Shown: positions 1 to 64,000 of the stretch, one piece after another
How positions within the stretch are numbered: position 1 is the stretch's first letter
Layout of the letters: each line of letters begins with the position of its first letter
Assembly (NCBI GenBank): GCA_910587445.1
Contig: CAJULE010000001.1
Location: 99,748-163,747 of the forward strand
From: an uncultured Christensenellaceae bacterium
GTDB lineage: Bacteria; Bacillota; Clostridia; Christensenellales; Pumilibacteraceae
Direction of reading: 5' to 3'
Length of the DNA stretch: 64,000 nucleotides
Position numbers and translations under genes: made by a program
The notes under the pieces: generated by a model
Told to the model about the DNA's origin: nothing
Seen by the model: the letters and a program-made list of their open reading frames with translations, nothing else
The model's database searches: none

Positions 1-6
1 AAGATT

Positions 7-1656
7 ATGGCAAGCCTTATACTTTTGCTCGGCTCTCTCTCTTACATAATGATTTTAGCCGTTATAAACGGCAGTATCGGTTTTATATGCGCTATGGGCG
101 TTACCGTGTTCGGTGCGGTGGGCGTGGCAAAAGCGCTCGGTGAAACGATTGCGATGTCTTACGGCTTAATAATCGGTCTTGCCGTAGGTTGCGGCGTTCT
201 GCGCGGTATCTTGCGCTATTTCGAGCAGTACAGCAATCACTTTATAGCGTTCAAACTATTGGCGGTTTTGCGCGATAAGATATTCGGTGCGCTTCGCACA
301 TTGTGTCCGGCAAAACTCGAAAGCAAACAAAAGGGCAGTATCATTGCTATGATAACAAGCGACATAGAAACGCTCGAAGTGTTCTATGCGCACACCATTT
401 CACCTATATGTATCGCGGTTTTGGTATCTACGGCGGTGTTCCTGTTTGTCGGTTTTGTATCGTCTTGGTATCTTGCGCTTGCGGCGGTTGTCGGATATAT
501 AATGATCGGTATCGTCGTACCTATGATTTCTTCGTCAAGGCTTAAAGAGAGCGGCGTTAAATACCGTGCCGAATTTGCGTCTTTCAATGCGTACTTTCTT
601 GACAGTATAAAGGGCATTAAAGACATCGTATTGAACAACGCGGGAGCGGAGCGCGAAAAGGAAGTAAACCGCCGCAGTGAACTCTTGCTCAAAGAAACAA
701 AGAAAATGAAACACAACTCTACCCGTGCGGCGGCGGCAACCGAACTTACGGTATCGCTGTTCATAATAGCGACGCTTATCGTCGGCATCGTGCTTGTGCA
801 TTTCGATATGCTCTCTATCGGTAAAATGATAATCGGCGTTGTGGCGGTGTTCGGCTCGTTCGGTCCCGTTATTGCAATATCGGCATTGCCGAGCAATCTT
901 ACGCAGACGTTCGCAAGCGGCGACAGAGTGCTGAATTTGCTTGCGGAAAAACCTGCCGTAACGGAAGTAACAAGCAGCGAGAATATCGAATACGAAAATT
1001 TGAACGTGTCCGACTTATCGTTTAGTTACGACGGGCAGACGGAAGTTTTGCAAGATATTAGAATGCACGCCGAAAAGGGCGAGATAATCGGAATCGTCGG
1101 CGAGAGCGGTTGCGGTAAATCTACATTCTTAAAACTGTTGCTTCGTTTTTGGCAGAAGAACGGCGGTGAGATTGCTTACAACGGAATCGACATTGATAAA
1201 GTGAACTCGGAAAATCTTTTAGACAACGTAACAATGGTAAGTCAAACGACGTACCTTTTCGACGAAACGATAGAAGATAACTTGCGAATCGCAAAACCGA
1301 ATGCAAGCAGGGAAGAACTCGAAGCGGCGTGCCGTCTTGCTTCCGTTCACGACTTTATTATGACGTTGCCTGACGGCTACAAAACGCAAGTGGGTGCGCT
1401 CGGCGACAATCTATCTGCCGGCGAAAAACAGCGCATAGGACTTGCGAGAGCGTTTTTGAAAGGTAGCGAACTGATCCTTTTGGACGAGCCGACGAGCAAC
1501 GTGGACAGTATCAACGAGGGCATTATCTTAAAAGCCTTAAAAGAGCAAAAGAGCAAAAAGAGCATTATACTCGTTTCACACCGTGAGTCTACAATGGCGA
1601 TTGCCGACCGTATCTACCGTGTGGCTGACGGAAAAATGCAAGAGGTAACGATATGA
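7..1656 (+). CDS. ABC exporter, fused permease + ATP-binding subunit (CydC/CydD-like); may begin at or just upstream of window start
   Basis: N-terminal half has about 6 TM helices. Walker A GESGCGKST, ABC signature LSAGEKQRIGLARA, Walker B ILLDEPTSNVD, H-loop SHR. Stop overlaps next start (ATGA). Confidence 0.8.
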   Translation: MASLILLLGSLSYIMILAVINGSIGFICAMGVTVFGAVGVAKALGETIAMSYGLIIGLAVGCGVLRGILRYFEQYSNHFIAFKLLAVLRDKIFGALRTLCPAKLESKQKGSIIAMITSDIETLEVFYAHTISPICIAVLVSTAVFLFVGFVSSWYLALAAVVGYIMIGIVVPMISSSRLKESGVKYRAEFASFNAYFLDSIKGIKDIVLNNAGAEREKEVNRRSELLLKETKKMKHNSTRAAAATELTVSLFIIATLIVGIVLVHFDMLSIGKMIIGVVAVFGSFGPVIAISALPSNLTQTFASGDRVLNLLAEKPAVTEVTSSENIEYENLNVSDLSFSYDGQTEVLQDIRMHAEKGEIIGIVGESGCGKSTFLKLLLRFWQKNGGEIAYNGIDIDKVNSENLLDNVTMVSQTTYLFDETIEDNLRIAKPNASREELEAACRLASVHDFIMTLPDGYKTQVGALGDNLSAGEKQRIGLARAFLKGSELILLDEPTSNVDSINEGIILKALKEQKSKKSIILVSHRESTMAIADRIYRVADGKMQEVTI

Positions 1657-2345
1657 CGCCGAGAGAAAAAGCAATACTCGAACTTGTAAGACTGTCAGAC
1701 GAAGAAGAAAAGCAAGCCGAGCAACAGGCAAAAGCCGAAGCGGAAGCAGTACAGTCGAATGATGCGGCGGTCAAGAAAGAAAAGGTTTTCAAGAAGTACA
1801 TGATAAAGGACATAGTGTTCCTTGCTATCATTACGGCTTGTACTTTGGTTACGGGCGCGATTATGCCATTGTTGGTAAACGTGCCGCTGTTCGGTATCAT
1901 ACAGTTGGGACTTGGGATTCAGTTTTCGCTGTTTCCCGTTATAGGAATGATGAAAGTAAAAAAGCCGTTCGCGCTTTTATTGCAATCGATGTTTATTTCG
2001 ATATTCCTTGTGTTTATGTTTCCGCCTATGGTGCTATTGATTGCGTGCGCCCTTGTAGCGGAACTGTTGACTCTGCTCATATTCAGAGGGTATAAAAACG
2101 ATTGGGCGTGCGTGTTTGCAGGAACGCTGTATATGCCGCTCACTCTGCCGCTACTCTATATGTATTACAACGTGTTCTATACGGTAAGCGGAGAAGAAAA
2201 GGCGGCGGTGTCTATGTTTATCGGCGGCGGTAACGTAGGATTGACTGTCGGAATATCGTTCGCCGTAGTTGCCGTTTGTTTTGTCGGCTCGGTCATCGGT
2301 ATGGTTATTGCGCGCGAACTCAAAAAGGCGGGTAAATTGAAGTAA
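1653..2345 (+). CDS. polytopic membrane protein, putative ECF-transporter substrate-specific (S) component (Trep_Strep-like) with charged about 50-aa N-terminal extension
   Basis: About 6 hydrophobic helices. Immediately followed (stop/start overlap) by EcfT and a fused double ECF ATPase. Family assignment from gene context and size only. Confidence 0.5.
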   Translation: MTPREKAILELVRLSDEEEKQAEQQAKAEAEAVQSNDAAVKKEKVFKKYMIKDIVFLAIITACTLVTGAIMPLLVNVPLFGIIQLGLGIQFSLFPVIGMMKVKKPFALLLQSMFISIFLVFMFPPMVLLIACALVAELLTLLIFRGYKNDWACVFAGTLYMPLTLPLLYMYYNVFYTVSGEEKAAVSMFIGGGNVGLTVGISFAVVAVCFVGSVIGMVIARELKKAGKLK

Positions 2346-3022
2346 TGGCGTTTTTCAGATACAAAAGAAATCTATATCCGCTTATAGCGATAGCGTCGGC
2401 GTTACTCATTATGGTGTTCGGTCTTGTTATGGCGCGGACGGAAAAGTGTTCGTATTTTTTGCTCGGCGCACTTGTGTGGGTGATACTTTTCGGTTGCTAT
2501 AAACAGGCGCTAAAAGCGTTGCCGCTTTTTATCGTGTTCGGCGGCGTGTTCTCGCTTATAGCGTACTTTTCAAGCGGCAAAAATTTCGACAGCGCACTTG
2601 CTATGGCTAATCGTTTAGGCGCGGTGTTTTTGGCGATAATTCCGAGTATGAGCATACAAGCAGTCGCTATGACGAGAAATTTATCGCAGTTACATACGCC
2701 GCGAGGAATAACGCTCGGTATGCTTATAACGATGTCGTTCATTCCCGTACTTCGAGCGGAAATAAAACGCGTGCGCGAAGCGATGAAAACACGCGGTGCA
2801 GGGAGTATTCTCAATCCGAAAATCTTTTACCGTGCGTTCTTGATTCCGCTTGTAACACGGCTTGTCGATATATCCGATACGCTTAGCGTCTCTATCGAAA
2901 CGCGCGGTTTTACGCTCGGAAAATCAAAGTACACGGTCTATAAAAAGGAAGCAATAAATTATATGGATGTAGTGTATTTGCTCGGTCTGATTGCAGGCGT
3001 GGTTTTGTGCGTCGTCTTATAA
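2345..3022 (+). CDS. ecfT: energy-coupling factor transporter transmembrane (T) component, CbiQ/EcfT family
   Basis: Multi-TM protein between the S-component candidate and the duplicated ATPase. Conserved EcfT-like C-terminal coupling region (RAEIKRVREAMKTRG). Confidence 0.65.
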   Translation: MAFFRYKRNLYPLIAIASALLIMVFGLVMARTEKCSYFLLGALVWVILFGCYKQALKALPLFIVFGGVFSLIAYFSSGKNFDSALAMANRLGAVFLAIIPSMSIQAVAMTRNLSQLHTPRGITLGMLITMSFIPVLRAEIKRVREAMKTRGAGSILNPKIFYRAFLIPLVTRLVDISDTLSVSIETRGFTLGKSKYTVYKKEAINYMDVVYLLGLIAGVVLCVVL

Positions 3023-3146
3023 GCGTCGCAATACAGCGTTGCGGTGCGCTTTTCTCGGGTCATTTACGTTTAAGTAAACTCCCCATCGAAAATGCTCCCG
3101 CGCCTTGTCTTGCTTGCTTCTAAAACGACTTATTTGAGAGGTAATT

Positions 3147-4571
3147 ATGAAAGCAATCGAATTAAAGAATGTAAGTTTTTCATATAGCGGTTTTGCCGAT
3201 AAGGTTTTATCGGACGTGGACTTTTATGCCCTCTACGGCGAAGTTGCGCTGTTGTCCGGACTGTCGGGCGAGGGTAAAAGCACGTTGCTTTCGATTGTGT
3301 CGGGCATTATACCGAATATCGTAAAGGGCGACATTACGGGCGAAGTGCTTGTTGACGGTAAATCTATTATAGGACAAAAGTTGGCGGCAGTCTGCCGTAA
3401 GGTGGGCGTGGTTTTGCAGAACGCCGACAGTCAGATAATACATAAAACGGTAGACGACGAGATCGCGTTCGGGTGCGAGAATTTTGCGATTGAATCGAAT
3501 AAAATCGGGGAGCAAATAGAAAGAGTATGCACGATAGTCGAACTCGATAAATCGGCAGGAACGCGAACGCTGTCGGGCGGTCAAAAACAACGGCTTATAA
3601 CCGCGTCAACGCTTGCGACAAGGCAACGCATTTTGATACTCGACGAGCCGCTTGCAAATCTCGACGTTGAGAGTGCGAATCTTTTAATGGATACATTGCG
3701 TAGGCTTGCAAAGGCAGGGTACGCCGTTTTAATAGTGGAACACAGGCTCGATATGGTGTTGCCGTTCGTTGACAGCGTTTGGAACATTCGCGCCGGCGTT
3801 GTTACGAAAATAGAGAATAAGCAGGAATATTTGCTGTCGCAGACGGTGGCTATCAAAGATAACAGCGACGACCACGCAAGAGGAGCAAAGATTTTCGACG
3901 TTGAGAACGTAGCGTTTTCGATAAAGAAAAAAGAGATATTAAATGACGTAAGTTTTGAAGTTTACGAGGGCGAACGGCTGTTGCTTCTCGGCGAAAACGG
4001 CTCAGGTAAAACTACGCTTATGCGGTTACTCGCAAGGCTGTATAAGCCGACTTTAGGCAAGATAGAGCAAATGCTCAACCCGAAGTTCGGCAAACGCTAT
4101 CGCGGAAAGAAATGGTTCAAAGCAGTCGGCGTGGTGTATCAAAATCCCAACTATCAGTTGTTTATGCCGACCGTAGAACAGGAGATTGCATTCGGCGCGG
4201 TAAACAAAGAATACGCCGAAGAAATGATAAAACTCTTTGGCTTGGAGCACTTGCGGAAACGGCATCCGCAGTCGCTCAGCGAAGGACAAAAGCGCAGAGT
4301 GTCCATAGCGGCGGTGGCGGCAACTAACCCGAAAGTGCTACTTCTCGACGAGCCGACGGTAGGGCAGGACTACAAAGGACTTTGCGAACTTGTAAAGATT
4401 CTCGATATGCTGCACGACAAGAGCGGTAATACAATGATTACGATTACTCACGATATGCGTTGTGCCGAAGCCTTGTGCGATAGGGCAATACTTATTGCGG
4501 ACGGAACGGTAAAAGAGCAGGGCGGCAAGGAACTCGCACACAGATATTTTTTCGATAGGAATTTTCAGTAA
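3147..4571 (+). CDS. ECF transporter ATPase, two fused ABC ATP-binding domains (EcfA1-EcfA2-like)
   Basis: Two complete ABC cassettes. First: SGEGKST Walker A, LSGGQKQR signature, LILDEP Walker B. Second: GENGSGKTT Walker A, LSEGQKRR signature, LLLDEP Walker B. Confidence 0.85.
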   Translation: MKAIELKNVSFSYSGFADKVLSDVDFYALYGEVALLSGLSGEGKSTLLSIVSGIIPNIVKGDITGEVLVDGKSIIGQKLAAVCRKVGVVLQNADSQIIHKTVDDEIAFGCENFAIESNKIGEQIERVCTIVELDKSAGTRTLSGGQKQRLITASTLATRQRILILDEPLANLDVESANLLMDTLRRLAKAGYAVLIVEHRLDMVLPFVDSVWNIRAGVVTKIENKQEYLLSQTVAIKDNSDDHARGAKIFDVENVAFSIKKKEILNDVSFEVYEGERLLLLGENGSGKTTLMRLLARLYKPTLGKIEQMLNPKFGKRYRGKKWFKAVGVVYQNPNYQLFMPTVEQEIAFGAVNKEYAEEMIKLFGLEHLRKRHPQSLSEGQKRRVSIAAVAATNPKVLLLDEPTVGQDYKGLCELVKILDMLHDKSGNTMITITHDMRCAEALCDRAILIADGTVKEQGGKELAHRYFFDRNFQ

Positions 4572-4613
4572 GCGGTAGCTTTTGTCGGTTTGGCTAATCT
4601 TGAGGATAGGGGC

Positions 4614-4652
4614 AAAAGAAAACGCGGCTCTCTCGGAGCCGCGTTTGTCTTT
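4614..4652. terminator. bidirectional rho-independent terminator between convergent ecfA and rubredoxin genes
   Basis: Perfect 11-bp stem aaacgcggctc / gagccgcgttt (4620-4630 / 4636-4646) with T-rich tracts on both strands. Confidence 0.55.
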
Positions 4653-4662
4653 CGCAGTAATG

Positions 4663-4830
4663 TCAGAGCACGCCGCCTGCGGGGGCGAATTGGTCTTTGC
4701 CTACGCCGCACCAGGGGCAGGCAAAATCTTCGGGGACGTTTTCCCACGGCGTTCCGGGCGCGATCCCGCAGTCGGGACAGCCCGCGCTTTCGTCGTATTT
4801 CCAGCCGCATACTTCACATACATATATCAT
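4663..4830 (-). CDS. rubredoxin (55 aa). Not in the supplied ORF track, presumably because it is below the track's minimum ORF length.
   Basis: Reverse-strand translation MIYVCEVCGWKYDESAGCPDCGIAPGTPWENVPEDFACPWCGVGKDQFAPAGGVL. Has the two CxxCG / CPxCG iron-binding knuckles and the GVGKDQF motif. GGAGG 7 nt upstream of the ATG, and TATAAT / TATACT -10-like boxes further upstream. Confidence 0.85.
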   Translation of the reverse strand: MIYVCEVCGWKYDESAGCPDCGIAPGTPWENVPEDFACPWCGVGKDQFAPAGGVL

Positions 4831-5226
4831 GGTAAGCCTCCTTGTGCCGATCGGTCGGCAGTTCTTTATTAGTATAGCGTGTACTGCGGATATTATACTT
4901 ATTCACCGAACGAAAAGTAGGGACGGAAAGGCTTGCTTTCGTCGTGGTTTAATGCTAAAATAAAAGCGGCGGCTCTTTCGCATTGAGCGGCGACGCGGGC
5001 GAAGCGGAAAAATAACACGAAATTTTCACTTTCGCATCATTGATTTTTCGCCGTTCGATGTTAGAATACGGGTGTAAATCGAATTTACGATTCCTTTTTC
5101 GGCGAGAACATTTTGCTTGCGAGATAGAATGGTTCCGCAACGGATGATTTATAAAATTCGGTTTGTACGGTAAAAATATATAAACGGTCGTCCGTCATGA
5201 ATGATGACGGAGCAAAGGAGATTGCG

Positions 5227-6699
5227 ATGAAAAAGAAATTCCGAAATGCGTTTGCGGTGTGCCTTGTCGCGCTTACGGTTGCGCTTGTCGCCGTTTTGGG
5301 CGTCGGTTGCGGCGGAACGCAAAAGTATATCGTCTCGATAGAGGCGGGGCAGGAGTCGGGCACATACATAGTCACATATTCCGACGGAGAAACGCAGACT
5401 ATGGTTCTGCCGGGTAAGGACGGCAGGGACGGGAAGGACGGAAAAGACGTCACGATAACCGATATATACGAAACCTACGTCAAGGAGACGGGCGAGGATA
5501 TTTCATATTCGGAATTTATCGACAAGTATCTGTCGCTCAGTGTCCAAAGCGACAATTCCGCGACAATCGCGCAGTGTCTGCGTTCGGTAGGCAAGGTATA
5601 CGCCGAGTTTGTCGAACAGGTGTCCGGATCGTTTTTCGGCCGTCCCGTATATGACATAGCGATTTATACGGGCGCGGCGGTCGTGTGGTCTATGGACGAA
5701 GCTCAAGACGGATATACATACTTCGTGACAAACGCTCACGTAATATACGATTCCAAAGCCGTTTCGAGCGAGAACGACGGAAAAATAGCGCGCAAAGTCG
5801 TACTTTATATGTACGGCAGCGAAAGCTCACCCTACACGGTGGACGGAGACGGCGACGGCAGAGCGGACGCTGACGAGAACGGATACACCCTCTACGATTA
5901 CGGCGATTACGGTATCGAATGTGAAATAGTCGGCTATACTTTCGAAAAGGATCTTGCCGTAATAAAAGCAAAGACTGACGACGTGAAAAAGGTCAACCCG
6001 AACGTCTGCGCCGTGGAGCTTGCCGACGAATATCATGTGGGTGAGACGGCGATCGCCATAGGCAATCCCGACGACGGCGGCATAAGCGTAACCGAAGGAA
6101 TAGTCAGCGTCGACAACGACGACATAGAGCTCACGATAGACGCAAAGCGCACCTATCGTTCCATTCGTATGGATACCGCGCTTTACGGCGGAAATTCGGG
6201 CGGCGGTCTGTTCAATTCGTCGGGCAAGCTTATCGGCATAGCGAACGCGGGCAGCACTCAGGAAGAGAACATAAATTACGCGATACCTCTCGAGATAGTG
6301 CGCGGTACGGTGGAAAACATTCTCTATTGGGACGCGGACGGCAGTTCGGCGACGAGCGGAGCTTATAAGGTTACTCTCGGCGTGACGGTGCTTTCGAGCG
6401 GCTCGAAATATATCTATGATTCTTCGCTCGGCTACGGCAAGATAGTCGAAGACGTAGTCGTCCGCTCCGTCGTCGAAAACTCCATTGCTTCCCGCTTGGG
6501 CTTATCGAACGACGACGTGATAACCGCCGTAGTCGTCAACGAAAAGAAAACGGAAGTAAAGCGCAGTTTCGATATATCGGACATAATTCTCACCATGCGC
6601 CCCGGCGACGAAATAGCCGTCGGGTACACGCGCGGCGGCGAGACTTATACGAGCGAAAGCTATACGCTTGCTTCTTCCGACTTCGAAAAGCTTGCCTGA
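5227..6699 (+). CDS. secreted lipoprotein, trypsin-like (S1C / HtrA-DegP-like) serine peptidase with C-terminal PDZ-like region
   Basis: Signal peptide + lipobox (LAVLGVGC). Catalytic triad His (TNAHVIYD), Asp (DLAVIKA) and Ser (GNSGGGLFNSSGKLIGIANAG). Short collagen-like GKDGRDGKDGKD repeat. Start taken at ATG 5227 (AAGGAG 7 nt upstream) rather than the ORF-track start at 5197. Confidence 0.75.
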   Translation: MKKKFRNAFAVCLVALTVALVAVLGVGCGGTQKYIVSIEAGQESGTYIVTYSDGETQTMVLPGKDGRDGKDGKDVTITDIYETYVKETGEDISYSEFIDKYLSLSVQSDNSATIAQCLRSVGKVYAEFVEQVSGSFFGRPVYDIAIYTGAAVVWSMDEAQDGYTYFVTNAHVIYDSKAVSSENDGKIARKVVLYMYGSESSPYTVDGDGDGRADADENGYTLYDYGDYGIECEIVGYTFEKDLAVIKAKTDDVKKVNPNVCAVELADEYHVGETAIAIGNPDDGGISVTEGIVSVDNDDIELTIDAKRTYRSIRMDTALYGGNSGGGLFNSSGKLIGIANAGSTQEENINYAIPLEIVRGTVENILYWDADGSSATSGAYKVTLGVTVLSSGSKYIYDSSLGYGKIVEDVVVRSVVENSIASRLGLSNDDVITAVVVNEKKTEVKRSFDISDIILTMRPGDEIAVGYTRGGETYTSESYTLASSDFEKLA

Positions 6700-6726
6700 A
6701 ACCTGCCGATAAAATATAGGATAAAT

Positions 6727-6758
6727 CTCCCTCCTCGTCGAACGCGGAGGGTTTTTTA
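6727..6758 (+). terminator. rho-independent terminator after protease gene
   Basis: ccctcc...ggaggg stem followed by TTTTTT. Confidence 0.5.
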
Positions 6759-6892
6759 TTGTAATTTATATCCTCGGAACCGACAATGCGGGCAAAAAAA
6801 ATCACAAAGCGGGGCATATCCGTTTGCAAAAAAGCAAGTTTATGTTAAAATAGAATAAAGTGCTTCGGCTGTGTCGGGGAGGAAGAAACATC

Positions 6893-7603
6893 ATGCTGAA
6901 AATAGCGATGGTAGAAGATGAGAAGGAAGCTCGCGAGTCGCTCGGAAAGCTCATAAGGAGCTATTTCGACACACGCGGCGCGGGCGATTATACTGTAAAC
7001 GAATTTCAGAATGCCGTACTTTTTCTGTCGAAGCAAAAAGCCGATCACGATATTGTATTCATGGATATAGAAATGCCGGATTTCGACGGACTTACCGCGG
7101 CAAAGAAACTGCGCGAGACCGATCCGCTTGTGCTTCTTGTCTTTGTCACGAATATGCGCAGATATGCGACAAAAGGCTACAGCGTGGACGCGCTCGATTT
7201 CATAGTCAAACCGCCGACCGAGAACGCGCTGTTTTCGGTGCTCGACAAAGCCCGCAGAGTGCTTGCTTCCCGCACTGGGCGCGACATAATAATAAAGACG
7301 GCTCACGGCATGAGAAGAGTGCCCGTGTCCGAAATACGCTATATAGAGGTCAACCGCCATCGCCTTACGATACATCTCGAAACCGACGCCTTCGAGGCGT
7401 GGGGAAGTCTGAAGGAGTTGGAAGCGCAGCTGCCCGCCGATAAATTTTCGCGGTGCAACATAGGGTATTTGATCAGTCTCGAACACCTTTCGGGGATAGA
7501 CGGAGACGAAGTGGTCATGGGCGAAGATCGGCTCAAAATAAGTCGGCCGAAAAGAAAAGAATTTCTTGCCGACGTTGCCGCATATTTCGGGAGCGTGAGA
7601 TAA
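6893..7603 (+). CDS. LytTR-family response regulator (REC + LytTR DNA-binding domain)
   Basis: N-terminal receiver domain (acidic pocket DEKEA, FMDIEMPDFDG phosphoacceptor region). C-terminal LytTR domain (IRYIEVNRHRLTIHLETD). Start at ATG 6893 preceded by GGGGAGGAAG. ORF-track start 6860 is an upstream GTG. Confidence 0.85.
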   Translation: MLKIAMVEDEKEARESLGKLIRSYFDTRGAGDYTVNEFQNAVLFLSKQKADHDIVFMDIEMPDFDGLTAAKKLRETDPLVLLVFVTNMRRYATKGYSVDALDFIVKPPTENALFSVLDKARRVLASRTGRDIIIKTAHGMRRVPVSEIRYIEVNRHRLTIHLETDAFEAWGSLKELEAQLPADKFSRCNIGYLISLEHLSGIDGDEVVMGEDRLKISRPKRKEFLADVAAYFGSVR

Positions 7604-8955
7604 TGTTCGATTTTTCCGCACCGCTTTTTTGGTATAAGCTCATATTCATGGCAGAACTCCTAATAAGCGAAGCGCTTGCGACCTATACGCTCAAAAAGAA
7701 ATCTCGCTTTGCTTTGCGCGCGCCGCTAAGCGTGCTCGGCTGTCTTGCGACGGCTTTTTTATATCCGCTGCTTTCTTTTTCCTACAACGCCGCCTATACG
7801 TCGGTGATGTTTTTCGTGCTTTTCGGAGTCACTCTCGTCGGAATGAAGATGTGTTACGATGAAACGTGGGTCAACCTGATTTTTTGCGGAATCATCGCGT
7901 ATACCACACAGCATATAGCCTATGAAATAAACTCGCTTGTAACGACGGTGTTCGACCTCGGAGATATAGGCTCGTACTATGGCGGCGCACCCACCGGCGA
8001 GAGTAACCCGCTTATGTATATTACTTATTTCTGCGCATACTTTTTCACCTATTGGTTCGTGTGGGCTTTCATAGAATACAGAATAAGAAGGCGGCAGAGC
8101 TTGAAGATAGAAAACCTGTCTTTGTTCTTTTTCTGCGCGGTCATAGTGGTGATAGACATAGTTCTGTCTACGGTGGTGACCTATCTTCCGTATTCGCCCG
8201 AAGTCAAGTCTTACACGGCGGTGATAGGAATATACAATATACTTTCGTGCGGTCTTGCCGTGGGAATGCTGTTTTCCATGCTCGGCAAGCACCTTGTCGA
8301 GCAAGAACTCGAGACGGTCGAAGAGCTTTGGAAGCGCGACAAAAAGCAGTACGAGATGAGCAGTAAGAACGTCGAACTCATAAACATAAAGTGCCATGAC
8401 CTCAAAAAACAGATACGCGCTCTTTCCGAGGGCAACAGGGTGATTGACGGCGCGGCGCTCAGGGAGATAGAAGAGGCGGTCAACATCTACGACGGGGCGG
8501 TCAAGACGGGCAACGACGTAATAGACGTAGCGCTCGCGGAAAAGAGCCTTATTTGCGAGAGGGAAGGCATAGACTTCACCGTCATTGCCGAGGGCGAAGC
8601 GCTGTTTTTTGTAAGCTCGAACGATTTGTATTCGCTTGTCGAAAACGCTTTGTCGAATGCGGTGGAGAGCTGTCTTAAAACGGACGACAAAAAGGAACGG
8701 TTTATAAAACTGTATATACGTTCGGTGCGCGGCATGGCGAGTATTCACGTCGAAAATTTTTGCGGAAAAGAGCCGAAATTCGTAAACGGCTTGCCCGAGA
8801 CGAGTAAGGACGATAAAGACAGCCACGGCTACGGAATGAGGAGTATGCAGCTTATATCCGAGAAGTACGGCGGCGGACTCAAGGCGTCGTACTCGGACGG
8901 AGTTTTTACGCTCGACGTCATACTTCCCATGCAAACGGGGCAAAAATCGAACTAA
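7603..8955 (+). CDS. membrane sensor histidine kinase, GHKL ATPase of the AgrC/ComD-like (HATPase_c_5) type
   Basis: Start ATG overlaps RR stop (TAATG). Six to seven N-terminal TM helices. C-terminal ATP-binding region (ENFCGKE...SHGYGMRSMQLISEKYGG) typical of LytTR-partner kinases. ORF-track start 7453 runs through the RR gene and is rejected. Confidence 0.75.
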   Translation: MFDFSAPLFWYKLIFMAELLISEALATYTLKKKSRFALRAPLSVLGCLATAFLYPLLSFSYNAAYTSVMFFVLFGVTLVGMKMCYDETWVNLIFCGIIAYTTQHIAYEINSLVTTVFDLGDIGSYYGGAPTGESNPLMYITYFCAYFFTYWFVWAFIEYRIRRRQSLKIENLSLFFFCAVIVVIDIVLSTVVTYLPYSPEVKSYTAVIGIYNILSCGLAVGMLFSMLGKHLVEQELETVEELWKRDKKQYEMSSKNVELINIKCHDLKKQIRALSEGNRVIDGAALREIEEAVNIYDGAVKTGNDVIDVALAEKSLICEREGIDFTVIAEGEALFFVSSNDLYSLVENALSNAVESCLKTDDKKERFIKLYIRSVRGMASIHVENFCGKEPKFVNGLPETSKDDKDSHGYGMRSMQLISEKYGGGLKASYSDGVFTLDVILPMQTGQKSN

Positions 8956-9059
8956 AGCGGGAAAAGAGTATTGAAATCGACGAAACCTTATTTTATAATG
9001 CAAGCGTCTTCGGCAAATGCCAAAATGCTTGGGGATAATAAAAAATAAGGAGAAAAGAG

Positions 9060-12000
9060 ATGGCAAAGGATAAGCTCAGGATGAGCAACAAAAGGTTCAT
9101 GGCGATCATGATACCCGTAGGAGTATTCTTGCTTGCGCTCATAATCGTTGCGGTGTGCGTAATGAATTCTTTTGCGCCGGTCATGGACGCATTCTTCGGA
9201 AGAGGAAAGCGCCACATAGCCAACGTGGAAGGAACGGAAAATTGGGACACGAATTACTATGACGTAAAATACAAGAGTTATGACGAGTCCATAAAGGCGG
9301 CTACGCAAAACGCCAAGAAAGTTACCGACGAAGGATTTGTTCTTATGAAGAACGACGCGCCCGCAGGCAAAGAAAAGTCGCTTCTTCCGCTCGAACCCAA
9401 GGCAACGGTTACGCCGCTGGGAATGCGTTATGACGAAGCTGTCTACGGTATATACGGCTCGGGCTCGCCGCACGACGGCATGGGCATGAAAATGTATTTC
9501 GGCAGTGTCGTTTACGACGATAACTATAAAGTTACGAATCCGTGTTCGGTGGACATTCCCGAGGCGCTCGACGCGGAGTTTACGGTAAACAAAGCGCCGT
9601 TCGAGAAAATGAAGGCTTCCGAATGGGAAGTGATCGGGGAAGCTGACGGAACAATACCGTGCAAAGAAATCGATTCTATAAACGGTTGCGCGGGCAGTAA
9701 TACTTTCCTGTACGAATATAACCCGTCGATTTACGCAGGTACCGAGACAAGCTGCGCAAACAGCGTCGGTCTCGTGTTTATCGGCAGAGACGCGAGCGAG
9801 GGCGGAGATCTCAAGCTCGACGGTTACACGGACGGAACGCCTCACGAGCTTGCGCTCTCGAAGAACGAGCGCGATACGGTGAAGTTCGCAAAGCAGAACT
9901 GCACAGGCGGCGTAGTGGCGATCATAAACTCCTGCAACCCCATGGAACTCGGCGTACTCATGTCGGGCGAGCTCGAGGTGGACGCAATCGTTTGGATAGG
10001 CTTCCCGGGCAGCAACGGCGCGGAGTCGCTTGCCGACATTCTCTGCGGTAAGGTCAATCCTTCGGGCAGAACCGCCGACATCTGGGTAAGCAACCTTATG
10101 AACGACCCTACGTATAAGAACTACGGTTCGTACATCTATTCGTCTGCCGAAGTCGCAAACAGCAAGGCAATCGGCACTTCGTTTGTAGAGTACGAAGAGG
10201 GCGTATATGTGGGCTATCGCTACTATGAGACGGCGGCTGTCATGGACGGCTCGTTCGATTACGACAAAGCCGTAGTATTCCCGTTCGGCTACGGACTTTC
10301 CTACACCGAGTTCGAGCAGAAAATAACTTCGTTCGATACGTTCGGCGACGATATAACCGTCAAAGTTACGGTGACGAACAAAGGGGCAGTGGACGGCAAG
10401 GACGTCGTACAGCTCTATTACACAGCACCCTATACGCAGTGGGACATTGACAAAAAGATCGAAAAGCCGGTCAAAAACCTCGTTGCGTTTGCAAAGACGG
10501 ACATCATAAAGGGCGGACAAAGCGAAGAAGTGACGCTCACGTTCTCGAAAGAGGACATGGCTTCATACTGCTATACCCGCGAAAACAAGAACGGAACTAA
10601 GGGTGCATACGTGCTCGAGAGCGGCGATTATACGGTTACGCTCGGTAAAAACAGCCATGAAGAATGGGATAAAAAAACCGTACATATAAATGAAGAATGG
10701 TTCGACGAGTCCAATCCCCGTCGGAGCGAAAAGAACGGACAGTCAAAGCTCGACGACGAGGGCAACCCCATGGGAGTGACTGCTGTCGGAGGCGATCTCG
10801 ATTTCATAGCCGCAAGCAATCTTTTCGAGGACAGCAACACGTATATGAACTCTTCCACGGTAACGCTTCTTTCCCGTGCGGATTGGAAGAATACCCAACC
10901 TACGACTCCGACGGGCGAATCGTTTAAAGCCCCGAAAGCCGTTTGCGACACGATAGACGCATACAGCAGAGATACGTTCGACTATAAAGCAGATAAGCTT
11001 CTCGGAAACGTCGAAGGCAGTGCAATCTACAAAGCAACCGCACCGACGTCGAAGGCGCAGAACGGTCTGACCGTTGCGGATATGCGCGGACTCGACTACT
11101 ACGACGAGAGTTGGGAACTTCTTCTCGATCAGATTGATTACTCTAAGACCGAAGAGATAAACAAATTGCTTTACGGCGGCGCATACGGTCTCGGTGCACT
11201 CGATTCGATAGGATTGCCTGCTACGAGCAGTGCGGAAGGACCTGCGGGCATAGGATTGTTTGCTCATCTGTTTTACGGAGATACCCGACTTACGAAGATA
11301 CCGAAGATGTGCGGCTATGCGGCTAACACCGTGCTTGCGAGCACGTTTAACGAAGAGCTTGCCTATCTTACGGGCGCGTCGGTAGGGCAGGAAGCATATT
11401 GGTTCAGAAAGGAAGGCGAGACCACTTATCTCAACGGTTGGACAGGGCCGGCGATGAACCTTCACCGCAACGCGTTCTGCGGACGTAACGCCGAGTACTA
11501 CAGCGAAGATCCGGTGCTTGCCGGCGCAATGGGCAGAAACGAAATTTCGGGTGCGGGCGACAACGGACTCTATACGATATTCAAGCACTTTGCCATCAAC
11601 AACATAGAGACGGCTAAGACGGCGGGCGACGGCATATGTACTTGGGCAACCGAACAGACCATGAGAGAAATATATTTCAAGGTATTCGAGGACGTGTTCA
11701 AGAACTCCCGCCGCGAGGTCAAGTACATCGCTGACGATAACGGCACGGTTAAGACGAGAGTGGTTCGCGGCGCAACGGCGGTCATGACGTCGTTCAACCG
11801 TGTGGGTGCGATTCCCGCAGGTTCGAACTATGCGCTCATAACCGAACTTTTGAAAAACGAATGGGGCTTCCAGGGCTTCGTACAGTCCGATATGCCGAGT
11901 CAATCCAATAAGGATCAAATGCTCAGAGCGGGCGGCGCGGTGGAAATGAACTCTTCGGTTTCCGTAGCGGAGGATCTTTCCAGCCCGACCGCTCAGTGGC

Positions 12001-12233
12001 AGATTCGCAGAGCCGTTCACGACATAGCTTTTGCCGTCGCAAACTCCAATGCAATGCAGGGCGCGGCTCCCGGCGCGATTATTTACTACGATATGTCGCC
12101 GTGGGCGATCGGACTCATAATCGCGGGCGTAATCATCGGACTTATCGACGCGGCGATAATCGTGCTCATCGTCCTTCGTGTTCTCGACGCGAAAAAGCAC
12201 CCCGAAAACTACAGACAGAATCAAAAGGTATAG
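9060..12233 (+). CDS. glycoside hydrolase family 3 (beta-glucosidase-like) with permuted domain order and N- and C-terminal TM anchors
   Basis: The GH3 C-terminal sandwich-like region (LVFIGRDASEGGDLK) comes first. Then an Fn3-like region (DVVQLYYTAPYTQ), then the GH3 catalytic TIM-barrel region (RVGAIP..., GFQGFVQSDM with catalytic Asp). Hydrophobic helices at residues about 15-35 and about 1010-1040. Confidence 0.8.
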   Translation: MAKDKLRMSNKRFMAIMIPVGVFLLALIIVAVCVMNSFAPVMDAFFGRGKRHIANVEGTENWDTNYYDVKYKSYDESIKAATQNAKKVTDEGFVLMKNDAPAGKEKSLLPLEPKATVTPLGMRYDEAVYGIYGSGSPHDGMGMKMYFGSVVYDDNYKVTNPCSVDIPEALDAEFTVNKAPFEKMKASEWEVIGEADGTIPCKEIDSINGCAGSNTFLYEYNPSIYAGTETSCANSVGLVFIGRDASEGGDLKLDGYTDGTPHELALSKNERDTVKFAKQNCTGGVVAIINSCNPMELGVLMSGELEVDAIVWIGFPGSNGAESLADILCGKVNPSGRTADIWVSNLMNDPTYKNYGSYIYSSAEVANSKAIGTSFVEYEEGVYVGYRYYETAAVMDGSFDYDKAVVFPFGYGLSYTEFEQKITSFDTFGDDITVKVTVTNKGAVDGKDVVQLYYTAPYTQWDIDKKIEKPVKNLVAFAKTDIIKGGQSEEVTLTFSKEDMASYCYTRENKNGTKGAYVLESGDYTVTLGKNSHEEWDKKTVHINEEWFDESNPRRSEKNGQSKLDDEGNPMGVTAVGGDLDFIAASNLFEDSNTYMNSSTVTLLSRADWKNTQPTTPTGESFKAPKAVCDTIDAYSRDTFDYKADKLLGNVEGSAIYKATAPTSKAQNGLTVADMRGLDYYDESWELLLDQIDYSKTEEINKLLYGGAYGLGALDSIGLPATSSAEGPAGIGLFAHLFYGDTRLTKIPKMCGYAANTVLASTFNEELAYLTGASVGQEAYWFRKEGETTYLNGWTGPAMNLHRNAFCGRNAEYYSEDPVLAGAMGRNEISGAGDNGLYTIFKHFAINNIETAKTAGDGICTWATEQTMREIYFKVFEDVFKNSRREVKYIADDNGTVKTRVVRGATAVMTSFNRVGAIPAGSNYALITELLKNEWGFQGFVQSDMPSQSNKDQMLRAGGAVEMNSSVSVAEDLSSPTAQWQIRRAVHDIAFAVANSNAMQGAAPGAIIYYDMSPWAIGLIIAGVIIGLIDAAIIVLIVLRVLDAKKHPENYRQNQKV

Positions 12234-12254
12234 AAGAAATTATATAGCCCATAT

Positions 12255-12287
12255 AAAAACAGGACGCGTCTTGCGTCCTGTTTTTAT
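12255..12287 (+). terminator. rho-independent terminator after GH3 gene
   Basis: aaaaacaggacgc gtct tgcgtcctgttttt: 12-bp stem followed by a T-run. Confidence 0.7.
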
Positions 12288-12320
12288 ATGGTAATTAGAA
12301 AAAAAAATTTGCAAAAGCGG

Positions 12321-12350
12321 TTGACAAATCGAGCAATGTTCAGGTATATA
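12321..12350 (+). promoter_or_regulatory. sigma-A-like promoter for S8 protease gene (TTGACA-N18-TATATA)
   Basis: TTGACA at 12321-12326, TATATA at 12345-12350. Confidence 0.4.
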
Positions 12351-12382
12351 TTACGGAACATATTTAAAAAGGGGCAAAGATA

Positions 12383-14370
12383 ATGAAAAAGGCAATTTAC
12401 TCATTATGTGCGCTATGTATGGCGCTTGCAATCGTACTTATTCCCGTGAGTACTCTTGACGCTTTCGCTCTTAACGCGGACGCGGAGCCTATGGAAAAAA
12501 AGTGTTCTGCAGCGTGACTCTCGAGGACGACTTTGCGGAAGACGAAGTGGTAGTTACGATAAAAAATAAGGAAAGTTTAAAGTTCAAAAAATATGTAGCA
12601 AGTGATTTCGTCGATATCGGTTGTGAGTCGGTTGATGATTTGTCGATCGCATATGCCGATGATGTGCGAATACATAAGGATCATGCTTGTAAAAAGTCGG
12701 CTTTTGCAAAAGATTATAATCAGCTTCTTAGTCTTAAATTGAAAGAAAAGAGCAAAGAGAATGTTCTCGCGGCAATTAAGGTGCTTGAAAAGCGTGATGA
12801 TGTGCTTTCTGCTGAGCCGAGTTATATTTTGGATTCATTCGATAGTAATGTTGAGGAAAATAACGGGCATGGAATCGAACCAAATAAGGCAATAGGTGGT
12901 GGATTGCCTATAAATCCCGTGTTACCTGTAGTAAAGCCCACAAAGCTTCCTAACGACCCCGGGCGATCTCGGCAGTGGGCAATTGCAAGAATAAAGCTGC
13001 CCGAGGCATGGAACTATACCACGGGTTCGAGTGATGTTGTTGTTGGGGTTATAGACAGCGGTGTTGATTCTACGCATCCCGATTTACAAGGCAAAATCGA
13101 TACGTCGCTTAGCTATGATTTCGTAAATAATACATCTGCTATGCCTGCTACGTCAAGTCTTTTTTATCATGGGACAATGGTTGCGGGAATTATAGCTGCT
13201 CAGACCGACAATGGAGAATGAATTGCAGGCGCAGGGTGGAACGTAAGAATAGCTTCGCTAAGAGTTGGTGACAGCTTGGGTGGAATTAAAACCCCTTATG
13301 TCGTGTCGGCGATAGAATATGCTAGAATAAAAGGGATTCCTATTATCAATCTTAGTCTCGGGGGTAAACAAGACGACAGTAGGCTTCGCAGTGCAATAGA
13401 AAAATATACAGGGGTAATAGTGTGTGCAGCCGGAAATGCCGAAGCGGATAATGATGACAGCAAAAATGCAGTTTATCCGGCGAGTTATAGCTATAGAGAA
13501 AACTTAATATCCGTAGGAGCAAGTGATACAGAGGATAAAAGATTTATAAATGGCGGCACAGGTTCCAATTATGGGAAAACGACAGTAGATTTATTTGCTC
13601 CGGGAGCCAACATATATTCTACGATGATACAAGGGCGTTATCAAGGGTCATGCTCCGGTACGAGTTATTATGAGTCGGACTCCGGGACGTCGTATGCCGC
13701 ACCATATGTTTCGGGTGTTGCCGCATTGTTGCTTTCAAGATTTCCGGAACTTACTGCTGCGGAAATTAAAGACGCTATAAAGAACAATGTCAGTAAAGTG
13801 AGCGCACTCAGTGACCTGTGTGTTTCGGGTGGTAGACTTAATGCCTTAAATGCGCTTATTGGTTTACATTCGGGTCATAGATACGGGCAATCCTATTCAT
13901 TTGTATCGCAAACACAACATGCATCATTCTGCGAATGTGGGGATCATAAACTTGAGCCACATTGGGCATATTCTTCTTCCTTACGTATGTACAACGGACA
14001 TCGATATGCTACTTGTGCGTGCTGTAAATATGAAATAAATATCGATAATAATCCCATAATTGTAATAAGCAATTCAGCTCCCGGAGAGCTTGAACTTATG
14101 GGGCTTAAAGTGGTAGAAAGTCCAAAGCAGCTTGTGCAGGCGCTTTCTCAAAATTTTCGGCAAACAAGTTCTTTGAAAATGGAAGCTGTCCTGTCATATT
14201 ATGATGAAGAGTTTTTTGAGACATATGCAATAGTCCTGTCCGATGATTTTGATATGGAACGTGTCGTAGAGTCTCTGTATTCGAATATAATAGAGTGTAG
14301 AAAATACATTGACAAAGAAGGAAATTTTTGGTATGATACAGACAATAACTATGAGGAGATATATGCATGA
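12383..14370 (+). pseudogene. secreted subtilisin-like (peptidase S8) serine protease, disrupted by a frameshift in an A7 run and an in-frame TGA; C-terminal about 120 aa is a novel tail domain
   Basis: Signal peptide ORF (12383-12510) ends after an A7 run. Adding one A fuses it in frame to the I9 propeptide-like region of the 12502 ORF. The Asp box VVGVIDSGVD and the His box HGTMVAGIIAA are followed directly by TGA (13219-13221) at the position of the conserved Gly of the subtilisin NxxGxG(V/I)AG motif. The same frame continues into ORF 13276-14370 with the Asn (LSLGG) and Ser (GTSYAAPYVSG) boxes. AT-rich relative to its flanks. Confidence 0.7.
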
Positions 14371-14825
14371 AAAAGAGACTGATTCCTATATTGATTGCGC
14401 TTGCATTGTGTATGAGCATAGTTTTTTGTGCTTGCGGTTCGACAAGTGAAACTCCTATATGCGACTATGAAGAGCTGTCTGCGGAAACAAGAACAAAAAT
14501 TGCTCAGGCATATTGCGACTTATATGAGTTAGATGAAAATGAAGAAAAGAACTTTGAGGTCGAGGAGTTTTATACCTCAAGGGAAGGCGTCTATGTATTC
14601 TATACGCATTATGCGGTATTTGCTTTTCTGGCATTACGAAGTGAGAAAATCGGCGGTGTCCGAATCGAGTATCCCGATAGTATAGGATTTAATGTTTATA
14701 TAGAGCAGACCGACGAAATAATCGGACTTGCTAATGCTTATGAACAGGGTTTGGTTACAAAGAAAGATATAAAGCTCATAAACGAAAAGCACAAAAAAGC
14801 GCGTTCGTATCTTTACAAAGATTGA
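14367..14825 (+). CDS. repeat lipoprotein, copy 1 of a duplicated cassette (paralog of 27181-28338)
   Basis: Start inside the stop of the protease ORF (ATGA). Signal + lipobox SIVFCACG. Shares the IxxAYCD(L/I)xY block and one xAYExGxLxxxDI repeat with the 385-aa paralog. Confidence 0.6.
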   Translation: MKKRLIPILIALALCMSIVFCACGSTSETPICDYEELSAETRTKIAQAYCDLYELDENEEKNFEVEEFYTSREGVYVFYTHYAVFAFLALRSEKIGGVRIEYPDSIGFNVYIEQTDEIIGLANAYEQGLVTKKDIKLINEKHKKARSYLYKD

Positions 14826-14850
14826 ATCATACCTAAAATCTAACTTCCGA

Positions 14851-14888
14851 GCCTCGCGGCGACGGTAACGTCGCGCGAGGCTTCTTTA
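14851..14888 (+). terminator. rho-independent terminator
   Basis: gcctcgcggcgac ggtaa cgtcgcgcgaggc hairpin followed by a T-rich tract. Confidence 0.55.
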
Positions 14889-14969
14889 TATAATTTCTCG
14901 AATTGCTTGCAAAATTTCATGTGGTGTGGTACACTATATAAGATATGATAACTTTCGGAGGCAAAACCA

Positions 14970-16181
14970 ATGAGTGAGAAAAGAGCGATTGTCGTCGGAG
15001 CCGGACTTTCGGGTGCGACGGTTGCGCGCACGCTTGCCGAAGGCGGCGTGAAGGTCACGGTTTGGGAGAAGGAAAAGTATGTCGGAGGCGCGATTTCCGA
15101 CTATAGAAAGGACGACTATTTCGTTCAGCGTCACGGTCCGCACCTCTTCCATACGAGCAGCGAAGCGGCGTACGCCTTTCTTTCGCGCTTCACCGAGTGG
15201 TTCGACTATCGCCACACGGTGCGCGCGCACATAACGAGCAAGTATATCGATCGCTACACATTAAGCACGGACATAAAAGACAAGTATATTCCCGTGCCGT
15301 TCAATTTTACTTCGCTTGAAGCGCTCTATCCCGCGGACAAGGCGAAGAAGATAGAGAGCGCGCTTGTCGGCAAGTACGGTGCGGACGCTGCCGTTTCCAT
15401 TTCCGAGCTTCGTTTGAATCCCGATCCCGAAATAAAGGAGTTTGCGGAATTTGTCTACGTAACCGTTTTTAAGTACTATTCGTTCAAGCAGTGGGGGCTT
15501 GACATGGCGGCGATAGATCCCGCCGTATTTAAGCGGGTGCCCGTAAGGACGGGATACATCGACGGTTATTTTGCGGATAAATACCAGGCTATGCCGAAAG
15601 ACGGATTTTCCGCAATAATCGAGAATATGCTAAAGAGTGAGAACATAACCGTCAAAACGGGCGTGGACGCGATCTCCCGTCTCGCGGTAAAGGACGGAAA
15701 GCTCGAGATCGACGGAAAGCCCGCAGATTGTCCCGTCATATTTACGGGCTGTATAGACGAGCTGTGCGGCGACAGGTTCGGGCGGCTTCCGTACCGTACG
15801 CTTCGCTTCGATCTCAAGGAAGAGAATACGCCGTCTTTCCAGCCGTACGGAGTCGTAAACTACACCGTCACCGAACCCTTTACGCGCATATCCGAATTCA
15901 AGAAGTTTACGGTCGAGAACTCGAAAGCAAAGACGAGCGTTACGGTGCGCGAGTACCCGCGCTCATACGATCGCGAAAGCGAACTTTCTCCTTACTATCC
16001 CATGCCGACTGCGGACGCAAAGGAGAGCTACGCAAAGTATGCCGAGTATGTAAAGGACATAAAAAATCTTTACTTCGCAGGTCGACTCGGCAGTTATGTG
16101 TATGTCAATATGGATAAAGCGGTGGACAGGGCTCTCGATTTGGGAAAGCATCTGCTCGAAACCGCTTTTGCCGCAAAATAG
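14970..16181 (+). CDS. glf: UDP-galactopyranose mutase
   Basis: N-terminal FAD-binding GAGLSG motif. Glf-characteristic blocks: YSFKQWG, KRVPVRTGYIDGYFADKYQAMPKDG, GRLPYRTLRFD and C-terminal FAGRLGSYVYVNMD. Confidence 0.85.
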   Translation: MSEKRAIVVGAGLSGATVARTLAEGGVKVTVWEKEKYVGGAISDYRKDDYFVQRHGPHLFHTSSEAAYAFLSRFTEWFDYRHTVRAHITSKYIDRYTLSTDIKDKYIPVPFNFTSLEALYPADKAKKIESALVGKYGADAAVSISELRLNPDPEIKEFAEFVYVTVFKYYSFKQWGLDMAAIDPAVFKRVPVRTGYIDGYFADKYQAMPKDGFSAIIENMLKSENITVKTGVDAISRLAVKDGKLEIDGKPADCPVIFTGCIDELCGDRFGRLPYRTLRFDLKEENTPSFQPYGVVNYTVTEPFTRISEFKKFTVENSKAKTSVTVREYPRSYDRESELSPYYPMPTADAKESYAKYAEYVKDIKNLYFAGRLGSYVYVNMDKAVDRALDLGKHLLETAFAAK

Positions 16182-16356
16182 TCGGGCAAAAAAGTTATAA
16201 AGACACAAACGAAGTCGCAGTCGCGTCGCAGGACGGCGGCAGGCGGCGAGACGTAAGGGAGTGTACTGTCCGTACATGACCGAACAAGCGAGTCGCGCGT
16301 AGCCGTCATGAGGCGATGAATGCGACTTGGTAAAGAAAGGTTCAAAGGAGTGAAAC

Positions 16357-17523
16357 ATGGATAAACCCAGAGTGGTATTTCCGTTTGTCGAAGCGGGTTT
16401 CGGACACATAATGCCGATGACCGCCGTTTCGCAGGCGTTCGAGGAAAAGTACGGCGACAGGTGCGAAGTCGTCAAGACCTATTTCTATCAGGATACGGGA
16501 AATCCCGTAATGAAAGCCATAGAGGACGATCTCATAAACGAAGTGCGCAAGCACAATCACCACAAGATAAACGGCATAATGCAGTTTGCGCTTATGGCGC
16601 TCGTCGGGCAGAAGGCGTCGATGTCCTATCTTTTCAACACGCGCTATAAAAAAGGCAGACAGGCGTGCATGGACTATATGATGAGCTTAAAGCCCGACCT
16701 TATACTGAACACGCACTTTTCGACGCTGTATTTTGCCAACCAGTGCCGCGAAAAGCTCGGTCTCGATACGGATATAGTCGCGTACTGTCCCGACCCGATC
16801 GTAGGGCGGCAGTGGGACAAACGCACGGATCTCATAGTATTGAGCTCGGAAAACGGCAAAAAACAGGCGATAAAGAAATTGAAGCTCAAGCCCGAACAGC
16901 TTGCTACCGTGCCTTTCATGCTCCGAAAAACGGTCGAAAACTACGACAAGGGCAAGCAGTACTATCGCGAGCTTCACGGTCTCGACAAGGATAAATTCAC
17001 CGTGCTTTTGGTAGACGGAGCATACGGAGAGGGCAAGCTCGAAAAGACTGCCGAAGCGCTTTCAAAGACCGATATGAACCTCAACGTCGTTGCCGTCTGC
17101 GGCAAAAACGAGCCGCTGTACGAACGGCTGAGCAAGCTCGAAACGAAGGAAAACATCACGTTCAAGGCGTACGGTTTCACCGATAAGATGCTCGAACTCA
17201 ATGCGGCGGCGGATCTTTTCGTCGGAAAAAGCGGCGCGAGCAATCTTGCCGAATCGAGCTATCTCGAGGTGCCGCAGATAATTACGCTTTACGCTACGCC
17301 CATAGAAAAGTGGATAGGCGAGTACTATATCGACGAGGTGGGTACGGCGATAAAGCTCGACAAGATAGACGATATAGTGAAAAAGATAGGCGAGTACTAC
17401 TCTTCGCCCGAAAAGATGCAGCCGTATATCGACGCGTGCAAGACCGTCAAGACGACTGCCGGCGGGGAAATGCTTGCCGATATATTGTTCGAGCGGCTCA
17501 AAGTCCGTTTTCCCGAGCTTTAA
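16357..17523 (+). CDS. GT28-family glycosyltransferase, MGDG-synthase / UgtP(YpfP)-like (glycolipid synthase candidate)
   Basis: N-terminal MGDG_synth-like region with GFGH motif, and a C-terminal GT-B nucleotide-sugar-binding half. Adjacent to glf. Confidence 0.65.
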   Translation: MDKPRVVFPFVEAGFGHIMPMTAVSQAFEEKYGDRCEVVKTYFYQDTGNPVMKAIEDDLINEVRKHNHHKINGIMQFALMALVGQKASMSYLFNTRYKKGRQACMDYMMSLKPDLILNTHFSTLYFANQCREKLGLDTDIVAYCPDPIVGRQWDKRTDLIVLSSENGKKQAIKKLKLKPEQLATVPFMLRKTVENYDKGKQYYRELHGLDKDKFTVLLVDGAYGEGKLEKTAEALSKTDMNLNVVAVCGKNEPLYERLSKLETKENITFKAYGFTDKMLELNAAADLFVGKSGASNLAESSYLEVPQIITLYATPIEKWIGEYYIDEVGTAIKLDKIDDIVKKIGEYYSSPEKMQPYIDACKTVKTTAGGEMLADILFERLKVRFPEL

Positions 17524-17544
17524 AAAAGAAAATTTTGTGTTTCG

Positions 17545-18741
17545 GTGCAGAATATGAGAGATGATTTTACAATCGAAGACGGTGTGCTTGTCGAATATCT
17601 GGGCGACGAAGCTGTCCCGGAGATTCCCGGCGGCGTGCGCGAAATAGGCGAAGATGCATTTTTCGGCGCGAATATCGAGGGCGTAATCATTCCCGAAGGC
17701 GTGACGAAAATAGGCGAGTCGGCGTTTTACTCGTGCTCCGATCTTAAGGAGATCCGATTTCCCGACAGTATCGAAGAGATATGCGAGGACGCTTTTTCCG
17801 AGTGCGAAAGCCTCTTGAGGGTGGCGCTTCCTCCGAAGCTCAAAAAGGTGGGAGACAATGCGTTTAACGGCTGCACTTCTCTCGAAGAGGTGGTTTTCAA
17901 CGATGGGCTCGAGGAGATAGGCGACGACGCGTTTATGTTCGGCGGCGTGTTCGACAAAATAACGCTGCCTTCGACCTTGAAAACCATAGGCGATTGGGCT
18001 TTTGCCGAATGCGAGCGTCTGACCGAGGTGGTTATGCCGAGCGGCGTACATATCGGCAGTAGTGCGTTTTCGGGCACTCCGTATGCGGAGGAGAAACAAA
18101 AGGCGGAACGAGCGGCGAGAAGAAAGTCTTTCGACGTTTCGCGTTTTAATCGCGAAGAGGAGCCGGCGAGCAAGACCGTAAAAAAACGCTATCTCAAGGG
18201 AAAGGGCGGACACGCCGCGTCGGAGTATGTCGCTTCCGGCGAAAGAGTGTACATAGAGCTCGGCGCAAAGGGCAAAAAGCCTGTCAGAAAAGCCGTATTC
18301 GGCGGGATTTTCCCGTTTGTCGTGATTTGGATGTTGTTCGACTTCGGCATCCTCGGCGGAATGGCGGTAAGCGGTGTGTTTGCGAAGAATCCGTTTATGC
18401 TTTTCATACTGTTGTTTTTCGCCGTTCACCTTATGCCCGTTTGGATATGGATCGGGGGCATTGTCAAAGCCGTGCGCGGATATACGGACACTTCGTATAC
18501 GGTGACCGATAAAAGGCTGTATCTTTGCGATGGCGGCACGCTCAAATACTGCGAGCTCGAGGACATCCGAAGCGCCGAGGAAAAGGGCGCCGACGGAGTG
18601 AACGTCGTTATGACCGACGGTTGCGAACTCGCTCTTACGGGGATAAAGTTCCCTCGGGATTTTGCTTCGCGCCTCGACGGGCTTGCGGAGAAAAAGCGCG
18701 CCGAAGCCGAGAAAAATTCCGCTTCGGACGAAACGAAATAA
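17545..18741 (+). CDS. BspA-type leucine-rich-repeat (LRR_5) protein with C-terminal two-TM + PH-like (YdbS/YdbT-like) membrane domain
   Basis: Several about 23-aa repeats (IPEGVTKIGESAF..C..L..I.FP). Then a hydrophobic hairpin (FPFVVIWMLFDFGILGG..., FMLFILLFFAVHLMPVWIWIGG) and a TDKRLYL... tail. Confidence 0.6.
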   Translation: MQNMRDDFTIEDGVLVEYLGDEAVPEIPGGVREIGEDAFFGANIEGVIIPEGVTKIGESAFYSCSDLKEIRFPDSIEEICEDAFSECESLLRVALPPKLKKVGDNAFNGCTSLEEVVFNDGLEEIGDDAFMFGGVFDKITLPSTLKTIGDWAFAECERLTEVVMPSGVHIGSSAFSGTPYAEEKQKAERAARRKSFDVSRFNREEEPASKTVKKRYLKGKGGHAASEYVASGERVYIELGAKGKKPVRKAVFGGIFPFVVIWMLFDFGILGGMAVSGVFAKNPFMLFILLFFAVHLMPVWIWIGGIVKAVRGYTDTSYTVTDKRLYLCDGGTLKYCELEDIRSAEEKGADGVNVVMTDGCELALTGIKFPRDFASRLDGLAEKKRAEAEKNSASDETK

Positions 18742-18748
18742 AACAGCG

Positions 18749-18780
18749 TAAAGCGCGGCTTCTTGTCGCGCTTTAGTTTT
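18749..18780 (+). terminator. rho-independent terminator
   Basis: taaagcgcg...cgcgcttta stem followed by agtttt. Confidence 0.55.
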
Positions 18781-18875
18781 ACTATATGTTTGACTTTTTA
18801 CTCTTTTTGTGGTAAGATATATAAAAGACGGTTCGGCTTTGCCGATACGCAAAGAATATCAGAGGTGTCGAAAGT

Positions 18876-20507
18876 ATGGACGCAACGGAAAAGCAACAGT
18901 TGTATTTAAGGGCGCAGGAGCATTTCAGGAATAACGAGCTTGACAAGGCTTTTGCGGAGTTCGACGAGCTCGGCGGTTATCGCGACAGCTACACCTATCT
19001 CGGCTTTATCTCGATGAAGCATCCGCACCCCGGCGTTACGCTCGAATTTACGGCGCAGTGCTTTGCTCTCGGAAGGAAGAAGGGAGACGCCAAAGCCGTG
19101 CTGCTGACCGCGGACTTTGCCCGCAGGATAGGCGAGGGGGAAAAAGCTCTCGGCTATGCGAAACAGGCGATAGACGGTCTCGAGGTGCTTTCGGCAAGCG
19201 ACGACTTCTTTGCGACATACCTGCTCGCGCAGTATTATTCTTATACGGGAAATCCCGAAAAGGCATTCACGCTTGCGCTCAAGGCGGCGGAACGCGGCTA
19301 TTGTGCGGCGGAGTTCTTGGTATCGCAGATGTATGCCGAGGGAAGCGGAACCAATGTCGACGAGGTCAAGGCGGTCAACTACATCGAAAAGTCCGCATAT
19401 AAAAATTACGGCGAAGCGCAGTATGCGCTCGGCTTCCGTTATTCGAAAGGCAACGGCGTACCGCAAGACGACGACATGGCGCTCAAGCTCTATCAAATGG
19501 CGGCGGAGAGCGGCATAAGCGGCGCGGCTTACAATCTCGCGCTTTGGTACGAGAGAAATTACGACAATGCAAATTGCTTCCGCTGGCTCAGGCGCGCGGC
19601 GCTTCTCGGCGACGTGCCCGCGATGATGAAGCTTGCGATGTTCTACGAGGGCGAGAGCGAGCACGACAGCTCTTCCGCTTGCCTGTGGTACGACATGGCG
19701 GCGAGCAAGGGCAGCAGCGAAGCCATATTCCTGCTCGGCGAGCATTTCGAGAGCGGCGAGGGCGTGCCCAAAGATATGAAGCGCGCAGTCGAGTGCTTCG
19801 AGACGGCGGCTCAGGCGGGATATAACCCTGCGCAGAGCAAGCTCGGATATATTTACAAAAACGAAACCGCCTTTCTCAATCCCGAACGCAGTATCTATTG
19901 GAACAACAAGGCGGCGGAGAACGGCGATATGCGCGCCCTGTGCAATCTCGGTCTTGCTTACGAGTTCGGCAACGGCGTGGAAAAGGATCCGAAAAAGGCA
20001 TTCGATCTGTATTTGAAGTCGGCTCGGCTCGGATACGACAGAGGTATGTACAATCTCGCATTCTGCTACATGAAGGGCAACGGCACTCGCGAGGATCATT
20101 GGCAGGCGGCGCAGTACTTCGAAAAGGCGGCGCAGAAAGGCCACGTGAACGCCATGTACAATATCGGCGTCATGTATCTTAACGGAGACGGCGTGAACAA
20201 AGATTGCAAGCGTGCGGCGGAATGGTTCTACAAAGCCGCGCAGAACAACAATATTGAATCGATTTTCTATCTCGGCTATTGCTACCTTAACGGTCTCGGC
20301 GTCAAGAAATATCCGGCAATGGCTGTGCACTATTTCCGCAAGGCGGCCGACGGCGGCGACGTGGAAGCCATGTTCAACCTCGGCTATTGCTATTACAACG
20401 GCAACGGCGTCGGCGAGGACAGAGTAATGGCAAAAAAGCTGTGGAAAAAGGCTGCGGCGGAAGGTCACGCATATGCGCGTGAAGTCCTCGATTCCATAGG
20501 CGAATAA
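18876..20507 (+). CDS. Sel1-like repeat (SLR/TPR-like) protein
   Basis: At least 10 tandem about 36-aa repeats of the Sel1 type (A.YNLG..Y..G.GV..D...A..W..KAA..G). Confidence 0.8.
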   Translation: MDATEKQQLYLRAQEHFRNNELDKAFAEFDELGGYRDSYTYLGFISMKHPHPGVTLEFTAQCFALGRKKGDAKAVLLTADFARRIGEGEKALGYAKQAIDGLEVLSASDDFFATYLLAQYYSYTGNPEKAFTLALKAAERGYCAAEFLVSQMYAEGSGTNVDEVKAVNYIEKSAYKNYGEAQYALGFRYSKGNGVPQDDDMALKLYQMAAESGISGAAYNLALWYERNYDNANCFRWLRRAALLGDVPAMMKLAMFYEGESEHDSSSACLWYDMAASKGSSEAIFLLGEHFESGEGVPKDMKRAVECFETAAQAGYNPAQSKLGYIYKNETAFLNPERSIYWNNKAAENGDMRALCNLGLAYEFGNGVEKDPKKAFDLYLKSARLGYDRGMYNLAFCYMKGNGTREDHWQAAQYFEKAAQKGHVNAMYNIGVMYLNGDGVNKDCKRAAEWFYKAAQNNNIESIFYLGYCYLNGLGVKKYPAMAVHYFRKAADGGDVEAMFNLGYCYYNGNGVGEDRVMAKKLWKKAAAEGHAYAREVLDSIGE

Positions 20508-20525
20508 GCTTTATAAAAGAAATAA

Positions 20526-20556
20526 GACGCGAGGACTTTCGGGTTCTCGCGTTTTG
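20526..20556 (+). terminator. rho-independent terminator
   Basis: acgcgag...ctcgcgt stem followed by TTTT. Confidence 0.5.
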
Positions 20557-20652
20557 CGTATTCGGCTTTCTTCTTGTCGCAATTCGCAAATTGTGTAAGT
20601 CTCATGTGACTTATCAAGTCTTTTCGGACTTGAAAACGGTTACAATATAGAC

Positions 20653-20853
20653 ATGGAGTTTGCAAGTATATTGAAAGAGTTGAGAAAATCCCACGGATTG
20701 AGCCAAATGGCGCTGGCAAAGCAGACGGGAATAAGTCAGTCCGCGATAGCAAAATGGGAGCTGGGCAAAACCGAGCCGACGGCGACTTCGCTCATCTACC
20801 TGGCAAAGTTTTTCAACGAAAGCGTAGATTATCTTCTCGGTCTTCAATCGTAG
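20653..20853 (+). CDS. XRE-family helix-turn-helix transcriptional regulator (66 aa)
   Basis: LSQMALAKQTGISQSAIAKWELGKTEP is a canonical Cro/C1 HTH. Confidence 0.8.
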   Translation: MEFASILKELRKSHGLSQMALAKQTGISQSAIAKWELGKTEPTATSLIYLAKFFNESVDYLLGLQS

Positions 20854-20867
20854 CATCGAGGATCGTA

Positions 20868-20905
20868 AAAACTCCCGACGGGTGAGTCGGGAGTGCTTTT
20901 GCGTG
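20868..20905. terminator. bidirectional terminator between XRE gene and convergent degV
   Basis: actcccgac gggtga gtcgggagt hairpin with T-runs on both sides. Confidence 0.6.
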
Positions 20906-20945
20906 TCTTTTTTTTGCATGTAATGCTTATCTGTTGTATTAGGCT

Positions 20946-21824
20946 TTATTTGTCCGAAAGCCTGCCCTTGCCGCGGAACACGAAGCCGAGCATACCTCCG
21001 CCCGTGTGTGCGCCGATGACGGGACCGACCCAGCCGATTTTTACCTTGCAACCGTAAGTCGATTCGAGTTCTTCCTTGAACATTAAAGCTACGTCGTTCG
21101 AGTCGGCGCTCGGCAGATATACGTCGCCCTTGAGATCCACCGCGTATTTTTCGTATTGCTCGGTAAAGTATTTAAGCGCGTTTCTCACGCCCTTTGCCTT
21201 ATATACGACGGCGAGTTTACCCTCGTCGTTTATTATCAAGACCGGCTTTATTTTCAGAATGGTGCCGAGCACTGCGCTTACTTTCGATACCCGTCCTCCG
21301 CGGCAGAGGTGGAACAGGTCGTCCGCATAGAACCAGTGATGTACGTTTTGCGCCGTGTCGCGTATAAAGGGGAGCGCGTCCTCGACGGAAAGTCCCTCGT
21401 CTCTGCGACGGATAGCTTCGTCGACGACGAAGTTTTGTCCCTGCGTGGCGGAAAGGCTGTCCACGACGTAGATCTTTGCTCCGGGGTGGCTTTCCATTGC
21501 TTCCGCAGCGCCCATGACCGCGCTGTTGTAGGTGTTCGAAAGTCCGCTCGAAAGAGTGAGATGCACGATATTGTCCGCGCCGTTTTCTATGAGCGAGGAG
21601 AAATATTCGGAGTGAGCGGCGGGCGTGATCTGCGAAGTCGTCGGCATTTTCTTTGCGCGAAGCTGATCGTAAAAGTTCTTGTAAACATCGTCGCTGTCGA
21701 AATCGTCGTCGTACGTTACTCCGTCTATCGTGAAGGTGAGAGGAATATACGAAACGCGGTTTGCCTTCAGATCCGATTTGAAGGCGTCGCAGGAAGTGTC
21801 GGTCGAAATTAAAAACTTGTCCAT
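20946..21824 (-). CDS. DegV-family fatty-acid-binding protein
   Basis: Reverse-strand ORF MDKFLISTDTSCD... with DegV hallmarks (STDTSCD, GPVIGAHTGGG). The overlapping + and - ORFs are rejected. Confidence 0.85.
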   Translation of the reverse strand: MDKFLISTDTSCDAFKSDLKANRVSYIPLTFTIDGVTYDDDFDSDDVYKNFYDQLRAKKMPTTSQITPAAHSEYFSSLIENGADNIVHLTLSSGLSNTYNSAVMGAAEAMESHPGAKIYVVDSLSATQGQNFVVDEAIRRRDEGLSVEDALPFIRDTAQNVHHWFYADDLFHLCRGGRVSKVSAVLGTILKIKPVLIINDEGKLAVVYKAKGVRNALKYFTEQYEKYAVDLKGDVYLPSADSNDVALMFKEELESTYGCKVKIGWVGPVIGAHTGGGMLGFVFRGKGRLSDK

Positions 21825-22164
21825 ATGTGTATTTGTTTCTCCGAAAGCGCGTCGAACGCGTATTTTTATTGACGGTGCAATTATACATTACGAGTGTGCG
21901 ATTACGCAAACAAATTTCGTATGTATTCGCTTTTTTTAATCTGTTTTTAATGTTAGGCGCCCTTTTCGCTTTCGTCTATATCTTATATATATGTGGATAA
22001 AACGCGATAAAAATACAATTAGAAAGATTAGAAATTGATTAAATATTGTAAAAGGGCTTTATTTTATCCGAAAAATATGCTATACTGTACGCGTAGGTCG
22101 AAGGGAGAATACGCGCCCGAATGGCGGCAGCTCATTTTCCCGATTCGAACCGAAGGAGTAAGGT

Positions 22165-22923
22165 ATGAACGAATGGTGGCAGGCATTGTCTGCGCTTCAG
22201 CAGGTCATGTTCGTGATAGGGGCGGCAACGCTTCTGTTTATGATTGCGCAGATAGTAATGATGCTCGTAGGGCTCGGGGATAACGACCTTTCTACGGACG
22301 CCGATTTGTCGGGTGTTTCCGACGCGGGCGGCGATTTGGACGCGGACGTTTCCGGGATCGACGCGGGCGACGGAAGTTTCGACGTAAGCTCGGGCGGCAT
22401 CGGAGACGTGGGCGGCGACGTCGGCGGAGCGGGTCATGCGATTGAGCCGCACTGTCCTCATCCGGGCGGCTTCCACGCCCTCGGCATGAGACTGCTTTCG
22501 CTTCGCTGTATAATAGCGTTTTTCTGTTTCGGCTCTTGGGTAGTGTTCATTATGGACGCGCTCGTAGATTGGTACTTCGCTCTTATTATAGGCGTGGTTG
22601 CGGGCTTCGCAGCCGCAGTCTTAATGGCGCTTATCATGAACCAGATCATGAAGCTTCAGGGCGACGGAACCATCAAAATGAAGAACTGCATAGGTAAGGA
22701 AGGCGAGGTGTACCAGATAATTCCCGCCTCGCGCGAAGGAATCGGTAAGGTCAATATTCTCATTCAGGAACGCTTTAAGGAGTTCGACGCAATGACCGAC
22801 GACGACGATTCCATAGGCGCGGGAGAAACGGTGCGCGTCGTAAAAGTGGATTCGTCTTCCGCGGTAGTCGTCGAGCGCGTCAAGGACAAAAACAGACAGT
22901 CGCGTCACGACAAAGAGAATTAA
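22165..22923 (+). CDS. NfeD/YuaF-like membrane protein (OB-fold C-terminal domain) with Asp/Gly-rich low-complexity linker
   Basis: N-terminal TM helix, then a D/G-rich about 70-aa acidic stretch. Two more TM helices, then a C-terminal NfeD-like beta-barrel (GKEGEVYQIIPASREGIGKVNILIQERF). Directly upstream of flotillin. Confidence 0.65.
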   Translation: MNEWWQALSALQQVMFVIGAATLLFMIAQIVMMLVGLGDNDLSTDADLSGVSDAGGDLDADVSGIDAGDGSFDVSSGGIGDVGGDVGGAGHAIEPHCPHPGGFHALGMRLLSLRCIIAFFCFGSWVVFIMDALVDWYFALIIGVVAGFAAAVLMALIMNQIMKLQGDGTIKMKNCIGKEGEVYQIIPASREGIGKVNILIQERFKEFDAMTDDDDSIGAGETVRVVKVDSSSAVVVERVKDKNRQSRHDKEN

Positions 22924-22970
22924 AAAGGCAATGTTTAAGGATAATAGATAGGAGGTATAAATAAAAGAAC

Positions 22971-24395
22971 ATGGCAAACATAATTTCGGCAATCCCTATG
23001 GGCGGAGTGATCGGCATAATCGTCGGCGCGGTTGCGGTCGCGATAATCCTTATTCTCATTATAGCAAGCCGCTATAAGAAGTGTCCGTCCGACAAGATAA
23101 TGGTAATCTACGGTGCCGTAGGCAAGACGAAAGACGGCTCGGCGAGAGCTTCGCGCTGTATACACGGCGGCGGTGCGTTCGTATGGCCCGTCGTGCAGTC
23201 GTACAGCTTTCTCGACCTCACGCCCATATCGATAAACGTCGACCTTAAGGGTGCGCTGTCCCGTCAGCAGATACGTATCGACGTGCCTTCGCGTTTTACC
23301 GTCGGCATATCGACGACGCCAGGCGTCATGCAGAACGCGGCAGAGCGTCTGCGCGGCTTGAGACTCGGCGACATACAGGAGCTCGCGAAGGACATAATCC
23401 TCGGTCAGCTCAGACTCGTAGTCGCGCTCATGGACATAGAGGAAATAAACTCCGACAGAGATAAGTTCCTCGACGCAATCACGCGCAACGTAGAGGGCGA
23501 GCTCAAGAAGATAGGTCTTCAGCTCATAAACGTCAACATAACCGATATTTCCGACGAGTCCGGCTATATCGACGCTCTCGGTAAGGAAGCTGCGGAACGT
23601 GCGAACAGCGACGCTCGCCGTGCGGTCGCCGAAAAGAGAAGAGACGGCGCGATCGGCGAAGCCAACGCGCAGATGGAAGAAAGAATACGCGTCGCCGAAG
23701 CAAACTCCAAAGCGGTGGAAGGCGAGAACACTTCGCAAGCCGAAGTAAGTAAGTCGAACGCAATTCGCCGCGAGGCGGAGGCAGAAGCCGAAAGAAGAGC
23801 TACGGTCGCCGAAATGACGGCGGAGGCAAAGGCGAAAGCCGAGGCGTACAAGGCGGAGCAGCTTGCCGAGCAGGTGCGTGCCGAGAGAGAAAAGAGCACG
23901 CTTGAAGCCGACGTCATCGTAAAAGTAGAGGTCGAAAAGCGCAAGCGCGAGCTCGAAGCCGAAGCCGAAGCGGAAATGATCCGCAGAAAGGCGCAAGGCG
24001 AGGCGGACGCTCTCATGGCGATGAAGATTGCGGAAGCAAAAGGTATGTACGAAGTGCTCAGCAAGCAGGCGGAAGGTTTCGAAAGGATCGTAAAGGCCGC
24101 GGGCGGCGCGGACGCCGCCGTGCAGATGCTTCTCACCGACAAGATGGAAGAGCTCGTCAAGCTTCAGGTCGAAGCCATCAAGAACGTGAAGATAGACAAG
24201 GTCACCGTTTGGGACAACATGAACGGCAAGGACGGTTCGTCCACGACCTCTAACTTCATTTCGAGTATGCTGAACGTCGTGCCGCCGATGAACGAAATTT
24301 TCAAGATGAACGGCATGAAGTTGCCCGAATATCTCGGAAAGGAAGCCGAGGTAAAGGCGCTTGCGGAACCCGAAGCAAAGCGGGCGAAGAAGTAA
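22971..24395 (+). CDS. floT: flotillin-like SPFH/band-7 protein (FloT/YuaG-like)
   Basis: N-terminal TM anchor and SPFH domain. Long Ala/Glu-rich EA-repeat coiled coil. Conserved C-terminal flotillin tail. Confidence 0.85.
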   Translation: MANIISAIPMGGVIGIIVGAVAVAIILILIIASRYKKCPSDKIMVIYGAVGKTKDGSARASRCIHGGGAFVWPVVQSYSFLDLTPISINVDLKGALSRQQIRIDVPSRFTVGISTTPGVMQNAAERLRGLRLGDIQELAKDIILGQLRLVVALMDIEEINSDRDKFLDAITRNVEGELKKIGLQLINVNITDISDESGYIDALGKEAAERANSDARRAVAEKRRDGAIGEANAQMEERIRVAEANSKAVEGENTSQAEVSKSNAIRREAEAEAERRATVAEMTAEAKAKAEAYKAEQLAEQVRAEREKSTLEADVIVKVEVEKRKRELEAEAEAEMIRRKAQGEADALMAMKIAEAKGMYEVLSKQAEGFERIVKAAGGADAAVQMLLTDKMEELVKLQVEAIKNVKIDKVTVWDNMNGKDGSSTTSNFISSMLNVVPPMNEIFKMNGMKLPEYLGKEAEVKALAEPEAKRAKK

Positions 24396-24430
24396 GGCAA
24401 TATCGGTTTACGGAGAAATAACACAAGCAT

Positions 24431-24462
24431 AAAGAGTAGCGGCAAAACCGCTACTCTTTGCG
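24431..24462 (+). terminator. putative terminator hairpin
   Basis: aaagagtagcgg caaaa ccgctactcttt: 12-bp perfect stem. Downstream T-run is weak. Confidence 0.5.
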
Positions 24463-24510
24463 GGTGTTTAAGCGGTGACGAAAAAGCCGAAACGATAAGG
24501 AGAAGATATT

Positions 24511-26685
24511 ATGAGCGAAACGGTTTTCGAAAACAGCAAATGGATCTGGGCGGAACAGGTCGATTCTTCCGCAGACGACGTGGTGATATTTCGTCGTCCG
24601 TTTAACGTGGATAAGCCTCCTAAAACGGCTGTCGCAAGAATTGCCGCCGAAAACAGATACTTTCTGTATCTCAACGGAAAAGAGGTCGTTGTCGGAGGAG
24701 GAATGCTTCGCACGGGGCGCTCCGGCAAGGGATTTTACGACGAAATCGATCTGTCCGGGTACATCGAAAAGGGCGAGAACGTCATAAGCGTAATAGCCAT
24801 GTTCTACGGCGCTGCGGACAATAAACTTTCCGCGGGCAAGGCGGGATTGCTTTTCGAGTGTCCGGAACTGTCCGTAAGCTCGGACAGCGGCTTTACGGTC
24901 TATAGGGACAGAGCGTATTCTGCGCACCCCGATTATGCGAAGCCCAAGGCGGCAGGCATAAACATCAAATACGACGCGACTCTCGAGAGTATGCTTACCG
25001 GCTATCAAAAGCCCGAGTTCGTGTCCAATCTGTTTGTCGCCGCGACGGAACTCGGCGAATACGGCGCGGAGCCGTGGGGCGAAGTCGTGAAGCGTCCCGT
25101 ACCCCTCTTTGCCGGCAAGCTTGTGGAGAAGTGCCGCAAAATAGACAAGCGCACGAACGTCCTCATGGGCGACAGGTACGCGGACGAGTACACGCTTACG
25201 CTTCCGCGTGCGATGAACGTATATCCCAGACTTTCGGTCACGGCAAACAGCGGCGACAGGATAGAGGTGAAAAGCGAGCGCTACGAGGTCGGCGGCTGTT
25301 ATGAGGACGAGGGCAAGAGTACGAACGGTTTTCGCTTCGAGTACATCTGCAAAGCCGAATCGCAGACCTTCGAATTTCCGCAGACTCTGTACGGCGAGCG
25401 CCTCATATTCTCGATAACGCCCGGCGTGAAGGTTCAGGCGCTCGGTTATCGGGAAAGCCTGTACGGATCGGTCGATGACGGCGAGCTTCGCACGGACGAC
25501 GAGTTTCTCGGGGCGCTTCAGGAGAAGTGCGCTGACACGCTTGTCGGCTGTATGCGCGAAGGATTCGTCGATACGCCCGAGCGCGGCAACTATGTTTTGC
25601 CTGCGGCGGCTTCCGTGGGCGCCGACGGCGCGTTCTATCTTTTCGAGGACGGCGGAGTCGCGCTTGCCGAAAAGTTTATGGCGGATACTTTGGAGCTTGC
25701 CGAAAACGACATTCTTTATGCGAGCGTCTACGGCGAGCGCAAGGAACTTCCTTCGCAGATGCTGATCGCGCTTTCGGAATTCGGCATTGCGGCGAAATAT
25801 TACGCATACGTCGGGATGAATGAAAAGCTTGCGGCTTTCGTCGTTGCGGGACTTAAATACCTTGCGAAGTGGGAGCAGGGAGAGGACGGCTTTATTGCGC
25901 CTCGTACGCAGGCAAAGTGCGACGATCTTTTCAATTGCGATGAAAAACTCGTGCTGAATATGCTCTACTATTCGGCGCTCAACAACGTCTGCCGACTCAT
26001 GGAAGCGACGGGCGACGATACTCATTCGGGTTTTCTCGACGATAGGGCGCAAAGCCTTAAGGCGGCGTTGGACGCGTGTTACGACGGCATGGGCTATTCG
26101 AGCGTCAAAGGTTTTTACGACGACAGGGCAAACGCGTTCGCCGTGCTCTCGGGTATAGCGGACAATGAAGAATACACGGGACTTACGAGGATTCTCGAGT
26201 CGGTCGCTTGCGCAACTCCTCTGTACGAAGGCTATGTGCTCGAGGCGCTTTGCGTTATGGGCGAAGGAAACATAGCGCTACGCCGCATGAAGAGCCGCTA
26301 TCACGACATGGTCGAAAACGGCAGGTCCACGCTTTCCGAGGACTTTGCGGGACGAGGTGCGAAAAGCTATCTCGGATCGGTCGCTCCGCTGCCTATCATG
26401 TATCGCTATTTCGCGGGCATAAACTTCGACGAGGGGCTCGGCAAAATAGTCATAACTCCCGATCTGCGCTCTCTCGGCGTCATAGATTTCCGTTTGACGC
26501 TTGAAGGCGGAAAACTTTCGGGCAGGTTCGCCAAGGTAAAAGACCGCGTGGAAGTTTTCGTCGATAACTCTACGGGGAAAGAAGTCCTGTTGCTTTTAAA
26601 GAGCGAGTTTATAGGCAAGGACATAGACGGCATGAGCGAAAAGGGCTTTAAGCTTACGAAAGGCAAAAACAAGTTTACGATTTAA
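24511..26685 (+). CDS. glycoside hydrolase, putative alpha-L-rhamnosidase-like (GH78-type, six-hairpin)
   Basis: N-terminal SKWIW...YFLYLNGKEVVVGG block resembles the rhamnosidase N-domain motif. No signal peptide. Family call is tentative. Confidence 0.4.
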   Translation: MSETVFENSKWIWAEQVDSSADDVVIFRRPFNVDKPPKTAVARIAAENRYFLYLNGKEVVVGGGMLRTGRSGKGFYDEIDLSGYIEKGENVISVIAMFYGAADNKLSAGKAGLLFECPELSVSSDSGFTVYRDRAYSAHPDYAKPKAAGINIKYDATLESMLTGYQKPEFVSNLFVAATELGEYGAEPWGEVVKRPVPLFAGKLVEKCRKIDKRTNVLMGDRYADEYTLTLPRAMNVYPRLSVTANSGDRIEVKSERYEVGGCYEDEGKSTNGFRFEYICKAESQTFEFPQTLYGERLIFSITPGVKVQALGYRESLYGSVDDGELRTDDEFLGALQEKCADTLVGCMREGFVDTPERGNYVLPAAASVGADGAFYLFEDGGVALAEKFMADTLELAENDILYASVYGERKELPSQMLIALSEFGIAAKYYAYVGMNEKLAAFVVAGLKYLAKWEQGEDGFIAPRTQAKCDDLFNCDEKLVLNMLYYSALNNVCRLMEATGDDTHSGFLDDRAQSLKAALDACYDGMGYSSVKGFYDDRANAFAVLSGIADNEEYTGLTRILESVACATPLYEGYVLEALCVMGEGNIALRRMKSRYHDMVENGRSTLSEDFAGRGAKSYLGSVAPLPIMYRYFAGINFDEGLGKIVITPDLRSLGVIDFRLTLEGGKLSGRFAKVKDRVEVFVDNSTGKEVLLLLKSEFIGKDIDGMSEKGFKLTKGKNKFTI

Positions 26686-26819
26686 AAGACGCAAAAGTAA
26701 TAACAAAAATTTAAACGTCGGTTGGCTTCGGGCTCTTAAGGGCTAGAGTTCTGACGTTTTTTTTGACGTTTTCCGTGGCTCTCCCCATGAATTTATCCTT
26801 ATTTTTTCCAAAAGTCCCC

Positions 26820-26848
26820 TTGACGAGCTCACGAAAGCATGATATAAT
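26820..26848 (+). promoter_or_regulatory. strong sigma-A-like promoter (TTGACG-N17-TGATATAAT, extended -10)
   Basis: TTGACG at 26820-26825, TATAAT at 26843-26848 preceded by TGa. Confidence 0.5.
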
Positions 26849-26902
26849 TTAAGTACGATATTACTTATAATTACTCTTCCCGGGTCTTTTTCGGTCGGAG
26901 AG

Positions 26903-27184
26903 TTGGAGACTATGGGACTGAGAGTAATAGAAAGTCCTACCGAGCTTGCAAATGAAATATGTACTTTGGAAAATGTTTCGGAATACTATCGAATAAATGA
27001 GATATTATCGCATTATGATGAACTGTTTTTTGAAAAGTATAATATTGTAATAGCCGATAATACGGATAAGAGCAATATCATAGATAATTTGCATATGAAT
27101 ACAGTAGAGAATAGTAAAAATATCGGACAAAAAGAAAGTATATTATTCGGCAAAGATTGTGAGTTCGAGGAGGTATATGTATGA
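26903..27184 (+). CDS. small cytoplasmic protein (93 aa) homologous to the C-terminal tail of the S8 protease at 13990-14370; first gene of cassette copy 2
   Basis: MGLRVIESPTELANE...LSHYDELFFEKYNIVIADN... aligns with LMGLKVVESPKQLVQ...LSYYDEEFFETYAIVLSDDF... of the protease tail. RBS GGAGAGTTGGAG. Confidence 0.55.
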   Translation: METMGLRVIESPTELANEICTLENVSEYYRINEILSHYDELFFEKYNIVIADNTDKSNIIDNLHMNTVENSKNIGQKESILFGKDCEFEEVYV

Positions 27185-28338
27185 AAAAGAAAATAATTTC
27201 GTTATTTGTCGTATTGACGTTTTGCATAAGCGTTGTTTTTTGTGCGTGCGGCGGCGCGGGCAATAAGTCGGGTAAAGACGATATACCTTTAACTTCGGAA
27301 GAGATACTAGAGATAAAAAAGGCATATTGCGATATAATGTATAACGGCAGGAAAACAGCCGTAGCGGACGAAATTATCGAGATATTTTCTTATTACGGAA
27401 ATTACGACGGGGCAATCGTAGTCACTGTCGACGGCAAGACGGGGATAAGTTCTTATCGGTCCAACCGTTTCACGGCGATGGGATATGAGTTTGTCGGGAC
27501 GCCGAAATCACTTTTTAAAGTGTATAAAGACGGCGAGATGAAGAGTTTGGATGAGGCGTGCGAAAACGGGTGGCTTAAGGAAGAAGACATAAAAGCCGTT
27601 CATGAAATATATGCCGAGGAATATGCAGTATATTACAAAGACGCTTCGGCAACCGAAGATTACGAAAAGATAAGAGTACAGTTCAACGAACAAATCGGTG
27701 CGGCTTCAAGCGATTGCGATGTTTTTTATACGAGCTTGGGCAGCTACGCTTCTACCGAAGTGCTTTCTCTCGAATCGGAGGATTTTTGGAGAAATTCTCA
27801 TTCCGCGACTTGTAAGGCGGGAGAAGCGACGTTTAATCTTTCGGGAATGACTGAACTTCGGGCGTACAGAGACGGCGTATTGCATACGGTGGAATCCGCT
27901 TATGAAAACGGGTGGCTTACGGCGCAGGATATCGAAAAAGCGCTTGCATTGCATAAAGCCATGTACCCGTATGTGTATATAAGCCGAGAAGAAGCGCCGA
28001 GCGCAGACGAAAAGACCAAAGAGAAAATGGCGCGGGAATACTATGAGAAAAGTTTAAAACTCAATTACGAGAACGTAAAAGCAAGCCAAGTGCAAGCAGA
28101 CGCTTTTTACGGGGAATATTCGGGCGCAAGCGTTTATCATTTTACTACTCCGCTTGCGAGCGTTACTGCGTGCGTAACTTGCATTTTGGGCGGAGTGGTG
28201 TTCGGATTCGGATCGCCCATGCAAGTTCTCGAAGTATATAAAGACGGAAGCTTTTTGAGCTTAGAAGCGGCATACAGAACGGGGTGGCTTTCGGTAAGCG
28301 ATTTGAGAGCGTTGCAGTCTTTGTATTACTTGCGCTGA
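27181..28338 (+). CDS. repeat lipoprotein, copy 2 (385 aa) with three about 35-aa Y[KR]DG...A[YC]ENGWL..DI repeats
   Basis: Start overlaps the previous stop (ATGA). Signal + lipobox SVVFCACG nearly identical to 14367-14825. Repeats at about residues 113-150, 228-265 and 352-385. Confidence 0.65.
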   Translation: MKKKIISLFVVLTFCISVVFCACGGAGNKSGKDDIPLTSEEILEIKKAYCDIMYNGRKTAVADEIIEIFSYYGNYDGAIVVTVDGKTGISSYRSNRFTAMGYEFVGTPKSLFKVYKDGEMKSLDEACENGWLKEEDIKAVHEIYAEEYAVYYKDASATEDYEKIRVQFNEQIGAASSDCDVFYTSLGSYASTEVLSLESEDFWRNSHSATCKAGEATFNLSGMTELRAYRDGVLHTVESAYENGWLTAQDIEKALALHKAMYPYVYISREEAPSADEKTKEKMAREYYEKSLKLNYENVKASQVQADAFYGEYSGASVYHFTTPLASVTACVTCILGGVVFGFGSPMQVLEVYKDGSFLSLEAAYRTGWLSVSDLRALQSLYYLR

Positions 28339-28381
28339 ATCATAGCTCAGTAAGGTTTAAACCGAATAAAGAAAAACTCGT

Positions 28382-28417
28382 ATCCCCTCGAGCGTATCGA
28401 GGGGATATGTGTTTTTG
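28382..28417 (+). terminator. rho-independent terminator
   Basis: atcccctcga gcgt atcgagggga t, then atgtgttttt. Confidence 0.6.
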
Positions 28418-28547
28418 CGGCAAATTGCAATTTCACCGAAAAATCACGGTATAACAATTGATTTTTTTGCTCTGCTATGGTAAAATGTATATGATGTAGA
28501 TTTATACACTTTATGGGTATGGACCCTCGGAGGCAAAGTTTTACGAC

Positions 28548-29750
28548 ATGAAAATCAGCGAAAGAGCAAAAAGGATCGCACCGTCGCTTACACTCGAGAT
28601 AACGGCAAAGGCCAATAGGCTTAAGGCGGACGGAGAGGATGTGATTTCGTTCGGTGCGGGCGAGCCGGATTTCAACACTCCCGATTTTATAGTCGAGGCG
28701 GCGGACGTCGCGCTCAAAGAGGGCATGACGAGGTATACGCCGGCTGCCGGTACAATGACGCTACGCCGTGCCATTGCCGGCAAGCTCGAAAGAGAAAACG
28801 GCTTAAGATATGCGCCCGAGGAAATAGTGGTTTCTAACGGCGCAAAGCACAGCCTTCACAATGCCATTCAGGTAATAGTAGACCCCGGGGAAGAGGTCAT
28901 AATCCCCGCGCCGTATTGGCTCACGTATCCGGAGCTCGTAAAACTTGCGGACGGCGTGCCCGTGATAGTCGAAACAAAGAAGGAAAACGATTTTAAGATC
29001 ACGGCGGCGGAGCTTGAAAAAGCGATTACGAAAAAGACCCGCGCAATCATTCTGAACAGTCCCAACAATCCCACGGGCGCCGTGTATTCGAAGGAAGAGT
29101 TTGCGGCTCTTGCGCGCGTTCTCGAAAAGTACGGGGACATATACATAATCTCCGACGAGATATATGAAAACCTCGTCTATGACGGAGCGGAGACGGTGTC
29201 GTTCGCGCTGTACTCGAACGAGATAAAAAATCGCACGATACTCGTAAACGGCGTGTCCAAGACCTTTTCCATGACGGGTTGGCGCATAGGTTATACCGCT
29301 TCCAATAGGGAGCTTGCTCGGGCAATGTCGAGTATGCAGAGCCACATGACGTCGAATCCCAATTCCATTGCTCAATACGCTACGGAAATAGCGTTCAACG
29401 ACATTCGCGGAGAGCAGTTCGTGCAGAGTATGCAGACGCAGTTCGGCGAGAGAAGAAAGCTCATAATCGACGAGCTCAAAAAGAGCGAGACGCTTTCCGT
29501 AGTCGAACCCGAAGGCGCGTTTTATTGCCTCGTGTGCGTAAAGAGCCGCTTCGGCAAAAGCGCGGACGGCGTCGTTATAGACAGTGCAAAGAAGTTTGCC
29601 GAGACCCTTCTCGAAAAAGAGAAGGTTGCCGTTATTCCGTGCGAATCGTTCGGGGCGCCCGATTATATAAGGCTCAGCTATGCGATTTCGCCGCGCGACA
29701 TAGAACGCGGAGTAAAAAGATTGGTGAGGTTTGCGGACGGCTTGAAGTGA
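28548..29750 (+). CDS. aspB: aspartate/aromatic aminotransferase (class I PLP aminotransferase)
   Basis: PLP-lysine motif SKTFSMTGWRIGY. NSPNNPTGAVY. Overall AspC/AspB architecture. Confidence 0.85.
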   Translation: MKISERAKRIAPSLTLEITAKANRLKADGEDVISFGAGEPDFNTPDFIVEAADVALKEGMTRYTPAAGTMTLRRAIAGKLERENGLRYAPEEIVVSNGAKHSLHNAIQVIVDPGEEVIIPAPYWLTYPELVKLADGVPVIVETKKENDFKITAAELEKAITKKTRAIILNSPNNPTGAVYSKEEFAALARVLEKYGDIYIISDEIYENLVYDGAETVSFALYSNEIKNRTILVNGVSKTFSMTGWRIGYTASNRELARAMSSMQSHMTSNPNSIAQYATEIAFNDIRGEQFVQSMQTQFGERRKLIIDELKKSETLSVVEPEGAFYCLVCVKSRFGKSADGVVIDSAKKFAETLLEKEKVAVIPCESFGAPDYIRLSYAISPRDIERGVKRLVRFADGLK

Positions 29751-29770
29751 AATTTTAAAAGAGAGGCAGA

Positions 29771-31180
29771 ATGGAAAAGAAAAACGTAATAAAGAATAAG
29801 CGCACGGGACTTTTGGAGGCAAAGGAGTTCGATTACGAGCTCCAGAATGTTTCCGAGCCTCAGCTTTACCGCGGTATGTTCGATTACGAGCACGTTCCCA
29901 AAATCGTGTTCAACGACCGCCTTGTGCCCATGCACACGCCCGAGCGCATATTTATTACGGACACCACTTTCCGTGACGGGCAGCAGTCCACCGCGCCCCT
30001 GTCCGTAGAACAGATTCGCAGGCTTTATACGCTTATGTCGAAGCTCGGCGGAAAGAAAGGGCTTATAAGGCAGACCGAATTTTTCCTATATTCGGATAAG
30101 GACAAGGAAGCCGTGCGCGTCTGCCGAGAGGCGGGACTCGAGTTTCCCGAGATAACGAGTTGGATACGCGCCGACGAAAAGGACTTCAAACTCGTAAAGG
30201 AAATGGAAATAAAGGAGACTGGCATACTCGTCTCGTGCAGCGACTACCATATCTATAAAAAAATGGGGCTCGACAGAAAGCAGGCTCTCGACAAATATCT
30301 CGGAATAGTCAAGTCGGCGCTTTCGTACGGTATTGTGCCGCGCTGTCATTTCGAGGACATTACGAGGGCGGATTTTTACGGCTTTGTCGTCCCGTTCGCG
30401 CACGAGCTTATGGACCTTGCGGTTGAGTCGGGCATACCTATAAAGATACGCGCTTGCGACACTCTCGGTTACGGCGTCGCGTTCCCGGGCTGCGCGCTTC
30501 CCAGGAGCGTTCAGGGCATAATTTACGGGCTCAACAACTATGCGGGCGTGCCGAGCGCTCAACTCGAGTGGCACGGTCACAACGACTTCTATAAGGCGGT
30601 CACGAACGCGACCACGGCTTGGCTGTACGGCTGCGGAGGCGTCAACTGCTCGCTGCTCGGCATAGGCGAGCGAACGGGCAATTGTCCGACGGAAGCTATG
30701 TGCATAGAGTACGCACAGCTAAAAGGTACTACCGACGGCATGAACCTTTCGTGCATTACGGAAATAGCCGAATACTTCGAACATGAAATAGGATATGCCA
30801 TACCGCCGCGCACGCCGTTTGCGGGTCGCGCGTTCAATGCGACGCGCGCGGGCATTCACGCCGACGGACTCTTGAAGGATCAGGAGATATACAATATATT
30901 CGATACGAACAAGATACTCGGAAAAAAGCCCGTCGTGTCCATAAACAACGCTTCGGGGCTTGCGGGAATAGCCTATTGGATAAATTCGTATTACGACCTC
31001 GAGGGCGACGATATGATCTCCAAGGGCGACGAGCTTGTCGCTCGGGTCAAACAGCTCGTGGATATGCAGTATGCGGAGGGCAGAAATACGGTCATGGGCG
31101 ACGATGAGCTCGATACGCTCGTACGATTAGCCGACAAGCGTCGGCACAAGCTTCTTACTGTCGGTGAAAGCGGCAGATAA
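29771..31180 (+). CDS. HMGL-like / LeuA-family acyltransferase (isopropylmalate-citramalate-homocitrate synthase relatives; candidate Re-citrate synthase or citramalate synthase), lacking the LeuA C-terminal regulatory domain
   Basis: DTTFRDGQQS substrate-binding motif (LeuA: DTTLRDGEQ). HGHNDF...GIGERTGNC metal site. GIHADGLLKDQEIYNIFD matches the LeuA GIHQDGVLK block. Length 469 aa. Confidence 0.7.
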   Translation: MEKKNVIKNKRTGLLEAKEFDYELQNVSEPQLYRGMFDYEHVPKIVFNDRLVPMHTPERIFITDTTFRDGQQSTAPLSVEQIRRLYTLMSKLGGKKGLIRQTEFFLYSDKDKEAVRVCREAGLEFPEITSWIRADEKDFKLVKEMEIKETGILVSCSDYHIYKKMGLDRKQALDKYLGIVKSALSYGIVPRCHFEDITRADFYGFVVPFAHELMDLAVESGIPIKIRACDTLGYGVAFPGCALPRSVQGIIYGLNNYAGVPSAQLEWHGHNDFYKAVTNATTAWLYGCGGVNCSLLGIGERTGNCPTEAMCIEYAQLKGTTDGMNLSCITEIAEYFEHEIGYAIPPRTPFAGRAFNATRAGIHADGLLKDQEIYNIFDTNKILGKKPVVSINNASGLAGIAYWINSYYDLEGDDMISKGDELVARVKQLVDMQYAEGRNTVMGDDELDTLVRLADKRRHKLLTVGESGR

Positions 31181-31216
31181 GACGAATCACAAGGTAAAAC
31201 CCCAAAAATATATATA

Positions 31217-31630
31217 ATGGAGGACAAGAAAATGATACATCTCATCTACGGGGCAAAAGGCAGCGGCAAGACGGTAAAGATTATGGACGCCGTCAACGAC
31301 AAGTGCAAGGGGGCGGACGCAAACGTCGTGTTTATAACCGACAACGACCGTTCGCTCGGCATAGACAAAGCGGTGCGTTTCGTAAACGTCAAGGAGTACG
31401 ACATCAAGTGGGATTGCTGTCTCGTCGCATTCTTAAAAGGTATGCTCGCGGCAAACAGCGACAATACGGCTTTTTACATCGACGGCATTTCGCGCTTTAC
31501 GAAGAAGAAGCCCGAGGAGCTCGAGGAACTCATGACCGAGCTTGAAGATATCTCCGCAAAGTTCGGCGTCGATCTCACTCTCACTATTTCGACGGATACT
31601 TTGCCTAAGTTTATGATGAAGTACGTTTAA
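31217..31630 (+). CDS. small (137 aa) P-loop NTPase-like protein of unknown function
   Basis: Walker A GAKGSGKT near the N-terminus. A Walker-B-like hhhhDG (AFYIDGIS) occurs about 85 residues later. RBS GGAGGAC upstream. Confidence 0.45.
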   Translation: MEDKKMIHLIYGAKGSGKTVKIMDAVNDKCKGADANVVFITDNDRSLGIDKAVRFVNVKEYDIKWDCCLVAFLKGMLAANSDNTAFYIDGISRFTKKKPEELEELMTELEDISAKFGVDLTLTISTDTLPKFMMKYV

Positions 31631-31657
31631 TGCCCGGAGCCGTATTCATCGTCTAAG

Positions 31658-31884
31658 ACGGGTTGCGTGTGACGCTTTGCCTCGGTTGTGTACATCAAAG
31701 TACACGCCCTCGGCACACGTCGCCTGCTACCCGCCTTAGACGCGACTACGGCTTCGGGAGTGTCGGGAATAGTGGCAACGGGTTGCGTGCTTCTTGCCGC
31801 TCGGGCGCTGTACGGTGTGGTACAGCAACCCGAGCGTCTCGTCGCCTGCTACCCGCCTTAGGCGCGACTACGGCTTCGGGAGTG
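31658..31884 (+). repeat. tandem pair (about 105 nt units, period about 120) of GC-rich structured intergenic repeats upstream of thrC
   Basis: Unit A is 31658-31762, unit B is 31778-31884. Shared blocks: acgggttgcgtg...tcgcctgctacccgccttag(a/g)cgcgactacggcttcgggagtg. Each unit carries a central gtacN6gtac hairpin with compensatory changes (gtgtac/gtacac vs ctgtac/gtacag). Confidence 0.5.
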
Positions 31885-31969
31885 ATTTGGTATAAAGCAA
31901 TCGGCTATGTGCGGCGCACGTAATATGCCGAACGTGCACACGAATTTACGGTGCTTGGAGGAGCAGACA

Positions 31970-33448
31970 ATGAACTATATTTCCACGAGAAACGCGTCCT
32001 TGAAAGTGAGCGGCGCAGAAGCGATCGTCGGCGGCATAGCTCCCGACGGCGGTCTTTATGTGCCCGAGGTCATACCCGAGGTCACGGCGAAGGAAAGGGA
32101 AGCCCTTGCTGAAATGGACTATCCCGCGCGTGCCGCTTTCATAATCGGAAAGTATTTGCCCGAGCTTAAGGACGAGCTTCTTTCTTGGTGCGAAAAGGCG
32201 TATTCGCGGTTCGACGGAGATCCCGCGCCGCTCGTGAAAATAGAGGACAATTTCTATCTTCTCGAACTGTGGCACGGACCGACGCACGCATTTAAGGATA
32301 TGGCGCTCACGCTTTTGCCCTATCTCCTTACGGGAAGCAAGCGCGTGCTAAAACGCACGGACAGGACGCTCATACTCGTCGCGACGAGCGGCGACACGGG
32401 CAAAGCGGCGCTCGAGGGGTTTAGAGACGTCGACGGCACGGATTGTATAGTGTTCTATCCGAGCGGCGGAGTAAGCGAGCTTCAGCAGCTTCAAATGCAG
32501 ACGCAGAAGGGCGGAAACGTATACGTGTCGGCAATCGAAGGTAATTTCGACGACGCGCAGAGCGCAGTCAAAAAGATATTCACGGACGATTCCGTAAGGA
32601 ATAATCTTGCCTCACTCGGATATAATCTGTCGAGTGCGAACTCGATAAATTGGGGACGGCTCGTGCCGCAAATAGCTTACTATTTTTCGGCGTATGCGGA
32701 CCTTGTGTCGAGCGGAGAGATCGAGGACGGCGACAAGGTCGCGTTCAGCGTTCCGACGGGCAATTTCGGGAACATCCTCGCGTGCTATTACGCGATGCGC
32801 ATGGGACTTCCCGTCGAGCGCCTCGTGTGTGCTTCCAACGACAACAACGTGCTCACCGACTTTTTCGATACGGGCATATACGACGTGCACCGCGAATTTT
32901 ATAAGACGATAAGTCCGTCCATGGACATACTTGTCTCGTCGAATTTCGAAAGGCTTCTGTTCGAAGTCTCGGGTCGTGACGATGAGCTTACGGCTCGCCG
33001 CATGAACGAACTGAAAGAGAACGGAAAGTATGTCGTGAGCGACGGGGAGCTTGCAAAGCTGTCGGAGCTGTTCTTTGCCGACTATGCAAGCGACGAAATA
33101 ACGAAAGAGACGATAGGGGGCTTTTTCGAGGACACCGGCTATATTCTCGATCCTCACAGCGCCGTCGCGGTTTCCGCCGCCGACGCATATGTCGGAAGCG
33201 ACGAGATCCCCATTGTCACGGTTTGTACGGCAAGCCCATATAAATTCGTCGGCTCGGTGCTCGAAGCCATAGGCGAAAGCGTGCCGAAAAGCGCTATTAA
33301 GGCTCTCGTAAAGCTCGAGAACGAAACGGCTTTGCCGCTTCCCGAAAGTCTTAAGGAGCTCGAAACGCTCGAAAAGAGATTTACGGGCGTAGTCGGCAGG
33401 GACGGTATAGAGGGCGTTGTCATGAAATACGCAAAGGAGCGGGCATAG
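31970..33448 (+). CDS. thrC: threonine synthase
   Basis: PLP-lysine motif PTHAFKDMAL. SGDTGKAA. Overall ThrC length and domain order. Start ATG 31970 with GGAGGAGCAGACAATG. The ORF-track start 31907 lacks an RBS. Confidence 0.85.
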   Translation: MNYISTRNASLKVSGAEAIVGGIAPDGGLYVPEVIPEVTAKEREALAEMDYPARAAFIIGKYLPELKDELLSWCEKAYSRFDGDPAPLVKIEDNFYLLELWHGPTHAFKDMALTLLPYLLTGSKRVLKRTDRTLILVATSGDTGKAALEGFRDVDGTDCIVFYPSGGVSELQQLQMQTQKGGNVYVSAIEGNFDDAQSAVKKIFTDDSVRNNLASLGYNLSSANSINWGRLVPQIAYYFSAYADLVSSGEIEDGDKVAFSVPTGNFGNILACYYAMRMGLPVERLVCASNDNNVLTDFFDTGIYDVHREFYKTISPSMDILVSSNFERLLFEVSGRDDELTARRMNELKENGKYVVSDGELAKLSELFFADYASDEITKETIGGFFEDTGYILDPHSAVAVSAADAYVGSDEIPIVTVCTASPYKFVGSVLEAIGESVPKSAIKALVKLENETALPLPESLKELETLEKRFTGVVGRDGIEGVVMKYAKERA

Positions 33449-33450
33449 AA

Positions 33451-34452
33451 TTGGAACAGGATAAGAAAAGAGTTTTCTCCGCGATACAGCCCACAGGCGG
33501 TATCACGATAGGCAACTATATAGGCGCGGTGCGCAACATGGTCGCAATGCAGGACGAATACGAGTGTCTGTATGCGGTCGCCGATCTCCACAGCCTCACC
33601 GTGGACATAGCGCCGGCGGCGCTGCGCAAGAATACTATCGAGCTTGCCGCTCTTCTGATCGCGGCGGGTATCGATCCCGAAAAGAGCATATTTTTCGTGC
33701 AGTCGCAGGTGCACGAACACGCCGAGCTCGGCTGGGTGCTCAACTGCTATGCGCAGTTCGGCGAAGCGCGCAGAATGACGCAGTTCAAGGACAAGAGCGC
33801 CAAGGCTCCCGAAAACGTAAACGTCGGACTGTTCGACTATCCCGTTTTGATGGCTGCGGACATACTCCTTTATATGACGGACTACGTCCCCGTAGGCAAG
33901 GACCAGGTACAGCACCTCGAACTGAGCCGCACGATTGCCGAGCGCTTCAACAACCGCAATTCGCCGACGTTTAAGGTTCCCGAGGCAATACTTCCGAAGT
34001 TCGGACAGAAGGTGCGCTCGCTTGTCGATCCGACGGCGAAGATGTCGAAGTCGGACAGCGACCCGAACGGATATGTGCTCGTGCTCGACAGACCGGAGGA
34101 CATTGCGAGAAAGTTCAAGCGCGCCGTCACGGACAGCGACGCAAGGATCGTATATGCGCCCGAGGAAAAGCCGGGCATAAGCAATCTTCTTACGATATAT
34201 TCGGCGTTTGCGGACGCGGATATGGAGGAGAGCGTGAAGCGTTTCGAGGGAAGGGATTACGCCTATCTCAAGTCGACCGTCGCCGACGCGGTGATAGAGG
34301 GCTTGCGTCCGATACGCGAAAGCTTCGACATGATCATGCGGGATAAGAACGAGCTGATGAAAAAGCTCGAAACAGGCGCGGAAAAGGCGTCTTACATCGC
34401 TCGGCGCACGATGTCCAAGGTCTGGCGAAAGCTCGGCTGCGTTAGACCGTAA
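33451..34452 (+). CDS. trpS: tryptophan--tRNA ligase
   Basis: Class I HIGH-like TGGITIGNY and KMSKS motifs. 333 aa. Confidence 0.9.
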   Translation: MEQDKKRVFSAIQPTGGITIGNYIGAVRNMVAMQDEYECLYAVADLHSLTVDIAPAALRKNTIELAALLIAAGIDPEKSIFFVQSQVHEHAELGWVLNCYAQFGEARRMTQFKDKSAKAPENVNVGLFDYPVLMAADILLYMTDYVPVGKDQVQHLELSRTIAERFNNRNSPTFKVPEAILPKFGQKVRSLVDPTAKMSKSDSDPNGYVLVLDRPEDIARKFKRAVTDSDARIVYAPEEKPGISNLLTIYSAFADADMEESVKRFEGRDYAYLKSTVADAVIEGLRPIRESFDMIMRDKNELMKKLETGAEKASYIARRTMSKVWRKLGCVRP

Positions 34453-35324
34453 TGTACGGCTACGTCGTCCCCGACAAGAGCGTCTTAAAGGTGCAGGACT
34501 TCGTGCTGTACCGCGCGTTTTATTGCGGGCTTTGCAAGAGTATAGGGCGGCAGTTCGGTCAGTTTCCGCGCTATACGACGAACTACGACTTTACGTTCTT
34601 CAGCGTGTTTTTGCACGATTGTATGAGTGCGGACGTGACCATCTCCGAAGAGAAGTGCGTCGGCAATCCGTTCCGAAAGAAAGCCGTCGTAAAAAACAGC
34701 GAGCTTCTCGACACCGTTGCCGCGGTCAATATAATCCTTTCGTACTATAAGGCGGTTGACGGCGTGCGCGACGGTGAAGGCGGCAAAATGCGCGTCGCGA
34801 GACGTATGCTCAAAAGACCGTTCGAGAGGGCAAAGGCAAGGTGTCCCGAAGTGGAAGAGATCGCGCGCGTCGGATACGAAAAACTTTACGCGCTCGAACA
34901 GGCAAAAGAGGTCGGTACGGACAGACTTGCCGATTGCTTTGCGTCCATGCTCAGAGACATTGCAAAAGTCCTTTTAAAGGACAAGAGCGACGGATTCAAG
35001 GAAGGCGTCATGTACAACGTCGGAAAGTTCGTCTATCTTACGGACGCTCTCGACGATGTGACCGAGGATTTCAAAAAGAAACGGTACAATCCGCTTCTTG
35101 CGGAGTTCGGAAACTTTACTACGCGCGAGAAGTTCATCGCCGACAATTACGACGATTTGAGCTTTATGCTCACGGCGACGCTCAACCGCGCGATCGCCGA
35201 CTTCAACAACATAAGCTTTACGCAGAGCTACGACCTCATGCGGAACATACTTTACAACGGTATGCGGGCAAAAGTAAAAGAATTGCTTTCAAGTAAGAAA
35301 AAATTGCCGAAGCCGAAGATATAA
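34452..35324 (+). CDS. conserved hypothetical protein (Cys-containing N-terminus FYCGLCKSIG; possibly a DUF5685-like Clostridial family)
   Basis: Start overlaps trpS stop. No recognisable catalytic motifs. The family guess comes from memory, not from a search. Confidence 0.5.
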   Translation: MYGYVVPDKSVLKVQDFVLYRAFYCGLCKSIGRQFGQFPRYTTNYDFTFFSVFLHDCMSADVTISEEKCVGNPFRKKAVVKNSELLDTVAAVNIILSYYKAVDGVRDGEGGKMRVARRMLKRPFERAKARCPEVEEIARVGYEKLYALEQAKEVGTDRLADCFASMLRDIAKVLLKDKSDGFKEGVMYNVGKFVYLTDALDDVTEDFKKKRYNPLLAEFGNFTTREKFIADNYDDLSFMLTATLNRAIADFNNISFTQSYDLMRNILYNGMRAKVKELLSSKKKLPKPKI

Positions 35325-35395
35325 TATAAGAGGCTTAAGGCGAAAATAAATAATATTCCGCGCTTCGCCGGATAAAGCGAAGCAAAAGGAGAGAG

Positions 35396-36007
35396 ATGGT
35401 AAACAACCCTTACGAAATATTGGACTTACCCGAGGACAGCAGCGAGGAGCTGTTGCGCGCGCGCTATAACGAGCTCAAGACCAAGTACTCCGAACAGCGT
35501 TTCGAAGCGGGCGAAGCCGGCAACGAAGGCGCAAACAAGCTCATGGAGCTCGAGGAAGCCTGGAACATAATTTCCGCCGAGCTCGACAAGAAGCGCACGA
35601 AGGAGCGTTACGGCGACAATCTCGGCGGCATAGACGAGCTCATAAAAAAGGGCAAGTACGACGAAGCGCAAGCCCTTCTCGACGCGCACACGGAGCGCGG
35701 CGCGGAATGGCACTATCTTCAGTCGATAATTTTCTATAAGCGAGATTGGCTCACCGAAAGCCGCAAACAACTCAAAATGGCTGTCGAGCTCGCGCCCGAA
35801 GTGGAGAAGTATCGCGAGTCGCTCACGAAGCTCGAGATGGTCATGGGCAATCCGAACGCGCAGGCGCAGAACCTCGGCAGGCAGGGGAACGGTCCCGTCA
35901 TGGACAACGGCGGAGACGCGCAGCAGGCGGGCAACTGTCTTTCGAGTTGCTGCATGGCTTACTGCCTTACGGACTGTTGCTGTAACGCAATGCGCTGCTG
36001 CGGATAA
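35396..36007 (+). CDS. J-domain-like protein with degenerate HPD (SEQ) motif, helical middle and poly-Cys C-terminal tail
   Basis: PYEILDLPEDSSEELLRARYNELKTKYSEQR aligns with the DnaJ region YYEILGV...IRKAYKRLAMKYHPDR, with HPD replaced by SEQ. C-terminus is NCLSSCCMAYCLTDCCCNAMRCCG. Confidence 0.55.
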   Translation: MVNNPYEILDLPEDSSEELLRARYNELKTKYSEQRFEAGEAGNEGANKLMELEEAWNIISAELDKKRTKERYGDNLGGIDELIKKGKYDEAQALLDAHTERGAEWHYLQSIIFYKRDWLTESRKQLKMAVELAPEVEKYRESLTKLEMVMGNPNAQAQNLGRQGNGPVMDNGGDAQQAGNCLSSCCMAYCLTDCCCNAMRCCG

Positions 36008-36012
36008 TCGCA

Positions 36013-36741
36013 ATGTCCGAAAACCCGAACAACAAAGAGGTCGGCGAAAAAGACGCCGATAAAACCGGCGGGGCGGAGAGTAAAGAAAAATCCGTTTCCG
36101 AAGAGAGTGCGGCGACAGCAGAAAAGAAGCCGTTCGAAGAAGCGGCAGATCCGTTCGACGGATATGACGCACCGAAAGCGGTCTCGGACAAAAAGCCCGA
36201 CAAACGCTTCGAGAAAGCGGAAAAGCAGTCGGCGCGCATAGCGTATGCGGCTGCGGGCACGGCGATTGCTATAATCGCGTCGGTCGTAACCGTCTATTTG
36301 CCCGTAAGGATAATGCCCCTCGTGCTCGCGGCGTTCTGCTTTTTTCTCGTACATACGAAGTGCGGGATAGTATACGGGAGCATATCCGCCGCAGCCACCG
36401 TGCTCGTGACGGGACTTTGCGGGGGCATATGTTCGTCGCTCGTGCTGCTTGCGGTATGTTTTTTTCCGTACAGTCTCGTCTGTATTCCGCTCAGAAGATT
36501 CGATTACCGCTCGGTGGGCGGGGCGCTTCTGCGCGCGGCGGTTTCGATAGTCATAGTAAACATAGCTTTCGTCGTCGTATATTTCGTGGCGAAGTATACG
36601 GTGCTCGGCGGGATCGACGTCATGGAAGCGGTGGGAAAGCTCGGCTATCTCATAATAGCGCTCGTCGCAAGCGCCGTCGCCGTCATAACCGACGTTCTGT
36701 TCGTGCTCTGCGACAAGGTTATAACGCCGAAGATAAGGTAA
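36013..36741 (+). CDS. polytopic membrane protein with acidic/Lys-rich N-terminal tail, Cys-rich helices
   Basis: Starts 6 nt after the previous stop. About 5 TM helices containing CGGIC and VCIPL motifs. Confidence 0.5.
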   Translation: MSENPNNKEVGEKDADKTGGAESKEKSVSEESAATAEKKPFEEAADPFDGYDAPKAVSDKKPDKRFEKAEKQSARIAYAAAGTAIAIIASVVTVYLPVRIMPLVLAAFCFFLVHTKCGIVYGSISAAATVLVTGLCGGICSSLVLLAVCFFPYSLVCIPLRRFDYRSVGGALLRAAVSIVIVNIAFVVVYFVAKYTVLGGIDVMEAVGKLGYLIIALVASAVAVITDVLFVLCDKVITPKIR

Positions 36742-36842
36742 AGGCGACGGGGACTTACGGGAATTGCGAACTTGTCTTAAAAAATCATTCAAGCCGTATC
36801 AAAATGCTTGACAAGCCTTGATGTTTATGGTAATCTTATAAA

Positions 36843-36868
36843 GCACCACTAATCGGGTGGTGTTTTTA
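36843..36868 (+). terminator. rho-independent terminator upstream of rpmG
   Basis: caccac taatcgg gtggtg, then TTTTT. Confidence 0.55.
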
Positions 36869-36892
36869 TGTCACGACAAGGAGACAAAGAAT

Positions 36893-37042
36893 ATGAGAAC
36901 GCGTATTACACTTGCCTGCACGGAATGCAAACAGCGCAATTACGACAATATGAAAAACAAGAAGAACGATCCCGACAGAATCGAACTCAAGAAGTACTGC
37001 CGTTTTTGCCGCAAGCACACCGTTCACAAAGAGACGAAGTAA
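36893..37042 (+). CDS. rpmG: 50S ribosomal protein L33
   Basis: [49 protein letters not shown]. The 4-Cys zinc ribbon is typical of L33. RBS AAGGAG. Confidence 0.9.
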
Positions 37043-37061
37043 TCTTTTAAGGAGCTTTTAA

Positions 37062-37382
37062 ATGGCAAAGAACACAAACAACAATACGGCCGTAAAGGGT
37101 GAAGCTCCCAAGAAGAAGCGCGGAATAGGCCGCTGGTTCAAGGAGCTGTTTTCCGAGCTCAAAAAAGTCAGCTGGCCGTCTTTTCTCACGGTTGTCAAGC
37201 AGACGGGCGTAGTGCTTCTCGTCACCTTGTTCTTCCTTCTCGTCCTCATGGGCGTAGACGCGGGTCTCGGCGCGCTGTACAGGCTTTTGATGACGGGCGT
37301 AAACGATATGCCCACGACGTCCGCCGTGGCAAACTTATTGACGGGCGCTTTGTCCACACCGATATTCGGAGCGTTGCTATGA
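37062..37382 (+). CDS. secE: preprotein translocase subunit SecE
   Basis: Small protein with a single C-terminal TM helix, immediately upstream of and overlapping nusG. Canonical secE-nusG synteny. Confidence 0.75.
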   Translation: MAKNTNNNTAVKGEAPKKKRGIGRWFKELFSELKKVSWPSFLTVVKQTGVVLLVTLFFLLVLMGVDAGLGALYRLLMTGVNDMPTTSAVANLLTGALSTPIFGALL

Positions 37383-37921
37383 GCGAGCAGGAGATAATGG
37401 AACAGGAGCCGAAGTGGTACGTTTTACATACGTACAGCGGCTATGAAAACATGGTCAAGGACAACCTTGTCATGGTCTTTAAAAAGAACAGCCTCACCGA
37501 GCGTCTTTTCGACATAACCATTCCCATGGAGGACGTTGTGGAAGAGAAGAACGGAAAGCGAAAGCTCGTTCAGCGCAAGATGTTCCCCTCGTATGTGTTC
37601 ATCAAGATGATCTACGACAACAGTATGTGGCACGTCATCACGAACACCCGCGGAGTTACGGGCTTTGTCGGTCCGCAGGGCAGACCGCTTCCGCTCACTC
37701 CCGAGGAAGTAAAACGTATGAGAATAGACCTCACGGTGTTCGACACGAACATCAAAGAGGGCGACAGGGTTAAGGTCACGGACGGCGCGCTTCAGGGCTT
37801 CGTCGGAGAAGTCGAAGCCGTCGACAAGACAAACGCGAAGTGCCGCGTGAACGTCTCGATGTTCGGTCGTCCGACGCCTGTGGATCTCGAGCTCAATCAG
37901 ATAGAGCTCATAGTCGATTAA
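37379..37921 (+). CDS. nusG: transcription termination/antitermination factor NusG
   Basis: NGN domain (KWYVLHTYSGYENMV). C-terminal KOW (GDRVKVTDGALQGFVGEV). Confidence 0.9.
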   Translation: MSEQEIMEQEPKWYVLHTYSGYENMVKDNLVMVFKKNSLTERLFDITIPMEDVVEEKNGKRKLVQRKMFPSYVFIKMIYDNSMWHVITNTRGVTGFVGPQGRPLPLTPEEVKRMRIDLTVFDTNIKEGDRVKVTDGALQGFVGEVEAVDKTNAKCRVNVSMFGRPTPVDLELNQIELIVD

Positions 37922-38003
37922 CAAGGCAACAACAGGAGATAAATAGCGATATTTATCGTTTGTACTGCGATTGTAATAAATTTTTTACAAGGAGAAAGCA
38001 AGA

Positions 38004-38429
38004 ATGGCAAAGAAACTTCAAGCGGTTGTAAAACTTCAGCTGCCTGCCGGAAAAGCTACCCCGGGACCTCCCGTAGGTTCGTCCCTCGGTCCCCACGGTA
38101 TCAATATCCCGGCATTCACGAAGGAATTCAACGAAAAGACGAGAGGTCAGGAAGGACTTATAATTCCCTGCGTAATTTCCATATTCGCAGACCGCTCGTT
38201 TACGTTCGTGTTGAAGACCCCGCCCGCACCCGTACTTATCAAAAAGGCGTGCAAGATAGAGAGCGGATCGGCTAAACCGAACAAGGATAAGGTTGCGACT
38301 ATCACGAGCGAGCAGATCAAGGAAATAGCTACCTTGAAGATGCCCGACCTCAATGCGGCATCGCTCGAGAGCGCAATGAGCATGATAGCGGGAACGGCGC
38401 GCAGTATGGGCGTCGTGGTCAAGGACTAA
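38004..38429 (+). CDS. rplK: 50S ribosomal protein L11
   Basis: [35 protein letters not shown] is canonical L11. Confidence 0.95.
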
Positions 38430-38441
38430 GGAGGGCGCAAT

Positions 38442-39131
38442 ATGAAACACGGAAAGAAATATATGGCGTCTATGAAAGAAGTCGATTTGACCGTCGCTTA
38501 CGACACCGCAGAGGCCGTAAACAACGTGCTTAATACGGCAAAGGCGAAATTCGACGAAACGATAGAGCTTCACGTTCGCCTCGGCGTAGATCCCCGTCAG
38601 GCGGACCAGCAGGTGCGCGGCACCGTCGTCCTTCCCAACGGAACGGGTAAAACGGTTAAGGTGCTCGTAATAGCAAAGGGCGATAAAGCCGACATAGCTA
38701 CGAAGGCGGGAGCGGACATCGTAGGTGCGGAAGAGATAATCGCAAAGATCATGAACGAAAACTTCCTCGACTTCGACGTGTGCATAACCTCGCCCGACAT
38801 GATGGGTCAGATGGGTAGAGTGGCAAGAATCCTCGGTCCCCGCGGACTTATGCCTTCGCCTAAGAGCGGCACGGTCACGACCGACATCGCAAAGGCGATT
38901 GCCGACACCAAGGCAGGTAAGGTCGAGTACCGCGTAGACAAGACGGCTATCATTCACTGCCCGATAGGCAAGAAGTCGTTCGGCACGGAGAAGCTCGTCG
39001 AGAACCTCAACGCGCTTATGGACGCTATCGTTCGCGCAAAGCCCGCTGCGGCAAAAGGCACGTACGTAAAGAGCGTGTACTGTGCGTCGACTATGGGCCC
39101 CGGCGTTAAGGTCAATTATAAAATAAACTAA
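38442..39131 (+). CDS. rplA: 50S ribosomal protein L1
   Basis: Canonical L1 sequence, 229 aa. Confidence 0.95.
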
Positions 39132-39162
39132 CCCAAAGCCGACAGCGTATGCATCGACGGAT

Positions 39163-39260
39163 ACGGGCTACGTTCGGCTCGCCGTCTCGGTTACGTACGA
39201 GTAAGTACGCGCCCTCGGCGTCTCGCCGACAGTTGCCCGTCTGCGCCGCGCCTCCGCTGT
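39163..39260 (+). repeat. third copy of the GC-rich hairpin repeat family (see 31658-31884), upstream of the rplJ promoter
   Basis: acgggctacg...tcggttacgtacgagtaagtacgcgccctcggcgtctcgcc... parallels unit A of the thrC-upstream repeats: acggg, tcggtt, gtacN6gtac hairpin, cgccctcggc, tcgcc. Confidence 0.4.
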
Positions 39261-39374
39261 CGTACAAACATTAGTTTGTAGTTCTTTGTGTAGAAATGGC
39301 GCTTTATGTGCCGTAAATTACACCAACACAACAAAATATCCCTTTCGTAGAAAACAAGTGTCCGTACGGATATA

Positions 39375-39484
39375 ATGGGAAACCGCTTGTCGAGAAAGAT
39401 CGGATTTAAATCGATACGGTTTATCTTTTCGGTCTCGGCGCGTTTATTGCGAAGGGACCGAATTTTTAAAGGAGGTAAAACAAA
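39375..39484 (+). promoter_or_regulatory. putative rplJ (L10) autoregulatory leader region downstream of a TATAAT -10 box
   Basis: TATAAT at about 39368-39373. The structured, GC-rich leader that follows sits upstream of the L10 leader. Identity inferred from context, no structure computed. Confidence 0.35.
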
Positions 39485-39979
39485 GTGTCCGAACAGATAA
39501 TGAAGCTTAAACAGCAGGAAGTCGAAGGGCTTTCCGAAAAGTTCGCCAAGGCAAAAGGTATCGTGCTCGTGGATTACCGCGGCATGACGGTTGCCGAGGA
39601 CACCGCTCTGCGCAACGAAATGCGCAAGAACAACGTGGAGTACAAGGTCGTCAAAAACCGCATAATGCTCCGTGCGTTCGAAAAGGCGGGTTATACGGGA
39701 CTCGAGGACGTACTTCAGGGAACGACGGCAGTCGCAATTTCTTACGACGACCCCGTTACGCCCGCGAAGGTGCTTTCCGACAATGCGAAGAAGATAAACA
39801 AGACGGCGCTTAAAGGCGGCGTAATAGAAGGAAGCGTGATGGACGAGAAGGCGATCAAGTCGGTTGCCGCTATCCCGCCCAAGACGGTGCTTCTGTCCCA
39901 GCTTGTGGGACTGCTCACTTCGCCCATGCGTTCGCTCGCGGTCGGTCTTTCCGAAGTCGCAAAGAAGCAGAGCGCGTAA
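39485..39979 (+). CDS. rplJ: 50S ribosomal protein L10
   Basis: GTG start 10 nt after AAGGAGG. Canonical L10 sequence. Confidence 0.9.
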   Translation: MSEQIMKLKQQEVEGLSEKFAKAKGIVLVDYRGMTVAEDTALRNEMRKNNVEYKVVKNRIMLRAFEKAGYTGLEDVLQGTTAVAISYDDPVTPAKVLSDNAKKINKTALKGGVIEGSVMDEKAIKSVAAIPPKTVLLSQLVGLLTSPMRSLAVGLSEVAKKQSA

Positions 39980-40079
39980 GGCAAGGCGCAGCTTGAATTC
40001 GTACTGTAAAACATTGCCTATAGCGGCAATCCGAAATCAAAAAAAATAAAATCGAAAAATCAATCGGAGGATTATAAAA

Positions 40080-40457
40080 ATGGCAGATTTGAATAAACTT
40101 CTCGAAGAAGTTAAGGGCATGACCGTCCTTGAACTCAACGAGTTCGTTAAGATGATAGAAACCGAGTTCGGCGTAAGCGCGGCGGCTATGGCGGTTGCGG
40201 CTCCCGCGGCAGGCGGCGCAGCGGCAGCTCCCGCAGAGGAAGAGCAGACGGAATTCACCGTCGTCCTCAAGGAAATCGGACCCAACAAGATACCCGTTAT
40301 CAAGGTGGTCCGCGAGGCAACCGGTCTCGGTCTCGGCGAAGCAAAGGCTGTCGTCGACGGCGCTCCTTCCAACGTAAAGGAAGGTATCAGCAAAGAGGCG
40401 GCTACCGAGCTTGTCAACAAGTTCAAGGAAGTCGGCGCAGTTGCGGAAATGAAGTAA
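40080..40457 (+). CDS. rplL: 50S ribosomal protein L7/L12
   Basis: Ala-rich hinge and C-terminal [22 protein letters not shown] motif. Confidence 0.95.
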
Positions 40458-40473
40458 ATTCGTTTCGGGAAAA

Positions 40474-40554
40474 AAGCTCGCAATTCGGTTTGCGGGCTTT
40501 TTTTATAGGGATAAAAAGCAAGGAAAGACAGCTATGGCTTTCCTTGCTTTTTTG
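40474..40554 (+). terminator. tandem rho-independent terminators after rplL
   Basis: gctcgcaa ttcggtt tgcgggc followed by TTTTTTT. Then aagcaaggaaag...ctttccttgctt followed by TTTTT. Confidence 0.6.
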
Positions 40555-40609
40555 CTGTGATTTTGCTATACTGTAACTGCGATAAACAGTAATTTAACGG
40601 AGAAAGTCT

Positions 40610-41074
40610 ATGCGGTTTACGGCTTATGAAATGAAAACAGACATAGCAAAGATTGAACGCAATGTCAGCATACATTGTATTCCGTTTGAAGAGCGCTTTT
40701 TTGAAGAATATAAAAAAATGTATAATGAAAGTTTTCGGGAAATGAGAAAGTGTTTAGATATTAAGCCATATAACTTTTTGTCCAACTATGCTCAAATTAA
40801 AGATAAAGCCGATGATATTTTTATTCTCGTAGATAACGGCGGATTAGTGGGTTCCGTTGCCTGTTATGGTAACGAAATAGACGATTTGTTTGTAGGTAAA
40901 CAATTTCAAGGAAAAGGAATCGGTAAACAACTGCTTTTGTGGGGAATGAATTATATGAGGATTAAAAACAATTCATCGATACATTTACACGTTGCGGAAT
41001 GGAACAAAAAAGCCGTAATGCTTTATAGAAGCGTAGGCTTTACTATTGTAAAAACAGAGATAGTCGAAAGATAA
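40610..41074 (+). CDS. GNAT-family N-acetyltransferase (AT-rich gene)
   Basis: Acetyl-CoA-binding motif QFQGKGIGKQLL. 154 aa. Markedly lower GC than its flanks. Confidence 0.8.
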   Translation: MRFTAYEMKTDIAKIERNVSIHCIPFEERFFEEYKKMYNESFREMRKCLDIKPYNFLSNYAQIKDKADDIFILVDNGGLVGSVACYGNEIDDLFVGKQFQGKGIGKQLLLWGMNYMRIKNNSSIHLHVAEWNKKAVMLYRSVGFTIVKTEIVER

Positions 41075-41091
41075 ATTTCAATTTCGCAATA

Positions 41092-41214
41092 CAGGCTCCA
41101 CTTAATAAGGGGAGCTCCGCGAAGCGATGAGGGGATGTGAAATATGTCGGGAAAACAAATCCCCTCAATCACTCGTACCTCGTGACAGCTCCCATTGCTA
41201 AGGGGAGCCTAATG
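41092..41214. mobile_element. MITE-like / palindromic structured element (about 120 bp) with about 24-bp imperfect terminal inverted repeats
   Basis: Left end aggctccacttaataaggggagct. Reverse complement of the right end is aggctccccttagcaatgggagct. Internal 8-bp stem gaggggat...atcccctc. Confidence 0.35.
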
Positions 41215-41243
41215 CAAGAAAATTCAATTTAACGGAGAACACT

Positions 41244-41849
41244 ATGAAATTGGAAATGAAAGCGATGAAGTGGACGCGGAAACCGAAAGATTACAACATC
41301 ACTTCGGATAAGGTCGAAATTATAACGGCGCCGCATACGGATTTATGGCAACGCACTTATTATCATTTCAGAAACGATAATGCGCCCGTTCTGCAAATAT
41401 CCACAGACGAAAAGTATTTTTCGTTTATAGTCAAAACGGAATTCGAGTCGAAAAAACGATTCGATCAATGCGGCGTTGTGATGTATTTGGACGGCGAAAA
41501 TTGGCTGAAAGGCTCTATTGAATACGAAAACGAGCAATTTCAGCATTTGGGCAGCGTGGTGACAAACATGGGTTATTCCGATTGGGCAACAACAGTCATC
41601 GACGCTTCGGTAAAATCAATGTGGTATCGATTCAGCCGCAGGGAAGACGATTATTGTATCGAGTGTTCCGATGACGGAATACATTTTAAGCAAATGCGTA
41701 TTTGCCATATGTGGAATGGGCAGGGAACAATCAGTTTCGGCATTTATGCGTGCAGTCCCGAAGATTCTTCATTTAAGGCGACTTTTACGAATATGCAAAT
41801 TACGGAATGTCAATGGTATGCGCATGACGGACAGTCGCCGGACGATTAA
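41244..41849 (+). CDS. hypothetical protein, possibly DUF1349-like (concanavalin-like fold); AT-rich gene
   Basis: 201 aa, soluble. The DUF1349 family guess is from memory only. Confidence 0.4.
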   Translation: MKLEMKAMKWTRKPKDYNITSDKVEIITAPHTDLWQRTYYHFRNDNAPVLQISTDEKYFSFIVKTEFESKKRFDQCGVVMYLDGENWLKGSIEYENEQFQHLGSVVTNMGYSDWATTVIDASVKSMWYRFSRREDDYCIECSDDGIHFKQMRICHMWNGQGTISFGIYACSPEDSSFKATFTNMQITECQWYAHDGQSPDD

Positions 41850-42052
41850 CGAACGATTAAATTTCGATTTACCTTACTGTAGTTATTCGCAGTCGAAAGG
41901 TCTCGACCGATGTGTCCGTAGGCGTTTTGTCGTCGCTTAAAGTGCAACTTTCTAAAATTCGGCGTTTTAATTTCCCGAACGCGCAATAGCGAAAGCGAGT
42001 TCGCTTCTTTGTGAAAAATAGACGAAACTTTGCCGTTTGGTCCGCTTCGGAA

Positions 42053-42080
42053 TTGACAAAAATCCGTATAGGGGATATAA
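42053..42080 (+). promoter_or_regulatory. consensus sigma-A promoter TTGACA-N16-TATAAT
   Basis: TTGACA at 42053-42058, TATAAT at 42075-42080, then AAAGGAGG RBS before 42120. Confidence 0.5.
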
Positions 42081-42119
42081 TGGGCATGACCCGAACAAAA
42101 ACCAAAAGGAGGGTGTCGT

Positions 42120-42887
42120 ATGCAGAATGTGATCTCGTCGTTTGCGAAAGTGTTTTCTACGGCAAATACTTTCGACGCTTATCTTCTGTACATCATAGTA
42201 ACCGCGCTTATAATCCCGATATTTTTGTTGGGCATAATCGCAAACGTCAAAGTCAATTCCACTTTTTCCAAATACAGCCGAGTGGATTCGCGAACAAACC
42301 TTACGGCGGCGGAGGCCGCGAGAAAGGTGCTGGACAGCGAGGGACTCGCGAATGTAACGATTCGCCGTATTCGCGGCAATCTGACCGACAATTACAATCC
42401 TTCGACGAACGTATTGTCGCTTTCCGAATCGGTGTACGATTCGACGTCGGTTGCGGCGCTCGGCGTTGCCTGCCACGAGGCGGGGCACGCCATACAGCAC
42501 GCGAAGAAATATCCGTTTGCGACGTTGAGAATCAAGCTCGTGCCGCTCCTGAACTTTGCGAATACGTTTTTATGGCCGCTGTTCATAATAGGGCTCATAT
42601 TCGGTTTCGTCGGCTTCGGCGGAATTTTGGGCGACGTGTTTCTTATTATCGGCATGGTCATTTTCGGCGGTTCGCTGTTGTTTGCGCTTGTCACGCTGCC
42701 GACGGAATTCGACGCTTCGCGAAGAGCTCTTGCCGTTCTCGGCAACGGTTATATGAGCGGGAACGAACTGAAAGGCGCGAAAAAGGTTCTTCGCGCCGCC
42801 GCAATGACTTATGTTGCAAGCTTTTTGATGTCCGCAATACAGTTCCTTCGTATGCTTTCGATTTTCCTCATGAACCGCAGGGACTGA
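42120..42887 (+). CDS. membrane zinc metallopeptidase, YugP-like (Zn_peptidase_2)
   Basis: HEAGHAIQH zinc-binding HExxH motif. N- and C-terminal TM helices. 255 aa. Confidence 0.8.
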   Translation: MQNVISSFAKVFSTANTFDAYLLYIIVTALIIPIFLLGIIANVKVNSTFSKYSRVDSRTNLTAAEAARKVLDSEGLANVTIRRIRGNLTDNYNPSTNVLSLSESVYDSTSVAALGVACHEAGHAIQHAKKYPFATLRIKLVPLLNFANTFLWPLFIIGLIFGFVGFGGILGDVFLIIGMVIFGGSLLFALVTLPTEFDASRRALAVLGNGYMSGNELKGAKKVLRAAAMTYVASFLMSAIQFLRMLSIFLMNRRD

Positions 42888-42960
42888 GCGTAAGTTTCGA
42901 AAACGCAAAAGCCGACCGCTGTTCGCTCGAAAGACGGTAAGCAAGGATTACACCGCGAAT

Positions 42961-43527
42961 TTATTCGGTTTCGTCGATATTGTCGATGAGACCGTTTTTA
43001 TATTCTACGCGAAAAAGAGCCGCTTCTCCCTCGGCGGCGGGAATCAAAAAGAACGAGTTTATTTCGCCCGAGACATATCCGTTGTTTTCCACGAGATCGC
43101 AGTATCCGTCGAAAAAGGCGAGCAGAGAATTGTCGTCTACGGAAGCGGAGAGCTCCGGGGTCAGAAGCGCCCTTGCCGAGGTGACGTCGCGCCGCGAGAT
43201 CGCGTCGAAGAGCCGCCGCGCCGCGCCCGCGTCGGTTTTGGGATGCTCGTGTCTTACGGGCGTATATACGTAATTGAAGCGAGGCAGAAAGCGCGCGAGA
43301 TACCGCTCTCCCTTCAGTCTGTAAAAGACGGTGAGCGCGGCATTGGCATAGACCGCTCCGCCGCCTATGCGCACGGTGTACGGCAAATACACGGCGTCGA
43401 GAGGCAGGACGGTTATGTAGAGGCTGTCGCTCGGCTCGGCTTTCAGGCGGGTGAGCGAGGGGAAGAACACGCCGTTTACGAGAAAGACGGCAGGGAATTC
43501 ACATTCGAAAAAATAGAGGGTTTCCAT
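42961..43527 (-). CDS. hypothetical protein (188 aa, acidic C-terminus)
   Basis: Longest ORF in this interval. Composition is protein-like, unlike the overlapping + frames. No strong RBS. Confidence 0.45.
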   Translation of the reverse strand: METLYFFECEFPAVFLVNGVFFPSLTRLKAEPSDSLYITVLPLDAVYLPYTVRIGGGAVYANAALTVFYRLKGERYLARFLPRFNYVYTPVRHEHPKTDAGAARRLFDAISRRDVTSARALLTPELSASVDDNSLLAFFDGYCDLVENNGYVSGEINSFFLIPAAEGEAALFRVEYKNGLIDNIDETE

Positions 43528-43623
43528 GTGTTATAAGTATGAAAAAGTTTGCCCGTTTATGTATAAACCGACTTACTTAAGGGCAATATCCGTGTACAGT
43601 AAAGCAATATCGGAGGACTACAC

Positions 43624-44208
43624 ATGGACAATAATTGGACGTTGCCGCAAACAAAAGAGCTGTTTTCGCTGGTCGAACAGGCGAACAAGTCGGGCAAGGG
43701 GCTCGGCACGGCATTCGACAAGATGTCGAAAAAGTGCGGGCGCTCTGCCAACAGCGTTCGTAATTTCTACTATTCCCAGCTTAAGATGTTCCAGCTTCTT
43801 CCCACGCTTGCGAGCGACCTCGAAATAAAACTTCCCGAAAGCAAGCGCAACAGTTTCGAGCTTTTCACGGACGCGGAAATACGCACGCTTATCGAAAACA
43901 TTCTCGTAGGCAAAGCCGCGGGCAAGAGCGTCCGCGCCGTCATAGCCGCTATGGCGGAAGGCGATTCGAAGCGCGCGCTCAGGCTTCAGAACAAGTATCG
44001 CAGTATGCTCACTCATCACCGCGCCTATGTCGAACGCGTAATGGACGAGCTGAAAGAGCGCGACATCGCGTACTACGATCCGTACCGTCGCACGCTCGGA
44101 AAAAATACCGATAAGGACGACAATCTCAAGAAGCTCGGAGAATACATTTCCCGTCTCGACGAGCAGGAGGCCGGCAGCTTTTTACAGCTGATCCGCAAGC
44201 TTATTTAG
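43624..44208 (+). CDS. RsfA-like Myb/SANT-domain transcription regulator (sporulation-associated family), putative
   Basis: Two Myb-like repeats (NWTLPQTKELFSLVEQ...SVRNFYYSQLK and FTDAEIRTLIENI...LRLQNKYRSM). GGAGG 8 nt upstream of the ATG. Confidence 0.45.
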   Translation: MDNNWTLPQTKELFSLVEQANKSGKGLGTAFDKMSKKCGRSANSVRNFYYSQLKMFQLLPTLASDLEIKLPESKRNSFELFTDAEIRTLIENILVGKAAGKSVRAVIAAMAEGDSKRALRLQNKYRSMLTHHRAYVERVMDELKERDIAYYDPYRRTLGKNTDKDDNLKKLGEYISRLDEQEAGSFLQLIRKLI

Positions 44209-44238
44209 ACCGACGCCGTTTTACGGTTTGCAATCGCA

Positions 44239-44268
44239 CGCCCCGAAACTCGATTTCGGGGTTTTTTC
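44239..44268 (+). terminator. rho-independent terminator
   Basis: ccccgaaa ctcga tttcgggg, then TTTTTT. Confidence 0.65.
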
Positions 44269-44346
44269 TTTGCGAAAAAGTATGTCGAAATTTCCCGTAT
44301 ACGGATTTTCCAAACGCGAAAGCTATAAGTACAAATATTATATTAT

Positions 44347-44376
44347 TTGACAATATACATTATTTTGATGTATACT
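44347..44376 (+). promoter_or_regulatory. sigma-A-like promoter TTGACA-N18-TGtTATACT (extended -10)
   Basis: TTGACA at 44347-44352, TATACT at 44371-44376 preceded by TG. Confidence 0.45.
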
Positions 44377-44412
44377 GTTTCGAGTGGCAGTAAAAAAAGC
44401 ATATATTTCCTT

Positions 44413-44440
44413 GACTTTTTTTCGGGGGGGGGTATACTTA
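44413..44440 (+). promoter_or_regulatory. second promoter TTGACT-N16-TATACT with a G9 homopolymer in the spacer (candidate phase-variable promoter)
   Basis: TTGACT at 44413-44418. Spacer ttttttc + G9 (44426-44434). TATACT at 44435-44440. About 55 nt upstream of the lipoprotein ATG at 44495. Confidence 0.45.
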
Positions 44441-44494
44441 GTCTGTCACTGCGTGATTCGGTGTTTCGCGGCATTTCGCGAAAAGGAGGATTGA

Positions 44495-46963
44495 ATGAAA
44501 AAATTTCGGTACAGCCTTTTGCTTGTCGTCGTTCTTGCGCTATGCGCGGGAGTCTTTGCGGCTTGCGACGGCGAAAAGGTGTCGGTGTCGCTCGACGCAA
44601 ACGGCGGCACGTGTACGGTGCAGACGGTTACGGCGCAGGTGGGCAAAAAGCTCGCGCCCGTGCCGGCAGCCGAGCGCGACGGTTATGTGTTCGAGGGCTG
44701 GTTTAAAAGCGCTTCGGGCGGCGAGCGGTGGAACTTCGAGACGGATAAGGTCAAGGGCTCAATGACGCTTTACGCGGGTTTCCGCCCTCAGACGAGCGAT
44801 TTTGTCGGCGTCACTTACCATGTGGGCGACGGAGTCGATTCCGCACCCGTAAGCCGTGACGTGAGAAAGGGCAATCTTTTGCCCGTGCCGTCCGACCCCG
44901 TGAAAGACGGCTATCGTTTCGACGGCTGGTTCAAAGACAGCGAGTGTAAATCGGCTTGGGATTTCGGTTCCGATACCGTGGACAGCGAACTTACGCTGTA
45001 CGCAAAGTGGTCGAAGATACATACGGTTACGGTCATGCACGGACAGGAGCGTATCGCGAGCGTAGCATACGAGGACGGCGCGGCGCTCAGGAACATATTG
45101 CCGCTTATAGACGGACTTGTGTATACGGGGCTTTACGAGGACGCGGAGTTTAATTCCGAAGCCATGGCGAACTCTGCCGTCACTAAGGACGTCACATATT
45201 ATGCTCGGTACGAAAAGCCGACGCCCGAAAGCTTTTTCGATTACGAAAGCGAATACGGATATGTGAATATAAAAGGTCTTAAGGACGAATTCGATGGAGA
45301 CGAGGTGATCATTCCCGAATCCATTTTGGGAATACCGGTAAGAAACGTGTCGTTCGATTCGTCCGACAGGTACAATCGCGTAGTCATCTCTTCGAATGTC
45401 ATCAGTTTCGATACCCATGTCAGTACCGAAAAGCTTGTCATTTCACCCGCCAACGTAAATTACGCCACATACGACGATTGCATATACAGGAAGGAATCCC
45501 ACGGCAATCGTTGTTATCTCATGCACATTCCCGAAAATAAGCGTGTAATAACCGTAATGCCGGGTGCGCAAATAAGCGGAACAAGTAGTGACGGGAAAAT
45601 TTTCGTTCTTTCCGACGACGCATATGCTCATGAAAACGATTCTCTCGATTATAAACGCATAGTTGTTCCCGACGAGTATTACAACGATTATTCCGGACTT
45701 ATGTCGAACGTCGAAGGTTATTTGTTCCGTAAGTCGGAGATGACGGGCACGATGCTTGCGAAAAACGGCAAGCTGTATATGTGGATCGAGGGAGACAAGG
45801 CGACGGTCGGAACGGACGACGACGGCATAACCGAAATAGTCGACGGAGCTCTTTACGGCGTGCACGAAGTGACGTTCGGCGAAAACATAACCTCTATAGA
45901 GGGCAAGCTGTTTTCGAATTGGTCGAGCACGAACGGGAAAGCCGACAGCTATAAGTATACTTTTCTCGGAAGCGTGCCGCAAAGAACGACGGCTTACGAG
46001 TTCTTTCCGCAAGTTTACGATGTCGAGGGCGATACTTTGGAGATAAAGGTCAAGAAAGAGTACGTCACGGCTTATAAAGACGATTGGAATATGGACTATT
46101 ATCAGTTCAAGCTTGTGAGCGGCGAAACCTCTCTTGTGGAGGACGGCAAGCTCATCGCCTGGTTCGGAGGCGACACCGCCGTCGTGGGCACTGCGACGGA
46201 CGGCATAACCGTGATAGGCGACGGTGCGCTTTACGGTGTGCACGACATCACCATAGACGAGGGAATAGCCGAAATCGAGGGATATAATATACTCGCCGGT
46301 TACGAATACGGGCGTATTCATAATATAAGCGTAACTTTCTTGGGCGATTTGCCCGTCCTGAACGGATTATATTGTCCCATAAACACGAGAAACGGAAGCA
46401 CGTTTGTCGTGAACATTCCCGAGCAGTACGTAGAAAAATACGCGAAAAAGCTTGTCGATGTATGGAAGTATGTGAAGATCGACACCGAGGACGAATTTAC
46501 CGTAATAAACGGCGAGCTTTACAAGTATAACGGCAACGATACGGAGATCCATATTCCCGCAGGCGTCGTCGACGTAAGGAACAACGCGCTTCCCGAAAAC
46601 ATGACAAAGCTGTATTTAGCAAGGACGGAAACGAACAGAGATCTTGATATAAGTATTTTCGGCTTGAATCTTATTTCGGACCGACTCGACGTATATGTGT
46701 CGAACGGACATTTTACCGTTTCCGAAGGAAGCGGAACTCGCGACGTATATGTAAGGTATAGATTCGATTACCTGCGGTTCTTTTCGGTAGACGAGATCGG
46801 TAACGAAAACGACAAGGCGGGAACGGTCACATTCCACGTCGATACGTCGGATACGACGGCGCTCGAATACTATACGAAATATTGTAAGGACGCGGAATCG
46901 AATTCTTCGTCTGTTTATACGAAATACGAAGCTGTAGAGTGGGAGGCGGACGCTAATGCTTGA
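44495..46963 (+). CDS. large surface lipoprotein with Listeria-Bacteroides (Flg_new/InlB-B-like) repeats followed by BspA-type LRR_5 repeats
   Basis: Signal + lipobox LALCAGVFAAC. Three about 70-aa repeats with GY.F.GWF....W.F motif. Later repeats of the DGALYGVHE/DITF type. 822 aa. Confidence 0.7.
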   Translation: MKKFRYSLLLVVVLALCAGVFAACDGEKVSVSLDANGGTCTVQTVTAQVGKKLAPVPAAERDGYVFEGWFKSASGGERWNFETDKVKGSMTLYAGFRPQTSDFVGVTYHVGDGVDSAPVSRDVRKGNLLPVPSDPVKDGYRFDGWFKDSECKSAWDFGSDTVDSELTLYAKWSKIHTVTVMHGQERIASVAYEDGAALRNILPLIDGLVYTGLYEDAEFNSEAMANSAVTKDVTYYARYEKPTPESFFDYESEYGYVNIKGLKDEFDGDEVIIPESILGIPVRNVSFDSSDRYNRVVISSNVISFDTHVSTEKLVISPANVNYATYDDCIYRKESHGNRCYLMHIPENKRVITVMPGAQISGTSSDGKIFVLSDDAYAHENDSLDYKRIVVPDEYYNDYSGLMSNVEGYLFRKSEMTGTMLAKNGKLYMWIEGDKATVGTDDDGITEIVDGALYGVHEVTFGENITSIEGKLFSNWSSTNGKADSYKYTFLGSVPQRTTAYEFFPQVYDVEGDTLEIKVKKEYVTAYKDDWNMDYYQFKLVSGETSLVEDGKLIAWFGGDTAVVGTATDGITVIGDGALYGVHDITIDEGIAEIEGYNILAGYEYGRIHNISVTFLGDLPVLNGLYCPINTRNGSTFVVNIPEQYVEKYAKKLVDVWKYVKIDTEDEFTVINGELYKYNGNDTEIHIPAGVVDVRNNALPENMTKLYLARTETNRDLDISIFGLNLISDRLDVYVSNGHFTVSEGSGTRDVYVRYRFDYLRFFSVDEIGNENDKAGTVTFHVDTSDTTALEYYTKYCKDAESNSSSVYTKYEAVEWEADANA

Positions 46964-49736
46964 AGTCAAAAACGTAACCAAAGTATACGGCGGCGGACGG
47001 AACGCATTTAAGGCGCTCGACGACGTAAGCATAAATTTCGGCTCTCGAGGGCTGGTGGTCGTGCTCGGCAAATCGGGCTGCGGCAAGTCGACGCTCCTCA
47101 ACATAATGGGCGGACTCGATTCTCCGACGAAGGGCGAAGTCGTAATAAACGGAAGAAGCACGAAAAGCTTTAAGCGCGCAGACTTCGACGCCTACCGCAA
47201 CACCTTTGTCGGCATAGTCTTTCAGGAGTTCAACCTCATAGACGAGATAAGCGTGTTCGACAACATAAACATGACGATGAAACTCCAGGAAAAGAGCGCC
47301 GACGTCAACACGGTCGACGAGGCGCTTGCCATGGTCGGACTCGCAAACCTCGGCTATCGCAAGCCGAGCGAGCTTTCGGGCGGACAGAGGCAGCGCGTCG
47401 CGCTTGCGAGAGCGCTTCTCAAAAAGCCCGAAATAATCCTTGCCGACGAACCTACGGGCGCGCTCGATTCGGTCACGAGCGAAGAGGTGTTCGAGACCTT
47501 AAAGCGTATTGCCCAAAGCAAGCTCGTCATAGTCGTCACGCACAACCGCGAGCTTGCTCACGCTTATGCCGACAGAATAGTCGAGATAGTCGACGGAAAA
47601 ATCGTCGGCGACAGAGTGCGCGAGACGGCGGCGGACGACGGCGTAAAGGAACTCGAAGCCGGCGTAATAGAGGTCGGCGCGGGCGGCAGGGTCACTGCGG
47701 AGCAACTCAACGCGCGGCTCAAAAAGGGCAAAACCAACTACATAGGCTTAAGCCACGAAAAGGACAGAATAGCTCTTGCCTATCCCGAAACGGTCGACGG
47801 ATTTTACGAGGCGCAGGATTCCGCGGCTTACAAAAAGACCGAACAGACCGACATAAAGACGGACAACAAGGAGTTTAAGCTCTCGAAAGGCGGGCTCACC
47901 TTTAAGGATTCGTTCAAGCTTGCGAGGGAGGGCACCAAGCGCGCGAAAAAGCGCTATCGCTTCCTTACCGCAATAACGACCATATGCTTTACGATGTTCT
48001 CGCTTGCCCTCATAATCGGCATGGTGAATCTTCCGTCGGTTGCGGCGAAATCGGCATTCGACAGCGGCGCGCAACCGCTTGTCGCGGTGGGCTATATAGT
48101 CGAAGATTCGACTATGCTCACTAAGATGACCGAAGAAAGGATAGACGCAGTGCGCGGAATAATGGGAGAGGACGGTGTGTGCGCTTCACTCGTATACACC
48201 ACGCCCATGTTTGCGGACAGGAGCGCCGACGAATACTACAACACAAACAATTGGGACGGGTTCTATCAGGAAGACGAAAGCTATTATTTCGGATCGGGAC
48301 TTACGGGATTTTCGTTCGACTGTTTCAACAACGTCATAGACTGCAACGACATTACGCAATTGGGACTGAATGCGGTCGTCGGCAAGACGACTTGCGCGGA
48401 CATGAGCGAAATCATAATCTCCGACTTTGCGGCGTACGTCATGACGCGCCGAGGCATAGTCGGCTACGACAAAGCCGGCAAGTACGGGATTCTCTATCCC
48501 GAAACGGTCGCAGACGTCGTAGGCTGCCGAATAGAGCTCGGCGAGACGGAGAAGTTCTACACCGTCGTCGGACTTTTCGGGACCGATTACGAAAGCTATA
48601 AGTCGATAATCGGAGGAAGTTCGCTCGACCCGAAAACTCAAGAGCTCACCGAGACGCTGGGCATAAACAGCGCCTTCCTTTACCGCACGATGATAGGCAA
48701 GATCGGTTTCGGTGCGGAACTCGCTTCGCAAAAGAAGACGAGCGGTCAGTCGTCGAACTATTCATATACCATATCGGCGTCGAATGTGCAAGGATATGTG
48801 CCGTTCAATTCGGTGGATAATTCCGATTTCACTTACAATCGCGAGAAATTCGAGCGCAATATGTATTGGTCCGCTACGGGCGATAATCATGACGAAGCGC
48901 CCGAAAAGCTCGGAGACGACGAAGTCATCGTCACTCTCGACGTCATAAGGGATCTTCTCGGTCTATACGACGTGGACGAGGCGAACATAAAAAACAACGC
49001 GCAGTTTATCACGCTTATGAACGCGCCTTGCACCTTCAAGCTGTATATGCGTTGGGACAGCAGCGTGGGAGAAGAAAAGCAGGTCAAAATCGCAGGCGTA
49101 ATGTACGATAACTACCCGAGAGAGCTCTATATGAGCGACAACATGATAGACGAGTACAGCAAAGGAATTACGTCGTACGATTTGATGTTCTTTTCTAAGG
49201 GCTCGACGCGCACGGGACTCGAAAGCAAGTTCTCGGCGCTCAAGAAGGACGGCTTCGTGTTCGGTACGGCTACGGCGGACTTGCAGAGATTGCGCGAATT
49301 CGACGATATGCTCAACATAATGGGACAGGTGTTCTTCTACATTGCCATAGCGATGTTGGTGCTTGCCTTCCTGATTACGTTCAACTATATGACATCGTCC
49401 ATACGCTTCAGGACCAAGGAGATAGCCGTATATCGCGTCATAGGCGCAAAGACTTTCGACGTATCGAAAATATTCCTTACGGAAGGCGGCTTCATTGTCG
49501 TAAAGACCACGATCGCGGCGATAATCCTTTCGTTCGTGATGTCGCTTATTCTGAACAGCATTATGGGAAGCATATTGTCGGCGTTCGGACTTGCCGTGAC
49601 CCTCATAAACTTCAATTGGCTCATAGAGCCCATAGTGATACTTATCGGCAGTGCGATCACGGTGTTCTTGTCCTCTATAATACCCATTATGCGTGTGTGC
49701 GGAAAGAAACCCGTCGAAGCGGTAAAATTGATATAA
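46956..49736 (+). CDS. ABC transporter, fused ATP-binding domain + FtsX/MacB-type permease (926 aa)
   Basis: Walker A GKSGCGKST, signature LSGGQRQRVALARA, Walker B ILADEPTGALD. C-terminal 4-TM FtsX-like domain with a large extracytoplasmic loop. Start overlaps the lipoprotein stop. Confidence 0.85.
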   Translation: MLEVKNVTKVYGGGRNAFKALDDVSINFGSRGLVVVLGKSGCGKSTLLNIMGGLDSPTKGEVVINGRSTKSFKRADFDAYRNTFVGIVFQEFNLIDEISVFDNINMTMKLQEKSADVNTVDEALAMVGLANLGYRKPSELSGGQRQRVALARALLKKPEIILADEPTGALDSVTSEEVFETLKRIAQSKLVIVVTHNRELAHAYADRIVEIVDGKIVGDRVRETAADDGVKELEAGVIEVGAGGRVTAEQLNARLKKGKTNYIGLSHEKDRIALAYPETVDGFYEAQDSAAYKKTEQTDIKTDNKEFKLSKGGLTFKDSFKLAREGTKRAKKRYRFLTAITTICFTMFSLALIIGMVNLPSVAAKSAFDSGAQPLVAVGYIVEDSTMLTKMTEERIDAVRGIMGEDGVCASLVYTTPMFADRSADEYYNTNNWDGFYQEDESYYFGSGLTGFSFDCFNNVIDCNDITQLGLNAVVGKTTCADMSEIIISDFAAYVMTRRGIVGYDKAGKYGILYPETVADVVGCRIELGETEKFYTVVGLFGTDYESYKSIIGGSSLDPKTQELTETLGINSAFLYRTMIGKIGFGAELASQKKTSGQSSNYSYTISASNVQGYVPFNSVDNSDFTYNREKFERNMYWSATGDNHDEAPEKLGDDEVIVTLDVIRDLLGLYDVDEANIKNNAQFITLMNAPCTFKLYMRWDSSVGEEKQVKIAGVMYDNYPRELYMSDNMIDEYSKGITSYDLMFFSKGSTRTGLESKFSALKKDGFVFGTATADLQRLREFDDMLNIMGQVFFYIAIAMLVLAFLITFNYMTSSIRFRTKEIAVYRVIGAKTFDVSKIFLTEGGFIVVKTTIAAIILSFVMSLILNSIMGSILSAFGLAVTLINFNWLIEPIVILIGSAITVFLSSIIPIMRVCGKKPVEAVKLI

Positions 49737-49749
49737 GGAGGGAAGTACG

Positions 49750-52437
49750 ATGTTATTGGAACTTAAAAACATACAGAAAACCTATTCCACGAAAAACGGC
49801 GTGACCTTCAGGGCGCTCAACAACGTGAGCCTCACCTTCGAAAGTTCGGGTCTCGTCTACATCGTCGGTGCCTCCGGCAGCGGCAAATCCACGCTTTTAA
49901 ACGTCATAGGCGGGCTCGATTCGTACGACAGCGGCGAATACGTTCTCGCGGGCAAGCGCATGAACGCCCTGCGAGGCTCGGAAGTGGACAGCCTCAGAAA
50001 CAAGCTTATGGGCTTTGTCTTTCAGGAGTTTAACCTGATAGACACGCTTTCCGTATTCGAAAACGTGAAGCTTGCTTTGGATATGCAGAGCCGAAAGGAC
50101 AATAAGGCGGTGCACGAAGCGCTTGCCGCCATGGGCATAGACGACAAGGCGAAGAATAAAACGAAGGATCTTTCCGGCGGTCAGCGCCAACGCGTTTCCA
50201 TTGCGCGCGCTCTCGTCAAGGATCCGAGAATCATTCTCGCAGACGAGCCCACGGGTGCGCTCGATTCGGCGACTACCGACGAAGTCGTCAAGATATTGAA
50301 GGATCTGTCGAAGGACCGTCTCGTAATAGTCGTCACGCACGACATGGACATGGCGGCAAAGACGGGCGACCGCATAATAGAAATGAAGGACGGTTGCGTA
50401 TATCGCGACGTGCGCAGAAAAGCGGAGGGCGAAAGCGTCGTGACCACCGACACGCAGCTGTTCTCCGACACGCTCATGAGCGTGCCCGCAGGCGTCAAAG
50501 TGAGCGATAGCGACGTAGAAGAGATAAACGAAATAATGGCTCAGTCCATGCGCAAGACGTACATAAACGTAGAGTCCGACCCGCGAAAGGTAAAAGCCAT
50601 GTTCCCCAATCTTCGCGAAGCCGTCAACAGCGACGGCAAGAAGCCGAAAGCGGGCGAAGACGAAGCTCTATCTTCCGAAGCGTTCGTTCCGCATAAGCGT
50701 GTAGACAGCCCCATGGAAAGCGTGGAGTTCAAAAAGAGCCGTCTGCCTCTTTTGAAGTCGATGAGGCTTGCTTTAAATAATCTCAACTTCAAAAAAGCGC
50801 GCCTTGCGCTCACCATAATCATTTCGTTCATAGCCTTCATACTGTTCGGCGTGGCGCAGTCGTTTACGTCGTTCGACGTGCGCGCAGCGTATACGGCGAC
50901 TCTTGTCCGAGAGGATTTTAAAAGCATGGCGGTCACAACCGCGGGCAGCGAATTTTCTTCCGCAAAGAAGCGTATCGCCTCGAGCGACTTTATAAAGCTT
51001 TCGGAAACCGTCGAGGGAGTAAAGTATTCTCAGGTTTACGACATGACGTTTATACCCGTTCCCGGAGACGGGCTTTCGATACCGAACGCGCTCTCATCGT
51101 TCGACGGCGTTATCGAAATCGACGATATATCCGACTGCGGTTTTTCCGTAATGTACGGCTCGAGCAGCCCCAAGGGGACGGACGGCGCGATCATTTCGGA
51201 ATATGCGGCGCGTTCGCTTTTGGAAACGGGTGCGGTAAAGGGCAAGGACATATCCGACCTTATAGGCATGACGCTCAATCTTATGAGCGGACCGAACTTC
51301 ATTATAGACGGAATTTTCGAATGCGGCGACATAGACGATCTTTTGTACGGGAACAACGTCGATTGGCAGGCTTTTAAGTCGAAGCTGGAAGGCGGTTGGG
51401 CGCAACTGTACGTTTCGAAAGGATTTATCGATTCGTACGGCAAGAATATGTTCGAAAGCGGATCGAGCGTGCAATACAAGCTTAAAGATTCGTCGGCTTC
51501 GAACAACTCCTCTTACGATACGCGCGCGACGCTCGAGTTCCTGCCCGTAGGTTCGTTCCCCGAAGGTTACAACGTCGTGCCCGTCGAAGGCATGGGCGTC
51601 ATCGAACGCCCGGGCGACATTATCGTTTCTCAAAACGTCATAAGCGGCATTACGTCGGTATCGCCATCGAGCGATTACGTATCGCTGCTTCGTGAGTTCA
51701 ATGCCGACCCCGAACGCAGATTTACCGTATATTTCGACAAGACCGGCGGAAACTCCAAGATTCCCGGCTATGCGACGGCTGATTTCCGTATCGTCGGAGT
51801 CATTGACGGCAAGGAAGGTTCCGACGGATATTTCAACGACAGCGTCATTTTCATGCTCGAGAGCGAACGGGAAAATATCATAGACAACGTATTCTATCCC
51901 GTCAAACTCATTGCCGCGCTCGACGGCGTTGACGCGGCTCGATTCGTCGACGCGGTATACGACAACGGCTTCGGTCTGTCTGCGGAGTTTATAAGCAATT
52001 ACGATATGGCGCTCACGTTCATATCCGTACTCAGGTATGTGCTTTTGGGTCTGTCGCTGTTGTTCTGTATTCTTGTAATCGTGCTGTTGTACGGCTTTAT
52101 CTCCACGTCCATTCGTATGACGAGAAAGCAAATAGGCATACTGCGCGCGCTCGGCGCAAAGAAGGCCGACACGTTCAAAATTTATGCGGTGGAAGGATTT
52201 ATCGTCACGATATTCTCGCTTGTGCTTGCTATCGTCGCCATTATGATAGGCGCACCCATGCTCAACGCCCTTGTCGGTACGATGTTCGGACATTACTTCT
52301 CGCTGTTCACGATAGGCGCGATAGTTTATGTCACGATGGCGGCGCTTGCCCTCGCCGTGACGCTTGTATCCGTATTTATACCGCTTCGGAAGTTCAACAA
52401 AATAACTCCCGTTTCCGCGATAAGCGGCAAAGATTAA
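49750..52437 (+). CDS. ABC transporter, fused ATP-binding domain + FtsX/MacB-type permease (895 aa), tandem paralog
   Basis: GASGSGKST, LSGGQRQRVSIARA, ILADEPTGALD. C-terminal FtsX-like permease. RBS AAGGAGGGAAG. Confidence 0.85.
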   Translation: MLLELKNIQKTYSTKNGVTFRALNNVSLTFESSGLVYIVGASGSGKSTLLNVIGGLDSYDSGEYVLAGKRMNALRGSEVDSLRNKLMGFVFQEFNLIDTLSVFENVKLALDMQSRKDNKAVHEALAAMGIDDKAKNKTKDLSGGQRQRVSIARALVKDPRIILADEPTGALDSATTDEVVKILKDLSKDRLVIVVTHDMDMAAKTGDRIIEMKDGCVYRDVRRKAEGESVVTTDTQLFSDTLMSVPAGVKVSDSDVEEINEIMAQSMRKTYINVESDPRKVKAMFPNLREAVNSDGKKPKAGEDEALSSEAFVPHKRVDSPMESVEFKKSRLPLLKSMRLALNNLNFKKARLALTIIISFIAFILFGVAQSFTSFDVRAAYTATLVREDFKSMAVTTAGSEFSSAKKRIASSDFIKLSETVEGVKYSQVYDMTFIPVPGDGLSIPNALSSFDGVIEIDDISDCGFSVMYGSSSPKGTDGAIISEYAARSLLETGAVKGKDISDLIGMTLNLMSGPNFIIDGIFECGDIDDLLYGNNVDWQAFKSKLEGGWAQLYVSKGFIDSYGKNMFESGSSVQYKLKDSSASNNSSYDTRATLEFLPVGSFPEGYNVVPVEGMGVIERPGDIIVSQNVISGITSVSPSSDYVSLLREFNADPERRFTVYFDKTGGNSKIPGYATADFRIVGVIDGKEGSDGYFNDSVIFMLESERENIIDNVFYPVKLIAALDGVDAARFVDAVYDNGFGLSAEFISNYDMALTFISVLRYVLLGLSLLFCILVIVLLYGFISTSIRMTRKQIGILRALGAKKADTFKIYAVEGFIVTIFSLVLAIVAIMIGAPMLNALVGTMFGHYFSLFTIGAIVYVTMAALALAVTLVSVFIPLRKFNKITPVSAISGKD

Positions 52438-52457
52438 GCATTTTGCAAAACTGCGGA

Positions 52458-52490
52458 AAGTGTGCGGACATTTCGGTCCGCGCACTTTTT
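52458..52490 (+). terminator. terminator hairpin after ABC operon
   Basis: aagtgtgcggac atttc ggtccgcgcactt, then TTTT. Confidence 0.55.
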
Positions 52491-52536
52491 GATTTACGCG
52501 AACATTGTCGTTTCGAGATATTTCTTTTACGTACTC

Positions 52537-52565
52537 TTGACAAAACGGGCGTAGTACCGTATACT
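52537..52565 (+). promoter_or_regulatory. consensus-like promoter TTGACA-N17-TATACT
   Basis: TTGACA at 52537-52542, TATACT at 52560-52565. Confidence 0.5.
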
Positions 52566-52597
52566 TAAGACATATTCTTGCAGCGCGGGAGACTTTT

Positions 52598-52885
52598 ATG
52601 GAGTTCGGAAATATTATTTCTGCGGCGGAAGGCTTCGAATGGACGAGCATACTTGTCGCGATCGGCGTCATAGCCGCGGTATTTATAGTGCTGAAGCTGT
52701 TGAAATCGGGAGTAAAGAAGATCATAGGCTTCATAATAAACGCCGTAGTCGGATGCGTGATATTATATGTGTTTTCGCTGTTTCCGTCCATAGAGTTTTC
52801 GATCGTTTGGTGGCACGCGCTTGTGACCGGACTCTTCGGCATTCCCGCCGCCGTAATAATAATCGTCTGCTATTTCGTTCTTTGA
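52598..52885 (+). CDS. bofA: BofA-like small membrane protein (pro-sigma-K processing inhibitor family)
   Basis: 95 aa with two TM helices. C-terminal LVTGLFGIPAAVIIIVCYF resembles the BofA ...GILGIPG...VV motif. Confidence 0.55.
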   Translation: MEFGNIISAAEGFEWTSILVAIGVIAAVFIVLKLLKSGVKKIIGFIINAVVGCVILYVFSLFPSIEFSIVWWHALVTGLFGIPAAVIIIVCYFVL

Positions 52886-52973
52886 AAGCCCGTATTTATT
52901 CGGGAGCGAATTCATACTTTACAATTCGCTTGATTTTTTATTCGGACTGTGTTAGAATATAGAATACTTCGAT

Positions 52974-53606
52974 ATGTCGGAGTATAAGGAGATAAAGACC
53001 GTCATGGCTTTAGTGGATTCGAACGGAAAAACCGAAGAAGAATTTTTGCGTGAATACGACCGTACTGCGTGGGACAGACCGTCGCTTACTTCCGACATCG
53101 TGCTGTTTTCCATAGACGCGCAGAATAAACCCGTCGTGCTTCTCATAAAAAGAGGCGGTCATCCGTATATCGGCTGTTGGGCATTTCCCGGCGGCTTTGT
53201 TTCGGACGGCGAATCTACGGAGGAAGCCGCGGCGCGCGAGCTTGAGGAAGAGACGGGGCTTAAGGGCATCTATCTCGACCAAATGTATTGCGTGAGCACT
53301 CCGGGCAGAGATCCGCGCGGATGGACGGCGACCGTCGTCTATATGGCTGTCATGGACAGGGGCGCGGAGACTCCGAAGGCGGGCGACGACGCGGAAGAAG
53401 CGTGCTGGTTCAACATCGACTATGTGAGAAACGGCAACATTTACGAGGTGCGCCTTACGAGCGGCGAAACCGTGCTCACGGCGGAGCTCGACGTAAAGCG
53501 CGACAAAATGGGAACGATAGACGTAAACGGAACCGAAATTCTTTCGTGCGACGGACTTGCGTTCGACCACGTGAAGCTTTTGCTGTACGCTATAGAGAAG
53601 CTTTAG
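52974..53606 (+). CDS. NUDIX hydrolase
   Basis: Nudix box [23 protein letters not shown]. Confidence 0.8.
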
Positions 53607-53611
53607 AAATC

Positions 53612-54538
53612 ATGAGACTTACCGTAATAAGAACGGGCGGCACAATAGGCTGCGCGACGGGCAAGGACGGAGTGATAACTCTCGACGAAAGCTCGAGCGT
53701 CGTGCATTTTTCGGGCTTCGATACGAAAACGGTCACGCCGTTTTACGAGCTGTCCGAACGGCTCGGCATTACCCATTACGATGCGCTTTTGAAGTGCGTG
53801 CTAAAAGAGCAGAACGATTGCGACGCCGTCATAATAACGCACGGAAGCGACACACTTCCGTATACGGCGAGCATAATTGCGTTCGCTCTCGGGAAAATCG
53901 ACATTCCCGTCGTGTTCGTGTGCAGCGACAAACCCATGTCCGACCCCATGGCGAGCGGACATCAATCGCTGTTATCGGCGGCGGCATTCGTAAAAACGGG
54001 CGAGGGCGGAGTGTACGTTGCGGACGGCAGAGACATTCACTTTGCGGTGAGACTGCTTGAGGAGCGCGCGTACGAGGAAGGATTCTTTTCGGCGTACGAC
54101 AGCGTGTGCGCACGCGTCATAGGGCTCAAAGTAAAATTCGCCGAGCACATTACGCAATCGGATGCGTATCCGCCGCTCGAAAAGCTCGAAGCCAAAAAGA
54201 TACTTTACATGAAGCCCTATCCCGATATAGACTACGGCGCGTTCGACGCGAGCAGTTATGACTGCGTGCTTCACGACAGCTATCATTCGGGAACGGCGGA
54301 CGAGAGAAAACTCAATGCCTTTGCCGAAAAATGCGGTTGCCCGCTTTATCTCGTAGGGGGCTCGAACGGCAGAGTGTATTCTTCGAAAGCTGGTTTTTCG
54401 AGCGCGGTCGATTTCGTCGACAACATAACTCAGCCCGCGATGTACGCAAAGCTCGTCGTGGGACTAAATCGCGGACTTTCGGGAAAAGAACTCGATACTT
54501 ATTTGAAAACAAACCTTTGCGGCGAAATTTTCGCCTGA
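53612..54538 (+). CDS. L-asparaginase / glutaminase-asparaginase family protein (type I-like)
   Basis: N-terminal TGGTIG threonine-nucleophile motif. 309 aa. Start ATG 53612. The ORF-track start 53288 overlaps the NUDIX gene in another frame and is rejected. Confidence 0.7.
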   Translation: MRLTVIRTGGTIGCATGKDGVITLDESSSVVHFSGFDTKTVTPFYELSERLGITHYDALLKCVLKEQNDCDAVIITHGSDTLPYTASIIAFALGKIDIPVVFVCSDKPMSDPMASGHQSLLSAAAFVKTGEGGVYVADGRDIHFAVRLLEERAYEEGFFSAYDSVCARVIGLKVKFAEHITQSDAYPPLEKLEAKKILYMKPYPDIDYGAFDASSYDCVLHDSYHSGTADERKLNAFAEKCGCPLYLVGGSNGRVYSSKAGFSSAVDFVDNITQPAMYAKLVVGLNRGLSGKELDTYLKTNLCGEIFA

Positions 54539-54578
54539 ATAAAATCACATATAAAAGGAGCGGAGCATTTAAAAAATC

Positions 54579-55946
54579 ATGCACCCACAACAGGTCACAT
54601 CGACGGTAAACTTACTTTCGGCAATGGGAACGACTCAGATAGTACTTCTCATAGTTCTCATTGCCCTCATAGCGCTATCGGCATTCTTCTCGGCTACCGA
54701 GACGGCATATTCTTCGTGCAACAAGATACGCCTTAAAAGTCTCGAAAGCGGCGGGAGCAAGCGTGCGGCGCGCGCTTTAAAGCAGCTCGACCACTACGAC
54801 CGCGTAATAAGCACCGTGCTTGTCGGAAACAACATCGTCAACATTACGATGACTTCCATTGCCACGGTATTCTTCATAGAACTTTTGAGAAACACGACCG
54901 CCGAGCAGGTCGCCGTAACGGTTTCAACCATTGTCATGACCGTGCTTGTGCTCATATTCGGGGAGATAACTCCTAAGACGCTCGCAAAGGAGCACGCCGA
55001 AGGTTGGGTGTGCGCGGTCGCGCCCGTAATGAGTGCGATAATGGTCGTACTGTTTCCGATAAATTGGCTTTTCTCGATGTGGAAAAAGCTCATGAATAAG
55101 GTGTTCAAGAAAAAAGAGGAACAGCCGTACACCGAAGACGAACTCATAACCATAGTCGAGACGGCGCACTCCGAGGGCGGAATAGACGAGCACGAATCGC
55201 AGCTCATACGCTCGGCGATAGAGTTCGAGGACATGGACGTGGACGACATCATGGTTCCGAGAGTAAACGTCGCGGCTTTCGAGGAGACCGCGCCTCTCGA
55301 CGAGATTTCCGAACTGTTCGCTTCGAGCGGCTTTTCGCGATTGCCCGTCTACAACAAGACGATCGACACCATTGTCGGTGTCTTGCACGAAAAGGATTTT
55401 TACCAGCTTCTGCGTGAGAACGGACGCGACATACGGGAAAAGATCACGCCCTGTATCTGCGTGTCGCTCAATATGAAAATTTCCAAGGTTCTCCGTATGC
55501 TCCAGAAAGCAAAGGTCCATATGGCGATCGTCGTGGATGAGTTCGGCGGCACCGCGGGCATTGTTACGCTCGAGGATATACTCGAGGAGCTTGTCGGCGA
55601 GATTTGGGACGAACACGACGAGGTCGAAGTCCTGTATAAGCGCATAGACGACAATACTTTCCTTGTGCAGGGCAACGAGAATCTCGAGGATATGTTCGAC
55701 GAGCTGGACGTCGAGACGAAAGAGGAATTCGATTCGACTACCGTCGGCGGCTGGGTGACCGAGCAAATGCAGAAGATCCCCGTGTCGGGAGAGAGCTTCG
55801 AATTCGAGAATCTCGACATAACCGTGACGAAAGCAAACTCGCGCCGCGTGCTCGAGGTCAAAATCAAAGTAAACGAAAAGCCCGAGCAAGAGGAAGAGGA
55901 AGGTCCTCTTCAAAAGGTCATAAAGAGAATAGAAGAAAAAGATTAG
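54579..55946 (+). CDS. CNNM/HlyC-CorC family transporter (DUF21 + CBS pair + CorC_HlyC), Glu-rich tail
   Basis: N-terminal 4-TM DUF21 (NAFFSATETAY). Tandem CBS domains. C-terminal CorC/HlyC transporter-associated domain. 455 aa. Confidence 0.85.
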   Translation: MHPQQVTSTVNLLSAMGTTQIVLLIVLIALIALSAFFSATETAYSSCNKIRLKSLESGGSKRAARALKQLDHYDRVISTVLVGNNIVNITMTSIATVFFIELLRNTTAEQVAVTVSTIVMTVLVLIFGEITPKTLAKEHAEGWVCAVAPVMSAIMVVLFPINWLFSMWKKLMNKVFKKKEEQPYTEDELITIVETAHSEGGIDEHESQLIRSAIEFEDMDVDDIMVPRVNVAAFEETAPLDEISELFASSGFSRLPVYNKTIDTIVGVLHEKDFYQLLRENGRDIREKITPCICVSLNMKISKVLRMLQKAKVHMAIVVDEFGGTAGIVTLEDILEELVGEIWDEHDEVEVLYKRIDDNTFLVQGNENLEDMFDELDVETKEEFDSTTVGGWVTEQMQKIPVSGESFEFENLDITVTKANSRRVLEVKIKVNEKPEQEEEEGPLQKVIKRIEEKD

Positions 55947-55988
55947 TCATGAGCGGGCTTTTCGCCCCTCTCGAGGAAGGTTCACCGT

Positions 55989-57941
55989 ATGAAAAAACCG
56001 ACATATTACATCACTACGCCCATATACTATCCGAGTGGGCATTGGCACCTCGGACACACCTACACGACGGTTGCGTGCGACGCCGCCGCGCGCTTTAAGC
56101 GCATGAGCGGCTTCGACGTGTTCTATCTTACGGGTACGGACGAGCACGGGCAGAAGATAGAAAAGCGCGCCGCCGAAAGCGGAACGAGCCCCAAAGCGTT
56201 TGTCGACGGACTTGTGACGGAGATCAAACAGCTGTGGGAAAAACTCGGCATAACCTACGATAAGTTCATACGCACGACCGACGGCTATCACGTCAAAGCC
56301 GTGCAGAAGATATTCAAAAAGCTGTACGAGCAAGGCGACATCTACAAGTCGAAGTACAAGGGCAAGTACTGCACGCCGTGCGAAGCCTTTTGGACGAGTT
56401 CGCAGCTTGTGGACGGCAAGTGCCCCGACTGCGGCAGAGAGGTGTCTGACGCAGAGGAGGAAAGCTATTTCTTCCGTCTATCGAAGTATGCGGACCGTGT
56501 GCGCAAGCTTCTTACCGAAACCGATTTTCTTCAGCCCGCGAGCCGCGTCAATGAAATGGTCGGCAACTTCATCGACAAGGGACTCAGCGATCTGTGCGTG
56601 TCGCGTACTTCGTTCAAGTGGGGTATTCCCGTAGACTTCGACGAGGGACACATAGTATACGTCTGGGTGGATGCGCTGTCGAATTACATCACGGCTCTCG
56701 GCGCTTTCTCGAACGACGAAAAGCTTCTTAAAAAGTATTGGCCCGCAGACCTTCATATGGTGGGCAAGGAAATAGTCCGCTTTCACTCGATCGTCTGGCC
56801 CGCCATTCTCATGGCGCTCGGTCTTCCGCTTCCGAAGAAGGTGTTCGGTCACGGCTGGCTGCTCTTGGACGGCGACAAGATGAGTAAGTCCAAAGGCAAT
56901 GTCGTGGATCCGTTTATTCTCATAGACCGTTACGGACGCGACGCTTTAAGATATTATCTTCTTCGCGAAATACCCTTCGGTGCGGACGGAGTGTACTCGA
57001 ACGCCGCGTTTATTACGCGTCTTAACGCCGATATAGTAAACGATTTGGGCAATCTTCTGCGCCGTACGCTTGCCATGATCGAAAAATATTTCGACGGCAA
57101 AATCGAAAAGGGCGGAAAGAAAGAGCCTTTGGACGACGACTTCGTTTCGTGTATCGACGGGCTGTACGACAAAGTCAACGCGCGCATGGAAAGTCTCGAA
57201 TATACGCGTGCGCTCGAGGAGATATTCGCCGTAGTCGGAAGAGCCAACAAATATATAGACGAGACAATGCCGTGGGCGCTTGCGAAAGACGAAACTAAGC
57301 GCAGCCGCCTGCAAGCCGTTTTGTATAACCTTGCCGAAGCCTTGAGGGTGTCGGCGGTGCTGTTGAAGCCGTTTTTGACCGAGTATCCGTCGAGGATTTT
57401 CGAAGGGCTGGGAGTAAAAGAGCCCGAACTTTTCGACGGCAACGCGAAATACGGAAAGGAAAGCGAATATAAAATAAAGAGTATACCGCCGCTTATGGAA
57501 AGGCTCGACTTGAAAAAGGAGCTCGACGAGCTCGGCGCGATTGCCGCCGAAAAGGAAGGCGGAGAAAAGAAAGAGGAGAAAAAGAAAGTGGAAGAGAATG
57601 TCAGGCACGAGGATGACGGCATAGTTACGATAGACGAGTTTTTCAAAACGAAACTTAAGGTGGCAAAGGTCGTTGCCTGCGAAAAGGTGGAAAAGACCGA
57701 AAAGCTTTTGAAGCTTACGCTCGATGTGGGCGGAGAGGAACGCACGGTTGTTTCGGGTATAGCTAAGTTCTACACGCCCGAAGAGATGATAGGCAAAAGC
57801 GTCGTGCTCGTTTCCAATCTCAAGCCCGCGAAGCTCCGCGGCATAGAGAGCCGCGGAATGATCCTCTGCGCAAGCCACGGCGACAAGCTCTGCCTCGTCA
57901 CGCCCGAACAGGCAATGGAGGCGGGCGCGGAAGTATGCTGA
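55989..57941 (+). CDS. metG: methionine--tRNA ligase with C-terminal tRNA-binding (EMAP/Trbp111-like) domain
   Basis: HLGHTYT (HIGH) and KMSKSKGN motifs. Zn knuckle CPDCG. C-terminal OB-fold tRNA-binding domain. 650 aa. Confidence 0.95.
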   Translation: MKKPTYYITTPIYYPSGHWHLGHTYTTVACDAAARFKRMSGFDVFYLTGTDEHGQKIEKRAAESGTSPKAFVDGLVTEIKQLWEKLGITYDKFIRTTDGYHVKAVQKIFKKLYEQGDIYKSKYKGKYCTPCEAFWTSSQLVDGKCPDCGREVSDAEEESYFFRLSKYADRVRKLLTETDFLQPASRVNEMVGNFIDKGLSDLCVSRTSFKWGIPVDFDEGHIVYVWVDALSNYITALGAFSNDEKLLKKYWPADLHMVGKEIVRFHSIVWPAILMALGLPLPKKVFGHGWLLLDGDKMSKSKGNVVDPFILIDRYGRDALRYYLLREIPFGADGVYSNAAFITRLNADIVNDLGNLLRRTLAMIEKYFDGKIEKGGKKEPLDDDFVSCIDGLYDKVNARMESLEYTRALEEIFAVVGRANKYIDETMPWALAKDETKRSRLQAVLYNLAEALRVSAVLLKPFLTEYPSRIFEGLGVKEPELFDGNAKYGKESEYKIKSIPPLMERLDLKKELDELGAIAAEKEGGEKKEEKKKVEENVRHEDDGIVTIDEFFKTKLKVAKVVACEKVEKTEKLLKLTLDVGGEERTVVSGIAKFYTPEEMIGKSVVLVSNLKPAKLRGIESRGMILCASHGDKLCLVTPEQAMEAGAEVC

Positions 57942-58711
57942 TAGATACTCACGCGCATCTTACGGACGAGCGGTACGGCTCGCCCGAGGAGATAATCGCC
58001 GGCATGAGAGCGGACGGGCTCGAGCGTATCGTAAGCGTTGGCTTCGATATGGCGTCGTCTCTCGGCGCACACGCGATCGCCGAGGCAAACGAGGACGTTT
58101 ACTGTGCGGTCGGCTTTCACCCGTGCGACGTCGGCGGAATGAGGGAGGGCGATTACGAAAGACTTTTGAGCCTGTCGAAAAGCGACAAGTGCGTCGCGAT
58201 AGGCGAGATAGGACTCGACTATCACTACCCCGACACAGATAAGCCCGTACAGCATAAGGGGCTCGAGACGATGTTCGAGCTTGTGAAAGAAGCCGAGCTC
58301 CCCGCGATATTTCATATACGCGACGCCGACGGAGATATGCTCGATTGTGTTAAGAGAAACCGCGATAAGTTTTCAAAGACGGGAGTGGTACACTGCTTTT
58401 CCGGCTCGAAAGAGACGGCGAAGGAGTACGTCGACATGGGCTTTTACATCTCGTTCACGGGCGCGATAACCTTTAAAAACGCGGCGAAGTTTCCCGAGAT
58501 AATAAAGAGCATTCCTCTCGACAGGATACTCGTGGAGACCGATTGCCCGTATCTTACGCCCGTGCCGCACAGGGGAGAGATAAACTATCCGAAGTACGTG
58601 AAGTATCAGTCCATGTATATAGCGGGCGTTCTCGGAAAGTCCTCGGAAGAGGTCGCGAATATCACTACGGAAAACGCATACCGTCTGTTTTCCAAAATGA
58701 AGCGCGCGTAG
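57935..58711 (+). CDS. tatD: TatD-family metal-dependent hydrolase (DNase)
   Basis: MLIDTHAHL start and conserved His/Glu/Asp ligands. Overlaps the metG stop. Confidence 0.85.
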   Translation: MLIDTHAHLTDERYGSPEEIIAGMRADGLERIVSVGFDMASSLGAHAIAEANEDVYCAVGFHPCDVGGMREGDYERLLSLSKSDKCVAIGEIGLDYHYPDTDKPVQHKGLETMFELVKEAELPAIFHIRDADGDMLDCVKRNRDKFSKTGVVHCFSGSKETAKEYVDMGFYISFTGAITFKNAAKFPEIIKSIPLDRILVETDCPYLTPVPHRGEINYPKYVKYQSMYIAGVLGKSSEEVANITTENAYRLFSKMKRA

Positions 58712-58738
58712 AGAATAACATCTGTGCAAGGAGACAGC

Positions 58739-59359
58739 ATGAAAAAACGCGACAACGTATACGCCTATATGTTCGGCGGAAATATCTACGTCAATCTTAC
58801 GAACCGCTGTTGCAACAACTGCACGTTCTGTTTGAGAAACACGGGCGACGGCGTGAGCGGAAACGTACTGTGGCTCGAAAGAGAGCCGACGGCTTCGGAG
58901 GCGAAAGCCGCAGTCGAAAAACTGCTTGGCGAAAATCCGAGTGTGAAAGAGGTCGTTTTCTGCGGCTACGGCGAGCCGACTTACAAGCTCGGCGAAATGC
59001 TCGAGGTCGCAAAAGCGGCGCACGCAAAGGGGCTTAAGACTCGTCTCAATACGAACGGTCTCGGCAGTCTCGTAAACGGCAGAGACATAACGCCCGAGCT
59101 TAGGGGTGCAATCGACGTCGTGTCGGTATCGCTGAACGAATCGAGCGCCGAAAAGTACGACAACGTATGCAAGAGCATTTACGGAGAAAAGGCGTTCGAC
59201 GAGCTCAAAGACTTTGCCGCAAGGTGCGCGGCGCTCGGAATAGACACCGTAATGAGCGTCGTTGACGTCATAGGCGAGGAAGCGGTGCGGGAGTGCGAAG
59301 CGATCGCAAATAAATGCGGCGCGCGTTTGAGAGTGAGGAGGTATGAACCGAAATGGTAG
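58739..59359 (+). CDS. radical SAM protein of the TatD-associated type
   Basis: CNNCTFC cluster within NRCCNNCTFC, giving Cx3Cx2C. About 207 aa. Directly downstream of tatD. Start ATG 58739 after AAGGAGACAGC. Confidence 0.6.
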   Translation: MKKRDNVYAYMFGGNIYVNLTNRCCNNCTFCLRNTGDGVSGNVLWLEREPTASEAKAAVEKLLGENPSVKEVVFCGYGEPTYKLGEMLEVAKAAHAKGLKTRLNTNGLGSLVNGRDITPELRGAIDVVSVSLNESSAEKYDNVCKSIYGEKAFDELKDFAARCAALGIDTVMSVVDVIGEEAVRECEAIANKCGARLRVRRYEPKW

Positions 59360-59886
59360 ATGAAAAGCTTAAGGACATGACCTTGCGCCTTTCGGGCATC
59401 GTGTCCGAATCGGTCGTGGACGGCGTGGGCTTTCGTATGGCGATATTCACCCAAGGGTGCAAACACAATTGCAAGGGCTGCCAAAATCCGCAGACGCACG
59501 CACTCGACGGCGGCGAAGTTACCGATTTGAAGTTTGTGCTCGAGGAAATAGAAAAGGATCCTTTGCTCGACGGAGTGACGCTTTCGGGCGGCGAGCCTTT
59601 TTTGCAGGCGAAGCCTCTCGCCGAGCTCTGCCGGCAGGTGCGCGCGCGCGGGCTCGACGTGTGGTGCTACAGCGGCTACACCTATGAGGAACTTTGCGCG
59701 CTTGCCGAAAAGGACGCGGACGTGCGGGAACTTCTCGACGGCATAGATGTGCTGATAGACGGTCGGTTTGTTTTGGAAAAGCTCGATTTGAAGCTGAAAT
59801 TCCGCGGCTCTTCCAACCAGCGTATACTCGACATGAAAAAAACGCGCGAAAGAGGCTGTCCCGTATGGCTCGAGGGTATGGAATAG
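59353..59886 (+). CDS. glycyl-radical-enzyme activase-like radical SAM protein (NrdG-like anaerobic RNR activating protein family)
   Basis: GCKHNCKGCQNPQT (Cx3Cx2C) near the N-terminus. 177 aa. LSGGEPFLQ SAM-binding motif. No nrdD in the window. Confidence 0.65.
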   Translation: MVDEKLKDMTLRLSGIVSESVVDGVGFRMAIFTQGCKHNCKGCQNPQTHALDGGEVTDLKFVLEEIEKDPLLDGVTLSGGEPFLQAKPLAELCRQVRARGLDVWCYSGYTYEELCALAEKDADVRELLDGIDVLIDGRFVLEKLDLKLKFRGSSNQRILDMKKTRERGCPVWLEGME

Positions 59887-60089
59887 CTTTGCAAACTGCG
59901 GGTGCACGCCCTTAAATGCGGCGCAGCCATGTCGTCGGTTACGGTGAAAATTCCATGAAAATCTGCACAAGGCGCGCTTAAACACTTGATAAACGGGCGC
60001 GGCTTGTGATATACTACTATAAGTGCAGAAAAGCGCGCCGTTTTTCTTTTTCCGTTCATTCGGAGGCGCCGCAATTTTCGGAGGTCGAT

Positions 60090-62018
60090 TTGGAGTCAAA
60101 AAACAGCAAAAGAATCATAATCATTGTCGTGATTGCCATAGTGCTCATTGCGGTCATTGCTCTTGTGTTCTTTTTCAACCGTCCCAAAAACGCGCTTCGT
60201 TACGACGAACTGTGGGATAAGATAGAGGACGGGCAGGTAGAAGAGATACGCATAAACAACGATATCGCGCAGATAAAGCTCGTCGGAGACAAGAACTTCA
60301 CGAAGCAGTGCTTTATTCGCGATACCATATTCATAAATGCGCTTAAGGAGTACGAGGACGCTCACGCGGAGGACGAAGGCTTCGTCCGCATAAAGATCAC
60401 GCTGAACGACCGAAATTCGGGGAGCGTGTGGAGTCTCGCCATTCCGATTGTCGGCTTTGTCGTGCTCGTCGTGCTCGCCGTCTTTATGTTCAGGGCGATG
60501 TCGGGCTCGAATAAGCAGGCAATGAATTTCGGCAAGTCCAATGCGAACGCGCAAGCCAATCTCAAGGTCCGCTTTACGGACGTTGCGGGTGCGGAAGAGG
60601 AAAAGGAAGAACTCGCCGAAGTGGTCGAGTTTTTGAAATCGCCGCAAAAATTTACGGCGGTGGGCGCAAAGATTCCCAAGGGCGTACTGCTCGTAGGTCC
60701 TCCGGGAACGGGTAAGACGCTGTTTGCGAAAGCCGTTGCGGGCGAAGCGAACGTGCCGTTCTTCTCGATTTCGGGTTCCGATTTCGTCGAAATGTTCGTC
60801 GGCGTCGGCGCTTCCCGTGTGCGCGATCTGTTCGATACGGCAAAGAAGAATATGCCGTGCATAATTTTCATAGACGAAATAGACGCCGTGGGCCGCCAGC
60901 GCGGCGCGGGGCTCGGCGGCGGTCATGACGAGCGCGAGCAGACCCTTAACCAGCTTCTTGTTCAGATGGACGGCTTCGAAACGAACGACGGCATTATAGT
61001 CATGGCGGCGACCAACCGCGCGGATATTCTCGATCCCGCGCTTCTCCGTCCCGGACGCTTCGACCGTCAGATTTACGTCAACGTGCCCGACGTGCGCGGC
61101 AGAGAAGCCATACTCAAGGTGCACGCTCGCAATAAGCCCATTTCTCCCGAGGTCGATTTCCGTGTGCTTGCGCGCATGACGTCGGGCTTCACGGGAGCGG
61201 AGATCGCCAATCTTTTGAACGAAGCGGCGATACTTTGCGCGCGCGACAACCGCAAAGAGATAACAATGGAGGACATAAACGAGGGCATAAACAAGGTGAC
61301 GCTCGGACCGCAGAAAAAGTCGCGTCTCGTCACCGAGTTCGACAAGCGCATAACGGCTTATCACGAGGCGGGTCACGCGCTCGTTGCGCTCAAGCTTTCG
61401 GGGTGCGATCCCGTACACGAGGTGTCCATAATACCGAGAGGTCCTGCGGGCGGATATACGAAAATGCGTCCCGACAACGACAACCAGTATATGACGATAA
61501 ATAAGCTCACCGACGAGCTCGCAATGAGCATGGGCGGCAGAGCGGCGGAAGAGCTCGTCATACAGGATATTTCCTCGGGCGCCGTAGGCGACATCAAGCA
61601 GGCGACGGACACGGCACGCAAAATGGTCATGGAATGGGGTATGTCCACTTCGCTCGGACCCGTATACTACGGTTCGAATCAAGAAGTGTTCCTCGGAAGA
61701 GACTACCAGTCGACGCACACTTATTCGGAAAAGGTCGCTTCCAAGATAGACGAGGAAGTTTCGAAGCTTCTCGACAAGGCGCACGAGACGGCAAGAAAGG
61801 TGCTTGCGGAAAACAGAGACGTAATGGATAAGATGGTTCGGCTTTTAATCGAGCGCGAAACGATATTCACCGAAGACGTAAATATGCTCATGGAAGGCAA
61901 GAGCGTCGAAGAGGTACGCGACGCCTACGACAAGCGCATGGCGCGTTCGGCAAAAAAGCCCGCCGTTTCGGACGGCGCTCCCGCCGCGGACGCACCCGCA
62001 AATCCTTCCGCAGTTTAA
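60090..62018 (+). CDS. ftsH: ATP-dependent zinc metalloprotease FtsH
   Basis: Two N-terminal TM helices. AAA+ Walker A GPPGTGKT and Walker [12 protein letters not shown], plus SRH. HEAGHA zinc site. Start is probably TTG 60090 (CGGAGG 5 nt upstream). The ORF-track GTG at 60006 lies inside a TGaTATACT -10 box. Confidence 0.9.
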
Positions 62019-62060
62019 TCAGCCAGGGAAACGCAAAGATACAGAGACAAAGGAGTTATT

Positions 62061-62675
62061 ATGAAAAAGAGAGTTGCTTTACCGATTATAATCACGTCGA
62101 GCGTTGCGGCGCTTATAGTGATTGCCATAATCGTGCTCAGCGTCGTTACGGTAAACCCGCTTTTGGGTATGCTCGGCGGATACAGCGACGTAACCGTTTA
62201 CAATCACGAAGCCTCCACGCCTTATCCCAACACCGATAAGACGGTAGAAAAGGTCAAAGAGGGCATAGAGGATACGAGATTTTCCGTAATGCACGCCATT
62301 CTCGAGGGAAGATGGGTATACAGCCCTAAGTTCAAGACCGAAAAGGACGAGGACGGAGAGACGGTTCGTACGAAGCTTACCGTGACGGCTACGAAAAACC
62401 TTACCGCGGACTCGAGCAATTATATGCTTCTCTTTTCGTTCGACGAGAAAAAGAGCGTTAAGATAGAAGGCGAGACCGTCGAGTTCGACCGCGCCAAGGT
62501 GCTCGTATACGACACCGTCGGCGAGATAGAGCGCATAGTTATATATCCCTATTTGCAGGAGAAGCTCGACATAACGCCCATCGACAGCTACTATTATTGC
62601 TATCCCGTCGAGATCTGGTCCACGACGAGCAAGCTTATGGGGACGCTTACCGATTACGAAACTCTTTTGAAATGA
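62061..62675 (+). CDS. hypothetical membrane-anchored protein (single N-terminal TM)
   Basis: Signal-anchor MKKRVALPIIITSSVAALIVIAIIVL, then a soluble about 170-aa domain. RBS AAAGGAG. Confidence 0.5.
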   Translation: MKKRVALPIIITSSVAALIVIAIIVLSVVTVNPLLGMLGGYSDVTVYNHEASTPYPNTDKTVEKVKEGIEDTRFSVMHAILEGRWVYSPKFKTEKDEDGETVRTKLTVTATKNLTADSSNYMLLFSFDEKKSVKIEGETVEFDRAKVLVYDTVGEIERIVIYPYLQEKLDITPIDSYYYCYPVEIWSTTSKLMGTLTDYETLLK

Positions 62676-62986
62676 TTTCGGCGATAAATCCGTATTTCAT
62701 CATTCTGCCCATAGTTTTGGTGCAGTATATATCGGCGACATTCGCGCTCGTGAGACTTGCACGGGCGCGTTTGAGTACGCCGAAATACGTCGCATGGAAT
62801 CTTTTTATACTCATTGTGTTTTTCGTCGGTTCGATCGCGTTTTTTATCTACGACGCGGTGCGGAAGAAGCCGGAGGACGATGACGGCGGAGATACGGCGC
62901 TTCAAAAAACGCAGGCGGCGGATACGGAGAAAGTTGCTCTTATCGATAAGGAGAGCGAGAATGTCGCTTCGGATAAGGGCCTATAA
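62672..62986 (+). CDS. small two-TM protein, PLDc_N (cardiolipin-synthase N-terminal domain)-like
   Basis: Two hydrophobic helices separated by a basic loop (LARARLSTPKYVAWNLF). Acidic C-terminal tail. Start ATG 62672 overlaps the previous stop. Confidence 0.45.
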   Translation: MISAINPYFIILPIVLVQYISATFALVRLARARLSTPKYVAWNLFILIVFFVGSIAFFIYDAVRKKPEDDDGGDTALQKTQAADTEKVALIDKESENVASDKGL

Positions 62987-63004
62987 AATTCAAATTTCGG
63001 ATAA

Positions 63005-63040
63005 AAACATAACCGCGGCTTGGCTTCCGCGGTTTTTGCT
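63005..63040. terminator. bidirectional terminator between convergent genes
   Basis: aaccgcgg cttggctt ccgcggtt with A-run before and T-run after. Confidence 0.6.
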
Positions 63041-63087
63041 TTAAGCGTCTTTAGATTCGCCATAGGGCGCAAGACTTAGCTCTCATT

Positions 63088-63621
63088 TCAATTTATGTTT
63101 AGGACCTGCGGGGAGCGCGCGCCGAACGCATACAAATGCTCGCCGTGGCAGACTGCGACGGGAAGAGTGAAACGCTTTTGAAGCAGTTTTACTCGCTCTT
63201 TACGCGCGTCGTCGAATGTGCGGACAATGGAAACTATGCCGTCCGATCTTTCTGCGAGTTTGCTCCAAATGAGTTCGCTGTCGATGTCGTCGTCGACGAT
63301 GAGTCCTATGTTTACGCCGTGGAAGGAATAGACCTTCAGTTCGCTTTCCTCGCCGCCCATATGAAGGTTGCAGTCGGCTACGTCGGCAAGCAGATAGTTG
63401 TGGAAGGTGACGGCGCTTACTCTTTTAAGCTCGCGCATAAAAAATTCTATGCCGTACAGACTTACGTTTTCGCCGCTCTTTATTGCCGCGTCCACGAGAA
63501 AAGACGACTGCCCCGTGAGCTCCTTTTCGAGATCGATTTTCTCCAGAGTGCCGAAGCCGTACAGCTTTACGTCGGCGAGCTCTCCGCCGACAACCAACGA
63601 TTTTATCATTGCGTATTCCAT
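63088..63621 (-). CDS. hypothetical protein (about 175 aa); start uncertain (63621 or 63609; track gives 63708)
   Basis: Minus-strand ORF ends just upstream of the bidirectional terminator. Protein-like composition. No recognisable motif. Confidence 0.4.
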   Translation of the reverse strand: MEYAMIKSLVVGGELADVKLYGFGTLEKIDLEKELTGQSSFLVDAAIKSGENVSLYGIEFFMRELKRVSAVTFHNYLLADVADCNLHMGGEESELKVYSFHGVNIGLIVDDDIDSELIWSKLAERSDGIVSIVRTFDDARKERVKLLQKRFTLPVAVCHGEHLYAFGARSPQVLNIN

Positions 63622-63733
63622 AGTCCATACTATGCGGCGTGTTCGAGACAGGTGAACTTGTAAAAGGAAAGAAATCGCAGGCTTTGACCGCGGCGCGCCG
63701 CTTGCCATGCTGTTTTGCCGCTGCAGGAGGACT

Positions 63734-64000
63734 CTATCTTATACGTAATCCTTTCGGATAGTGATTTTTCATAGATCCGCCGCTTGACTTGACAAGTCCC
63801 AAGGGATGCGAGTCGGCGCAGAGTATTCCCCAACCGGCAAAATCGGCGTCAAGCGAAAGCTCTTCGCCGCGCAGATATTTTTCTACCGCCCTTCTTCCGT
63901 TTTCGCGTGAAGTTTCTTCTCCGATTTCGTAGAAAAGATTTGCGGCGGCAATCGCTTCGTTTTCTTTCAATGCGGCAACAAAGCCGTGCGAGGGAACGAC
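63734..64000 (-). CDS. 3' part of a minus-strand gene continuing beyond the window end (function unknown)
   Basis: Open frame runs off the window at 64000. Only the C-terminal about 85 aa are visible. Confidence 0.3.
   Translation of the reverse strand, partial: VVPSHGFVAALKENEAIAAANLFYEIGEETSRENGRRAVEKYLRGEELSLDADFAGWGILCADSHPLGLVKSSGGSMKNHYPKGLRIR

Follow-up and report, generated by a model that had tools for sequence, protein, structure and literature searches.

Background

MITE, ERIC, Correia, RUP and REPIN elements are small hairpin repeats that are often located at the 3' ends of genes, are co-transcribed and polymorphic between strains, and sometimes modulate mRNA stability (PMC3184786, PMC3733652, PMC3116915). 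In the case of ERIC, presence of the repeat in an mRNA affects its stability via RNase E (PMC3184786). A REP is a palindromic unit of 20-40 bp with an unpaired GTAG or CGTC head, and two REPs in inverted orientation constitute a REPIN; the GTAG- and CGTC-tagged REP superfamilies are mostly found downstream of genes, often pairing into larger hairpins (PMC3733652).

The repeat that is the subject of this work was noticed in the 339-bp gap before thrC, in a stretch of 64 kb that was analysed as a whole (hereafter the window); this stretch belongs to an uncultured, Christensenellales-like gut bacterium, has a GC content of 0.51 and carries its genes mostly on the + strand. A first-pass annotation, made from the letters alone, had described two GC-rich tandem units in this gap and a third copy between rplA and rplJ, and had proposed a REP-like repeat family, a small-RNA family or a transcription attenuator. 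The genes that border the repeats are:

2345-3022, + strand: cbiQ/ecfT, 5' neighbour of unit 5
3147-4571, + strand: ecfA, 3' neighbour of unit 5
14970-16181, + strand: glf, 5' neighbour of unit 4
16357-17523, + strand: glycosyltransferase gene, 3' neighbour of unit 4
31217-31630, + strand: conserved 137-aa ORF with stop codon TAA, upstream neighbour of the thrC gap (Pfam scan of the window)
31970-33448, + strand: thrC (Pfam)
33451-34452, + strand: trpS (Pfam)
38442-39131, + strand: rplA (Pfam)
39485-39979, + strand: rplJ (Pfam)

Five copies of one repeat in the window

The window contains five copies of a dispersed family of ~125 bp, which occupy four loci in both orientations, and each of the five folds as one long hairpin:

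3010..3133, + strand: unit 5, diverged copy between cbiQ/ecfT and ecfA; tip TTTAC-GTTTAA-GTAAA
16208..16332, - strand: unit 4, inverted copy between glf and the glycosyltransferase gene; tip GTAC-N5-GTAC
31632..31760, + strand: unit 1, complete 129-nt imperfect hairpin; tip GTGTAC-ATCAAA-GTACAC
31763..31884, + strand: unit 2, in tandem with unit 1; tip CTGTAC-GGTGTG-GTACAG
31885..31969, + strand: non-repeat spacer of 85 nt that separates unit 2 from the start codon of thrC
39138..39264, + strand: unit 3, hairpin starting 7 nt after the rplA stop codon; tip CGTAC-GAGTAA-GTACG

The two GC-rich tandem units upstream of thrC are real, with conserved blocks and tips as originally described, and together (units 1 and 2) they lie within the 339-bp gap. 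The boundaries first given to them (31658-31762 and 31778-31884) are too narrow, leaving out the 5' foot of unit 1 (31633-31657). Unit 1 starts 2 nt past the TAA of the 137-aa upstream gene and has a predicted fold of -77.1 kcal/mol (z = -10.2). Unit 2 has no 5' foot and an interior that differs from that of unit 1, with which it has a 3' arm of 45 nt in common (31718-31762 and 31840-31884, 98% identity), as well as an exact 12-nt block (31658-31669 and 31778-31789). Inverted repeats I1 and I3 lie in unit 1, and direct repeats D1 and D2 join units 1 and 2.

The copy between rplA and rplJ also exists, although it extends over 39138-39264 rather than 39163-39260. The resemblance between the 31.7-kb and 39.2-kb copies, which might have been fortuitous, proved to be significant: the local alignment of unit 3 with unit 1 scores 40, compared to 16.7 +/- 2.6 for shuffled sequences (z = 9.1), and not one of 500 dinucleotide shuffles reached that score. 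The further copies that a repeat family would lead one to expect were found at 16208-16332 (- strand) and 3010-3133. The former, unit 4, was detected by an alignment scan of the window and is supported by alignment and folds. A covariance model (R1) trained on eight Christensenellales copies gives 134 bits for unit 1, itself a training member, and 47.5 bits (E = 1e-8) and 37.5 bits (E = 2e-6) for units 2 and 5, respectively, both of which are outside the training set. The motif GTAC-N4-9-GTAC occurs 8 times in the 64-kb window, and 4 of these 8 are tips of the repeat hairpins. A single repeat thus accounts for three or four intergenic regions of the window that are GC-rich and unusually long.

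Hairpin structure and strand polarity

The compensatory change between the tips of units 1 and 2 (gtgtac/gtacac versus ctgtac/gtacag), to which the first-pass annotation had drawn attention, is genuine and extends to the whole stem. In the model built from homologues, 23 of the 39 predicted pairs show compensatory changes among the eight Christensenellales copies. In an alignment of 47 diverse forward-oriented copies, which was fitted to the model and therefore leans towards the structure, 87% of the cells are paired (versus 57 +/- 0.9% in column shuffles) and 31 of the 39 pairs occur as at least two Watson-Crick types.

Every copy folds better as its reverse complement (44 out of 44 in one census). 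Wobble pairs are nearly balanced between the strands (208 forward versus 166 reverse), while the transversion mismatches on the forward (sense) strand comprise 665 Y.Y and only 113 R.R. The better fold of the reverse strand arises because the energy model rewards the R.R (G.A) mismatches present there; the idea that the reverse strand is the functional one was dropped, since the mismatch census accounts for the difference. The forward strand is 42% purine and holds 36 Shine-Dalgarno-like words, versus 293 on its complement. The 5' arm was also checked for stop codons built into all three frames, which turned out to be present in only 10-12 of 82 elements and are thus not general.

The thrC and rplJ loci

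The strains compared at thrC are contigs that encode an identical ThrC protein. Two alleles of the gap were found, one of 339 bp with two units (most strains) and one of 217 bp with one complete unit (L002 and L004), and the difference is exactly the 122 bp of unit 2, bounded by the 45-nt direct repeat. In the 85-nt spacer before thrC, one-unit and two-unit strains differ by a single SNP only. At rplJ, strain L007 has the 5' half of unit 3 swapped for an AT-rich, unit-5-like family member, the tip again being GTAC-N6-GTAC. Units 4 and 5 are present in every strain seen (unit 4 in 9 of the 9 strain contigs shown). Being polymorphic between strains, copies of the repeat are possible strain markers for uncultured Christensenellales.

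In sister species, a single unit with another interior occupies the thrC site, both in L013 (uncultured Christensenella sp. MGBC137892) and in L024-L026 (ThrC 91% identical); L024, which alone among these sister loci extends to rplJ, has one unit there too. The feet of the sister thrC units differ from those of the window by paired changes, as in the compensatory change from CCCGGAGCC/GGCTTCGGG to CTCGAAGCC/GGCTTCGAG between orthologous copies. Species whose ThrC is 82, 79 or 72% identical have shorter, unrelated hairpins at the thrC site, and the rplJ site of L031, the only locus of these species that reaches rplJ, has no element.

Given the location upstream of thrC, one could think of a thrC-specific leader in which the two units act as alternative structures (attenuator, riboswitch or T-box-like) controlling thrC-trpS, and the 5' foot of unit 1 can indeed pair with either 3' arm (I3, I4), which superficially looks like alternative pairing. 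Nevertheless, such a role is very improbable. Copies are also found after rplA, glf and cbiQ, some strains have just one unit at thrC, and relatives with a thrC 72-82% identical do without the element. Moreover, it abuts the upstream stop codon and is separated from thrC by 85 nt of unrelated sequence, and neither a leader peptide, nor a U-tract terminator, nor an Rfam match was found. The same observations (a start 2 nt past the upstream stop codon, copies after rplA, glf and cbiQ, a single unit in some strains, and unrelated hairpins in its place where ThrC is 72-82% identical) speak against the transcription attenuator of the first-pass annotation, and for this locus they remove the tempting riboswitch or attenuator reading.

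Expression signals give a similar picture. The 85-nt spacer (31885..31969) contains the thrC Shine-Dalgarno sequence GGAGGAG (31958-31964), and a simple scan detected no promoter-like site in it; the only promoter-like match in the thrC region is weak (9/12) and lies inside the upstream ORF (31589-31617). At rplJ, a promoter-like site (39348-39376) is located downstream of unit 3. The simple scan found no + strand terminator-like site at either of the two loci. Without terminator signals, and without a promoter driving the units at the two scanned loci, an independent small-RNA gene, as once suggested, finds no support. The stem is not followed by a U-tract and the window copies have no T-run, so that they do not qualify as intrinsic (Rho-independent) terminators. 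AT-rich relatives of the element do end in T-runs, which pair with a 5' A-run.

The repeat does not belong to a known Rfam RNA family either. Covariance-model searches with Rfam 15 gave no match at the gathering threshold anywhere in the window, and nothing relevant at E <= 10 over 31400-32100. For 20 metagenome loci with canonical copies (see below) no family matches the element; E-value searches on L079 and L067 returned nothing but spurious matches to plant miRNA hairpins, which scored far below threshold. The T-box leader (RF00230) has no covariance-model match in the window or at the locus, and as the same tool did detect the T-box in L055, the earlier statement that the tandem is not a T-box stands.

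Empty and filled sites at cbiQ/ecfA

Related genomes differ in the presence or absence of the element, as is most directly seen at cbiQ/ecfA. In three relatives (L169, L170/171 and L172/173, with an EcfA 91, 87 and 85% identical to that of the window, respectively) the element is absent and cbiQ and ecfA overlap (ATGA). At this position the window and L174 (EcfA 83% identical) have ~125 bp, the L174 copy being orthologous. In the window copy (unit 5) the cbiQ stop codon, TAA, is supplied by the conserved 5' block of the element, and the ecfA Shine-Dalgarno sequence, GAGAGG, follows the element. In other words, insertion at this site split a translationally coupled overlapping gene pair, giving cbiQ a new stop codon and ecfA a new ribosome-binding site.

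The inserted DNA has TTA on both sides, yet four adjacent cbiQ codons differ as well, so that the junction is not that of a clean insertion. The flanks of the window copy are nearer to those of the empty site in L169 than to those of the filled site in L174, which implies independent insertion or transfer. Copy density also varies, L174 having two copies in 13 kb and L169-L173 none in about 55 kb.

A wider family in metagenomes

Metagenome contigs were scanned with the tip pattern TCGGTNNNGTACNNNNNNGTACNCNCCCT, which yielded more than 120 loci at the least. Among the matches listed, 91 of 121 lie inside at least 30 enclosing base pairs, and about one resembles a chance match. With the covariance model, full-length hairpins of 105-134 nt and a GC content of 0.37-0.73 were recognised in the metagenome loci. 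The tip consensus is YTCGGTYRCGTAC-N6-GTACGCKCCCTC; 39 of 47 copies show an A.C mismatch there, and the arms contain conserved blocks on the 5' side (TAT(A/T)(A/T)G.GTCGCAAT) and the 3' side (TGCTCGC(A/T)(A/T)CT); these arm blocks and the A.C mismatch are positions that were not forced by the search pattern.

Carriers include AT-rich human-gut contigs (Firmicutes), one of which has a T-box and a tRNA nearby, and a soil subfamily, in which the adjacent TreS protein shares 86-89% identity with proteins from Terriglobales/Acidobacteria MAGs. Judged from these sequences, the tip is conserved across at least two phyla, namely gut Firmicutes/Clostridia and soil Acidobacteriota. In one AT-rich gut organism a 100-nt core is 92% identical in 10 unrelated contexts, with flanks that are 26% identical. 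Tandem pairs are found in L050, L074 and L076, and in L066 at least 8 units form an array.

The variable foot might have been a terminator stem of the host with the core inserted in its loop, an option that was refuted by the recurrence of feet at unrelated loci. For example, the foot AAAAAGTC/GACTTTTT occurs in at least 4 contexts, and since the same foot is found at several unrelated loci, feet belong to subfamilies of the element. A scan for the 3'-arm pattern (one genome per species) returned only the orthologous thrC copy in L013 and 12 chance matches; the window's own genome was not among the matches. A phage or plasmid origin was also considered and rejected: the tip pattern is absent from the 2.9 million viral contigs of IMG/VR, and blastn gave no match of canonical metagenome copies to plasmids, or of the window units to phages and E. 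coli genomes.

Position and orientation relative to genes

Among the matches listed there are 96 unique metagenome elements, and in about 48 of these a co-oriented upstream ORF (80 aa or longer) has its stop codon 51-69 nt before the centre of the tip, compared to about 8 for the opposite strand. At this distance the stop codon falls in the 5' foot or in the conserved 5' block. In the window, units 1, 3 and 5 obey this rule and unit 4 breaks it. Copies lie inside operons (cbiQ-ecfA, rplA-rplJ and glf-glycosyltransferase) and are therefore almost certainly transcribed as part of an mRNA. No association with a particular gene class was found, and the copies in the window follow unrelated genes (rplA, glf and cbiQ). 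The orientation could be caused by selection against purine-rich, Shine-Dalgarno-like mRNA, and the position by insertion at TA or TTA in or beside stop codons.

These regularities invite the explanation that the repeat is a host-selected RNA module, i.e. a 3'-UTR or intercistronic hairpin with an invariant tip (CGTAC-N6-GTACG, the conserved A.C mismatch and a GG/CC clamp) bound by a cellular protein or nuclease. It would set the 3' ends, stability or processing of mRNAs, and its spread would reflect recruitment rather than selfish transposition. The strong covariation of the stem is in line with this, as are the compensatory changes between orthologous thrC copies of sister species, the strict placement in sense direction, in which the 5' foot meets the stop codon, the pyrimidine-rich sense strand with few Shine-Dalgarno-like words (36 versus 293), and the conservation of blocks and specific mismatches in at least two phyla. 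However, the element is patchy among close relatives (absent at cbiQ/ecfA in three species, with about 55 kb empty), its copy number varies by strain, one copy is inverted, and there is neither a tie to a gene class nor an Rfam family. Near-identical cores in unrelated contexts and tandem arrays are, furthermore, typical of selfish amplification, which makes a host RNA module unlikely as the explanation.

A probable mobile, non-autonomous palindromic repeat

Taken together, the thrC tandem probably consists of two adjacent copies of a non-coding, non-autonomous palindromic repeat of the MITE/ERIC/REPIN kind that is mobile, or was so until recently. Of the options in the first-pass annotation, the REP-like repeat family is thus the one that was borne out, by copies that are dispersed over four loci and lie in both orientations, by presence/absence differences between strains and species, and by a wider family elsewhere. 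Also observed are the hairpin fold with its compensatory changes, the position and orientation rule, and a tip common to different phyla.

New copies would settle in the short gap past a stop codon, usually in sense orientation, and insertion would often take place beside or inside an existing copy, giving rise to tandem and 5'-truncated units. The element would then become part of the mRNA, forming a long hairpin in the 3' UTR or between cistrons. Transposition may be carried out by a trans-acting enzyme that recognises the conserved tip and the foot-proximal blocks, and the presence of the hairpin may affect mRNA stability, processing or translational decoupling of the neighbouring genes.

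In being non-coding, ~125 bp long and present in multiple dispersed copies, the repeat corresponds to a MITE, and it also has the long hairpin of one; yet conservation is highest at the tip, not at the termini. In the AT-rich family, 9 of 11 copies have T|A junctions at either end; around units 1, 3 or 4 there is no clear target-site duplication. A Pfam scan of about 40 window proteins revealed no transposase or recombinase, and in 1.35 Mb of related loci there was neither an autonomous parent nor a pair of arms split around a gene, the solitary half-tips in that 1.35 Mb being chance matches or degenerate copies. Further observations go against a mobile repeat of this kind: across phyla it is the tip and internal blocks that are conserved and the termini that vary, unlike in a typical MITE; no strain seen lacks units 4 or 5, so that mobility may not be current; and the sense-orientation rule and stem covariation fit a host-selected RNA function equally well.

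As to the way of moving, the repeat might be a REP/REPIN-type single-stranded DNA element that is mobilised by an HUH/Y1 transposase (RAYT-like or IS200/IS605-like) whose single-copy gene lies elsewhere in the genome. The polarity of its hairpin is set by conserved mismatches, its 3' foot begins with GTAG on the other strand (units 1 and 2 and L059) beside CGTC motifs, which is reminiscent of the GTAG- and CGTC-tagged REP superfamilies, its strand bias is compatible with replication-coupled transposition of single-stranded DNA, and the relative L170/L171 has a weak Y1_Tnp fragment of 83 aa. That species, however, showed no elements, and no Y1_Tnp gene was found among the about 40 window proteins scanned. 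A single hairpin of ~125 nt is not a pair of 20-40-nt REPs, the tip is common to several phyla (REP families are normally lineage-specific), and the precise link to stop codons suggests a determinant related to genes instead of replication. Mobilisation of this type is therefore quite unlikely.

More tentatively, and with an expectation well below even, the repeat may represent a previously undescribed cross-phylum class of structured element with a dedicated conserved recognition partner, rather than a lineage-specific MITE. The class would be characterised by a rod of ~125 nt with a near-invariant tip, conserved foot-proximal blocks, Y.Y mismatches on the sense strand and sense-oriented placement exactly at stop codons, and its carriers would be Clostridia and Acidobacteriota. 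Its partner, if it exists, could be a hairpin-specific transposase or recombinase of a new type, or a conserved RNA-binding protein or nuclease. The two imperfect inverted arms of ~11 bp with a variable 6-bp spacer resemble the core site of a tyrosine recombinase. If the partner is real, this would point to a targeting mechanism tied to gene ends and would provide a handle on how small hairpin elements reshape operons.

Comparison with known repeat systems

Of the known systems, ERIC/IRU (~127 bp) resembles the mobile repeat proposed here in size and in forming one long imperfect hairpin. Both are found in transcribed intergenic regions, often at 3' ends and inside operons, in either orientation and with copy-number differences by strain, and some subfamilies have TA termini. 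There is no sequence similarity, however: complete E. coli genomes carry ERIC copies, and unit 1 has no blastn match in 5,426 of such genomes. ERIC is confined to Enterobacteriaceae and close relatives, whereas the tip and internal blocks of this repeat occur in at least two phyla, and this repeat, unlike ERIC, follows a strong sense-orientation and stop-codon rule.

With REP, BIME and REPIN sequences the repeat has in common that it is palindromic, extragenic and located downstream of genes, that it forms larger hairpins and that it occurs in clusters or tandems, REP/BIME being found between co-directional or convergent genes (PMC3733652, PMC3116915). In contrast to the 20-40-bp units plus spacer of REP/REPIN, it is one continuous stem of ~125 nt with a conserved tip. 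GTAG and CGTC words are present near the foot in some copies only, so that it is not composed of REP units; REP families are lineage-specific, which this repeat is not, and the window contains no RAYT.

The Correia/NEMIS elements of Neisseria and the RUP, BOX and SPRITE elements of Streptococcus pneumoniae are similar in being non-autonomous, in their length (~100-160 bp) and long hairpins, and in their co-transcription, insertion polymorphism and nested or tandem insertions (PMC3184786). Unlike this repeat, each of them is restricted to a genus, its terminal inverted repeats are conserved and its TA duplications clear, while here the termini vary and it is the tip that is conserved.

Integron attC sites, finally, are imperfect palindromes of similar length that follow an ORF in fixed orientation, have a conserved fold with a polarity set by unpaired bases, and recombine as folded single strands. 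The repeat would match them in its length of 105-135 nt, its sense orientation directly past stop codons, its stem structure that is kept more than its sequence, and its mismatch-set polarity. An attC-like site is nevertheless extremely improbable: there are no RYYYAAC/GTTRRRY core sites (the feet are CCCGGAGCC/GGCTTCGGG, CCGACAGC/GCTGTCG, etc.), the neighbours are housekeeping operon genes and not a cassette array, there is no integrase in the window, and conserved and variable regions are reversed, the tip being the conserved part here and the variable part in attC. Searches of the literature, both by sequence and with keywords, turned up no description of the repeat family, which lies outside Rfam and probably belongs to the MITE/ERIC/REPIN-like palindromic repeats.

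Conserved sequences flanking the hairpin copies

The rplA-rplJ gap holds, downstream of hairpin unit 3 (39138-39264), a stretch that is conserved and folds, which reads CCTTTCGTAGAAAACAAGTG...GGACCGAATTTTTAAAGGAGG and whose conservation reaches a species with a ThrC 72% identical.

window 39265-39484: rplJ 5' region, 3' part of the rplA-rplJ gap
L024 (sister genome, ThrC 91% identical) 11255-11431: the same region
L031 (a species without the hairpin element at the rplJ site) 17089-17280: the same region

This conserved part is probably an L10 leader. It gave no Rfam match at gathering threshold, and neither did any other part of the 64-kb window, tRNA included; likewise, the search found no T-box at trpS, the start of which lies 3 nt beyond the thrC stop codon (33448-33451), and no T-box match at metG (55989-57941).

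On the thrC side, the hairpin repeat is directly preceded by a small ORF.

31217-31630: conserved small ORF adjoining an HMGL-like gene

Every relative, to as low as 72% ThrC identity, has a counterpart of 132 aa. The ORF thus encodes a conserved small protein, and its Pfam matches (ATPase_2, AddB_N) are all weak and below threshold.

Tandem units and mobile-element genes in other contigs

Units of the hairpin family also occur in tandem, in an AT-rich metagenome contig (L066).

L066 1-1100: head-to-tail array of hairpin-family units

The array, placed after a canonical terminator, comprises at least eight units with a period of about 120-125 nt, which have the tip motif common to the family. 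Outside the tip and foot the arms pair poorly, despite which the units retain the sequence blocks TTGCGTCGTCG and CCTTGCGGCTTCG.

In the related species represented by L170 and L171, the cbiQ/ecfA junction is without the hairpin.

L170 2126-3410 and 12366-13482 (also L171): DDE_Tnp_1 transposase, serine recombinase, and a fragment of 83 aa that weakly matches Y1_Tnp

All three lie less than 10 kb from ecfA, and no hairpin elements were detected at this locus.

Paralogous and strain-variable genes

46956-49736 and 49750-52437: two adjoining paralogues, fused ABC ATPase-FtsX permeases (926 and 895 aa)
12502-13221 and 13276-14370: subtilase (Peptidase_S8) gene, apparently in two pieces (ORFs of 239 and 364 aa)

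The paired permease genes come after one whose 822-aa product contains Listeria-Bacteroides repeat domains.

Where the window has the two subtilase ORFs, a single 662-aa product is called in another strain (L156), and the apparent split (12502-14370) probably reflects a frameshift or a pseudogene in the window's strain. A Peptidase_S8 gene of 656 aa is found in the strain contig L004 (2842-4812), between a 724-aa gene on one side and a 385-aa gene on the other, whereas the window (about 26700-27200) and the other strains have a 90-aa ORF instead, which is a strain-specific difference in gene content.

Follow-up and report, generated by a model that had tools for sequence, protein, structure and literature searches.

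We analyzed a stretch of 64,000 nucleotides from an uncultured Christensenellaceae bacterium (the window), in which a gene for a small J-like protein lies between the genes for a DUF5685 protein and a polytopic membrane protein. The locus has the following layout:

34452..35324, + strand: DUF5685 gene, 290 aa, coding for a predicted trans-isoprenyl-diphosphate-synthase-fold enzyme, the constant upstream partner
35396..36007 including the stop codon, + strand: gene for the J-like, TPR-like and Cys-tail protein, 203 aa
36013..36741, + strand: gene for a polytopic membrane protein, 242 aa, a frequent third member of the cassette
36840..36867, + strand: hairpin GCACCAC / GUGGUGU with a 7-nt loop, followed by U5, recognized from sequence and fold, between the membrane gene and rpmG

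The J/Cys-tail gene forms the middle of a cassette that runs from DUF5685 to a small 5-6-TM membrane protein. Both open reading frames of the initial annotation, for a J-like and for a membrane protein, are present at these coordinates (35396-36007, +, 203 aa; 36013-36741, +, 242 aa), and the spacer between the J-like stop codon and the membrane-protein ATG measures 5 nt rather than the 6 nt reported there. The ATG of the DUF5685 gene overlaps the stop codon of trpS by 1 nt. In the Pumilibacteraceae-like lineage, the cassette is flanked by trpS on one side and by rpmG-secE-nusG on the other. A scan for promoters and terminators returned no convincing element within the cassette, and the hairpin at 36840..36867 either likely ends the cassette transcript or belongs to the rpmG leader. 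No riboswitch or T-box was found 5' of thrC-trpS, and no other RNAs were found within 28-41 kb.

We compared this arrangement with that at other loci. DUF5685 is located immediately 5' of the J/Cys-tail gene at every locus sampled that includes upstream DNA, and a polytopic ORF follows the J/Cys-tail gene in 77 of the 77 loci with enough downstream DNA. The coupling to a membrane protein proposed in the initial annotation is thus borne out, but the most constant partner, the upstream DUF5685, had been overlooked. Beyond DUF5685 the upstream contexts are unrelated and comprise addAB with V-ATPase genes, a Clp-type AAA+ ATPase gene, a glycosyltransferase gene with radC, cdaA with yicC, or trpS; in Pusillibacter, a gene of the RseC/MucC family is found directly upstream. 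The loci of HPD-type relatives were sampled by exact look-up of representative proteins.

The close homologues (n=157) are all about 200 aa long. At least 574 species genomes, the majority from the gut or from other host-associated samples, contain a relative, and 767 clusters at 50% identity match with E<=1e-10. There is no Pfam or NCBIfam model for the whole J/Cys-tail protein, and no description of the family was found in the literature on DUF5685, Cys-rich bacterial J proteins or a bacterial 'cysteine string', in agreement with the earlier impression that no described family could be recognized. The product of ORF 35396-36007 is a small cytoplasmic J-type protein of a large undescribed family from anaerobic Clostridia, and the HPD-less Pumilibacteraceae-like lineage is a derived branch of this family. 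Longer 'fusion' relatives (P0363, P0377, P0383 and similar) have no match to DUF5685 or to the membrane family and were set aside as possible assembly chimeras.

The J-like protein and its cysteine tail

From the N to the C terminus, the 203-aa protein has a J-domain fold, a TPR-like helical domain, a linker of variable sequence and a Cys tail of 24 residues, encoded as follows:

35396..35611, + strand: J-like domain, residues 1-72, with helices 5-8, 17-34 and 40-72
35489..35497, + strand: codons of S32-E33-Q34, which replace the HPD tripeptide in alignments
35621..35848, + strand: TPR-like helical domain, residues 76-151, with invariant W105, H106, Q109, Y114, R116 and W118
35849..35932, + strand: low-complexity variable linker, residues 152-179, predicted to be disordered, conservation 0.35
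35933..36004, + strand: C-terminal Cys cluster NCLSSCCMAYCLTDCCCNAMRCCG, residues 180-203, 9 Cys, conservation 0.78

The AlphaFold model of this protein (pLDDT 80.5) is confident for residues 1-155 and of low confidence in the Cys tail, with pLDDT < 50 at residues 163-186. Foldseek searches with this model place J-domains at the top, with a probability of about 1, and p58IPK is recovered by both fold searches. As a single sequence, the protein matches Pfam DnaJ (PF00226) with E=0.0024 and 18.4 bits, below the 27.8-bit cut-off. A 30-sequence family profile matches the E. coli DnaJ J-domain with E=8e-7 over positions 2-72, and hhalign aligns the protein end to end with its true-HPD relatives (probability 100%, E=6e-48). 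Profile methods thus reproduce the J-domain alignment of the initial annotation, including the change of HPD to SEQ. The HPD-bearing relatives, with 65.9 bits, exceed the cut-off of Pfam DnaJ and also pass that of TPR_2.

Residues S32-E33-Q34 are part of a conserved loop, Y-[SG]-E-Q-R-F-x-x-G-E-x-G-N-E-G-A (residues 31-46), in which Y-S-E-Q-R-F is aligned by hhalign with Y-H-P-D-N-Y of the HPD relatives. The HPD tripeptide occurs at none of 80 genome loci, where GEQ (37), SEQ (15), SEE (8) and others take its place, and in 12 of 227 family members, all of which belong to another branch. No segment of the J-like protein is better conserved than this loop, at 0.86 compared with 0.67 for the entire J-like domain. 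Judged from these alignments, the J domain is derived rather than decayed, because relatives of the same architecture carry a true HPD and because the replaced loop is conserved most; the HPD has been exchanged in place for a different, strongly conserved loop. The HPD-less clade descended from a family with canonical HPD J-domains, and the earlier term 'degenerate' is misleading for a domain with this ancestry and this degree of loop conservation. We also considered a pseudogene or a decaying J domain, which the conservation speaks against. Loss of the His and Pro of a J-domain predicts that Hsp70 (DnaK) ATPase activity is not stimulated. From what is known of J-domains, the SEQ-type protein should have lost the ability to trigger the DnaK ATPase and should retain its J fold as a binding module.

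The Cys residues of the tail are the only ones in the entire protein. Their number is 9, and not the 11 in the last 24 residues counted earlier. The tail itself is kept in orthologs, as the initial annotation required of its poly-Cys motif, with a modal value of 9 Cys within the last 26 aa across 227 family members, and this conservation exceeds chance by far. Leu, Met, Ala, Tyr and Ile are found between the Cys residues in Clostridial tails, which are hydrophobic in comparison with classic metallothioneins, and the tail contains no Trp. Its mean hydropathy is about 1.0 (calculated by hand). Conserved Asp/Glu and Arg residues are present in the tail, which is therefore a poor transmembrane helix; a classical tail-anchor transmembrane helix was rejected on the basis of this hydropathy and these charged residues.

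The predicted DUF5685 enzyme and the membrane protein

Several features of the two neighboring proteins bear on the function of the cassette:

34524..34535, + strand: C25..C28 codons (YCGLC) of DUF5685, invariant or near-invariant columns
34656-34658, + strand: C69 codon of DUF5685, the third Cys of the set
34758..34772, + strand: first Asp-rich motif of DUF5685, D103-x3-D107, invariant, in a FARM-like position at the C-terminal end of helix 84-106
35043..35069, + strand: second Asp-rich motif of DUF5685, D198-A-x-D201-D202-x3-D206, invariant, in a SARM-like position at the end of helix 181-201
36013..36237, + strand: acidic/Lys-rich N-terminal extension of the membrane protein, residues 1-75, 19 D+E and 15 K+R, lineage-specific
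36238..36738, + strand: conserved ~170-aa core of the membrane protein, with F150-x-P-Y153, R174, G211-Y212 and D227

The upstream protein matches Pfam DUF5685 (PF18937) with 243.8 bits, against a cut-off of 26.7 bits. [quoted passage not shown] We defined invariant columns in an 18-sequence alignment across Clostridial clades. The two Asp-rich motifs map to the ends of helices four apart, like FARM and SARM, and the second is preceded by G191-K-x-x-Y195, with GKxxYxxDAxDDxxxD206 invariant. Here, the invariant Tyr195 takes the position in which tryptophan prenyltransferases have a Trp-recognizing Gln, and the invariant and near-invariant columns contain no conserved basic residue other than K192. 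Sequence and model together predict that the first Asp-rich motif is a candidate allylic-diphosphate/Mg2+ site. Cys-25, Cys-28 and Cys-69 are kept across phyla, including the proteins from Chondrinema, Nonomuraea, Nocardia and Tsukamurella, and may form a metal or Fe-S site. A search of the PDB with the DUF5685 profile returned designed helical repeats only and no prenyl synthase. The hhalign comparison with a hand-entered E. coli IspA sequence was not significant (probability 0.07), and the sole segment that it proposed, the D103-leading helix on the FARM-leading helix, is treated as no evidence. DUF5685 relatives were not found in viral contigs.

Cys clusters accompany DUF5685 outside Clostridia as well. 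A Cys-rich segment is fused on the C-terminal side in 5 of the 5 non-Clostridial DUF5685 proteins sampled, from Actinomycetota and Bacteroidota (Chondrinema, Nonomuraea, two from Nocardia, and Tsukamurella), and a J neighbor is absent beside all five. Among 120 Clostridial DUF5685 proteins, the last 40 aa contain 0-2 Cys. Cys, Asp, Gly and His abound in the fused tails, with runs such as CHC, CxC and CCD, a composition that would suit metal-thiolate sites equally well, and some fused tails are preceded by a polybasic stretch, a feature that occurs in lipid-anchored proteins. From this pattern of fusion in the sequences, the conserved functional pair is DUF5685 and the Cys cluster. These analyses assign to DUF5685 a predicted fold, candidate catalytic motifs and, in the Cys cluster, an obligate partner.

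The 5-6-TM ORF of the 77 loci is homologous or analogous to the membrane protein in the window. The membrane-family HMM also matches proteins downstream of HPD-type J genes, and the family is homologous across the HPD and non-HPD branches. Beside the DUF5685 and J pair, the membrane protein is absent at loci L085, L091 and L092 and is therefore not obligatory. The acidic/Lys-rich tail described in the initial annotation is present but lineage-specific: in other lineages, the N-terminal charged extension is absent or a charged C-terminal extension is found in its place. The Cys-rich helices did not withstand comparison; there are 7 Cys among its 242 residues, of which Cys-109 alone is moderately conserved (66%), and 'Cys-rich' is therefore an overstatement. 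Sub-threshold matches to the ECF S-component family (PF12822) were obtained for 9 of 57 members, the best with E=5.4e-5 over nearly the full length. No other family recurs among the membrane-family matches, and the window protein itself has no match to PF12822. One weak match to an S-component family was found in NCBIfam, and the membrane-family profile had no match in the PDB. Genes for EcfT or EcfA were found in the cassette at none of the loci sampled, and the ECF genes of the window (7-4571) stand 30 kb off.

Possible functions of the Cys cluster

We tentatively favor a mechanism in which DUF5685 S-prenylates the Cys tail and so anchors the J/TPR module at the membrane. DUF5685 would bind a prenyl diphosphate via Mg2+ held by the Asp motifs and would move the prenyl group onto the thiols of the C-terminal Cys cluster. 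The lipidated tail would fix the J/TPR module to the cytoplasmic face of the membrane, beside the co-encoded membrane protein. The membrane-anchored module may recruit DnaK in the HPD lineages and may be a DnaK-independent adaptor in the HPD-less lineage. The constant adjacency of the J/Cys-tail and DUF5685 genes hints at a bacterial system for lipid-anchoring a protein at the membrane but falls short of proof. There is precedent in trans-IDS-like enzymes that prenylate the product of an adjacent peptide gene at its terminal residues, with terminal-residue insertion favored; all characterized trans-IDS-like peptide prenyltransferases modify tryptophan, none cysteine (PMC13290415). Tryptophan prenylation of the invariant Trp-105 and Trp-118 was considered and rejected, as both are found at structural TPR positions.

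The initial annotation had envisaged a lipid-anchored or a metal module, and both are now the leading readings; the S-acylation that it had in mind is not, as the DUF5685 partner points to prenylation. The Cys cluster could thus bind a metal-thiolate or Fe-S center, with the J/TPR protein serving as an HscB/IscU-type scaffold or metallochaperone that loads the three-Cys site of DUF5685, or the membrane protein, and with DnaK-dependent release in the HPD lineages. We regard this as a serious, if rather doubtful, alternative. It would account for the metallothionein-like composition of the fused tails and for three Cys of DUF5685 that are conserved across phyla, yet it leaves the retention of both Asp-rich prenyl-diphosphate-type motifs unexplained; in class I isoprenoid enzymes, Mg2+ is ligated by Asp and not by thiols. 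The RseC/MucC-family gene upstream in Pusillibacter is consistent with a metal function, RseC being connected with Fe-S protein reduction, but no conserved metal-homeostasis genes surround the cassette. J proteins are known to act in Fe-S transfer via HscB, to which the family profile has a weak match (E=0.029), and the only recurring weak similarity of the membrane protein is to ECF S-components, some of which transport metals. Against this, the hydrophobic Clostridial tails are unlike classic metallothioneins.

It appears unlikely that DUF5685 synthesizes or alters a small isoprenoid lipid for the membrane protein to bind or move, in which case the J/TPR protein would be an assembly factor or regulator of the enzyme and the tail, rather than being a substrate, would associate with the membrane unaided or by way of S-acylation or disulfides. 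No chain-elongation IPP-binding basic motif stands out (Lys-192 apart, as judged by eye from the listed columns), the recurrent Cys-rich fusion to the enzyme in other phyla is left unexplained, some lineages do without the membrane protein, and the conserved Asp/Glu and Arg residues argue against a transmembrane helix in a tail whose moderate hydrophobicity would otherwise fit. Such a lipid product would agree with the isoprenoid-synthase fold and its Asp motifs, with chain-length synthases and MoeN5 as nearest folds, and with a membrane protein that weakly resembles small-ligand-binding S-components. The gene order also mirrors that of comQ-comX-comP, where a ComQ/ComX pairing has been described (PMC5331326, PMC13290415). 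A signaling system of this kind, with the J/TPR portion as a long leader, a modified Cys tail that is cleaved and exported, and the membrane protein as exporter or receptor, is very improbable: the tail is strongly conserved over hundreds of species, unlike pheromone cores, the cassette contains no protease, ABC exporter or kinase domain, the 'leader' would be a folded, strongly selected 150-aa two-domain protein, and the fused versions retain the tail on the enzyme. We give hardly any credence to a spore-coat or sporulation assembly factor, as raised in the initial annotation. The hosts are Clostridia, and Cys-rich proteins are found in spore coats, but the conserved neighborhood contains no sporulation gene, the cassette has a trpS / rpmG-secE-nusG setting here and other housekeeping settings elsewhere, and the pair of enzyme and Cys cluster is also present in Actinomycetota and Bacteroidota. 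The phenotypes of the cultured hosts have been described in little detail.

If S-prenylation of the Cys tail is true, bacteria would lipid-anchor cytoplasmic proteins by cysteine prenylation of their own. To our knowledge, cysteine prenylation has so far been held to be eukaryotic, bacterial cases being limited to pathogens that use the enzymes of their host, and the trans-IDS-like polypeptide prenyltransferases known to date prenylate tryptophan in small peptides. With more reserve, we consider it possible that the cassette represents the first endogenous bacterial protein S-prenylation system, in which a DUF5685 enzyme of trans-IDS fold prenylates a C-terminal Cys cluster and so gives rise to a lipid-anchored J-type adaptor, a bacterial analog of the eukaryotic cysteine-string protein, with the enzyme lipidating its own tail in other phyla, and which would contain the first Cys-targeting trans-IDS-like prenyltransferase. 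Even if prenylation is wrong, the fold, candidate motifs and Cys-cluster partner assigned to DUF5685 would stand, and a large unannotated J-type family is defined, in some branches of which a new, conserved motif has arisen from the HPD loop. Hosts in culture exist (Subdoligranulum variabile, Pusillibacter faecalis, Pumilibacter and Anaerocaecibacter), and these hypotheses are therefore directly testable.

Comparison with known systems

We compared the putative S-prenylation system with known J proteins and prenyltransferases. A small J-type protein with a dense Cys string near the membrane recalls CSP/DNAJC5 of animals. CSP has an HPD J domain and, in its central part, about 14 palmitoylated Cys in a string, and it is through this lipidated string that CSP attaches to the membranes of vesicles. 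The family profile matches the CSP J-domain (E about 4e-4), which also holds rank 2 in Foldseek, but only the generic J fold is common to both proteins, and other J-domains score higher with the family profile. In our J-like protein, the Cys cluster (9 of 24 residues) is found at the extreme C terminus, past the TPR-like domain, the HPD is missing, and the partner is of the isoprenoid-synthase fold rather than a DHHC acyltransferase.

DUF5685 resembles ComQ, PalQ, ChrPC and Ord1 in its trans-IDS fold and first Asp-rich motif, and the Cys-tail gene located next to it may encode a substrate, as the genes adjacent to those enzymes do. The ComQ-type enzymes have a Gln before the second motif, where Tyr195 is invariant in DUF5685, and their substrates provide a Trp acceptor (PMC13290415), whereas the Cys tail is devoid of Trp. 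Here, a folded protein of 200 aa or the tail of the enzyme itself would be the substrate, compared with a short secreted peptide in the ComQ-type systems, and DUF5685 has an additional N-terminal three-Cys element.

A J domain combined with TPR-type repeats is a recognized class C architecture (10.1101/2022.02.28.482344), found for example in DNAJC3/p58IPK and DNAJC7, which our protein recalls with its TPR-like domain. Here, the order is reversed, with the J domain N-terminal and about 2 repeats only; the Cys tail and the obligate DUF5685 neighbor set the family apart, and the HPD is lost in this clade. Like Pam16/Tim16 and DNAJB13, which are binding or regulatory modules and not Hsp70 activators, the SEQ-type protein keeps a J fold and lacks a functional HPD. 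Pam16 keeps its J fold without a functional HPD. In DNAJB13, the HPD is corrupted (10.1101/2022.02.28.482344). Lineage and partners are unrelated, however, and in our clade the loop that took the place of the HPD has become a new motif under strong conservation. The HscB-IscU system pairs a specialized J protein with a cysteine-ligand Fe-S scaffold. The J-like protein differs from it in having no IscU-like fold, a Cys cluster of its own and a partner with a prenyl-synthase fold.

Gene order and neighbourhood of the cassette

The flagged ORF is the second gene of a three-gene cassette (DUF5685 gene, J/Cys-tail gene, membrane-protein gene), located between thrC-trpS and a run of ribosomal and transcription genes.

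Genes at the locus
31907-33448, + strand: thrC
33451-34452, + strand: trpS
34452-35324, + strand: DUF5685 gene (PF18937)
35396-36007, + strand: flagged J-like ORF, 203 aa
36013-36741, + strand: membrane-protein ORF, 242 aa
3' of the membrane-protein ORF, + strand: rpmG, secE, nusG, rplK, rplA, rplJ, in this order

The DUF5685 ATG overlaps the trpS stop codon (TAATG), and the two genes are translationally coupled. The membrane-protein ORF immediately follows the flagged ORF, as proposed in the initial annotation, with a gap of 5 rather than 6 nt after the stop codon. Between the membrane-protein gene and rpmG, a TTGACA-like hexamer (near 36808) is followed at 36840-36867 by a hairpin (GCACCAC/GUGGUGU) with U5; the hairpin represents either the cassette terminator or an rpmG leader element. 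Long antisense ORFs across the thrC-rplJ stretch were unsupported. No Rfam element, T-boxes included, was found upstream of thrC-trpS. The 276-nt gap 5' of thrC contains an inverted repeat of ~120 nt (31632-31759); its similarity to a plant miRNA-hairpin model falls far short of the threshold on both strands, so that this is simply a long hairpin.

The order (thrC-)trpS, DUF5685, J-like gene, membrane protein is present in 80/80 genome loci, as far as each contig extends, and a polytopic ORF (4-7 predicted TM helices) follows the J-like gene in all 77 loci with enough downstream sequence. The trpS-DUF5685-J order occurs in every lineage sampled whose J-like protein lacks HPD (including loci L090 and L091) and in none of the HPD lineages, where the surroundings differ.

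Gene context of HPD or near-HPD loci
L083: addAB and V-ATPase
L088: Clp-type AAA+ ATPase gene and AI-2E transporter
L089: glycosyltransferase and radC
L092 (Pusillibacter): cdaA, rseC, yicC
L095 (Subdoligranulum variabile): unannotated stretch

DUF5685 lies directly 5' of the J gene in each of these loci. A 172-190-aa protein without Pfam match is encoded 3' of the J gene in L083, L086, L088, L089 and L095, and an HMM of the window membrane-protein family matches two of these proteins (E=5e-11 and 4e-25). The membrane gene is absent beside the pair in L085, L091 and L092; the invariant pair is thus DUF5685 and the Cys-tailed J protein, with the membrane protein as a frequent third member. In the Subdoligranulum variabile record (OY725846.1) all three genes are present and unannotated. 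In Pusillibacter faecalis, an RseC/MucC-family gene (Pfam 90.5 bits; L092 3086-3496, NZ_AP023421.1 162150-162560) is located 4 nt 5' of DUF5685, a single occurrence that is a possible hint at redox or Fe-S chemistry.

The window membrane protein contains 7 cysteines, and its 75 N-terminal residues include 19 acidic and 15 basic ones. The Cys-containing helices and charged tail noted initially are present in this protein, but the tail and most of the cysteines are not conserved. The protein is fast-evolving, with only 15 word-sharing homologues found. Its core of ~170 aa has 5-6 TM helices and conserved F150-x-P-Y153, R174, G211-Y212 and D227. Nine of 57 members show near full-length, sub-threshold similarity to the ECF transporter S-component model (best E=5.4e-5), the sole family match to recur; DUF2232 matches three members and one NCBIfam S-component family matches one. 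No EcfT/EcfA genes are located alongside, and we use 'S-component-like' as a lead only. Elsewhere, the window encodes an ECF-type transporter gene set (7-4571), in which a 230-aa membrane protein without Pfam match (1653-2345) may be the S-component, together with a CbiQ/EcfT-like protein (2345-3022) and a fused double ATPase (3147-4571). Eight Sel1 repeats (Pfam E=1e-84) are present in a 543-aa protein at 18876-20507, and at 22165-24395 the gene for an NfeD-like membrane protein precedes that for an SPFH/Band-7 (flotillin-like) protein, the classic NfeD-SPFH pair.

A J-like protein with a replaced HPD loop

Taken as a single sequence, the flagged protein matches Pfam DnaJ below threshold (E=0.0024, 18.4 bits; cut-off 27.8 bits) and gives weak TPR matches. 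The J-domain similarity is reproduced once homologues are aligned: a 30-homologue profile matches the E. coli DnaJ J-domain (E=8e-7, positions 2-72). An AlphaFold model (pLDDT 80.5) is confident and entirely helical over residues 1-155, and its best Foldseek matches are J-domains. In a profile-profile comparison with true-HPD relatives (probability 100%, E=6e-48, 191 columns), Y-S-E-Q-R-F aligns gap-free with Y-H-P-D-N-Y. The residue-for-residue J-domain alignment with HPD replaced by SEQ, as initially annotated, is thus correct. The Cys-rich tail NCLSSCCMAYCLTDCCCNAMRCCG is likewise present, with 9 rather than 11 cysteines, which are all the cysteines of the protein.

Close homologues (n=157) are nearly all ~200 aa long, come almost throughout from uncultured Clostridia and are mostly unnamed or labelled 'hypothetical', 'J domain-containing' or 'DnaJ'. 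With one genome scanned for each species, at least 574 genomes contained a relative, among them the Pumilibacteraceae isolates Pumilibacter muris, P. intestinalis and Anaerocaecibacter muris, as well as Candidatus Borkfalkia and Protoclostridium; searching 1.84 billion representatives exhaustively with HMMER yielded 767 clusters at E<=1e-10. The poly-Cys tail is kept across the family, with nearly always 7-12 cysteines (mode 9; 227 full-length members). HPD is found in 0/80 genome loci, its position being occupied by GEQ (37), SEQ (15), SEE (8) or other variants. More distant members carry a canonical KYHPD together with the same TPR-like signature (AEW[HNY][FY]...[RK]xW) and Cys tail (C..C..L.C.DCCCECMGGDLI.CC); a member encoded by Pusillibacter faecalis, an isolate, passes both Pfam DnaJ (65.9 bits) and TPR_2 (30.7 bits). 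Since these HPD-bearing relatives share signature and tail, the flagged protein belongs to a genuine J-protein family, within a branch that lacks HPD. The cassette J protein of cultured Subdoligranulum variabile (OY725846.1; L095 3935-4570) has NPD, which may represent an intermediate state. In line with the initial annotation, which recognised no described family, none was found to account for these proteins: neither family nor cassette has a Pfam or NCBIfam model or appears in the literature searched.

Conservation within the HPD-less branch peaks in the replaced loop (0.86; residues 31-46, YSEQRFEAGEAGNEGA), compared with the tail (0.78), the TPR-like domain (0.72), the J-like domain (0.67) and the linker (0.35). 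This pattern indicates a new function rather than decay. Stimulation of the Hsp70 ATPase requires both His and Pro of the HPD tripeptide, and it is therefore unlikely that the J-like domain of this clade activates DnaK.

DUF5685 and its Cys-rich fusions

DUF5685 is listed without description in the literature searched. A structural model from a 37-sequence alignment is very confident (pLDDT 93.5, pTM 0.91) and predicts a trans-isoprenyl-diphosphate-synthase fold, a relationship undetected by sequence-only comparisons. Across several Clostridial clades, D103, D107, E149, D157, G191, Y195, D198, A199, D202, D206, Y212, N213 and N265 are invariant, and C25, C28, C69, K192 and D201 nearly so. In the model, helices 84-106 and 181-201, which lie four helices from each other, each carry an Asp cluster at the C-terminal end. 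Asp-rich motifs of the prenyl-synthase fold bind Mg2+ and prenyl diphosphate, and the DUF5685 sequence G-K-x-x-Y-x-x-D-A-x-D-D resembles the family context G-x-x-F-Q-x-x-D-D-x-x-D. Of the invariant and near-invariant positions only K192 is basic, and no IPP-binding basic motif is evident there, which leads us to favour a transferase or ionising enzyme over a chain-elongating synthase. The 120 Clostridial proteins (P0136-P0255) have a basic KKLPKPKI-type C-terminus, possibly a point of contact with the membrane or with a partner. The tail SSKKKLPKPKI is conserved between the window protein and this set (mean of 4.3 Lys/Arg across the 15 C-terminal residues).

By tblastn of annotated plasmid and chromid records we found DUF5685 outside Clostridia, and 5/5 of these proteins carry a Cys-rich segment C-terminal of the domain, with a J neighbour in 0/5.

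Fused DUF5685 proteins
Chondrinema litorale (Bacteroidota): 418 aa, segment ...CCCHQCCNNCKCPCEDCHCSGCHCDNGCSCPDCHCNCDICNACNCDCGDCC...
Nonomuraea gerenzanensis (Actinomycetota): segment ...CCERFDCSGYECCGNCGNCCSCCSGEDGGCGCDGCSCGCD
Nocardia farcinica (Actinomycetota): 18 Cys in the last 60 residues
Nocardia sp. PE-7 (Actinomycetota): Cys-rich segment
Tsukamurella tyrosinosolvens (Actinomycetota): segment GRRRKTRKDAAKKRRDDGWCDGGDCGDCCCGDGCCDCS

PF18937 membership above cut-off was confirmed for the Chondrinema and Nonomuraea proteins. In the five proteins (L093 3501-4757; L094 3501-4679; L096 2501-3508; L097 2501-3502; L098 from 2501), the fused segments contain 7-25 Cys and are rich in Asp, Gly and His; some are preceded by a polybasic stretch. 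Over the 40 C-terminal residues, the Clostridial DUF5685 proteins (n=120) contain 0-2 Cys. The Cys cluster is therefore located either on the enzyme or on the adjacent J/TPR protein, and this complementary pattern argues strongly that enzyme and cluster function together.

Possible roles of the Cys cluster and related systems

ComQ-type enzymes of the same fold prenylate a near-terminal residue of an adjacently encoded polypeptide, and terminal placement favours active-site insertion (PMC13290415). By analogy, DUF5685 would move prenyl groups onto the C-terminal Cys-cluster thiols, and the resulting lipid anchor would hold the J/TPR module at the inner membrane face, near the co-encoded membrane protein. 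We put this forward tentatively. In the main rival, which we consider somewhat less likely, the cluster would bind a metal as thiolate or an Fe-S centre and serve the three-Cys site of DUF5685. In favour of this rival are the abundance of Cys, Asp, Gly and His in the fused tails and the rseC-family neighbour in Pusillibacter. Alternatively, the cassette could make a lipid product with the J protein in a regulatory role, or encode a ComQXP-like exported peptide. For the spore-coat role suggested in the initial annotation we found no supporting evidence. Its observations hold with small corrections and its interpretation in part; what raises the interest of the locus beyond that first view is the enzyme of predicted prenyl-synthase fold encoded upstream, along with the Cys-tail fusions seen in other phyla.

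The closest architectural analogue is cysteine string protein. In contrast to it, the flagged protein has no HPD, carries its string elsewhere and shows no specific homology, and thus is not a member. The closest enzymatic analogue is the ComQ/ComX pair, with which DUF5685 shares the predicted fold and the first Asp motif, and the Cys tail, as a putative substrate, is encoded next to the enzyme; the Trp-recognising Gln is missing from DUF5685 and the Trp acceptor from the tail. DnaJ-TPR is a known class C architecture (bioRxiv 10.1101/2022.02.28.482344), from which our protein differs in domain order, tail and partner.

Follow-up and report, generated by a model that had tools for sequence, protein, structure and literature searches.

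A run of nine guanines lies inside the spacer of a promoter-like site upstream of a surface-lipoprotein operon in this uncultured Christensenella-like lineage, and the question it raises is whether the run serves to vary expression of the operon or is a passive stretch of DNA. The sequence-only reading had proposed the former, naming the run a candidate phase-variation switch. Within the window, by which we mean the whole 64-kb stretch of DNA analyzed, the G9 at 44424-44432 was the sole G or C run of six or more; elsewhere the longest G run was five and the longest C run four. A third-order Markov model of the window gave an expectation of 0.013 for G or C runs of nine or longer. The region around the tract contained the following features:

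44240-44270, + strand: intrinsic terminator of the upstream 194-aa gene, a 9-pair stem followed by a T run; 5' limit of the regulatory region
44347-44376, + strand: P1, the upstream promoter-like site without a tract, TTGACA-N18-TATACT
44392-44398, + strand: A7 run in the conserved block GGCAGTAAAAAAAG, 13-19 nt 5' of the P2 -35 box; A7-A9 in the three closer species
44411-44416, + strand: P2 -35 hexamer TTGACT, the same in all four species compared and in all strains
44417-44432, + strand: P2 spacer, T6 C G9, 16 nt in the window; its non-G part varies by species and the G tract is kept
44424-44432, + strand: G9 homopolymer touching the P2 -10 box, hypervariable
44433-44438, + strand: P2 -10 hexamer TATACT, unchanged across species
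44464-44483, + strand: leader hairpin TTTCGCG-N6-CGCGAAA, directly 5' of the ribosome-binding site
44484-44489, + strand: ribosome-binding site AGGAGG of gene 1, read from the sequence

Reading the layout of P2 from the sequence showed that the earlier coordinates for P2 and its tract were every one 2 too high (the tract had been placed at 44426-44434). The substance of that description was confirmed: there was a G9 run in the 16-nt spacer of a near-consensus promoter before a lipoprotein/transporter operon, and the promoter, said to lie about 55 nt upstream of the lipoprotein gene, ended 56 nt before the ATG at 44495. The stretch TTGACT-T6 C G9-TATACT at 44411-44438 thus has the anatomy of a spacer contingency locus of the porA, tp0126 or vlp type. 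P1 and P2 were the two best-scoring promoter-like sites in the 3 kb scanned (11 and 10 of 12 consensus positions, respectively), and as predicted promoters of the sigma-70/sigma-A type both had near-consensus hexamers, a spacing of 16-18 nt and a position before a gene. The hexamer matches alone were not significant, with four pairs in the 3 kb compared to 2.4 +/- 1.7 in shuffled sequence. The remaining near-consensus promoters of the organism in the window had a spacer of 17 nt in every case. The -10 hexamer TATACT was common to P2, P1 and a promoter-like site at 52537.

The second, tract-free promoter claimed by the sequence-only reading was also present, with hexamers TTGACA at 44347-44352 and TATACT at 44371-44376, and its -35 box was 64 nt 5' of that of P2. 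Both hexamers were kept in the four species, with a 17-nt spacer in the other three. The extended -10 element attributed to P1 was not upheld, because the TG directly abuts TATACT (gaTG-TATACT) and P1 is therefore not a canonical TGn promoter; this TG was kept in all four species. Being conserved and consensus-like, P1 could make changes at P2 phenotypically small. The A7 run in the conserved block between the two promoters could possibly serve as an UP-element-like A tract. The leader hairpin had a predicted fold of -12.8 kcal/mol, a stability no better than that of shuffled sequences (z = -0.03), and a stem resembling it, with a different loop, was found in L013 and L014. An RNA element was considered for the intergenic region and dropped, as the Rfam search of that region gave just a sub-threshold chance match on the upstream terminator.

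Downstream of the two promoters was a three-gene operon:

44495-46963, + strand: gene 1, 822-aa surface lipoprotein with Flg_new/InlB B-repeats (Pfam Flg_new, E = 1e-33)
46956-49736, + strand: gene 2, 926-aa fused ATPase and FtsX permease of MacB type, with ABC_tran and FtsX domains
49750-52437, + strand: gene 3, 895-aa second fused ATPase and FtsX permease, 27% identical to the 926-aa protein
52460-52491, + strand: terminator-like hairpin and T run closing the operon, read from the sequence

Genes 1 and 2 overlap by 8 nt (gene 2 ATG at 46956, gene 1 stop at 46961-46963), gene 3 starts 13 nt past gene 2 with its own AGGAGG, and P2 and the operon are bracketed by the upstream terminator and the terminator-like hairpin. 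The signal peptide, the FAAC lipobox, whose Cys24 was unchanged in five orthologues, and the InlB B-repeats predict that the gene 1 product is surface-exposed. Exported lipoproteins with adhesin-type repeats are the usual cargo of contingency loci. The protein had been described earlier as an LRR/Flg_new lipoprotein; the second half of this label was supported, and for the first half the match to LRR_5 was below threshold (E = 0.021; 15 bits, cut-off 27.7). In the AF2 model (pLDDT 76) the InlB B-repeat match was solid and the match to BspA-type LRR was weak, with Foldseek hits to BspA-type LRR surface proteins at E = 1e-3 to 1e-2 and poor superposition. The C-terminal region of about 600 aa was without annotation.

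The two fused ATPase-FtsX transporters proposed downstream were borne out. The domains, structure match and hydropathy of the 926-aa and 895-aa proteins conformed to the layout of MacB-type (type VII) ABC transporters, and the closest solved structure to the gene 2 product was MacB 5lil (E = 2e-47). In both proteins TM1 lay at about 336/352. In the 926-aa protein it was followed by an extracytoplasmic domain of about 430 aa and by hydrophobic segments that overlap and cluster beyond about 791, in the FtsX domain, and the 895-aa protein had three more TM segments after about 764. Based on their 27% identity, the 895-aa protein is probably the heterodimer partner of the 926-aa protein.

Whether the tract varies was examined in 20 same-species assemblies found via exact-protein look-ups. 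These are short-read assemblies, whose homopolymer lengths carry some error and some of whose SRR and ERZ records may be one sample assembled twice, and they contained G8 once, G9 13 times, G10 once, G11 four times and G12 once. The JGI metagenome collection, scanned with an exact-flank pattern for the species' own promoter, gave no match. Over approximately 16 kb compared, the G tract, with its five length alleles, was the most length-variable site, and the other length differences were limited to a run of A7 or A8 and, in one strain, a single-base T. Lineages 2 SNPs apart over 6.5 kb had G8-9 on one side and G11-12 on the other; for example, just two substitutions in 6.5 kb separated L006 (G9), L009 (G11) and L008 (G12), a difference of up to three G's between constant flanks. 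Different lengths were also found within one lipoprotein allele at a time, G8 and G9 in SRR176846xx and G11 and G12 in ERZ136320xx (each one study). The calls of G11 versus G12 in the latter study are less secure, because two contigs of that lineage stop at the tract, where they terminate in an artefactual poly-C stretch. Together with the within-allele differences, these breaks may hint at mixed tract lengths in a single population. Length partly tracked lineage, in that six G9 assemblies shared one lipoprotein allele and all G11-12 assemblies another. As G9, with a 16-nt spacer one base off the optimum, was also the modal length in three species, switching of tract length may be slow relative to sampling. 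These data supported the candidate phase-variation tract, for which an invariant G9 had been named beforehand as the contrary outcome.

Orthologous operons in three further species, with lipoprotein identities of 67%, 64-66% and 43%, extended this finding. All three kept the hexamers of P1 and P2 and had a tract of G8-G9 immediately before the -10 box, while the non-G bases of the spacer diverged between species (tttcggc, ttacctc). The upstream gene neighbors of the operon differed between species, and the orthologous loci had a hairpin at the place equivalent to the terminator at 44240-44270. In L015 the operon adjoins a LytTR two-component system. A search of genome contigs used patterns back-translated from the protein alignment, which lay within the Flg_new repeat, itself widespread. 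One true orthologue (L016) was among the 80 loci listed, and none of those 80 came from the window's own species.

Our favored interpretation, to which we assign a probability of about 0.7, is that slipped-strand changes in tract length retune the spacing and strength of P2, in a graded manner over a floor set by P1. The G tract would be a hypermutable simple-sequence repeat within the spacer of P2, the downstream one of tandem sigma-A-type promoters, and slipped-strand mispairing at replication would add or remove G's. Each G would shift the spacing by one base, giving 15 nt for G8, 16 for G9, 17 for G10, 18 for G11 and 19 for G12. With the tract running right up to the -10 box, G occupies positions -13 to -15 at any length, so that only the spacing would change. 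P2 strength would follow that spacing, heritably and reversibly, and with it transcription of the operon for the InlB-repeat surface lipoprotein and the two MacB-type ABC transporter subunits. G10, which would give the 17-nt spacing of the organism's remaining near-consensus promoters in the window, is the predicted optimum, and the observed lengths straddle it. P1, having no tract, probably provides an expression floor, and because it is conserved upstream of P2 a graded dial, or "volume control", is likelier than a clean on/off switch. Of the on/off switch envisaged earlier we therefore retain the variable tract and replace the strict on/off behavior with graded modulation. From comparative sequence data, P2 is presumably in use and its spacing presumably alters transcription. 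We also infer that switching is frequent within a population and that variable expression is beneficial, for instance in the face of phage, host antibody or competitors.

The tract could instead be a passive, mutation-prone spacer without adaptive role, its lengths being the product of neutral drift and assembly noise and the operon being effectively driven by P1. The preponderance of G9 (13/20), the partial binding of length to lineage, the contig breaks with poly-C at the tract, and a P1 that is conserved and nearer to consensus than P2 would all be expected in that case. A neutral homopolymer should, however, decay by substitution, yet G8-G9 persists against the -10 box down to 43% protein identity although nearby spacer bases have changed. 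In addition, the window has no other G or C run of six or more, the flanking hexamers are invariant, and the same layout recurs before exported proteins elsewhere, and we consider passive drift unlikely. An extreme form of the noise argument, in which all length differences are sequencing or assembly artefacts of a constant G9, gains something from the difficulty of long G runs for two-color Illumina chemistry and from the two contigs that end in poly-C. It is exceedingly improbable given that five assemblies of one allele (three ENA and two Logan, some of them maybe the same samples) agree on G11-12, nine others of two other alleles agree on G9, and still other studies supplied G8 and G10. 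One would not expect a consensus to be wrong by +2 to +3, and other tract families in metagenomes behave alike.

Two further explanations grant the tract a function of another kind. P1 is conserved and its transcript would hold both the tract and the hairpin before the ribosome-binding site, and the G run might work there as RNA in the 5' leader, by folding, by binding a protein or by causing a pause, with the P2 "hexamers" coincidental. We regard this as quite improbable, as no Rfam family matched, the leader fold was no better than in shuffles, and a structural RNA would not tolerate 8-12 G's; moreover, the exact hexamers TTGACT and TATACT, at promoter spacing, are invariant whereas the other leader sequence has diverged. 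Conservation of the tract across species, and the LytTR system beside the L015 operon, would also be in keeping with a site for a spacer-binding regulator, of MerR type or other, for which length differences were tolerated noise. Such a site is very unlikely here: the tract has no dyad symmetry, the window contains no adjacent regulator gene, the upstream neighbors vary by species, and the same tract layout precedes many unrelated genes in unrelated contigs.

The layout is not confined to this operon. A metagenome scan for TTGACW-N-G8+-TATAMT identified at least 120 loci, and among the matches listed 63% of downstream ORFs had signal-peptide-like N-termini compared to 21% of control ORFs (Fisher p = 8e-17, a value that overstates significance because the matches include repeats of the same orthologous families). 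Also among the matches listed, G length differed in six of seven multi-member site families, whose flanks were on average 94-99.6% identical. Scanning viral contigs gave eight matches to G8 next to the -10 box, none to C8 at that place and three to G8 next to the -35 box. L121 had four clear poly-G spacer promoters and a fifth G9 run whose promoter context was poorer, within 14.6 kb. We tentatively suggest, at slightly less than even odds, a widespread class of poly-G spacer promoters (a -35 box, a few bases, then G8-12 directly before the -10 box), of which we found no description, among anaerobic Firmicutes of the gut and elsewhere that varies lipoproteins, cell-wall-anchored proteins and other exported proteins. 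A literature search on promoter switches made of homopolymers or SSRs in gut Clostridia, Lachnospiraceae, Ruminococcaceae and Christensenellaceae found no relevant report, which is not proof of absence; the spacer poly-G mechanism is known from pathogens, and we found no account of it in gut commensals of this group.

Studies of phase variation in the gut microbiota have so far dealt mostly with invertible promoters and methylation switches, chiefly in Bacteroidales, and the ways in which the abundant, poorly cultured Clostridia vary their surfaces are understood far less well. This locus offers a specific example, open to testing, from an uncultured lineage of Christensenella-like bacteria, and its tract length, readable straight from metagenomes, is a predicted indicator of the expression state of the lipoprotein and transporter. 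If the wider class exists, it would be a repeat-based counterpart in Clostridia to the inverton system of Bacteroidales, and tract lengths in existing metagenomes could be used to gauge the selection that phage, IgA or competitors exert on commensal Firmicutes. Such sites would also systematically cause assemblies to break and strains to seem different.

Among known systems, Neisseria meningitidis porA has a poly-G between its -35 and -10 boxes whose length sets the spacing and hence graded transcription, best at 17 nt, as recounted in PMC7864442 (after van der Ende et al.). It resembles this locus in having a G homopolymer inside the sigma-70-type promoter spacer of a surface-protein gene. 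The meningococcus is a Proteobacterial pathogen, whereas the present organism is an uncultured gut commensal of Gram-positive lineage, and unlike porA the cargo here is a lipoprotein and MacB-type transporter operon with a conserved second promoter upstream and an effect on expression that we infer. In Treponema pallidum, tp0126, encoding an OmpW homologue, likewise has a poly-G between -35 and -10 with transcription best at 17-nt spacing, and the tracts of that species have 7-11 G's, varying within and between isolates (PMC7864442), the same range as the G8-G12 observed here. At tprE/G/J/L the tract lies across or after the -10 region, and its mode of action differs. T. pallidum is a spirochaete pathogen in which the effect was shown by reporters and fragment-length analysis, whereas the evidence for this locus is comparative. 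The lipoprotein genes of Mycoplasma hyorhinis (vlp, poly-A) and M. mycoides (Vmm, TA repeats) are switched by indels in promoter or spacer repeats (PMC10502178), and share with this locus the control of surface lipoproteins by a promoter repeat in a Firmicutes-related lineage. Their repeats are of A or TA, serve multigene variable lipoprotein families and give clear ON/OFF states, whereas here the repeat is of G, serves one operon in the window and probably acts in a graded manner. Finally, the invertible promoters (invertons) of gut Bacteroidales and Clostridioides difficile produce heritable, reversible surface heterogeneity (PMC11892184). They work through a site-specific recombinase and inverted repeats, none of which belong to this locus, but the biological end, reversible and heritable variation of the surface in gut bacteria, is one that the two would share.

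The region upstream of the lipoprotein gene contained two promoter-like sites, one tract-free (P1) and one further downstream with a poly-G tract in its spacer (P2). The arrangement described in the sequence-only reading, TTGACT and TATACT separated by 16 nt including G9, was present in the window, its true positions being two bases further left than had been given. That reading had also assigned P1 a TGt extended -10 element; the TG directly abuts TATACT and is therefore not a canonical TGn motif. The -10 box of P2 ends 56 nt before the ATG at 44495, which is preceded by an AGGAGG ribosome-binding site. Based on the terminator upstream and the terminator-like hairpin after the third gene, which bound the region, the genes were assigned to a three-gene operon.

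Features of the promoter region and operon
44240-44270: terminator of the upstream gene, 5' boundary of the region
44347-44352 and 44371-44376, + strand: P1 (TTGACA, N18, TATACT), 64 nt upstream of P2
44411-44416, + strand: P2 -35 hexamer TTGACT, read from sequence
44424-44432, + strand: G9 of the 16-nt P2 spacer (T6, C, G9), read from sequence
44433-44438, + strand: P2 -10 hexamer TATACT, read from sequence
44495-46963: gene 1, 822-aa lipoprotein with signal peptide and FAAC lipobox
about 52460-52491: terminator-like hairpin after the third gene, 3' boundary

TATACT appears to be the usual -10 box of this organism. A consensus-like TTGACA-N17-TATACT (52537-52565) lies just past the operon terminator and precedes a 95-aa hydrophobic ORF (52598-52885). 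Between P1 and the P2 -35 hexamer is a conserved block, GGCAGT-A7-9-G(T/C)ATATA, whose A tract (44392-44398) is in UP-element position and is itself A7, A8 or A9 across species (window and the orthologous loci L013, L014 and L233). A hairpin, TTTCGCG-N6-CGCGAAA (44464-44483), adjoins the ribosome-binding site and was no more stable than shuffles; L013 and L014 have a similar stem with different loops.

The gene 1 product, in which Cys24 is invariant across five orthologues, has three Flg_new/InlB B-repeat stretches, two of which pass the default threshold (Pfam E = 1e-33; PDB match InlB), in agreement with the earlier Flg_new assignment. Its C-terminal ~600 aa had no family match at threshold. 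As LRR_5 was sub-threshold and the AlphaFold model (pLDDT 76) gave weak Foldseek matches to BspA-type LRR surface proteins, the LRR label is unproven. Gene 2 (926 aa) has its ATG inside the end of gene 1 (8-nt overlap), and gene 3 (895 aa) begins 13 nt past gene 2 with its own AGGAGG. Both follow the MacB layout: an N-terminal ABC ATPase is fused to a permease with one TM helix, a ~430-aa extracytoplasmic domain and C-terminal TM segments within an FtsX domain. They correspond to the two fused ATPase-FtsX transporters proposed from the sequence, and their closest solved structure was MacB 5lil. The two products are 27% identical, which suggests a heterodimer.

Same-species loci were retrieved by exact-protein look-ups from many independent assemblies and had identical flanks. 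The tract was clearly not an invariant G9 across related genomes, the pattern that would speak against the switch proposed in the sequence-only reading: 20 samples ranged from G8 to G12 (G8 once, G9 13 times, G10 once, G11 four times and G12 once). The lipoprotein allele served as a strain proxy for grouping these lengths.

P2 tract length by lipoprotein allele within the species
Window's allele: G9 in six samples
P0122: G9, G9, G8 (three runs, one study)
P0001: G12, G11, G11, G11, G11
P0123: G9 in three samples
Two further alleles: G10 and G9

Among the same-species loci L006 (G9), L009 (G11) and L008 (G12), 6.5 kb of sequence contained just 2 substitutions. Alignments over ~16 kb around the locus had 60-90 substitution columns, and their length differences were confined to three places: the poly-G tract, with five alleles; an A run between rplJ and rplL (A7 or A8); and one extra T in a single divergent strain. 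The rplJ-rplL run is A8 in the window (40039-40046) and A7 in three of five strains.

Promoter-like hexamer pairs were not significant alone (4 sites in 3 kb versus 2.4 +/- 1.7 in shuffles); the G9 homopolymer, unlike these hexamer matches, is more than chance. Elsewhere in the 64-kb window G runs reach at most 5 and C runs at most 4, and a third-order Markov model of this sequence predicted 2.2 G/C runs of at least 6 and 0.013 of at least 9. The genome avoids G/C runs, and the sole exception in the window falls exactly in a promoter spacer.

Orthologous loci of three further species, with full-length lipoproteins of 67%, 64-66% and 43% identity, kept the three-gene operon where the contig was long enough (L015 and L233 end within the second gene). 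All retained both promoters and, directly against TATACT, a G tract, with P2 spacers of tttcggc plus G9 (L013, L016 and L224), ttacctc plus G9 (L014 and L233), and T6 C plus G8 (L015). L016 came from a mouse gut catalogue, labelled 'uncultured Christensenella sp.'. The four-species alignment was conserved at the P1 hexamers, P2 -35, tract, P2 -10 and ribosome-binding site; the remaining intergenic sequence diverged, as did the spacer outside the G tract. The P1 spacer is 18 nt in the window and 17 in the relatives. Upstream, the neighbouring genes differ and are either rml genes or those of a LytTR two-component system. At the locus with 43% identity (L015:1940-2070), genes for a LytTR response regulator and a 394-aa product run divergently from the operon, and the intergenic region has repeated AATTGCAAT-like motifs that may be LytTR sites, which hints at additional conventional regulation there.

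An unselected homopolymer is expected to decay, and the retention of the tract at one fixed position across species points to selection acting on the tract itself. We therefore regard a neutral, mutation-prone spacer as unlikely, even though G9 predominates and the lengths are partly lineage-structured. That the tract is an RNA element in the P1 leader is quite improbable, given that an Rfam search had no match, the leader fold was no better than shuffles and tract length varies. A regulator site is still harder to credit, the tract having neither dyad symmetry nor a conserved neighbouring regulator.

Purely artefactual length differences are extremely improbable, as calls were concordant across assemblies and studies. 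Two contigs of the G11-12 lineage (L228:1-60, ERZ13632047; L229:1-55, ERZ13632038) do stop at the tract in a 40-55 nt poly-C end, a two-colour-chemistry dark-cycle artefact. These ends indicate that the tract poses sequencing difficulties and causes assembly breaks, so the distinction between G11 and G12 in that study is less certain; such difficulties do not account for the occurrence of G8, G9, G10 and G11-12 in separate studies.

Changes in tract length would shift the P2 -35/-10 spacing and thereby alter transcription. The alleles give spacers of 15 (G8), 16 (G9), 17 (G10), 18 (G11) and 19 nt (G12), and because a 17-nt spacer is found at each of the window's further near-consensus promoters (26820, 42053 and 52537), the alleles straddle the optimum. 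Since the G run directly adjoins the -10 hexamer, a G occupies each position from -13 to -15 at all lengths and spacing alone changes. P2 use, its length dependence and its switching rate are what we infer from this arrangement. The conserved, tract-free P1 should supply tract-independent expression, and for this reason we prefer a graded dial to strict on/off switching; the phase variation proposed earlier is supported by the length variation, the on/off form less so.

A metagenome scan for TTGACW-N(6-11)-G8-TATAMT returned at least 120 loci (L096-L215). Among the matches listed, TTGACW-few bases-G8-12-TATAMT promoters occurred commonly in metagenomes from the gut and elsewhere, and most preceded genes for signal-peptide proteins or lipoproteins (e.g., L132/L156/L193/L201, L096/L123/L209, L127/L191, L158/L161/L214, L139/L176). 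Signal-peptide-like N-termini occurred in 63% of listed downstream ORFs (n=103), with a lipobox as well in 26%, versus 21% and 3% of control ORFs from the same loci (n=656; Fisher p = 8e-17, from a crude predictor and with orthologues counted repeatedly). Pfam searches of 74 non-redundant listed products identified LPXTG, SLH, SpaA, Big_3/4, MucBP, LRR_4 and TAT signals, together with regulators and enzymes. In six of the seven listed site families with at least two members G length differed, at mean flank identities of 94-99.6%. Further runs of at least G8 in the matches listed were again mostly in promoter spacers, versus only two such runs, neither in a promoter, in 563 kb of loci obtained without the pattern. 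In a collection of viral or prophage contigs (IMG/VR, L237-L247), G8 abutted the -10 box eight times, C8 never, and G8 abutted the -35 box three times; these numbers, though small, suggest that one strand and one position are preferred.

One contig, L121 (JGI24702J35022_10000058), had four clear poly-G spacer promoters within 14.6 kb of its minus strand (~11052, 4872, 2012 and 788) and a fifth G9 run on that strand in poorer promoter context. The 30-nt upstream flanks are identical at two of the four (TTGACTTTTTGC-G9-TACACT). Downstream of the promoters are a DeoC aldolase and proteins of 277, 261 and 239+ aa that lack a Pfam match. This arrangement suggests that one genome carries a multi-locus contingency set. 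A literature search found no description of poly-G spacer promoters in gut Clostridia. What sets the case above routine is that the mechanism appears uncharted among commensal Firmicutes of the gut; the locus may exemplify a broad class readable directly from metagenomes.

Together, these data support a putative poly-G promoter-spacer contingency locus, of a kind already well known, in an uncultured lineage of gut Clostridia and conserved across species. Promoter repeats, poly-A or TA, function the same way in the Mycoplasma vlp and Vmm lipoprotein genes (PMC10502178). Treponemal tracts vary from 7 to 11 G within and between isolates (PMC7864442). T. pallidum tp0126 and, as described in the same article, meningococcal porA have a poly-G between the -35 and -10 boxes and are transcribed best when these are 17 nt apart (PMC7864442). 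P2 likewise has poly-G between these hexamers; the effect is experimentally established in porA and tp0126, whereas at P2 we infer it.
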